This document shows, piece by piece, positions 1-35,384 of a DNA stretch of 35,384 bases (positions are counted from its first letter, which is position 1; each line of letters opens with the position of its first letter). The position numbers were made by a program, and so were the translations under genes. The stretch is from Sphaeroforma arctica JP610 (Eukaryota). The stretch is from positions 72,533 through 107,916 of the forward strand of contig NW_014040557.1 of the NCBI RefSeq assembly GCF_001186125.1, written 5' to 3'. The notes beneath the pieces were generated by a model. The model was not told where the DNA came from, made no database searches, and saw only the letters and a program-made list of their open reading frames with translations.

Positions 1-598
1 TATATATATACTTCTATTTATATGTATATGTATATATATATGTGTCTGTGTCTGTATATATATATATATATATTATAAGTATATCTAATATAAATGTATA
101 AATATATGTATTATATATATATATGCGTAAATATATATTTATACATATATATATATATACATATATATATATATCCAATATGATATATAGTATATAGCAT
201 ATAAATAGATATATATGTATATATATATATATAGATATATATAAATATGCTATATACACTAAACTATATATCATATTGGATATAGAATATATACATATAT
301 ATGTATATGTATATAGAAGTATGTATTTACGTATACGTATATATATATATATATCCTATATCTAGATATATATATATCTATATATACATGTAATTCATAT
401 ATATATACATATACATATACTGACATATATATATATATATATGTGTGTGTGTGCTTGTGTGTGTGTGCTTGTGCTTGTGTGTGTGTGTGTGTGTATTATA
501 TATATATATGTATATGTATATGTATATATATTTGTGTGTGTATGTATATTTATATATACATGTATATATATTTATATATATATATATATATATATATA
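1..598. repeat. Degenerate (TA)n/(TG)n microsatellite, low-complexity tract
   Basis: Almost pure TA dinucleotide runs with a (TG)n block at about 442-493. The ORFs here are Y/I/C/V artefacts. Confidence 0.95.
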
Positions 599-599
599 A

Positions 600-1010
600 C
601 TCGTACAGAAATTAGGTGTAAATCGTATATTTCATTCTCATTCAATAGATATTATACCATTCCTGTACATGGACTACCTTTTGGTTAATTTACGCTACTG
701 TAAGCTTCTGATTTAAACTAAGCACCTTGGTATATGATAATATCTCCTAAATACGCCCACTATGTCCCGACTTCTTGTCATAATCGTCTATTTACACTAC
801 CTCAAAACTGATGTAAATACCTAGCTTCAGTTGTATATCTATGACTCGTGAACCATTAACGCATGCTACATAGGTGGATTCAAGAACAGGAATTGTTGAC
901 GAATACTTGCTTTGATCCGTCCACAGCTTACTACACTGCTACAGTGATGAAATAAAGCGGTTTTACTTCAAACATATCGCATTTGGTTGGAATGGCCCAG
1001 GTATGCGATT
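600..1010 (+). pseudogene. Highly decayed reverse transcriptase fragments (LTR/DIRS-type)
   Basis: FSFNRYYTIPVHGLPFG (to 685) and KRFYFKHIAFGWNG (about 955-997) resemble the RT 'Y.F..LPFG' motif. There is no intact frame. Confidence 0.4.
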
Positions 1011-1089
1011 AGTTAGTTCGAAGAAGAAAAAAAGAGTGAAATTATGTTCAATTTAGAAGAAGGCTATGGAAATTTCATAATTGTTTGTA

Positions 1090-1909
1090 CAGTGCCTCTC
1101 ACTTCTCAGGCCGACTCCAGGCCTCAGGCCCAAGGCTGTCTTTTTTAGCGATTTTATCTATGTTCGGATTTATGTTCAAATTTTGGCTACACCAATGGGT
1201 AAAGGGTAATTTTAACATTTCAAGAAAAAGCAAAAACAAAAGCCAAAAAAAATCCGAACATAAATCCAAACGAGGGCAAACTTTCGAGGGCATCATCAAT
1301 TGCCCTCGTTGTGTGTGTTTAACTGTTTTTGAGTCATCAGGCTTGAAAATCACAAGATTGTACGTAAACGAATTTTGTCCATTTTATCGAATTAGTCGAA
1401 AATTCATCTTGGACAAGGTTTAGACGACAGGGTTCACCCGAAAAAATAAAATCCGAACATAAATCCGAACATAAATGTTCAGTATAAATATATGATTCAA
1501 ATTGGCATCTCAGGACGTCCATAATACCAGACCAATGAAGGGCTTGCTCAAAACCCATATTTTGACCCTGATTTTAATATCGATATACCCAAAAACAGGC
1601 CCAAAAAGTGTGTGTTTTAATGCCCCTCCTTTGCCTGTGATATACCGTCCAAAAGATACTAGATTCCAATTTGAACCATATATTTACCCTGAGCATTTTT
1701 AAACCCGCAATTTGATCCAGTTTTTTTTTAGTACATACAAAGCACATTTTCATAGCTTCCTCAATTTCCAATAGGCGTGGTAAACGAAATGTATTGGCAA
1801 TATCAAGCCGGACATTTTCTGATTTTCGTCATCATATTTTGTTGACCCCCCGCTCACTTATTTCAGACTTAACACGTTTTGACCACATTTTTAAGTGATC
1901 GAACTACTG
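1090..1909. mobile_element. Possible non-autonomous DNA transposon (MITE-like) with repeated AAATCCGAACAT motifs
   Basis: Ends read TA|CAGTG...CTACTG|TA with weak terminal similarity (cagt..tcactt). The motif atccgaacata recurs at about 1252, 1451 and 1463, and inverted at 1159-1178. Confidence 0.3.
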
Positions 1910-2212
1910 TATTTATTACATTACGTTCCTCACGGGTTAAGCTAACTAAAATTAATTAGTTATGTATTTTTTTGTTACACGATGAGTGAAGTTACTACGT
2001 GAACAAGAAAACCTGTGTTCGATTGTTGAAACGATTGCTTGGAATTCATCTGCAGTCGCCATTGCATACGGATGAGGTGGCGACATAATTATCCTCTGAT
2101 TTATTACCAGATGAAATACCAAAGCAGAGGTCTACACTACGCTAGGCCATTTATTATCTGAAACTCGACAATCGATTTCCGCGATTGGATAAGACCATTC
2201 AGCATATAAAAG

Positions 2213-2474
2213 TGTAATAGCCGGGCCTCCACATTAGACTCTATGTTATAATCGTACTCTTAAGCAGTACGTAAAATATAAACGTACTCTTAACAGTGCA
2301 AGGAACTTAAGTTTCCTAAATAGTTTTTAACGGTTTCATTAATTAATACCTTTTTCATTTTAGATATCAGATGTTTGAATGAAGGCCATTAAAAAGCCCG
2401 ATTAAAATGCCAAGGATAGGAATTGGAAATAGCTTTATTAATAGAACTATATTTTATTCCAAATCTATTTATAT
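2213..2474 (+). repeat. Truncated 5' LTR
   Basis: tgtaatagccgggcctccacattagactctatgttata... is near-identical to 4186 onward and to the reverse complement of 34456 downward. Similarity stops at about 2474. Confidence 0.9.
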
Positions 2475-2659
2475 ACATACAATGCGACTATTAAATATGT
2501 CGAGTGTAGCAAATGCGTATGACCGTACTAAAGATGCGCACGCAGTAGAGGGTCAGGAGTCTGAAAACACTACAGACTTAGAGCATACGCAAGTGGATTC
2601 TCAACACCCTACCTTTATTCTGGAAGAGCAGAATGAGAAAACATTCTCGCTTGGCTGAC

Positions 2660-3935
2660 GCAATATCATAAGCTGGAGCACCAGAACGTAGTAGAAGCAC
2701 TTAAAGATACCAAACGAAATGGGCTCGTGCACCCTAAGCTGGCAACTTTAGTGGATAAAGTATATCAGTTATGTACAGACTGTGATGTCAATCAGATCAA
2801 ACGCTATGGGTCTGCACCACTTAAGAGTGTGACCGAAGATGTTCCATGGCGCAGGGTCATTATTGATCTGGTTGACCTGCCCACGTCCGAGCACACAGGC
2901 GACCGTTACGTATGCCACTTCCTTGATGTGGCGTCACGGTTTAATTTGCTATATCCATTAAAGGATAAGAATACGCAGACCGTGGCAAAATTATGTTGCC
3001 AAGTCTTTGCTGACCACGGGTGGCCGGTTATTATGTGCACTGATAACAGTGGTGAGTTCTGCGATGACGTTATGGAATCGCTAGTACTCGTATCAGGCAT
3101 ATGCCATAAGAGAGGTGTGCCATATACGCCGCAAACGCAAGGCGCGAATGAAACGCGCCATAGTAGACTTAAGTTCTTCTTGCGTACTGCATTAACGGAT
3201 GATGCAGATGATTGGCCGTACCACCTTAAGTGGATACAAACACAGATGAACGAGTGTGCTGATCCGGTTACAGGAACTACACCCGCTCACTATTTTCGTG
3301 GCAGATAGAGTGAGTTACAAATCCCCTTTAACAAGGACGAACCTGATCACCATGAGTTACCATGGTTAGAGAAGGTCCAACGTATTTATAACGTTGTATA
3401 TCCTTGCTTGCGAGAAATACGCAATATAGCCTTATTAAAAAAGCAAAAGCGTTGGAACACTACCAAGAACATAGCAGAGTATCAGGTTGGTGACAGAGTT
3501 AACATCCGTCAACGTAATTCCGATACTACTGTAATAATATCTAAATGTATAGGTACATATATAATCTCTGTAGCAGACACTAAAAGTGGAACGTACGAGG
3601 GAAATAACCCCGATGGTTCTAGTGCGCTTAATATAGGCACAAGTCGTATTCCGACTACAAAGATTATACTCGCAAGAAGACATGAATCTAATGCCCTTCT
3701 TGATCGTTCTGAATTTAAAGACATTATATGGAGAACGGTTAAGGGAGGTTATACATACTATCGTACACGCTTTATAGACGGTACCATAGCTGAGTTGATT
3801 TCAGATGCTTTCGATAACCAAGACTATTTAAATACCTTTAATCGAAAATGGCGTAAACGCCTGCATAAGTCGCAAGCTGAGAAAAATAGCATGTTTCCAT
3901 CGTCTGAAGGAACGGAAGTTAAAATCGAGCCTTAA
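2660..3935 (+). pseudogene. Gypsy integrase (HHCC + rve DDE core + chromodomain-like C-terminus) with one premature stop
   Basis: YHKLEH...CTDC; PWRRVIIDLVDLP; FLDVASRF; WPVIMCTDNSGEF; PYTPQTQGANE. ORFs 2727-3308 and 3408-3935 share a frame, separated by TAG at 3306-3308 (TAT in the related copy at about 22487). The C-terminus FKDIIWRTVKGGYTYYRTRF...DAFDNQDYLNTF is chromodomain-like. Confidence 0.88.
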
Positions 3936-4173
3936 TGCTCATCCTTCATATGTGCTTAAGACACTGAAGCGTAAGGAACGTCCAGTCGACCACCACGGAC
4001 ATACTGGACCTAAGACCAAAACTCACAGGGTAACCGAGAACACTTAACTTCTCCGCCTGAGAAACATTAAATATATGTTATGATACTTAATGTTTCGACC
4101 AGTTTTTCCTTTCTCGCTTTTTGAACCATAATCAGCTTGAGTGAGCAGCTTGCTTCTCATGGGTTTCAAAGCT

Positions 4174-4182
4174 GATGGGGGG
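4174..4182 (+). other. Polypurine tract (plus-strand primer site)
   Basis: GATGGGGGG lies 3 nt upstream of the 3' LTR start. Confidence 0.7.
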
Positions 4183-4185
4183 CTA

Positions 4186-5062
4186 TATAATACGCCGGGC
4201 CTCCACATTAGACTATATGTTATAAACGTACTCTTAAGCAGTACGTAAATTATAAACGTACTCTTAATAGTACGAGGAACTTAAGTTTCCTAAATGTACT
4301 CTTAATAGTACGAAGAACCTAAGCTTCCTAAATGTACTCTTAATAGTACAAGGAACTTAAGTTTCCTAAATGTACTCTTAATAGCACGAGGAAATTAAGT
4401 TTCCTAAAATGGTTTTTAATGGTTTTATTAATTAATACCTTTTCCTTTTTTACATATCAGATATTAATAGAACTTAATTTACTTTCCAATTTTATTTATA
4501 TCTGAATACTTCGGTAGCGAGATGGCTCAACCGAATATAGGTTTCTAGGGACTATTAACGTTACCTAGTTAATCCTCCGATCAGCCAACCAGATGTGCCA
4601 GTCTGATGAAGGCTAAGTCGGTAATTCTTGATAGTGGCAAGTTATTGGTTGAGACAATAACTAAGGACATCAAGAGTACTTTTCTTTTTTTATTTCTTTT
4701 TTCTAAAGATAGGATTTTATGAGTCTCTCGGATTCGCCCCAACGAAACGTACCATAATTTCTAATAGAGCGACAACGAAACACTAAATAAAATCTCTTCG
4801 GCGTAAACAGTACTGAGAGGATTATATATAGGCAATGTCTCAGCCTCACAATCCCTCAGAATATCCTTTTTTCACGAGGCATACCTAACTTTACTAAACG
4901 TCTCATTTCGTTCATTTACCTTGATATTTACACGATACTTATAATTTGTCTACGCGTTTATTTATTCTAAGGCATTAGTATCGCCTTTATTAGACCGAAT
5001 TTTACACTAAGCGTTTAATTACTCTATGACGTTAATATCGCCTTGATAGACCGAATCTTACA
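4186..5062 (+). repeat. 3' LTR (about 877 bp)
   Basis: Colinear with the reverse complement of 33591-34456 and ends ...gaccgaatcTTACA. The start is mutated TG>TA. It contains a TATA-like TATATATA at about 4823. Confidence 0.92.
4258..4409 (+). repeat. 38-bp tandem repeat x4 inside the 3' LTR
   Basis: Unit gtactcttaatagtacgaggaacttaagtttcctaaat at 4258, 4296, 4334 and 4372. The other two LTR copies have a single unit. Confidence 0.93.
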
Positions 5063-5881
5063 AAAGGGGTTATCAAGCGGAGTGACACCTTAGGGCTATT
5101 GGTACACGTGCAAAATACTTAGGAGGTTATTTTGTTACTTCGGCTACTAAGTTTAAAAGTCCGGCAATATTTCGTATCAGAGTTGACTCGTCTTAGGGCA
5201 ATGATACAGTCTGAACGGATACGGACCATACGATTGAGAGGGACTCACGACAAATTATGTCAGGTGACGACCGGATTATACAAGTTCTGAACTTACCAGC
5301 TATACGCATGCGACAACTTCATACTTTTGTCCATCTAGGGCTGAGCCAGTCATTACTGTGCAGGAGCTCGTGGATATGATTAATTCAGTTAAAATGTATG
5401 CTGTTGGTATCGCTCTGTCGACTACTGCTTGTCGTATAGACCAAGATGTATGTCTTTTAATCAGCGCCGATGATGACGACGAAGACGTAGAAACTAACTG
5501 CCTAATGATATACAAGTCACGTCTGTGATGAGGCGTCGGCCGTAAAAAAAATATTGTTTGTGATAAGCGTGAATGAAGGCAACTCCCCAGCCTTATTTCC
5601 TGTTTGTCCATTTGTTGTTCTGTGTAACTGATCGTCACGATAGTGATGTATTGCTATTTTGCGCCTTCGTCCCTTTTGCAGCCCCAAACTCACGCTTTAT
5701 CTTAGCTGTCATATTAGTGTCCCTAACCAGGATACTCAGCTGCTGATCACGCACTTTCGGATTAACTGAGAGAACTAGACCTGTTTTTCTCAGATCTTCG
5801 CTGCAAACAATAACGTCTTTTGTGCAGATACACTGCATACGGGCTGGTAGATGATTATGAATATAATAAATTTGCGATAAA

Positions 5882-6235
5882 CTATTCCATTGTAGCTCTA
5901 CACATAGCATTGGCTCCAGGACATAGATGACCTCCTTTCCATATCAACTGAGTCATTAATAAATGTTTAGCTTTTATATGTAAATATTTAGTAATACATA
6001 TTATTTCTAGCCTCTCATAATGGCTATTTGAAGGTAGCAAAGCTTTGATCCACATCAGTCGTTTGACAGCGTATTTTGCTATCGGCAGTACAAATGAATA
6101 ATCATCTATTGATATACAACTATCAACACGCCTGCACATGCACACTGTCCGCACGGAAGAATCGCTTTTAGTGTTCTTTGACATATTTCGCCTTGACAAT
6201 CGCCGCTCACTCTGGCTAGACTCGCCGCTCATCAT
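5882..6235 (-). pseudogene. Possible THAP-like zinc-finger remnant of a DNA transposon
   Basis: VCMCRR...YSFVLP...KRLMWIKAL...LHIKAKHL loosely fits the THAP C..C...F.P...R..W...H pattern. The third Cys ligand is not clear. Confidence 0.3.
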
Positions 6236-6724
6236 AATCTTCGTTGCGTCGCACCTCAGCTTCTTTGACAGACCACGATGTAATTCTTTTGTCGACTAGT
6301 ACAAGAATATCTTTTGGATGTCGATTTTTTTGTCAATATCACAAGTACACCCTGCACACAATCTGTGTTTCATGCTGTGATTTTCTATACAGCATCCTAA
6401 ACGTACCTGTATATCCCAGTCGTTCCCAAAATAATAGTTCATAACACACTGAGACATGAACGGTGAAATAAAGACATATATACGTGTGTGTAAAAATTGT
6501 TATATATAACTATATTGACATGAAGCCCGTTAGATAATCACATTTACAATTTATAGTCACTTATCAGTATAATATATTTTGGCGGACTACCGCAATTTTA
6601 AAAAATAATTAAAACGGGACACGTACCTCAACTAACACAAAATAATATTCCAGCTTGATATTGCCAATATGTTTGGTTTTCGGCTCTTTAGGTCAGAAAG
6701 CGAATACGTGGCACACTCGATGGT

Positions 6725-6960
6725 GTCAGTTTTTTGTCAGCACCGGCCTGAATTGACCCAGCGCATATCCTCCATTGTCGACTCACTCGGTCCAAGCTTC
6801 AACAGGGAATTTACTGACCACTTCTTCTCATCGATCTTCCCCGAACCACTACAACGGCTATGAGAGCCAATACCATATGTACAAACATTGTAACTTAACT
6901 CCTTTAAAATAAATAATATATACATACTTGCCATTTTTGAAATAAATATTATTATCCCCT
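6725..6960 (+). mobile_element. Probable 5'-truncated LINE 3' end
   Basis: Ends an ORF (...SIFPEPLQRL*) and shares ctacaacggctatgagag (6849-6866 = 30352-30369), acattgtaac and tttttgaaataaat..attatccc with the tail of the LINE region at 30315-30410. Confidence 0.55.
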
Positions 6961-7949
6961 ATTAGCGAATCCCCCTAATTTCATTTTGTTTTTGGTTTTT
7001 GGTTAAAAAAATCAATGGTTTTTGTTCAGTTTATGTATATGACTTCAAAAGTGCACGAGCAAGAGTGGGGCGGGCCTCAAGGAGTCAAGGTTCAAGCGGC
7101 AAGCAACTGAAGCAAGCCTCAACTTTCCTGTTCACCATAAAAAAAATACCTTGCTCAATCAGTGACCAGTTTTCGTCACTTCGTCCTTGAGTTTTATGCA
7201 TGTGATAAACCAGGTTAGTGATTACAGTGTCCCTTGATATTTATGATATGTATTCTGTAGTCGTAGACTGCACATTTTTACTCTAATAGTATAAAAATAA
7301 AAATAAAACATCGGTTTTTGTTCCAAATTGCAATGTTTGGCAAACTATTTTTTTTAAATGAGTCATACCAGATAGAAATGAAGACAAATAACAAATATTC
7401 CTATGACGTAAACAGAGAGAGGAAAAGCTGTAAATACGTTTACTGGCACAGCCCCACAGTCCCACACAGGTAGAGTCTTCAGATTGTAGGTACATAAATT
7501 CCCGTATCCAAGAAAAATATTTTTGCCAAGGGCAGCAGTTGCGCTCAACCGGATCCCGAAGATCGAAGAATCGGGTTGGTGAATTATACTAAAAACTACA
7601 GGCAACTTGAGAAAGGCCACCAACCAAAATAAAATCGGGGACAAAATTGGCCCCAAAGCAAGGCCCATGCAAACATGAGGACTCAGGGGACCACTGGAAG
7701 AACGGGGAGTGGCTGTAATATTTTAGTTTCATGATGTTTTTATGCTGTGAATTGAGCGGTTTAGACTTTTTAGCGAGGTTGAGGACAGGACTAGTGTGGA
7801 CCTGACTGACTGACTCGGAGAGGGTTGGGAATTGGTGACCCATGGGCCACGGGGTATTACGGTATCGTTTACAATCATTCACAGATACCAAACGTGAGAG
7901 CCACATTTCGGATTCGAAGCTTTTATATACATAGCTGCCGGCTTAGGGT

Positions 7950-8330
7950 TGTCGAATCGGAGATATAGGTCACTGCACAGGCTAACGTTTACAGCCAGAT
8001 TCACATTTACTTATTATAGGAAACCTCAGTTGAGAACTACTTATTCCGATTTGCCAGACAAGCGTGGGGCTTTTTTGACTTTTCTCAATAAGGTATGCGG
8101 TCGCTGTCGTCGAATTGAAGTTTCCGGTTTCAAGGATTTGAATAATCCAGACGGTACAACAACTCTTTGTCTAGTGGTCGTTTGAAATCGTTTTTTATCA
8201 GTATGTATGATATATCTGTGCATGCACGTCGAGGATCGTATGCAATATCACTTTCACAAAGTATTCCGTACACCTTTCTGGCACCAGCACTTGCTTCTAA
8301 ATCAGTCGCGTAGTAGTCCACTTGTAATGA
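7950..8330 (-). pseudogene. Decayed Gypsy RNase H fragment
   Basis: DYYATDLEASA (Y..tE.E.LA-like) and YIIHTDKK (i.TDH-like) occur in different frames. Confidence 0.35.
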
Positions 8331-9437
8331 TTTTGTGTTTCTTCAAGGTTGCAGTTCACTCAGCGCTATCTTCGTTTATATGTATTTTATATTCTTATCT
8401 AGTGTATTGGACCATACTTGTATAATGATGATTGTTGCGGTTGGTCTATGATCTGAGTGCTCGGCACATGTGACTCCACAATACCTTTCCGCTCCACTTG
8501 GAATTGTGTGAACTTATACCTCAATTATATTAATGTCTTGAACGCTGATCATCTGCTCTACGTTTATCTGTGATTGTGTGTACAAACGTACCCTTGCGAT
8601 TTTACAAATTATACAAACTTTTATATTTTTGCATATTGATGTCTTTCTATCTAAAGGTACCCGAGTATGCGTAAGTTATCTGTACTTATCGATCAAGTGT
8701 CTGTTTGTATTGATCTGTGTTTCTGAAACACCCTTGCTTCATTATTATGGTTTTTTCATAGACTACTTGAAATGTTCTCATCTATATTCATAAGCACTAA
8801 TGCCCCGTGCCAAAGCGCATGTTTGATATTATGAATATACCACGCCTTTCAAATGTAGAGCATGGGGCCAGTAGGATGTCGCTGGTATCAAGTATCATTC
8901 TTTAACGTGTACTGCGTTGTTTATTGTCCATGATTGTTCGCTGCATCGTGACTTAAGATATTTTTATTTATGGTGTTTGATATGTATTTCATTGCTAATT
9001 GATTTTTGGTAGTAAGGCATTGGTAACACGGCAGATGTAGCACAGTTAATTAGACGGGAAAGCCTCAAACACCTTTGCTGCCATATACCGTTGTCTTTTC
9101 TTGAGCGATTCTATGGTTGACAAGTTCTGCACACACGTTAGGATTCATTTGGATTCTGTTCTCACACATACTCATCCAACGGAGCTTGTTTTTCACAACG
9201 TCGTCGTCCATGTGCACCAACTTCTACACTGCCTCCTATGGCATATCTTTTATGTGACGACCTAGTAGTCGCTAGACTGGCGTTATGATAAGAAAATGTA
9301 TGTGCACAAAAAATGTAATCAGTACTGTGCTGCCCTTCCATGGTTTGTGGAATTGTACGAACCAAGCACTATGATAGCTTGTCTCCCCGTACTTAAGCAT
9401 AGTCTGCGATTCTTTACTTACAGATATATACTCCATC

Positions 9438-12400
9438 ATGAGCATAGTTACGTTCTTGGAGCACACGCTCTCCGCGAACGACAATGACCGTATCCAGGCC
9501 ACACAGTACCTCGAGCAAGCAGCTGAGGCCAACTTGGCTGAGTTATTAAAGGCTCTGGCCGAGGTGATACAGAGTGACAATGTGCCGGAAGGGCCCAGAC
9601 AAGCCGCATGTATTAGTTTTAAAAATCACCTCACAAGCAAGAACGAGACCAAGAAGCATTTTAATCAACAGCGATGGTTACACCTTGAGGCTCCGGTGCG
9701 AGCACATATTAAGAACATAATCCTGCTATCACTCAAGACACCCAACACCCGAGTGGGTGCCCAAGCCGCTCAGGCGGTGAGTGCTATCGCACAGGCGGAG
9801 TTGCCCCAGTCGCAATGGCCTGAGCTGATTCCCAGTTTGCTGCAGAACTGCACCGACCCACAGTCCCCCACACCCACAAAGCAGAACACGCTAGAGACGG
9901 TAGGGTTTATCTGTGAGGAGATCGACCCTATGGTGCTTAAGCAGTACTCTAACGATATACTCACGGCGATTGTGAACGGTATGCGCAAGGACGAGCCAAG
10001 TATGGATGTGCGCTTGGCCGCGACCCGAGCGATGTTGAACTCGGTGGACTTTGTGAAGACAAACATGTCCAATGAAGCAGAGAGGAATTACATCATGCAG
10101 GTCGTATGCGAGACCACACAGACACCTGGCAACGTACAGCTGCGTGTGCGTGCGATGGAGTGTCTCAACCGTATCGTACAGCTATACTACGAATTTATGA
10201 AGGTGTACATGCAGGAGGCTCTGTTCCAACTGACACTGCAAGCCATGAGGGAGGACGAAGACGAGGTGTGTCTGCAGGCCATTGAGTTCTGGTCCACGGT
10301 GTGCGACGAGGAGATGGAGATTGAGATGGGCATGTTGGATGCCCAAGAACGTAGTTACGAGCCAGAGAGGGTCAGCCAATACTATGCGCGAGGTGCACTC
10401 CCCCACCTGGTAGCTATTCTGACCGAGTTGCTGTGCAAACAGGATGAGAGCGATGACGATGCCGATGCATGGAACGTGGCGACGGCGTCAGGAGTGTGTC
10501 TGTCTCTGCTGTCTAACTGCTGTCGCTCAGATATTGTAGCGCCCATGCGTCCCTTTATTCTGGGTAACATCACAAACGCCTCGTGGCACCAGCGTGAGGC
10601 TGCTGTGCTGGCGCTGGGATGTATCCTAGAGGGTCCCGATGAGTCGCATCTGGAGGACATAGTGAGCTCATGCATGTCTGTGCTTACACAGCTGATGGCA
10701 GACCCGAAGGTACAGGTCAGAGACACTTGTGGGTGGACTATCGGACGCGTGTTCGAGTACCTGCCGCACGTTGTGCTCTCCGAGAATACGAATATGAATC
10801 CCCTTATTCAGGCACTTGGAAGTGGTATGTCGCTATGTTCGTGTTTGTTAATCGTTCGTTCTCGCGGTCAGTATTAGTGCCTTTAGTATAAGTTCCGACT
10901 TTTTTCACATGAAATAGCTGCGGTTAGGCGCTGTCCTTTTATAGATGTGTTTCATCGCGTGTCAATTTTATTCTGGTTTAGCTATATCCATATTGGGCGC
11001 AAACATCCAACTCATCCCAATATATATATATATATTACTACAGCACTGCAAGATGTCCCGCGTGTGGCCAACAATGTGTGCTGGACGATCAAGGCCTTAG
11101 CCGATGCCGCGTATGACACAGCTTCTGCACACTCCGATTCCGATGACGTCGAGACGTACACACTATCCCCATGCTTCGAGGTATGCACTATACTTTGATT
11201 GTTCTGCTTACATTGATATCTGCGGGATCAGAACACTGTAATGGGTTTCAATTCAAACTTGTGAATACGATTTATATTTGACGTGCGTTAACAACACGCT
11301 GTAACCTTGCCTGCAGTCAATATGAGTGCAAGCGTCAGGTTGAGAGTAAGCGCCTGAATTCTGTCGATGTGTCGCAATATTTTGTGACCGCGTTGTATTT
11401 GTCTCCATCATGCGGGCTCTGGTACTCTAGATGGAAAAAATAGTTGCTTGCTATATTTATATGCACACTCATCGCGACGAATGAATATGGTTAGATTCGA
11501 TTAACTTATAGGGAGAAAACTTAGATCCGCGAATAGTGAAGAAACCCAAACAGAGTAAACTATACTGTACCGGAATAGCGCTGTATGGCTTGGTGCTGAT
11601 CACACAGTATCAGACTTTTAAAGCGTTTCGAGTAGAACTTTATCGGTTGCTAGTATATCAAAAAGGTTACCTTCATGCATTGCGCGATGAGATGAGGGGC
11701 CGATTTCGAGTACTGCTAATTCTTGGGCGTTTAAATGAAGATTTTTAAGTCGTGGGTCCGCTTTTTACTCATCATCGCGTTGTATCAACCCCAAATCTTT
11801 ACAGAGCTTGGTGCAGGAGCTGTTGAAGACCACAGAACGTCCCGACGCCAACAACCAACTTCGTGTAGCCGCGTACGAGTGTCTCAACACTGTAATTCAG
11901 ACGGCACCAAATGACTGTTATGCTTATATCATTCAAACCACTGTCAGCATCATGGGACGATTGGAGAAGGCTTTGTTACCACATGACCAGGTACGTATCT
12001 TACGAGTGTCTCGGCTTGACACGTTCAGTATAGAGTAGTGTTGGTTGATATTCTGGTTTTCACGGCGCGCGACGTAACAACAACATGTGTGTAATGTCTC
12101 GTATATGTGTAATGTCTCGTCGCGCTTGAATGTATAAGAATGCATTATTTTTGTGAATGCAAGTCGGTATCTGCGTATCGATGGAGGCTGACATGAGTAT
12201 CTCTTGGAATACAAAAATGACCCAGTATGCGCAAAGGGACTGACAGTGACTCGAACCACACTGTTTATGCATTCAAGTTCAATCCGAAGTTTTTGTCTGC
12301 GAATGCAACAACTCATGTAGTAATCATGTGTCGTCGTGTGGGTGGGTGTATACATTATATATTCAGCTGTAGTCTCAAATTGTTTCATCTGCAGCATGTG

Positions 12401-13893
12401 GATCATTCCCTCCAACGTGGCCTTGACAATCAGCCATATCTAACTATTTTCGTCTCTTCACACCAATCCACTTTCGCACAGCTGCACAGCCAGGACAAGC
12501 AAGTGCACACCGAAGTTCAAGGTCTGCTGTGTGCTTCACTCTGTGCACTCATCAACAAACTACATCGTGAGGATCTGATGAAAATCTCTGATCAGGTGAT
12601 GCAGATCCTGTTGGTCATGCTACGCACAACCGACGCCCAGGGTGTGCACGAGGATGCGCTCAACGCAATTAGCGGTCTTATCTCCCAGTTGGAAGAGGAC
12701 TTTGAGAAGTACATGGAGCATTTCAAGCCATTCCTATTGGCCGGTATTGTGTCGAGCGACTACGCGATTGGCTGTCAGAGTGTGGGTATGACGGGAGACA
12801 TCGCTCGCGCCCTGGGTAGCAATGCACAGAAGTACACTGACGAGCTCATGAATCAGCTGTTACAGGCTTTGAACATGTCTACCTTGCCCCGCAATGTGCG
12901 ACCGGATATTCTGTCTGCATTCGGTGATATTGCTACGAGCATCGGCCCGTCTTTTGAAAAATATCTGCCTTTCGTCATGCCCATCCTGGTGGACGCGTCG
13001 AATGTCCCTGCGCCACAAAACCAGGTATAGGATGATAAAAAGTTGTTGTCATTGATGCACGTTGGTTGAGTTTTCATTTATCGGTAGTCTAGTCACGTTG
13101 TATTAGCTTTGTTCGATTTTTGTTTACAGGAGACCTATCGATGAGCAATTATGAATTGGTGAGTGTCGCCTATGCTTTTTGTGCCCTTGTTACTCGCAAT
13201 GCATCCCGCGGCTTCATGACCCATCAGAGGCGATGAAAGCGCGTTCAGTGTGTGTACACCGTAGACGCTCACAGCCTCTTTTTCTTTTTCGTTCTATCTT
13301 CACTTAGCCACGTATAATTAATGCGAACGTATTCTCTTACCCCAGAATGACTATGATGAGATCGAGTACGTCAACATGTTGCGCGATAGCACACTGGAGG
13401 CTTTCGCCGGTATCTTCGTTGCGATGAGAGGACATCCAGACACTGTCAGCCAGTACGTGGCACATGTGGCCTCGTTTATGTGCATATGCGCTAACGATGT
13501 TAACCACACCGACACGATGATTAAGGTGATCATCGGCATTCTAGGGTATGTTACATCTCTCTCTTTTTATCAGTTTAGTGTTGGAAGTAGAATGATGTGC
13601 TTGTGTTGTATTCTGTAGTACTTCGGAGTGTCGGAGAAGCGCTAGTTATGTAGTATTTTTATTGCGCAATTGCCGTGTACCGTTAAGGCGGTTTTTATGT
13701 ATTTTAATTCTGCTGTATTTTATTGCTCCACAGAGATTTGACGGACATGTACGGAAAGCAGATGAAGCCCACACTTGAACAGGCTTGGGTACAGCCTGTC
13801 TTGTACAAAGCCTCTAAGAGTAATTGCTCACTGACGAAGAACACGGTTGAGTGGGCTGGACAGCTGATACAAAAGGTTCTCAGGGAGAATTAG
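9438..13893 (+). CDS. KPNB1: Importin subunit beta-1 (karyopherin beta-1/Kap95); exons 9438-10824, 11044-11180, 11805-11990, 12482-13024, 13346-13545, 13734-13893; 870 aa
   Basis: N-terminal IBN_N (ATQYLEQAAEANL...KNHLTSK, QRW). Also AELPQSQWPELI, LETVGFICEEI, ILTAIVNGMRKDEPS, ERNYIMQVVCE, LQAIEFWSTVCDEE, acidic loop KQDESDDDADAW, VRDTCGWTIGR, ILSAFGDIA, DYDEIEYVNMLRDSTLEAF and GILGDL. All introns are GT-AG with consistent phases (1,0,0,0,2). The spliced length of 2613 nt is an exact multiple of 3. Confidence 0.96.
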
Positions 13894-14804
13894 TATTTAT
13901 ATCTTTATTTAGCAAATACGCAAGTCAACCACCTGCGTGCGTCAACCTGGGACGTGCCGCTAGGAATTGGCTGTGAAATACATACATCATCTTTATCATC
14001 GGCATGCACTCCCGCCTCGCACATACGCATCCACCTCCTGCTCATTTCTCACCACAAAATATGTAGTCGGGTGTAGATTAGTCTCTGCCCCGTGTTTCGC
14101 ATCCAACAGACCGTACCATTCCACGCGCACTAGAGTATATATGAACATAGCCCCGTTACTATACCACATACACATGGTTCCGTTAGTTGCGCTCACTCTC
14201 TAGGCTCCAGTGCTGTTGTACAGTTGCCTCTTGAGTTGAACGGCGTTAGCTTTCGCCACATACACGCCAGTGTAAGTCTCGCTCAAGTTGTGATTGGGAT
14301 GAGATGATAAGTACGATGTATGCTGGAGGTTTTTACGTTGATAGTCGAGAACTTCTTCGTAACCTTTTACATTGTAAACGGATTGGACAACCTGCAGTCA
14401 AGGCAACCGTTCTTACCTTTGTGTTTGAACTGGTATTTGCTGAGTCGGTACATGCATACTTCGAGGCTAACAAGACTGTTGGGATTGTGAGCTATAGTAT
14501 TGTCGGTTGCGATACGATGACATATATATATAGTCTCCAATGCAATGTATGGTTTATGGGGTTTGCTTTGAACACCGTGACCCATGTTTGATAGAAGGTG
14601 GATAGAATCAACAAAACAACAGTAGTGGACATAAGAGTATTCTGTGAGACTCGGACCACAACTGCTGAAGGCGATTTGTAGTTTTGAGAATGCACACAAA
14701 CAACCCCCGCACGCATCGCACGCACACGCACGCACGCAACTGAGCTAACAAACTAAAAGTAGGCTAATAGAAAGTATCGTATTCTTTTCGAATTCGATTC
14801 GCTT

Positions 14805-15135
14805 AAATTACGCCTGCATTCATTTAAATGTAACTGCGAAGAGACATATGTAGTAACGCAGTTGTGATTAATAAAGGGTGAGATTCCCTTGCAACAGAAA
14901 CCTCCGTATTCTTTCCGAAACTGATCCCCATAAAGTACGCCAGCATTCATTTAAAAATGTCATATGTAACTGCGAAGAGTAAGAAGTGTCGCCTAAACTA
15001 TGCCTGCATTCATTTAAATATAACAGCGACGAGTAAGAAGTATCGCTTAAACTACGCCTGCATTTATTTAAATGTATCTGCGAAGAAATTATTAGTAGTG
15101 GCACAGTTATGATTGAATAAAGGTTGAGATTCCCT
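14805..15135. repeat. Degenerate minisatellite (core cgcctgcattcatttaaatgtaactgcgaaga, about 54-bp period, 4 copies)
   Basis: The core recurs at about 14811, 14938, 15001 and 15056. The flanking ...gagattccctt is repeated at about 14880 and 15126. Confidence 0.85.
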
Positions 15136-15649
15136 TACTTTGGTTATCGCAACTTTAAGACCCCTTTCGCTCCTGTAAGTATACAATATTTAGTACTAAT
15201 GTATCAGTTTGAAAATCGTCATACGTAATATAAGTGCTTAGCGTATAACGTTAACTCGACAAATCTACTGGGCGGGTCTTAAACCTAAAATCTAACATAG
15301 TCTCGAAAAACGAACATTGACAATATGGCAGTTGAACTTTTTATCCTGCAGAGGGTACATAAAGATATGTCTAAGGTGAGAATTGAAGCTAGAGATGAAT
15401 CGAAAGAAGTTTACCACTGTACAGGGAAAGAATATCTGAAGATATTGTAGAAGTAGATTAGACTGCAGGATTCTGACCCATTTCGAGTCAAGACCTGGTA
15501 CTTTATTAGGTTTTAGCTAACTGCTGTCTGAGCTCATTCCTCTTAACAGACTTTATACAAGAAGCCTTTTAATATTTGATGAAGCCGGTCTAATACCAAA
15601 AGGGATTTTCGACCCTAATTTGATCTTCAGACTTAGCCGGATTGGATCG

Positions 15650-16830
15650 TATTCTCTGGCTTAATTCTTAATCACCGAAGTGATACCTCAAAGAGAACAT
15701 GCTTGAATTATCTTTGCTGTATCTCTTTCGTATGGATATTTCGTGGACTATATAAATGTTATTTGCTCGATGGGTATCCGCATAGAGCGAGCTTTAATAC
15801 CATAAGCTTAATTGACTTGTATCCACCGATGGTTATTCCTTGTATAGAATGAATCGAGTTTGCTTTGGCTACCCGTACGGGGAGACTAACCCTTGAGAAT
15901 TTCTTGCAATCACAGCAGAGCAAATGTTGTCCTACATTAATACTTGAACCATCTACCTCCACCCCAACTCTCGAGTCATCATTTCCTTGCTTTGGTATGA
16001 ATGCTTTACCTTTGTAATCCACCATCTCGATCATGACCACAAGTTTATACATGACATCGCTGATGATACCCCTGAATTGATTGGCAAGCCTCATTTTCAC
16101 AAAAAGTATTAACGGTTAGCTTAGCCATATGCCAATGTCTAATTAATTTACCACCGGTATTGCTCCGGCCAAACCAAGTGTTTTAATATTCCCCACATAA
16201 GTTTACTTACCTTCAACTTTTTCGTCCGCATAGTATACCCTTCAGAAAAATTACCCATCACACATTCTACGTTGTACGTGTCTCTGTCTCGAATATAGCA
16301 TGTAAATATGGTAGTATCATCATTGATGCAACTTTCATCATATTCTGTGCATCCCCCTCGCTTTTAGTTCTGCTCACCTAGAAGGTGAAATCGCCCTATT
16401 CAAGGCGACACCATCTTCTGCTGCATCAGCGCATCAGTGGCCTCCAAATTTTATTTCACAGGTTTATCTGTCTACCAATGTTCGTATAATTCTGCTTTAA
16501 ATCGCCTACTAGACCTACAGCAGAAAGACGAAGGATTCATCCTGCTATACAATATTTCACCACAGCGTTGACAGGAGTGGCTGTGCATTGCTTCCCACCT
16601 CGACCAAAGGTACGTATTCCCTGGTCAAACGACTGAATAAGGCTAACCAATACATTGCAAATCCACCTACAATACCAGCTGCTGCACTTGTTAGTGCAGT
16701 TGTGGGCGACGAGTACGAAGCACCGGACTCGGTTTTTGCTAGGCTATCCGTAAGGTTTGAAATAAGCCTTTAAACAGTTCTGTGTGTAAAAACAGTTAAT
16801 CTCAACTGCTTGGTCCTGTCTAATAGAAGA
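15650..16830 (-). pseudogene. Pif1-family (Helitron-type) helicase remnant
   Basis: ALTSAAAGIVGGFAMY (motif Ia, about 16695-16650); IGRQ (motif IV-like); RLANQFRGIISDVMY..VVMIEMVDYKG (GLxNG.G.V); RVSLPVRVAKANSIHSIQGITIG (RxQxPL..A.TIHKxQG.T, 15893-15825). Walker A is not recognisable. Confidence 0.75.
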
Positions 16831-16859
16831 TGTTCTAATACGCTGTTCTTATAATTCGA

Positions 16860-19800
16860 TGCACGTCAGATGATGAAAATATACTTGAAGGTAAATGTAT
16901 CGTTTTGGCCGGTATTCGTTCTTACACCTCTAGACAGATACAATGGTTCATCGGCGTTATAGAATAAAATATCATACTGCTTCCCAAAGTTCTGCAAATC
17001 TCGTCAAATGTTCTATCGCCAAATCAATCCTATGCATACTCGGTATTTACGCTATGTATTGCTGCCTCGGTGAAGTTTTTAACACCTGATTCTCCGTCTA
17101 CACCAGGCTATTTTCAGTGAAGGGGGCATTGTCATCTTCTTCCCGAAACAAATCTATTGGCGCCATTTTTGTGTAACCGCTTATGTGGTGGACATAGGTT
17201 GCGGTGTCTCTAGTTATAGCCCATGCATCATGTGTAGCCTGCTCAATTATACGTATGACAGCATTGCATGCATATTCTAAAACATGGTTTTTCTCGGCTA
17301 GGCTCCAAAATCGGTTGAGGACCTCACGTTGGTCCAATTCAAAAGTTGTGCGATCCGCAACGAGTGATATTGTAAAAGTATCATCGTACCGCAATATTTA
17401 TCATCCAGTGGCCACGAAGCACGAAGTGGGTCGTGGTAGATTTGTCCATCATTGGTCTAAGTATGGCGTGAGTGTACATCGAGCCAAAGTAGAACGTATG
17501 TGTTGTTTCTATTCAAGTCTATCAAGGGACCGATAGTGTCCACTTGTATCTTGTCGCCCGGAAATGCAGCCGTTATTGATTGTAAGGGATGGAAACCCTT
17601 CTTGTGAGTTTGGTTCGTAAGACATGGTACACAGCCTTTAATGTATTGGTTTACATGTTCTTTCTAGCGGGACTATGTTGAAGTTTGTTCACTGTTTCTT
17701 CAACGGTGTAGTGGCCCACAGTTAAGGCAGTTCTGACTTCATATGTGAATGTGTCTAGCTCTGCCGACTCGTCCTTGGTTTATACCGACGCGATCTTTAT
17801 GGCTGGATGTGCTAGTTTTTAGTCAAGGTATGGTGATATTGTGTCTATCTTGGCTACTAGTGTGACTCCCCGTTGTGTTTTGTTTCAAGCTGACGTGCCG
17901 CCTTTCAGGAACGTGTTGTTCACGTTTTCGACTATCATCGGATCTTGTTCCAGTAGTGACAGGGATTTGGAAAACCACATTGCATTTGGGTGGTAGGGCA
18001 CATATGTTGTGATGTTCGTGGCTTACTCTGTGACTTTGTCAGAACGTATGGGATTAGCTCCCAGGAAGGATTCACCCATGCGTTTATTTCATCTGCCCAC
18101 TTTTGTAGTAAACTTTGCTGTGTGTGCACTGTGTGCTGCTGCAAATAAATCGAAAGTGAATTTTCAATCCTGCGTTCTGCCTCTTTGTAGAATCGTGGGT
18201 GTAGTTCCAGTCTATGGCAAATACCAGCATGGGCATGTTTGTTTCAAATTTAGTATATTCTTGACCGTTGTGTGTATTCTCGTTGGCTTCCTTCAGCACA
18301 ATTGATGTTTGGATGTTGAAGGTATCTTCGTGCAATCGTGATAGCACGTCGGCAACTTGATTATTTTTACCTGGCACGTGTATGATTGTGAAGTGGTGAT
18401 GGAATGTTTTTGCGATCCACTTTGCTAGCATGGGATGCAGTGTTTGCTGTTTATTCATTTGGCATAGCGCCTTGTGATCTGTCTACAATGTTATATCGCC
18501 TCCATTGATGTACTCCGAAAAATATTCTAGACTGTATACCATCGCTAGTAAATCTTTTGTATTCGTCCCATATCTTTGTTGTGCGGAGTTTACGCCTTTT
18601 GAGAAACAGAGTATATTTCGTCTGACCCCGTCTATGATTTGAAATAGGCAGTCTCCTATGCCATATTATATTGCATCATTAATGATCTGGAACGGTATTC
18701 AATCTACTGGATACGCCAATGTTGCTGAACACGCGATAGCATCGTTGAGTTCTTTTCATTTCTTAACAAGTTCAGCTGTCCAAAGATTTGCTATATTCTG
18801 GTTCATTTTTCCTTTCATGAGATTTCGGAAGTGTTTCGTTATGGGTGCAAACTGGGGTATGTGGTCCCGCATGTAGTTTGCTATGCCGACTGCTCGATGT
18901 AAGTCTCTTTTGGTTCTTGGTAAAGGCCAGTCAATCACGCGTTTATGTTTTTCGGAGTCTGTTTTGAGCCCTTGTTTTGTAACTTTGACGCCTAGTATAT
19001 TGTCTGTCTTGGCTGCAAAAGCACATGTGTTGTGGTTCAACCTGAAGTTGGCCGAGTTAAGTCATTTGATAACTTCTCGTACTGTCTTCCTGTGTTCCTC
19101 TTCGGTGAGGCTGACAATGACTTGTACGCCTTTAATGACAATGAGTAGGTTGGTTATTTCCCTTTGGAGCTGTGCTGATAGCGAGTGTAGTCCGAATGGT
19201 GCTGACTTAAATGAGTACTGTGCCTCTCTCCATAAAAAGTGAAAAAGTGTTGGCTATATACGAAAGCGGTGGAAGCCTCCTGTTAAGTCCAATTTGGAAA
19301 ATTGTGCATCTTGTAGATTGTGTAGTACTTCTTTCACTTTTGGCAATACGATTTTGCCTTGTTCAAGGTGATAGTTGACTTCTCTCAAGTCCAAAAATGT
19401 GCGTACTTTCTTCAGTAGGCCTCTTTGTTCAAATTCACCTGTTGACAGTAGTGGTAGATTCACATGTGTTGGTTTTGTTCTCCTGCATATGTGCCCCTCT
19501 TTCACCCATTTCTGTACATTGCCATCTGTCTGGGGTATGTATTTGTGTAGAACAAAGTTCACTTCAGCGTGTCGTATATTTTTGGCTTTGACTACTTGTC
19601 TCGGTGTATCCACAACTGACCCTGGTAGATTGGAGTGTACATAAGGTGTAATCATGCCGTTTTGGTCTAATAAGTTTGATAGCGATAATCTGAAACCTTC
19701 TTGCTCATGTTCAGGGTCTTCGTCGTGCGGTGTAAAAGTGATTCCCATTTGGCATCTGTTGGTATGAGTGAATTAATTATCCCCGCTGAACATATGCCCA

Positions 19801-20270
19801 AGTATGGTAAATTATCCATACCTAAAAGTATTGTGAATTTTTGTTTGGGAGGTCGAGTACCTGAAAGCAGTTTGATGCTTTTCTACCACCTTAGTTTATA
19901 TCACATACTTCTGTGGAACCTGTATGTTGTACTCGTGCATCAGATTGTGCTAGCTATATGTAGCTGAGTGACAAAGATGGTTCATTTACGACATTGCGAT
20001 CCGTGCATGAGTGTTGTGCTCCTGAATCTACCAGTGCATTGTATGTAGTGTTATAGATATGTATGTCTATGTACAATCTTTGGTCTCGTGGGTTAGGAAT
20101 TAAGAATAAGGTGTATAAGCAATATTATTCGCATTTAATAACAACGTTTGTTCATCAGTGTGTGCATTCACAATGTCTACCATGTTTACCATGTTAGCCT
20201 CTGCCCACCAAGCCTATCAAATTTCTTCGTCCATTTCTTGCACCTTGTTGCCATTAGTGATGGTTAACTG
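16860..20270 (-). mobile_element. Decayed Ty3/Gypsy pol: protease-RT-RNase H-adenine MTase-like domain-integrase
   Basis: PR: NALVDSGAQHS (about 20040-20010) and ILLGMDNL. RT: VRTFLDLREVN, FSKLDLTGGFHR, YSFKSAPFGL, DWPLPRTKRDLHRAVGIANYMR. RH: TDHKAL, KW..HFTIIHVPGKNNQVADVLSR. INT: VGHYT...YIKGCVPC...GFHPLQSITAAFPGDKIQVDTIGP...LLWLDVHSR. Multiple stops and frameshifts; no LTRs seen. Confidence 0.92.
17843..18214 (-). pseudogene. DIRS-type DNA N6-adenine methyltransferase-like domain within Gypsy pol
   Basis: Joining frames gives DW/LHPRFYKEAE/KFTFDLFAAAHSAHTAKF/LLQKWADEINAWVNPSWELIPYVLTK/NITTYVPYHPNAMWFSKSLSLLEQDPMIV. DLFA is at 18151-18140 and NPSW at 18072-18061 (one C>T away from NPPW). 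Confidence 0.8.
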
Positions 20271-20278
20271 GTCTACAA

Positions 20279-21389
20279 GAATTTAAAAATTGTATTTGGT
20301 AGTCAGCAAGCTAAGGCCTAAAAGCTATTGCAGTAAACTACAAGCCCACCCCAGTAAACCTTGCACTTTTGGCCGTGTGAATCTAAAACTCAGTATTTGT
20401 TAATCCTGGGTTTTGGGTTTTGTATTGGCTTTTCTGATAATCTGGTCCCTAGATGCTACATGGCAAAAACGATAAATCAACTCGTCGATCGGTAACTGCA
20501 ATGACTAGACCAGGTACTGAACAGGGAACAACTTCCACGCTCGGATAAATATCTTTTTGTGTACAGACAAGACTCGAAATAGGGGGTTTTATTTTCTTTC
20601 TGATTATGCACGAATAACGAGTTGGTTTGATATATTGTGAATATAAGAGCAGCCTTCACTGATTTAGAAACGAATATATTTGGTAGTTCCACTTGTTAAA
20701 TGCCAAAAGATATGATTGTGTTTCATGTTTACTACTTATTATTTTGAATCCACTTTGACCATCATAAATTCAAAGGGACCCCTTTCTTAAGACACGGATA
20801 TATATAACAGCTATGGCTGTGTCTATGGTCAAATAACCTCCAATGTAGTAGGTATGTAAGCAATTCGCTCTTTACATACCAGTATCTTGCCTTTTAAAGG
20901 ACATCACGGGGCAGAGAGAATACGACTCAAGGGACCCGTACAGGTTTCCGAAAAGATCTCTGTATTGGTCCTGTATAATCATAGGAACGCGCATTGGAAC
21001 TTAGCGATTGTCAAAGTGGACAAAACAGACGCTATAAATACTATTTTAGATGGTATGCGAAGTTCTGCTATAGCTGACTATCGATTCCGTTGTATAGTAC
21101 GATGGATGAAATCCTACCTCACAATGTTACATACAGCTTTAAAGTCGGCGGTGTAACCGTACACGACAGTTTTATATGTGTAGTTTTGCTTGGTGCGTAT
21201 GGTAGTACGTATCATAAAATCCACAACTCGTGCATGATTTGGAGGCATTGGGTTTGCACGACCATGTCACAAGGGCTCAACATGACGACAGAATTTGAAA
21301 ATTGTATTTGGTAGTCAGCAAGCTAAGGCCGAAAAGTTATTGCAGTTAACTACGAGCCCACCCCAGTATACCTTGCACTTTTGGCCGTG
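20279..21389 (+). repeat. 99-bp direct repeats (20279-20377 and 21291-21389), 1012 bp apart
   Basis: gaattt.aaaattgtatttggtagtcagcaagctaaggcc...gcccaccccagta.accttgcacttttggccgtg occurs twice with few mismatches. Confidence 0.92.
20887..21210 (+). pseudogene. Ulp1/C48 cysteine peptidase-like fragment
   Basis: VLYNHRNAHWNLAIVKVDK...TILDGM (HW.L...D) is followed in another frame by VHDSFICVVLLGAY (degenerate Q.D...CG). Confidence 0.55.
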
Positions 21390-21714
21390 GACAAGTTCAG
21401 TTCTGATGGGACCTTGAGAAAAAATCGAGTTCGTTTGGATACGATCCCAATCAATGCGCTTATATTAACATATCTTCAACGAGGAGCGCAGCGCTGGTAA
21501 AGTCGAAATCTAGAACACGTTTCCCAACGTATACATAACTTTTAGCCTTCACGCGAGATTGGATTAGATGAGTCTTCAAGCCGTGGACGAGTTCAGTTTT
21601 GATGGGACCTTGAAAAAAAAATCGAGTTTGTTTGGATACGATCCCAATCAATGCGCTTATGTTAACATATCTTCAACGAGGAGCGCAACGCTGATAAAGT
21701 CGAAATCTAAAACA
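21384..21714 (+). repeat. About 134-bp direct duplication (21384-21517 and 21580-21714)
   Basis: gccgtggac.agttcagtt.tgatgggaccttga...tttggatacgatcccaatcaatgcgcttat...aagtcgaaatcta.aaca occurs twice. Confidence 0.92.
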
Positions 21715-23045
21715 TATCACGCGCTCGGACACGCGCCTTTGCGACGCGTAGCTGAAGACGAGCCGTGGCGCCAGAGTTATCATCGATTTTGTTAAGTTGC
21801 CCACGTCCGAACACACAAAAAAATAAGCATGCCATGTATTTGATGTTGCTTCGCGATGTAACGTATTATACATACCCCTTGAAAGATAACTCAACTCGAA
21901 CTGGCATTTAGTCATTTACGTTGTTTTTTTTGCAGATTTTAGCTGGCCAGCTTTCGTGTGCTCTGTGTTTGGACAAAATCAGCAATGTCATTTGTCTTTT
22001 CAGATACAACTACATTTCGGTACACAGAGGAGAACTATCAACTGACAGGTGTCATGAGACATGAGGTGTCGATAAGTTCCAAAAAGTGACATATATTTAC
22101 AACTTACATGTGAATACATAAAACTCGTGGATGTACATATATAAAGCCCTCAGTAGAGGTATAAATAAAGTTACTCTCTACTCAGTATATTATATGGTTC
22201 TATATGTTGAAACACACTGACAATGGTAGTGAGTTTACAGGCGATGTCATGAAGTCACTGTTAATCGTTGCTGGCACATGCCACAAAATGGGTGTACCCT
22301 ATAAGACTCAGACACAAGGTGCTAATGAGGTGAGACATCGTAAGATGAAGGCGTTTAAGCGAAGAGTGCTACTAGATGATGCTGACTTGTGACCACACTC
22401 GATTAATTGGGTACAAACACAGATAAGCAACCCAACGGATTCAGTTAACACAGGTACAACGCTAGCTCACTATTTCAGGGACCGTTATAGTGAATTACAA
22501 GTCCGTACTATCTAGAAAGCTCGAACATATGTGCTACCATGATCAGAGAAGATGCGTAGAATTAGAGTTGTAGTCTTTTCTTTGTTTGATAGATATGAAG
22601 TATGTCGCTATGGAAAAGAGGCAGAAGCGATTTAATGGTTCCTAGAAAATAGTCGAGTTTAGGTCGGATATATAGCCAACATTTTGGCACGTGATTCTGA
22701 CATAACTGTGCTTACGGCGTGTAGTATATTTAACCGTTCATGATTTCAATGGCCGATAAAAAGGGAAGAACGTATGAAGTCAACAATAACGTTGATGGCT
22801 CAAGTGCCTTTAACATCGGGATGATCGCATTGCAACGATAGAATTCTTCCTTCGCCACACACATGAGGCTGTTAGACCTTTATGTCTTACGAGATTAAGA
22901 AGATACTTGGGAGTACAAACATGATAACACTACATACTACACAAGAGATGGGGCATAATAGCGATCTACTACCATCAACATTTGATGACTCAAACATATT
23001 GTAAGATTTTCATAAGAGTTTTTGTAAACGCCTACACAAAACTGA
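21540..23045 (+). pseudogene. Second decayed Gypsy integrase, related to 2660-3935, interrupted by a solo LTR
   Basis: YHALGHAPLRRVAEDEPWR, LPTSEHT, FDVASR, CTDNGSEF, GVPYKTQTQGANEVRH and GTTLAHYFRDRYSELQ are colinear with the first integrase. Confidence 0.85.
21966..22214. mobile_element. 249-bp solo LTR of a different family with 5-bp TSD
   Basis: TGTTT...AAACA ends; TSD CTCTG/CACTG (21961-21965 and 22215-22219); internal TATAAA and AATAAA. Removal restores the integrase F-V-C-T-D-N-G-S-E-F. Confidence 0.82.
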
Positions 23046-23333
23046 TGTCTTAGGTCTCTTGGGTCTCACCCTCAACCAAACGTCCAGATGTAGCCAAGGT
23101 ATTCCGTATTACATATCATCAAATATCATTCATTCTAAGGCTTAAAGATTATGGAATGTGCGTACCTCCGAAATGCACTAAGAAACGTTCTATCCACCAT
23201 CGAGGATCACAAAGATATAAAATCAAACGTAATAGAGTAGCTGAGGAACTTATAAAGTCTAAGTATACTTTATCTGAAACAGTAGATTTTTGGTGGTTTT
23301 TCTTAAATTTAATAAATTTAATAAGTAACGTGA

Positions 23334-23379
23334 ATGACTGAACCAATCAACATAGTAACAGGTTGGTTGGTTCAGTCAT
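23334..23379. repeat. Hairpin: 18-bp stem (17/18 matched), 10-nt loop
   Basis: ATGACTGAACCAATCAAC-atagtaacag-GTTGGTTGGTTCAGTCAT. Confidence 0.85.
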
Positions 23380-23639
23380 CCTGATTATTTACTATATGTG
23401 GAACTACTGCACCAGCTTGGTGTGTTCATTTTCATTTCGGGGGGGTTTTTTTTGAAGTTGGACATAGAGATATTTTATTGATAAGTATTATTGGAGGATT
23501 GTTTCAAAGAATGATTTCGGTGCAGAATGTGACCAATGAAGCGATATTTGGTTTTAGTCATTGACAGCATATAAACTTAGACCGAGGTAGAGTAATTAAA
23601 GCGGAACTACACGACATCGGCCTCAGTCTAAAATTTCCT

Positions 23640-25070
23640 AATTTATAGCACACACTACCGAGGGTTGAAGCTGAACAATTTTTTTTGTTGCAATTTAACA
23701 AAATAACGTATTATAGTCAGCCCGATTCGACCGACTTTACATTTGTGGTGGAAAATTCCACGAGGCCGTTTCTGATTGAGCAGTTGCGCGGTATATGCGA
23801 AGGACCGGGCAGGACAGTGATCAAGGCATCGGACGGGGTAAGTAAAGTCGTAACATGTTCGACGGCAGAGAAAACTGACATTACGAGTGACACAAGTTAG
23901 TTGCACGTGGTGTTTTACCCTTCCTTAGATCGTAAAATGGCTGATGGTGGTGTAAAGATGCTAGTTATTAGGAACCCCCAAAATTTATATATTGTCCTGT
24001 AATCGATTATGTAAGACGATTGTTGAGATAGGGTAGAAGTGAGGTAGCTAAGACCAAGACCAGGAAGCATTTCTCGCTCGGTACCATGCATGGTAGGCTA
24101 GTCAGTAAGTATCAGAGGAAATGTCTTTTTCCATATCAATGAGGAGATAACGTGCTGCGGTGTGTATGTAGAAAACGGTGACGCCACCATCGATCAAAAA
24201 TAGATAGGTAGCGGTTGTAATGAGATGCAAGCGACAGTGACATCAGGATAGGTTGAGGTAGATTTATCAACTATATGTGAGAAAAAGCTCTTAAAGGTGT
24301 GCTCTTCAATAGTGCACAGGTTCTATATGAACAAACAGGGCGTCGAAATTAGCATCGTGATGGTATGATTCGCCACATCGACCACAAAACGGTGTGAATT
24401 AGTCTGTTACTATGTTTCTATCCATTCACAATGATGAAGATGTGACAATAGCACGATCATTGCTGATGAGAAACTAATTGTCCTGCTCTTGGACTGATTG
24501 ACCGAGTCCAGAAAGAAAAATATGTATCTTGGATAAAGACTGAAAAATTACGGTTCACTAGCAAGCAACGGCACGCTGGAGCTTGATGCATCGATTTACC
24601 CAGGAGCGCATAGATTCCCCATCGTTGACGCGGAATGCTGCAAGGTAAGCTATGTTGATCGGCTGAGCAACAGTTGCATACTTAAAGAACAATATATTGC
24701 GCAAAATTTGAAGAAGTGTCCAAGGATCAGACAACAGTTCCTCAGGGTCGAAGGACTGACGAAGTCCATTGGATAGGAAATTAAATACGATATTACAAGC
24801 GCAGCCGTAACAACAATATTTAGTGGAAGTAGTACAGAACTGTGTAGCCTGAAAATAAAGTTGGTTAGGAGGGTACACTATGAGAGTTTCGCCGGGAGGG
24901 ATGTTGGGTTGGCCATCTGGGATATATTCGAGGACAGGTGGCACATTTAGTTCAGCAGAGGATGCGGCCACACGGAGATCGCTCAGTCTGACGTCGGGGT
25001 TGTCAACACCGAGAGTGCTTGGGTCCAGTGGCGGTGGAAGGCTGCGGTGAATGCAGTGTCGGATTCCATA
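23640..25070 (-). pseudogene. Decayed retrotransposon gag-protease remnant
   Basis: ORF 24558-24971 ends LAAFRVNDGESMRSWVNRC (gag Q..GES...y..RF-like). TYLFLIDGGVTVFYI at about 24210-24165 resembles an aspartyl protease active site. Confidence 0.55.
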
Positions 25071-25519
25071 TTGAGCAAGGGGCTTTATTAACAGTTATTA
25101 TACTATATTTTATAAATTATTAAACTGTATTGACTCTTCTTCGGAAAAATGGTTATATTAATATATTTTCGGTGTCAAATATAAATTCAAACGGGTGTGC
25201 GCATTGGGGATATGGATACAATAAGTACTCTTGTAGATGAAGCACAAATAGGATAAAAGCAACGGCGCAAGATAAGTGAAAAATAAGTTTTTGTATAACT
25301 TATGTATCTAGAAAAACCATGTTTGTATTTTTAAACCTAGTTCGGACGTGCCAAAAATGCTCTGGGAAAGAAAAGATTTACATATGTATGTATAATTGTA
25401 ACATACGTATTTCTGTTTTTTTTGTTTTATCTAGGAGCTCCGGTACAGAGACTCGTCGGTACCTTGAATCTTGGCGGGTCCCGAATCATGAGTCATGCTT
25501 CCGGCAATTCATATCAGGT

Positions 25520-27240
25520 CTTTATTTCAGTCCAAGCCAGCTTTGTTTATACAAGAACAGGCATAGCCTCCTAAAAAGTAAACCAACCAAACATACTGGT
25601 AGATATTTGAACGCGCAAGCAATTGCCGAAGAGTAAATAATATACAGCTGATATAGTGAATTCGACTGTGAAGTATGTTCGTAAAGTGTGTGTTGATAGC
25701 CACCAAGGTCATCACTGATCCCATTCAAGCCGTTTGCAAGTCCAGCAAGATTTTGCACCTATTTTAGTTGACCACGTTAATCCTGATCAAGTTCATCAAT
25801 AAGTGATACGATATTCGACACACATCTTACTGTCGTTCTCCCGCCCACACAGTCCATTCAAGGACGACAAGTTCATTGTACATAGAGCAGAAAACATTTC
25901 ATTTGTACGCAGCATAGCCCTCAATATAGAACAGAGAACTATCGGCAAATGATGTAGATGAAACTTTCGGTCCGTAATGTGCCAATTTTTGCCATAAATC
26001 ATGCGGTCGCGCACAATCCGCTTTTTCTAATTAATCCTGTCTCGGATTGCAGATCCTCAACTAGTTTGTTATACAATTATCAGTTGTGACACAAATTCTA
26101 TTTCATACCTATATCATATAACGCTTGTCCAAACCATCCGTGTGCGTTGTGTATGATTGTAAGCTCCAATGTCGAGATGGTGGTTTCCGCCCGCCATAGC
26201 ACGCGCAACGTTGAAACTTTTTCGTTGGAAATTCATTTGACCCGGCAATACAAGTAGGAATCCATTCCCTGTTAGAAAATGCCGTATGCAGACAGCAAGT
26301 GCGTGCAGTGTGTGCGCGAGCGTGAAGAATGTTTCAGATGTTAGCTCATCTTTCAGTGCACGCCTACCCAAGCCTCATTTACGACCTGGAGTATCATTTG
26401 TATTTCCAGTGATGTCTACATCGTCCCTGATCATAACCAACAGATAATTTTTGGCCAGCAGCATCGACTCCGAGAGTTCTGCCTAACCTGATATTCAAGT
26501 CGTGACCACTAATAACTTTTTATATAGACGAGTCGTCTTCAAATATCTGCAGTAAAATACATATGTAATACACATTTTCTAAACAACAACTTGTGCAAAA
26601 GGCTTTTATTTCTAAAACACGTTATTGTCACATCTGTATTTAGCATATATACACATACATGGCTAAAACAAGCCAAATTCTATATTAACGACTATTTGTA
26701 CGAAAATATGCCCATTAATACATAGATCTGCATGTGGACGCAAATATTTTCTTCTGAATTCTAAAACTAATAAAGATATAAAGTATCCGTGGTTATATGG
26801 TACGAATTAGTGCCAATATTCGTGCAGATTAGTGAAATGGGCAAGAACTCTAAACTATCTCAAATACGGCCATCATCGTCGTCGTCATCCATATTCACAT
26901 TACTCGCAGCGTTTGGACTATCCGCGAGTATACCGGCATACCATTGATTCTGTAGCCAATCCGCAATTTCTTCTGCCTCTTATAGGCGTGGATCATTTGG
27001 AGATTTAAACGTTTATGTTTACCCTTCATAGAACTCACTACGCGAAACTGCTGGATAATGAAGCTTTGAATCGTCTCCAAAAACAAGTATGTTCCCGAAG
27101 TTACTTTATCGAATTCACATCTAAGTGCATTAGATAACTCGGGCGTAAATATTAGAGGTGCGGGGAATACTTGCTGTCTCTCTGAGAAAACCGATGGCGC
27201 GTCGGTCACGGTGTGCAGGCAACGATATAGAAATGACTGG
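25520..27240 (-). mobile_element. P-element/THAP9-like transposase remnant (C-terminal half)
   Basis: ERQQVFPAPLIFTPELSNAL...TSGTYLFLETI...KGKHKR (E.qnV..A..iF...AL...GT..F); LTSETFFTLAHTLHALAVCIRHFLTGNGFLLVLPGQMN...FNVARAMAGGNHH (LT.ET..AL..T...gf.yvL.G...F...R...GGN); DLGG at about 25710. Confidence 0.78.
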
Positions 27241-27297
27241 CATCGATAAGGAAGAGAGCCCAGTAGTGTTGACCGAGGATGACCAATATTAGGACCA

Positions 27298-29318
27298 ATG
27301 AGGATGACGCTCTTCAACCCACAAGGACTCAACATGGACAACGCAGCACATACAGATAAGTGTCTGAACGTTGTATCGATTTTGAGTCAGGTTGATGTTC
27401 TGTGTGTGGTTGAAACCTGGCATAACACCACATTTCTTAATCATATACGTTCGAACACACACTACCATGTTCTACATCACGCTACACGACATAATATCTT
27501 ACACCCTTCACACTGTGGTATTGGCATTTTTTCCAAACACCATCCATCGAAATTTCAACTTGTACATTCCTCACCGTACGCGGTGTTCTTTGTGTGCTTT
27601 GGGCGTTCATATGGCCGTGTTCTACCTTCTACTCAAATTACTTACTGAAGAAGACGTCAGGCTATACATGAATCCCCCCGAGATTGGCAATTTCCAACCA
27701 GATGTCGTTTGGGGAGATTTCATTTTCAAAGCCCAGAAGTATGGCCATACATCCACAAATCACGGACTACGTATGAAAACGATCGAGACTACTCTGCGTA
27801 ATACGTGGCACTTGGACTACCTCCATGCTGGCGGCTCAACTGGTACAGAACATGCGTATCATCGGCCTACCACCTCCGCCTCCCTCCAGATCTATAAGCA
27901 GAAGGACTACGGTATCTGTGGTGACCACACCTTTGGACTCGATCTCCAGATACTTCCAATGAATCAAATCCATCGGCCCCAACAAATGCCAACAATGCCG
28001 CCGCCTCCGAACCAACGCCTCCCCTCTCGTGGATATAACCGATACCGCCATCGACTGTATCACCTACGCAACAAATCCCGCGCGCGACTATTCCAAGCCA
28101 AAATCCGGGCACATCAGAACCTACTACGGTCGGATTTAACTTTGTACGGATCAGCGGAAGGGCAGCTACGAATCCTCGACCGCATTTGGCGCTATGCCGC
28201 TAACTCACAAATCTTCGAGGGTTTCTACTATGACTTAAACAGACCCTGGGTTCAGCGGCTGCCAAACCATTCGTTCCGCCCACGTCTGACCGCCCAAAGC
28301 AATGCTCAAATGTTCAAATATATTGCGTACCAACGACGGTCTCCGCGCCAACCCTGCATACCGGGTGCCGATGACACAGGCGCTACCCTCGCTGGCTACT
28401 TTGAGGACCTATTCAACTATACAAACCTGTACGTGGTTCCACCGGATACCGAACCCTCGCCCGATGTCGCTTCCACCATACGCCCTGACAATGTAATGGA
28501 GGCTATACTACGATATCCCTATAAGGGACCTGGCCCCGACGGGATTCACATCCTCCTCCTGGAGACCGCAGTGGAGCGCTCCACCGAACGCAGGACATTA
28601 GGACGCCCCGACGCCAATAGCCCACTGATTAGACTCCTTGCCGAAGCATTCACTGAGCTACAGAAGGCGGGTACCTTCCCTGCAGCCCTGAACTGCAGCC
28701 TCCTGACAGCGCACCCAAAGAAAGCTGATGCAGATGTAACCCCTCCCCCGCCTAGTCAGACGCATCTTTGAAAAGTGCTTTCTTAAGCTGATTGCGAGCC
28801 ACCCCAGCTCTGCTACCCATGCTACCCAAGCTGGCTTCAAATCACGATACTCCTGTCATACCCAAGCATTCGCCGCCATGGAATCTGAGACATAGTCAGA
28901 AGAGGAGTGGAACGACTTCTGTCTGGACATTACCAAGGCATACGACAATGTTGCTCTCCCACGCCTATGGGTACTCCTGCGCCACGTTGGAATGCCCGAA
29001 AACTGGATCAACTGCCTTTGCGCGCTATTTGAGAGGGTCCCTACCCGAGTGACATACCGCTGCACGCTCGTGCCTCTATTCCATATAACGAATGGCATTC
29101 TACAAGGCTCAATCGTCGGCCCCCGGCTCTTTACTATCTACACGGATTCCTTAACTGTCACGCTAGCACAATTTCGGCCCAAGCTCCTCCGCTCTTATTT
29201 ATTTGTCGATGACACACGGATCCAAGCCCCCCAACCGGTTCCGCTCCAGCCCTTCTTAAGCGACATTGATGCGTGGGGACGCAAATCTGACCTCGAACAG
29301 GGTGTCATTGAACCCTGA
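27298..29318 (+). pseudogene. LINE ORF2: APE endonuclease + reverse transcriptase, frameshifted and 3'-truncated
   Basis: EN: TLFNPQGL, DVLCVVETW, GIGIF, WGDF, LDYL, GDH. RT: KGPGPDGI, PKK, IFEK, QAGF, LDITKAYDNV, GILQGSIVGPRLFTIY and FVDD (29202-29213). Confidence 0.93.
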
Positions 29319-29429
29319 GTACAAAAAAAATTCCAGTTGGGACCCACAGCCACAAATGTTGGGCCAGGCCAAACCCCCAACTAAGTCGTTCGTCACCAAG
29401 GACTCCTTGCCCAATGACTAATAGAAATT

Positions 29430-30310
29430 GGACTTACAAAAATCTATCACAGACCTCTCTATCCAGGTTAATACTCTACAGGCCAATCTCAACCAAATAT
29501 CAGGACCGGCTCTACCAAACCCGAACAATGAGGGCCCATTTCCAAGAAGCCTCTAGCTGACGACCAATGGAAATCCACCATGCATCAAATGCTCACTAAA
29601 CTATGTGTCAAGGTGAACAACCTCGAATCCGAACTCCGGGACCTAAAATCCCAAACCTGTGCACCTCTAAATGAAGGCACACCCCACACCATCCGAACCG
29701 CGGCCGAGGGCACCCAATAGCAGCAGTGAGCCTTCCAGCTACTGCTCAAAAGGAGACAAACCCGCAAAACCTAGCCCCAAAAAACGACCGACCACACCAG
29801 CTTCTCAACCCCTACTGCAGTCGCCAGTACCCACACACCTTTTGACGAAAGTGATGGGCCGCCCGATGCCGGACAAAACTCTCCACGAAATGGATGACGT
29901 AACTCCGGTATGGCTCTTCTCTCGGGCAATTTTTCCTAACGGCAAACCTCCATCCCAATCAGAATTTGAAAATTACTGGCACGCTCTACCGCTCCTCAAT
30001 CGCCATCACTTCTTTTGGTATCTCCCGTCCAAACTGATTTCTCAACTAAATCGCCACGGGAGTTCCACCAGTTTCGTCCGCCTTTGTGTTCCTAGTGACG
30101 CTGTTGCCCAGGTGAAACGACATGCAACACTTACGTGGAAATGGCAGTTTGATGAAACTATCGACCCACGCTCCAAACATTATCCCGACTCTACGAAAGT
30201 AGCTTCAATCCACTATCTTCGTACCAAGCGGGAGGCTCGCTGCACACATGAACGAGCGCCAAAAGTTCTTGCCAGCAGCATGGATGCACTACTGAACCCC
30301 CTTGTCAGCT
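29430..30310 (+). pseudogene. Possible LINE ORF1-like protein (coiled coil, Pro/Lys-rich linker, globular domain)
   Basis: Coiled-coil-like LQKSITDLSIQVNTLQANL and LTKLCVKVNNLESELRDLK precede ORF 29671-30339. The C/A-rich strand bias matches the adjacent LINE. No diagnostic motif. Confidence 0.4.
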
Positions 30311-30314
30311 CCAC

Positions 30315-30410
30315 TTGTAACTTATCTCTTTTGAAATAAATAAGATTATCTCTACAACGGCTATGAGAGACATTGTAACCTAGCTTTTTGAAATAAATGA
30401 TATTATCCCT
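30315..30410 (+). repeat. Putative LINE 3' tail with tandemly duplicated ttgtaac...tttgaaataaat..attatc unit
   Basis: Two copies of the unit are present, and the sequence is shared with 6849-6960. Confidence 0.6.
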
Positions 30411-31900
30411 ACCATGGTCGCTACGGGTACCATGGTTTGAACTGTGTAAGTCACTGTTACAGGTGGAACCACTGTTAGTTCCACGAACACCACTTATGTT
30501 TTCGAGGTACGCGAAGTATGCCTGCGGGGAGATGCCGTGGGGCCACACAGTGATTGCAAGGTTGGGGCCGACCACGGGCTTTGTATTCGACGAGTCTTCT
30601 CAGGAACGCCACGTTCTTTGCTATATCACAGATGTCTGGGTACGTCCCGTGAGATACCGGTCGCTCTATCCAGCACTGAGGCACAACAAGCTTTCGCGAA
30701 TACTACACCAGCAGAACAGCAACGTCGGACAAACAAGGATACCACGGTACGTCGGACACGGTAGACCAGCTACAACTGAACGGTCATGCTGACCAGGTGA
30801 ACAGAAGCTAAACGACAGTGTAGAGCGTGTTTGGGCTAGTACACTCTGAAAGGATTCCATCCTATGATTGGCATCGACACCCGATATCCGTGAAATAATA
30901 TCCAAGTGAACTATATCCCCATGCTAGTCATGTCACGGCGGAAGAATATTTTTTTTTTCACGTGTTGGACGTCGCTTCAGGATAATCAATCCCAAAGCGG
31001 CACCGAACAAGTCTAAAGATACCACTGCACAGACGTTGATGGCTATCTATGATGAACAAGGGTTCCCCCGTATGATGCAGTCGAATATGGGGTCGGAATT
31101 CGTCAACTAAGTGGGCTATTATGCGTTTGATTTCTCCACCATATAACCCACAAGTCTTAAGGACGACGGAATGGCAACACAAGGAGATCATCCGGTCGAT
31201 ATGAATATGCTGTGGAGCAATTCCTCAAGCATGGGACGAGCTTTTACCATTCACAATGTCATATCAGAACCTGCAGATCTCCCGGCGCTACAAGAGTGTA
31301 CCTTTCAGCGTGTATATCGGTCGACGACACGTACTATTTGCGGATTTCATCAACGTCTCCCTGAATAGCCAGACAGTGACCAATAACTTTTGGGTCCAAC
31401 GGTTGGACAAGCTGCCGGACGCCATTCTGCCGACACTCCCACTAGATCACCAAGTATACGGATAACCTCACGAAGACGTCTGATCGCCTACATGCTCACA
31501 ACTTGGTTCATTTCAAAATAGGGGACGTGGTGATGGTGAAGTCGGAAGGCCCTAAAGGTCCGTTGTTTGGACCATATGTGGTAAAAAGCCCAGAATGGGC
31601 AGTTCTTCGACCTGTCCACGCAGGACAGATTGATGCTTATCGAGTTCAAAGGCCGACCTGCACGTGCCGAGCTCTTACGCTTAGCCCACAAGAACACTGA
31701 CCATCTGTTAGAAAAGACTATATGGCGAGACGGTGGTTCAGCATTCCGACATATTATACGGCATCGCACCAACGACGACACTGACAAGGTTGAGTGTCTC
31801 GGGCGTTGGCGGGAAGGAGAACACCGACGTGGGGAACATAAGAAGCTTTTGATGACGCTAATGACATTGTGACATACCACAAAGACTCACAGACACCGTC
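30409..31900 (+). mobile_element. Decayed Gypsy pol 3' part: MTase-like C-terminus, integrase, chromodomain
   Basis: LPWSLRVPWFELCKSLLQVEPLLV...GHTVIARLG (30409-30567) aligns with 18001-17843. Then YVGHGRPATT, FHVLDVASG, GFPRMMQSNMGSEFVN, SPPYNPQ, FKIGDVVMVK..GPYVV and the chromodomain-like FRHIIRHRTNDDTDKVECLGRW. Confidence 0.85.
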
Positions 31901-33590
31901 GAAGAAACGGGTTTTATTTACCCAGCTGTTTCACTTAAACTTACAGACCCCGCTCGAGAGAGCAATAATAACCGAGTCCTCTAGCTCTCTGATGTTAAAT
32001 GCCAGCCGAGCTCCAGCTCGCTGAGGATTAATGCCAGCGGATTCCTCATGTTTGTGATACTAAGTATAATTTTCCCTTTCTTTCTTTTTTAAGCTGGCAC
32101 AAGTACCGTGCTTCAACTTTGGGGTGGGTGGGTTTGTGGTAATAATACTTAGGATTAAGATAATTTTAGGAATAAACTTGGTTTGTCCGATCCGATTTGC
32201 TGATCGGATTTTAAACACATGCCAACTTATCAAATTATATCTCACAAGCTAATAATTAATAAATAGACAACGACCCCCTTTGAATGAAGGAGGTTGTACG
32301 TTGAGGTGCTGTTATCTTGGCGTATTTACTACACCAACAATAACTAGACGCTCTTGTTGAAAAGTTGGATAGTTGATCTGTAATGTATTCGTAGCCCTGC
32401 TAAAGAACTGCACATACCTCACGTTCCCAAATTAGTTGATACAATACGCTGTAACTACCATGAACGGTATCCTATCTTTTGGTTGCTGGACGACTGTTTT
32501 GAGCTGCTTAAAGGCATCATCACATTTTTTTTTGTCTATAAAGATATTAATTTACCCTTGTGACACAAGTATTCAAAAGGCTTAAGATAACTTGCTAAAT
32601 ATGGAACTCCATCCGACAGACAGTTGACGAAACCCCACATGCTGCTCACGTTCTTGCCGGTGGTAGGTGTTCTTCATTCTAGTAAGTGTTCGATCTTTCC
32701 GATATCAATCATGATTCCTTCTATCTCGCTGACGCCAAATTGTCATTTCTTGCTACTGATTATACAGTTGTGTTTGTTCAATCTGTTTATGTCATGTTCT
32801 TCTTTGGTATTCGGCGATATATCTATACGTTATCCATGTCTAGAACCAAATCATGCATGATCTGTCGTAAGAACGCTGGTAACATGTGCACAACAAACGG
32901 TACCCCCTTAAACGAATATTTTTGCCCATCCTAGGTATTTGTGAATTACTTCCTATGCTGCTTAAATATCTTCATCTGGTGGTAGCCTTGCTTTAAATCG
33001 ATAGTGGAGAAGCTTTTAGCTCCAACCATATGTCACAGCCATTCGATAATTCTCTGTAGGTGAGGTTTTTATCTTGGAATGAGTGCGTTTATTTTGCTCA
33101 AATCAAAACACACTCGAAATCATTCAGTGTCCCATCTGAAATAAAATGGTCTACTGCCAAGAGTGCCAGGTTTACGGGAGTGAGTTCGTAGTTGACTGCG
33201 ATTACTCCAACTTCCAACCAGGTCTTGACTTGTTCTCTAACTACCTGTTCGTGACGCCAAGCTACGTAGTTGCGCGTCCGACGTTTTGACTTCGAAAAGT
33301 CTACGTTAGTAATGTCTAAAGCTCACATACCTGCTATTGAACTTGAACTTAGCCCAATCTTTAATCTTGAGCCCCAATATAAATTTCGAAGATCAAATCC
33401 CCAACTTTGTCTGTGACTGTAGATATCATATCTCTCACAGTCTTTGAAGGCTTATATACAAACTTCAGTAAGTTGTCATCTGACTAATCCTTCTGTGGGT
33501 CGATGTTGGTTGGTGAACATGGAATAGTTATACCTAACGACAACAAGACTCACATACCTACTATTAAATCATAATCTGTTGAGGTGTTGC

Positions 33591-34456
33591 TGTAAGTTTC
33601 GGTCTATCAAGGCGATATTAACGCCTTAGAGTAATTAAACGCTTAGGTTAAGTCTAAGTATAGTTAAATTCGAAATAAATAAACGAAATGAGTCTTTTGG
33701 TAAAATTTGGTATGCCTCGTGAAAACAGCAATACTCTGAGGGATTGTGAGGCTGAGACATTCCCTATATATAATCCTCTCAGTACTGTTTTCGCCGAAGG
33801 GATTTTATTTAGTGTTTCGTTATCGCTCTATTAGAAACTATGGTACGTTTCGTTGGGGCGAATCTGAGAAACTCATAAAATCCTATCTTTAGAAATATAA
33901 AAGAAAAGAAAAAAGAAAAAAAAATACTTTTGATGTCCTTAGTTATTTTGGGGCGAATCCGAGAGACTCATAAAATCCTATCTTTAGAAAATTAAAAGAA
34001 AAGAAAAAAGAAAAATTCTCTTGATGTCCGTAGTTATTGCATTAACCAATAACTTGCCACTTGTCAAGAATTACCGACTTAGCCTTCATCAGACTAGCAC
34101 ATATGGTTGGCTGAACGGAGGTTAAACTAGGTAACGCTATCAGTCCCTAGAAACCTATATTCGGTTGAGCCATCTCGCTACCGAAGTATTCAGATATAAA
34201 CAGATTTGGAAAGTAAATATAGTTCTATTAATAGAACTAGACCAAATCTCATGTTTGGTATTTTACTGGGGCCTTTTAATGGCCTTGTCCAAATATCTGA
34301 AATGTAAAATGGAAAAGGTATTAATTAATAAAACCGTTAAAACCCATTTAGGAAACTTAAGTTTCTCGTACTATTAAGAGTACGTTTATAGTTTGCGTAC
34401 TGCTTAAGAGAGCACGTTTATAACATAGAGTCTAATGTGGAGGCCCGGCTATTACA
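33591..34456 (-). mobile_element. Solo LTR (866 bp), same family as 2213-5062
   Basis: Reverse complement of 4186-5062 with TGTAA...TTACA ends; 4-bp TSD TTGC/TTAC (33587-33590 and 34457-34460, one mismatch). Confidence 0.93.
33853..34038. repeat. Tandem duplication (95 + 91 bp) within the solo LTR
   Basis: ttggggcgaatc.gaga.actcataaaatcctatctttagaaa...gatgtcc.tagttatt at 33853 and 33948. The 4186-5062 LTR has a single copy. Confidence 0.92.
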
Positions 34457-35384
34457 TTACAGGCAACTGATTTTGTGACTGCCGTGAGTTGATCAGTAAA
34501 TATAAACCTTAGATCTACGGCTATGTGTCGACACGTTATATCTCTCTCGTCAGCTAGCTTAAAAGTAGTAATTGCTGAGATACGAGCTGCATTCGTTATT
34601 TTACAAAAACCTGATAATATACATGTATTTGGCGAGCCCGAATCAACAACGCTTATATTTCATGCTCGTTAACATGGAGAACAGTGGCAAGTGGACTATC
34701 AAAGAGTGCAAGAGTGTGCTAAAAAGCGCTGGTTGATTGTGCTTCAAGGCTGTCTCGAAGAGCTTAGAGCTCGCGTAATTCTTCTACTAGACCTACAGAA
34801 GGAAGGACTGGGAGCTGCACTCGCATGCTCAAAGCCTAATGTCAGGAGATACCTCAATATGCTGAATTTCTCGGCGCGTACTCTACTGGACCCAGATAGT
34901 ATGAGAGATAGTAGTGATCTAGCGCGTGCAGCGCTTGCAACTGTAGAGGATGCCTAAAGTATACGTACGCGTGTGCATACAATAGAGATAATAAAGCTTA
35001 TCTACGTTGTTTACTATTGATTTTACCTAATAATATGACCTATTACCGATTTTACCAAATGATGACTCATAACCAAAATTTCCATCCTCAGAAAGCATGT
35101 TTGGCTTGTCTGATTTAGAGTGCTATGAACGGATCTAATGAAAGTTGTGGGCGCCAGTTTCAGGGGGAGGTAACGTGTGTTCCAAGGTGCGTCTGCAAGC
35201 GTCGGCGTGATAAGCTCACCATTTATACGGAGGGTTAGGTCCGCTGGAAAATCCTACGATTGCCCATTCAGAGTTATATTCTGAAGTTAGACGCTGACCT
35301 GAAACGTCTCGATATAACAAAGGACAAGGCACAGCGATGGTACGAATTCCTGGTTATGCACGTGTTCTGTAAGAACATAGGGAA

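What the first reader, a model, noticed from the sequence alone, without database searches (positions are those of the whole stretch)
17843..18214. Ty3/Gypsy retrotransposon with an N6-adenine DNA methyltransferase-like domain between RNase H and integrase
Seen in sequence: on the minus strand, after the RNase H end (HVPGKNNQVADVLSRL) and before the integrase zinc finger (VGHYT...CVPC), frameshifted segments read DW.LHPRFYKEAE..KFTFDLFAAAHSAHTAKF...QKWADEINAWVNPSWELIPYVLTK...YVPYHPNAMWF. Established knowledge: this motif order (W.L...DLFA...W...NPP[FW].LI..vL.K...P.W....W) is the phage Dam-like adenine MTase domain that follows RNase H in DIRS tyrosine-recombinase retrotransposons, and [DN]PP[YFW] is the amino-MTase catalytic motif. 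Gypsy pol is normally PR-RT-RH-INT without it. Inference: this is a DDE-integrase LTR element with PR-RT-RH-MTase-INT, which could mark its own cDNA or target sites with 6mA or 4mC. I do not know of this architecture being described for Gypsy elements. This copy is dead (frameshifts; NPSW is one C>T from NPPW).
Basis: partly seen in the sequence, partly recalled or inferred. Interest (0 to 1): 0.92.

Follow-up and report, generated by a model that had tools for sequence, protein, structure and literature searches.

The report
Dead methylase-carrying Gypsy retrotransposon copy
This is a broken copy of a Gypsy-type jumping gene in the protist Sphaeroforma arctica that carries an adenine-methyltransferase-like domain between RNase H and integrase; the design is real, but a 2026 preprint already described such elements in this very species.

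Summary
Observation confirmed; novelty not. The minus strand holds a decayed Ty3/Gypsy pol (protease-RT-RNase H-Dam-like domain-integrase, about 20190-17430). Intact relatives, 72-74% identical over RT-RNase H, carry all domains in one 1288-aa frame, with Pfam Dam above cut-off and NPPW. The window copy aligns colinearly with them across both junctions, so the domain belongs to the family and is not a stray DIRS piece. The neighbouring importin-beta exon is 100% identical to Sphaeroforma arctica SARC_00012. The RT falls in a Dam-bearing clade that includes Abeoforma whisleri proteins. This matches the 'Ichthyosporean DAM-LTR lineage' of bioRxiv 10.64898/2026.05.21.726589, which names this species and reports 6mA enrichment on its DAM-LTRs but no activity in E. 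coli. This scan also reported the architecture before, on other genomes. Two additions: the predicted fold is closest to the RNA cap methyltransferase PCIF1/CAPAM, not T4 or E. coli Dam, and intact relatives end in a degenerate chromodomain-like motif. The substrate is unknown and this copy is dead.

The parts
19772..20192 (-). Pol N-terminus and aspartic protease (ALVDSGA), broken by frameshifts and stops
   Evidence: tblastn with P0004; protease profile 107 bits
18933..19415 (-). Ty3/Gypsy-type reverse transcriptase; YVDD segment deleted in frame, stops present
   Evidence: 220 bits; tree
18318..18725 (-). RNase H, with stops
   Evidence: Pfam RT_RNaseH 68.4 bits
17822..18214 (-). Dam-like (PF05869 / PCIF1-like fold) N6-adenine methyltransferase domain; four frameshifts, two stops, NPSW instead of NPPW
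   Evidence: Pfam, model and fold on the intact relative P0004
17429..17740 (-). Integrase zinc finger and start of the catalytic core; the copy breaks off here
   Evidence: paralogous contigs run on beyond about 17440-17470

Best explanation
The stretch is the decayed Dam-like methyltransferase domain of a dead, truncated Ty3/Gypsy retrotransposon copy in Sphaeroforma arctica, and in intact family members this domain likely methylates adenine N6 in the element's own new cDNA or RNA-DNA intermediate. Shown here: domain order, family-wide presence, conservation, methyltransferase fold, host species, and that this copy cannot make the protein. Inferred: the domain is made within Pol and packaged in the particle; it would bind SAM through DLFA and use NPPW; the seeded 6mA would be kept up by host AMT1 after integration and keep new copies transcribed (the preprint's model). 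Odds: identity as an ichthyosporean DAM-LTR about 0.95; DNA or hybrid 6mA writing about 0.45.
For: Intact single-frame relatives with Pfam Dam between RNase H and integrase: P0004 53.8, P0005 56.2, P0006 47.5 bits, cut-off 28.1. Colinear alignment over RH-Dam-ZnF-INT, 230 of 342 and 219 of 341 identical. Between P0004 and P0006 the domain is 60% identical, like RT (59%), while two linkers are 14% and 12%. All 12 database proteins in the window RT's 14-row clade (SH-aLRT 98) carry the domain with NPPW (11) or NPPF (1), and all 12 fall in one 16-row group of the Dam tree. S. arctica paralogue SARC_09892 keeps NPPW in one frame and SARC_05614 joins the Dam C-half to the zinc finger. Model pLDDT 95.4 with a class I methyltransferase fold. 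The preprint reports more 6mA and more expression on S. arctica DAM-LTRs than on other LTRs.
Against: No activity was shown: heterologous eukaryotic DAMs did not raise 6mA in Dam-deficient E. coli (preprint). The preprint says these domains lack part of the target-recognition region. The closest solved fold is an RNA enzyme, PCIF1/CAPAM. Iyer et al. (PMC4738411, passage) judged DIRS1 MTase domains likely inactive. No LTR pair or gag was found for this copy. I could not compare it with the preprint's own sequences, so lineage membership rests on host, architecture and tree.
Confidence: 0.85

Rival explanations
1. The domain is a PCIF1-like enzyme that acts on RNA: it would methylate an adenosine in the element's own transcript (cap-proximal or internal) rather than DNA.
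For: Best Foldseek hits are CAPAM structures (6irw E 5e-5, TM 0.67) while E. coli Dam ranks 50th (TM 0.37). VIA: CAPAM Z 10.4, rmsd 2.9, 132 aligned; T4 Dam Z 8.2, rmsd 3.1, 107 aligned; most rows between them are rRNA methyltransferases. The top sequence hits in PDB, though weak (E 0.18, 1.3), are PCIF1. Iyer et al. place DIRS MTases in the PCIF1 clade. The DNA assay in E. coli was negative.
Against: A shared fold does not give the substrate. By sequence the domain matches phage DNA methyltransferases (Pfam Dam, phrog_111 E 3e-13). The preprint's 6mA enrichment is on DNA copies.
Confidence: 0.25
2. The domain is catalytically silent and is kept as a nucleic-acid or protein-binding module, for example to recruit host AMT1 or RNA polymerase II machinery.
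For: Iyer et al. predicted DIRS1 MTases inactive; negative E. coli assay. Earlier scan notes, unchecked, report DAM-LTRs with a lost catalytic motif.
Against: NPP[WF] is kept in 12 of 12 clade members, with a DxFA- or DxxA-type motif beside it. 107 of 149 homologues have NPPW or NPPF; 37 show no such motif, and some of those may be partial.
Confidence: 0.25
3. An independent DIRS fragment was inserted into this one Gypsy copy.
For: The domain is homologous to DIRS-type MT domains.
Against: Intact relatives hold it in frame at the same place. Paralogous contigs bridge RNase H into the domain and the domain into the zinc finger (table 8). No tyrosine recombinase hit in six frames of 15001-23003. 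The RT lies outside the DIRS-type clade.
Confidence: 0.01

Closest known systems
Ichthyosporean DAM-LTR lineage (Fernandez-Moreno et al., bioRxiv 10.64898/2026.05.21.726589; whole main text read, figures and supplements not seen)
   Same: Same host species (S. arctica), Ty3/Gypsy RT, Dam-like domain with NPP triplet in Pol, clade shared with Abeoforma whisleri proteins.
   Different: This copy is dead and truncated. The preprint says the lineage lacks chromodomains, whereas intact relatives here end in a degenerate chromodomain-like motif below the Pfam cut-off. Its text does not state where the domain sits in this lineage; it gives 'flanked by integrase and RT' for the Chloro-Ochrophyta clade.
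DIRS1-type retrotransposon MT domain (PMC4738411 and PMC6338049, passages read)
   Same: Homologous domain placed directly after RT-RNase H.
   Different: Here the RT is Ty3/Gypsy-type and a DDE integrase follows in the same frame; no tyrosine recombinase was detected.
PCIF1/CAPAM cap-specific adenosine N6-methyltransferase (PDB 6irw, 6irx)
   Same: Closest solved fold in both structure searches; weak sequence match over the DLFA region.
   Different: About 17-19% identity; only the catalytic core aligns (132 of 482 residues); substrate of the element's domain untested.
Phage Dam family PF05869 / phrog_111
   Same: Sequence match above the Pfam cut-off in intact relatives.
   Different: Only about positions 12-107 of the 169-position Pfam model align; embedded in a retroelement polyprotein.

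Membership tests
Ichthyosporean DAM-LTR lineage | Host among Pirum, Abeoforma, Sphaeroforma arctica | tested here: met
   Importin-beta exon 100% identical to S. arctica SARC_00012; next hit 77%
Ichthyosporean DAM-LTR lineage | Ty3/Gypsy-type RT with DDE integrase in Pol | tested here: met
   RT tree; best PDB match of relatives is Ty3 Gag-Pol, E 2e-68; rve above cut-off in P0004-P0006
Ichthyosporean DAM-LTR lineage | Dam domain (PF05869) in the same reading frame as RT | tested here: met
   3 of the 3 closest relatives; window copy colinear but frameshifted
Ichthyosporean DAM-LTR lineage | Groups with other ichthyosporean DAM-LTRs | tested here: met
Ichthyosporean DAM-LTR lineage | No chromodomain | tested here: inconclusive
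   No Pfam Chromo above cut-off in P0004-P0006 (P0006 17.4 bits against 25.1), but weak matches to HP1 chromodomains (best E 7e-4) and a custom profile scoring over 3 bits in 9 of 11 proteins; region absent from this copy
Ichthyosporean DAM-LTR lineage | Long terminal repeats and gag | tested here: inconclusive
   No flanking repeat pair or gag found for this truncated copy; no genome or DNA of relatives held
Active amino-methyltransferase | NPP[YFW] catalytic motif and SAM-binding motif | tested here: inconclusive
   Present in 12 of 12 clade relatives; this copy reads NPSW and is frameshifted
Active amino-methyltransferase | Methyl transfer to adenine | not testable with these tools
   Preprint's E. 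coli test negative
DIRS tyrosine-recombinase retrotransposon | Tyrosine recombinase, no DDE integrase | tested here: not met
   No recombinase hit in six frames of 15001-23003; integrase follows the domain
DIRS tyrosine-recombinase retrotransposon | DIRS-clade RT | tested here: not met
   31 RT-Dam proteins without integrase (read by me as DIRS-type) form a separate clade, support 100

The most novel reading that the evidence does not exclude
The 'Dam' domain of these Gypsy elements is a minimal PCIF1/CAPAM-like enzyme that methylates the element's own RNA or RNA-DNA replication intermediate, which would explain why it fails on bacterial chromosomal DNA; the lineage also keeps a cryptic chromodomain, pairing a writer with a chromatin-targeting module.
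Probability: 0.25. Interest if true: 0.7.

Novelty: already known. Interest (0 to 1): 0.17.

Why it matters
If the family's domain is active, these elements write an activating mark on their own copies, the reverse of the usual silencing of transposons. That idea is already in print for this species, and this dead copy does not test it.

Tried and rejected
No whole genome is held for this window, so copy number, LTRs and gag were not examined genome-wide. Pfam and PHROGs scans of single-frame pieces found no Dam match; the pieces are short and broken. A single-sequence fold of P0051 was unusable (pLDDT 35). A word-based search with the P0004 Dam region found only 3 proteins among 94 candidates; the HMMER search found 2333. 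No RNA holder was listed for the stretch; run X9 is only guessed to be RNA, so expression was not assessed. Summed contig depth is not a copy number and was not used as one. The RT tree is the quick IQ-TREE search, without bootstrap; the careful search did not finish. Rows with an RT match under 110 residues or 15 bits were dropped, and no clade test was run. The Dam tree is FastTree on 58 chosen rows, so no donor or order of events is claimed. Look-ups of earlier scan notes by place, by sequence and for PCIF1/Sphaeroforma returned nothing. The protein atlas gave no result for this domain.

Full report
Observation. Six-frame translation shows the quoted peptides on the minus strand in three frames, between the RNase H end and the integrase zinc finger. 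Contigs from 4 of 4 runs laid, from up to four studies, match the domain with no differences or gaps, so the breaks are genomic. Pfam does not see the broken pieces. A profile of four intact relatives scores 89.5 and 36.5 bits there, against at most 1.8 bits in 30 shuffled windows. A profile of 144 more distant homologues scores 31.2 and 22.8 bits; these were found with the P0004 domain, so they are distant but not wholly independent.

What it is. A search with the window's RT-RNase H gave 46 long proteins among 4017 candidates. The top three (74%, 72%, 54% identical) carry PF05869 Dam between RNase H and integrase in one frame, above the Pfam cut-off, with NPPW; a fourth, distant hit has Dam at its N-terminus; the other 42 list no Dam. 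A frameshift-aware alignment runs colinearly through RNase H, the domain, the zinc finger and the start of the integrase core at 64-67% identity, with four frameshifts and two stops in the domain. The RT has lost its YVDD segment and the integrase stops near 17430. Paralogous contigs from the same organism's runs bridge both junctions of the domain. Between P0004 and P0006 the domain is as conserved as RT (60% and 59%) while two linkers fall to 12-14%, which points to purifying selection (inference).

Host and lineage. The importin-beta exon at 9435-10838 is 100% identical to Sphaeroforma arctica JP610 SARC_00012. In a quick RT tree of 95 rows the window RT sits with P0004-P0006 inside a 14-row clade (SH-aLRT 98). 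Its 12 database members all carry the domain, 10 with a detected integrase; it lies apart from 31 integrase-less RT-Dam proteins that I read as DIRS-type. All 12 have NPPW or NPPF and group together in a Dam tree. Named relatives are Abeoforma whisleri (P0190 and P0193 in the RT clade, P0196 in the Dam group) and S. arctica (SARC_09892, SARC_05614, SARC_12119, found as close Dam hits). Of 149 homologues examined, 13 show the order RT-RH-Dam-INT.

Fold. An AlphaFold2 model of the P0004 domain from a 60-row alignment has pLDDT 95.4. Both structure searches rank PCIF1/CAPAM first: Foldseek E 5e-5, TM 0.67; VIA Z 10.4, rmsd 2.9 over 132 residues, with the next row at Z 9.3, T4 Dam at 8.2 and E. 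coli Dam at 8.1. By sequence the domain matches phage DNA methyltransferases. So it is an amino-methyltransferase fold whose substrate the structure does not settle.

Mechanism. Shown: the domain is a fixed, conserved part of Pol in this family and this copy is dead. Inferred: made within Pol and packaged, the domain would methylate adenine in the new cDNA or RNA-DNA hybrid, and host AMT1 would keep the mark and the copy transcribed (about 0.45). Rivals are an RNA substrate (0.25) and a non-catalytic binding role (0.25).

What is known. Fernandez-Moreno et al. (bioRxiv 10.64898/2026.05.21.726589; whole main text read, figures and supplements not seen) report Dam domains in Ty3/Gypsy elements, define an ichthyosporean lineage in Pirum gemmata, A. 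whisleri and S. arctica, find more 6mA and expression on these elements in S. arctica, propose the seeding model, and report no activity in E. coli. Iyer et al. (PMC4738411, passages) place DIRS MTases in the PCIF1 clade and call them likely inactive. PMC6338049 (passages) lists DAM domains for DIRS polyproteins. Other papers were seen only as search listings. Earlier scan notes report the same architecture on other genomes; I had found the preprint before reading them.

Differences from the published description. The intact relatives end in a chromodomain-like motif: weak hits to HP1 chromodomains (best E 7e-4), Pfam Chromo 17.4 bits in P0006, below cut-off, and a custom profile scoring 3.8 to 23.1 bits in 9 of 11 proteins tested. 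The scores for P0004 and P0005 alone are marginal, and this copy lacks the region. No LTRs or gag were found for this copy.

Verdict. A real feature, correctly read, but an ordinary dead copy of an element class already described in this species. Interest 0.17.

Noticed in passing
P0226 and P0231 (database proteins): Two Ty1/Copia-type polyproteins (RVT_2, Pol_BBD, copia gag) carry a Pfam Dam domain above cut-off with NPPW, one after and one before the protease region. The preprint's main text has no occurrence of 'copia' or 'Ty1'; a literature search gave one listing, on Bari transposons, not read; no scan note held all the words. Possibly an undescribed Copia-Dam class; host unknown; the preprint's supplements were not seen.
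   Followed up: partly
window 30397-31577 (+): A second, more diverged DAM-LTR remnant: C-terminal half of the Dam-like domain, zinc finger and integrase. No NPP motif survives upstream.
   Followed up: partly
window 2637-3935 (+), 21336-22823 (+), 32327-33582 (-): Pieces of another family of the same clade, closest to P0194 (53% over the integrase); the RT at 33 kb groups with P0194 on a long branch.
   Followed up: partly
window 4194-5062 and 33591-34410: About 90% identical inverted pair with 38-bp tandem units, lying just after the integrase at 3935 and just before the pol at 33582; likely LTRs of the P0194-like family.
   Followed up: no
C-terminus of P0004-P0006 and clade relatives: Degenerate chromodomain-like motif in a lineage described as lacking chromodomains.
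   Followed up: partly
window 20278-20460: A very high-copy short repeat with a sharp end at 20460 and many different flanks in other contigs, sitting where this element's gag would be; 100 bp of it recur at 21290-21389.
   Followed up: no
window 9378-13030 (+): Host importin-beta gene in several exons, S. arctica SARC_00012.
   Followed up: yes
window 27283-29318 (+): Broken non-LTR (LINE-like) element: RVT_1 at 28896-29315, preceded by an endonuclease-like frame (by eye, not tested).
   Followed up: no
P0208 and P0210: Polyproteins ordered Exo_endo_phos - Dam - RT - RNase H - integrase zinc finger; an unusual mix of an endonuclease/phosphatase domain with an LTR-type Pol.
   Followed up: no

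What the first reader, a model, noticed from the sequence alone, without database searches (positions are those of the whole stretch)
30409..31900. Second, divergent Gypsy remnant has the same MTase-like domain upstream of an integrase with a chromodomain
Seen in sequence: LPWSLRVPWFELCKSLLQVEPLLVPRTPLMFSRYAKYACGEMPWGHTVIARLG (30409-30567, +) aligns without gaps to VPYHPNAMWFSKSLSLLEQDPMIVENVNNTFLKGGTSA*NKTQRGVTLVAKID (18001-17843, -). By hand count there are 13/53 identities, plus TGA opposite TGC. It runs in frame into the integrase His motif (YVGHGRPATT), followed by an rve core and a chromodomain-like tail. The upstream part of the domain (DLFA/NPP) is replaced by the LINE tail. Inference: the same position in two elements this divergent argues that the MTase is an old, inherited part of a Gypsy lineage rather than a chance insertion. 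It would put a DNA-modification writer and a chromatin reader in one polyprotein.
Basis: partly seen in the sequence, partly recalled or inferred. Interest (0 to 1): 0.85.

Follow-up and report, generated by a model that had tools for sequence, protein, structure and literature searches.

The report
Decayed Gypsy with methyltransferase and chromodomain
This is a broken piece of a Ty3/Gypsy jumping gene, in a genome identified as the protist Sphaeroforma arctica, whose family carries a phage-type adenine-methyltransferase-like domain and a divergent chromodomain; such elements were described in a 2026 preprint that reported no chromodomain in this lineage, so the finding is likely a small correction rather than a new system.

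Summary
The core observation holds. The two peptides share 13/53 identities, and 0 of 20,000 shuffles reach the score. Intact relatives of the first element read PR-RT-RNaseH-Dam-integrase-chromo in one ORF, with DLFA and NPPW (Pfam Dam E 4e-15). The remnant aligns to them from the Dam C-terminus to the tail. One sister-copy gene model of the second family has the Dam N-terminal half, but with DVFV and CPPW. The chromodomain is supported in both families, scores below Pfam's cut-off, and lacks cage residues Y24 and Y48. One detail is wrong: the frame is broken near 30593 and 30733, and YVGHGRPATT is an off-frame look-alike. The host is S. arctica. DAM-LTRs, Dam-plus-chromodomain elements and an ichthyosporean lineage are already in bioRxiv 10.64898/2026.05.21.726589. 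What this adds is that S. arctica elements carry a cage-less chromodomain, which that text says the lineage lacks. Methyltransferase activity is untested. This copy is dead.

The parts
30409..30582 (+). C-terminal third of a DIRS/phage-type Dam (N6-adenine methyltransferase-like) domain, family 2; codons 30409-30417 are ambiguous (shared with the LINE-tail repeat)
   Evidence: 68% identity (36/53) to sister copy P0012 and 37% (20/54) to Dam-bearing P0001, 0 of 2000 shuffles each; BLASTP E 1e-12 to P0001; family-1-only HMM iE 2.4e-9
30583..30736 (+). Dam-integrase linker, broken by frameshifts near 30593 and 30733; a short deletion removes the first His of the HHCC motif
   Evidence: frameshift-aware alignment to P0012; tblastn of P0012 and P0007 in another frame at 30558-30731 and 30666-30908
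30737..30830 (+). Integrase N-terminal zinc-finger remnant: YHG motif at 30740, CxxC (RQCRAC) at 30813-30830
   Evidence: aligns to P0001 856-890 and to the P0012 C-terminus
30855..31440 (+). Integrase catalytic core, decayed: both catalytic Asp positions read Asn (IQVNY 30900, MQSNMG 31075), Glu kept (TEWQH 31166); several stops and frameshifts
   Evidence: DDE assignment from established knowledge of rve integrases
31441..31734 (+). Integrase C-terminal region with GPY motif (GPYVV 31569-31583)
   Evidence: 133/217 identities to P0004 over 31256-31910
31735..31895 (+). Divergent chromodomain; W45 kept, Y24 and Y48 equivalents absent; frameshift near 31822, stop at 31839
   Evidence: placement; identity of the domain in sister copies
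30315..30417 (+). Two 57-nt-period LINE-tail repeat units that truncate the Dam domain; many other copies of the tail end at 30354
   Evidence: repeat family D7; alignment; loose ends at 30354 in 19-25 contigs per run
27283..30354 (+). Decayed LINE (endonuclease + RT) upstream of the remnant
   Evidence: Pfam Exo_endo_phos E 2.3e-5, RVT_1 E 1e-12
17429..20195 (-). First, family-1 Gypsy copy: protease, RT, RNase H, Dam, integrase N-terminus; cut off near 17429
   Evidence: tblastn to P0001, 70% identity over RT-RH; Pfam; contig cover from other copies drops at about 17428
17825..18210 (-). Complete but frameshifted Dam domain of the first element (DLFA 18151; VNPSW 18075, a decayed NPPW; VPYHP 18001)

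Best explanation
The stretch is a dead, 5'-truncated copy of a second family of Sphaeroforma arctica DAM-LTR Ty3/Gypsy retrotransposons, whose Pol likely read protease-RT-RNase H-Dam-integrase-chromodomain and which likely inherited both the Dam domain and a cage-less chromodomain from an ancestor shared with the first family. Shown: the domain order in two intact family-1 proteins; the same order from Dam C-terminus to chromodomain in this remnant; a Dam N-terminal half in one family-2 gene model; and sequence constraint on Dam and chromodomain in family 1. Inferred: the Dam travels with Pol into the particle and acts on, or binds, the element's own reverse-transcription product. In family 1 (NPPW intact) it most likely deposits 6mA that helps new copies stay in permissive chromatin, as the preprint proposes. 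The chromodomain likely tethers integrase to chromatin without a canonical methyl-lysine cage, as plant group II chromodomains are thought to do. This copy does neither: it lost its 5' half at a LINE-tail junction and has stops, frameshifts and two Asp-to-Asn changes in the integrase.
For: P0001: Dam PF05869 E 4.4e-15 (above gathering), between RT_RNaseH and Integrase_H2C2/rve; Chromo E 0.015. P0008 has the same order. The remnant aligns collinearly to P0001 755-1263 (150 identities in 527 columns). Family-2 fragments from named S. arctica gene models: P0012 joins the Dam C-terminus to the integrase His motif; P0010 extends upstream to WKL/DVFV/CPPW (35% to P0001, E 1e-20); P0003-P0007 and P0011 join the integrase C-terminus to a chromodomain. 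Chromodomain evidence: Pfam Chromo in 5 of 7 aligned members, best E 7.1e-5; 42 of 42 PDB hits of the family-2 profile and 20 of 21 for the family-1 tail are chromodomain proteins; Atlas features score 0.92 with 26 of 30 hits Chromo, and TM 0.74-0.82; the AF2 model has pLDDT 79 with three strands plus a helix, and all 37 Foldseek rows shown are chromo or chromoshadow proteins. P0001 versus P0008: Dam 79-80%, chromodomain 88%, RT/RH 94-95%, against 44% in the Dam-integrase linker and 48% in the tail.
Against: No full-length family-2 Pol was found, so its RT side and single-ORF state are inferred. The only family-2 sequence covering the catalytic motif has CPPW and DVFV; it is an automatic gene model of a decayed copy, and Pfam gives it no Dam hit (the Atlas score of 0.88 is a lead only). 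All Chromo scores are below the gathering cut-off, P0008 had no Chromo hit, Foldseek had no E <= 0.001, and the best VIA Z was 6.7, under the tool's bar of 8. The RH-Dam linker is as conserved as Dam (80%), so the constraint evidence is modest and is not dN/dS. The preprint's E. coli tests of eukaryotic DAMs gave no 6mA increase. No tree with outgroups was built.
Confidence: 0.8

Rival explanations
1. Family 2 keeps the Dam fold as a non-catalytic or altered nucleic-acid/SAM-binding module, with the catalytic Asn replaced by Cys family-wide. It would then not be a 6mA writer. This is compatible with the architecture above but changes the mechanism.
For: P0010 reads GCPPW and DVFV where P0001 and P0008 read ANPPW and DLFA. 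Asn to Cys needs two base changes in one codon. Earlier scan notes (unchecked AI notes) report loss of the motif in DAM-LTRs of other genomes.
Against: It rests on one gene model, which also lacks about 7 residues just after the motif and may be mis-spliced or decayed. No second copy covers the motif.
Confidence: 0.35
2. The two families captured Dam independently from related DIRS elements at the same place, just after RNase H.
For: The preprint reports at least four independent DIRS-to-LTR transfers, one also between RT and integrase. DIRS MT follows RNase H, so the position is predisposed.
Against: Dam divergence (38-43%) matches integrase divergence (37%). The two families share a long Dam C-terminal motif (ACGKTPWG) and a similar cage-less chromodomain. 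The preprint finds one ichthyosporean clade (support 97%).
Confidence: 0.12
3. The segment is a chance juxtaposition or assembly chimera: a DIRS fragment next to a Gypsy integrase.
For: The locus is a pile of decayed elements, and the 5' half is missing.
Against: A different locus (P0012, SARC_09702) has the same Dam-linker-His-motif order. Contigs cross the remnant with 0 differences in 4 of 4 runs. Intact family-1 ORFs have the same order.
Confidence: 0.02

Closest known systems
Ichthyosporean DAM-LTR lineage (Fernandez-Moreno et al., bioRxiv 10.64898/2026.05.21.726589; whole main text read, supplements not seen)
   Same: Ty3/Gypsy-like LTR element with a DIRS-derived Dam domain; S. arctica is a named host; NPP catalytic triplet in family 1.
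   Different: The text says this lineage 'lacks chromodomains'. Both families here have a divergent chromodomain, with Pfam E-values of 7e-5 to 0.02, above the paper's 1e-5 threshold (my inference for why it was missed). Family 2 may have CPPW.
Chlorophyta DAM-chromovirus-like clade and EpiLTRs (same preprint)
   Same: Dam and a chromodomain in one LTR retrotransposon; chromodomain-containing LTRs are 30.9% of its DAM-TEs.
   Different: Different host group and, per the preprint, an independent capture. No cytosine DNMT in P0001 or P0008, so not an EpiLTR.
DIRS1-like retrotransposon pol RT-RH-MT (PMC3266345, passages read)
   Same: An MT domain directly after RNase H.
   Different: Here a DDE integrase with HHCC and GPY motifs follows, not a tyrosine recombinase.
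Group II chromodomains of plant chromoviruses (PMC3350952, passages read)
   Same: Integrase C-terminal chromodomain that lacks Y24 and Y48, keeps W45 and the TW(E) motif.
   Different: That 2012 review knew group II only from plants; descent from plant group II was not tested and convergence is more likely.

Membership tests
Ty3/Gypsy LTR retrotransposon | pol order PR-RT-RH-INT | tested here: met
   Met in family 1 (P0001, P0008). The remnant keeps only the Dam-INT-chromo part; no family-2 RT was seen.
Ty3/Gypsy LTR retrotransposon | DDE integrase with HHCC zinc finger and GPY/F motif | tested here: met
   Decayed but aligned: YHG, CxxC, core and GPY.
Ty3/Gypsy LTR retrotransposon | Flanking LTRs, PBS/PPT, target-site duplication | tested here: inconclusive
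   No LTR pair around the remnant; 5' end truncated; only a short repeated stretch at about 31950-32023.
DAM-LTR (Fernandez-Moreno 2026) | Pfam Dam (PF05869) domain within an LTR-type pol | tested here: met
   Family 1: E 4.4e-15 and 2.4e-14. Family 2 by homology to that domain: E 1e-20 and 1e-12. No direct Pfam hit on family-2 fragments.
DAM-LTR (Fernandez-Moreno 2026) | Asn-Pro-Pro catalytic triplet followed by an aromatic residue | tested here: inconclusive
   Met in P0001 and P0008 (NPPW). Deleted in the remnant. CPPW in the single family-2 gene model P0010.
Ichthyosporean DAM-LTR clade | Host among P. gemmata, A. whisleri, S. arctica | tested here: met
   P0002, 97% identical to the window over its matched stretches, is named SARC_00013 of S. 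arctica JP610.
Ichthyosporean DAM-LTR clade | Placement inside the clade in Dam and RT trees | not testable with these tools
   The preprint's sequences and supplements were not available, and no outgroup sequences were in hand.
Ichthyosporean DAM-LTR clade | Lacks a chromodomain (as described in the text) | tested here: not met
   Chromodomain found in both families. Either the description needs correcting or these are families the paper did not include.
Classical / group I chromodomain (methyl-lysine reader) | Aromatic cage Y24, W45, Y48 | tested here: not met
   In alignments to HP1 and CDYL, Y24 falls on S/V, W45 is kept, and Y48 falls in a 3-residue deletion.
Chromovirus clade | RT phylogeny within chromoviruses | not tested
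   No reference RTs were in hand.
DIRS1-like element | Tyrosine recombinase in place of a DDE integrase | tested here: not met
   A DDE integrase follows the Dam domain.
EpiLTR | Additional cytosine DNMT domain | tested here: not met
   No DNMT hit in P0001 or P0008; family 2 is known only in fragments, and its frame ends in stops soon after the chromodomain.

The most novel reading that the evidence does not exclude
Ichthyosporean DAM-LTRs carry an overlooked cage-less chromodomain that steers integration toward 6mA-marked, permissive chromatin. The 6mA enrichment credited to their Dam would then come partly from where they insert. One of two anciently split families has swapped the catalytic Asn for Cys and kept the Dam fold as a binder rather than a writer.
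Probability: 0.15. Interest if true: 0.6.

Novelty: new variant of a known kind. Interest (0 to 1): 0.3.

Why it matters
The Dam-in-Gypsy architecture, its pairing with a chromodomain and its presence in S. arctica are already in a May 2026 preprint, so the headline is not new. The useful additions are two. First, S. arctica DAM-LTRs of two deeply split families carry a chromodomain that standard thresholds miss, which corrects the published description and offers integration targeting as a rival explanation for their 6mA enrichment. Second, if family 2 really has CPPW while family 1 has NPPW, one culturable host holds a natural pair for testing whether catalysis matters.

Tried and rejected
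No whole genome is held, so complete copies and dN/dS could not be obtained. Pfam on the decayed remnant itself: no Dam, rve or Chromo hit. PDB phmmer of 31591-31860: 0 hits. Word-based homolog search with 30397-30789 against longer proteins: 0 of 52 candidates. Two metagenome scans (78 and 135 pattern matches) and one viral scan (2 matches) confirmed no relative. AF2 on the family-2 alignment A3 gave pLDDT 39 and was not used. A search for the family-2 Dam N-terminal half in the window, both strands, 60 tiles: best score 47 against a median of 29, so absent. That query (P0010 13-88) also missed the family-1 Dam N-half in this tile scan, so it is weak on its own; the P0001 query and the HMM found only element 1. 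No RNA holder was listed for the region; this says nothing on expression. Contig depths were not used as copy numbers. One search was sent in the wrong frame by mistake; it found P0001 through the Dam pieces. YVGHGRPATT was rejected as the integrase His motif. Whether the third Gypsy family in the window lacks Dam is inconclusive, as its copies are deleted at that point. Literature searches for prior description. Only the preprint covers ichthyosporean Gypsy methyltransferases, and the library lacks most subscription papers.

Full report
Setting. The window is eukaryotic: it holds an importin beta-1 gene among decayed retroelements. A gene model over this very locus (P0002, 97% identical over its matched stretches) is named SARC_00013 of Sphaeroforma arctica JP610, so the host is taken to be that ichthyosporean. 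No whole genome was available.

The pairwise match. The peptides at 30409-30567(+) and 18001-17843(-) share 13 of 53 residues without gaps. The local score is 56 against a shuffle mean of 18.5 (maximum 49); 0 of 20,000 shuffles reach it. Sliding the first peptide over all 70,446 ungapped windows of the six frames gives the second as the top non-self hit (55; next 15).

What the domain is. Pfam gives no Dam, rve or Chromo hit on the decayed copy. A homolog search from the first element returned P0001, an intact 1288-residue Pol, and an HMMER search from the remnant returned 9 proteins, among them a second intact Pol, P0008. Both read protease, RT, RNase H, Dam (PF05869, E 4.4e-15 and 2.4e-14, above the gathering score), integrase zinc finger and rve core, with DLFA and NPPW present. 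The first window element is about 70% identical to P0001 over RT-RNase H. The remnant aligns collinearly to P0001 residues 755-1263, from the Dam C-terminus to the tail (150 identities in 527 columns); the Dam piece alone gives E 1e-12.

The second family. The other hits are S. arctica gene-model fragments of sister copies. P0012 is 68% identical to the remnant's Dam piece and continues through the linker to the integrase His motif. P0010 covers the upstream half and aligns to the P0001 Dam at 35% (E 1e-20), but reads DVFV for DLFA and CPPW for NPPW. The evidence is one automatic gene model of a decayed copy; Pfam gives it no hit, and the Atlas places it near Dam clusters as a lead only (0.88; TM 0.64-0.68 for 8 of 9 rows). 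No full-length family-2 Pol turned up.

A correction to the reading frame. The Dam piece does not run in frame into the integrase. Alignment to P0012 needs frameshifts near 30593 and 30733, and both P0012 and P0001 place the His motif at (QG)YHGTSDTV, 30740, one frame over from the Dam. YVGHGRPATT at 30748 overlaps it in the Dam frame by coincidence. The first His is lost in a short deletion, the two catalytic Asp positions read Asn, and there are further stops and frameshifts. The copy is dead.

The junction. Contigs cross the LINE-tail/Dam junction with 0 differences in 4 of 4 runs laid (one run may be the assembly's source). Many other copies of the tail end at 30354. A second tail-like unit follows and aligns through about 30417, so the LPW codons could come from either side. 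The N-terminal Dam half, and any family-2 RT, are absent from the rest of the window, so the 5' half was lost and not merely displaced.

The chromodomain. In the window it spans 31735-31895 with a frameshift near 31822 and a stop at 31839. In sister copies Pfam Chromo hits 5 of 7 aligned members (best E 7.1e-5, 23.1 bits, cut-off 25.1). All 42 PDB sequences matched by the family-2 profile at E <= 10 are chromodomain proteins (best E 1.4e-4). The Atlas gives Chromo for 26 of 30 feature hits (0.92) and TM 0.74-0.82. The family-1 tail behaves alike: Pfam Chromo E 9.1e-5 for the stretch alone, 20 of 21 PDB hits are chromodomain proteins, and an AF2 model (pLDDT 79; 6 rows, including family-2 sequences) has three strands and a helix. 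All 37 Foldseek rows shown for that model are chromo or chromoshadow proteins, though none reaches E <= 0.001; the best VIA Z is 6.7, below the tool's bar. Each score is weak, but the hit lists agree. In both families the HP1 cage residues Y24 and Y48 are missing and W45 is kept. That is the pattern of group II retrotransposon chromodomains (PMC3350952, passages), so canonical methyl-lysine reading is doubtful.

Age and constraint. Families 1 and 2 are 38% (Dam N-half), 43% (Dam C-part), 37% (integrase C-terminus) and 30% (chromodomain) identical, each above all shuffles (0 of 2000; 0 of 500 for the integrase). A third Gypsy integrase in the window is 27% and 24% identical to them. Similar divergence across domains fits one old capture, but no tree with outgroups was possible, and position alone is weak evidence. 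Between P0001 and P0008 the Dam is 79-80% and the chromodomain 88% identical, against 44% and 48% for the Dam-integrase linker and tail; the RH-Dam linker is also 80%. This is protein-level evidence and not dN/dS.

What is known. bioRxiv 10.64898/2026.05.21.726589 (whole main text read; supplements not seen, and they may show domain maps that bear on the chromodomain point) describes DAM-LTRs, at least four DIRS-to-LTR captures, a chlorophyte Dam-plus-chromodomain clade, and an ichthyosporean clade in P. gemmata, A. whisleri and S. arctica that 'lacks chromodomains'. It reports more 6mA and more expression at DAM-LTRs in S. arctica, and no activity of the DAMs in E. coli. DIRS pol has MT after RNase H (PMC3266345, passages). 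Searches listed no other paper on ichthyosporean Gypsy methyltransferases; other listed papers were seen only as search listings. The paper used an E-value threshold of 1e-5, which all Chromo scores here miss; that this explains the discrepancy is my inference, and I could not test whether these two families are the ones it analysed.

Mechanism and verdict. Shown: architecture, homology, decay. Inferred: the Dam acts on or binds the element's own reverse-transcription product (likely a 6mA writer in family 1, uncertain in family 2), and the cage-less chromodomain tethers integrase to chromatin. The finding is a real but dead copy of a known kind of element, with one useful correction (the overlooked chromodomain) and one thin lead (CPPW). 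Interest 0.3.

Noticed in passing
window 2637-3935 (+), 21300-22500 (+), 33304-32200 (-); LTR-like repeats 2220-2464, 4194-5062, 34410-33591 (-): A third Gypsy family with no Dam hit in its fragments. The first copy is a nearly open integrase (rve E 1e-7) between LTR-like repeats. Its C-terminal tail aligns weakly at the chromodomain position (13 of 2000 shuffles against family 2; 181 of 2000 against family 1).
   Followed up: partly
window 9435-13030 (+): Importin subunit beta-1 gene (IBN_N, HEAT, TPR_IMB1 E 7e-52), the only clear host gene seen.
   Followed up: no
window 17429-16300 (-): The first element stops at about 17429 and is followed by sequence with no match to P0001 and no Pfam hit, covered by one contig only; part of it reads like decayed coding sequence of unknown origin.
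   Followed up: partly
window 30315-30417 (+): Other copies of the LINE tail have a longer spacer before the second repeat unit (joints and loose ends), which suggests tandem 3' repeats or a short element sharing the LINE tail.
   Followed up: partly
window 29671-31107 (+): The public gene model SARC_00013 (P0002) splices LINE sequence to off-frame pieces of this remnant; it is likely an annotation artefact.
   Followed up: partly
window 24558-25094 (-): A 178-residue open frame with no Pfam hit, possibly a gag-like or other element fragment.
   Followed up: no
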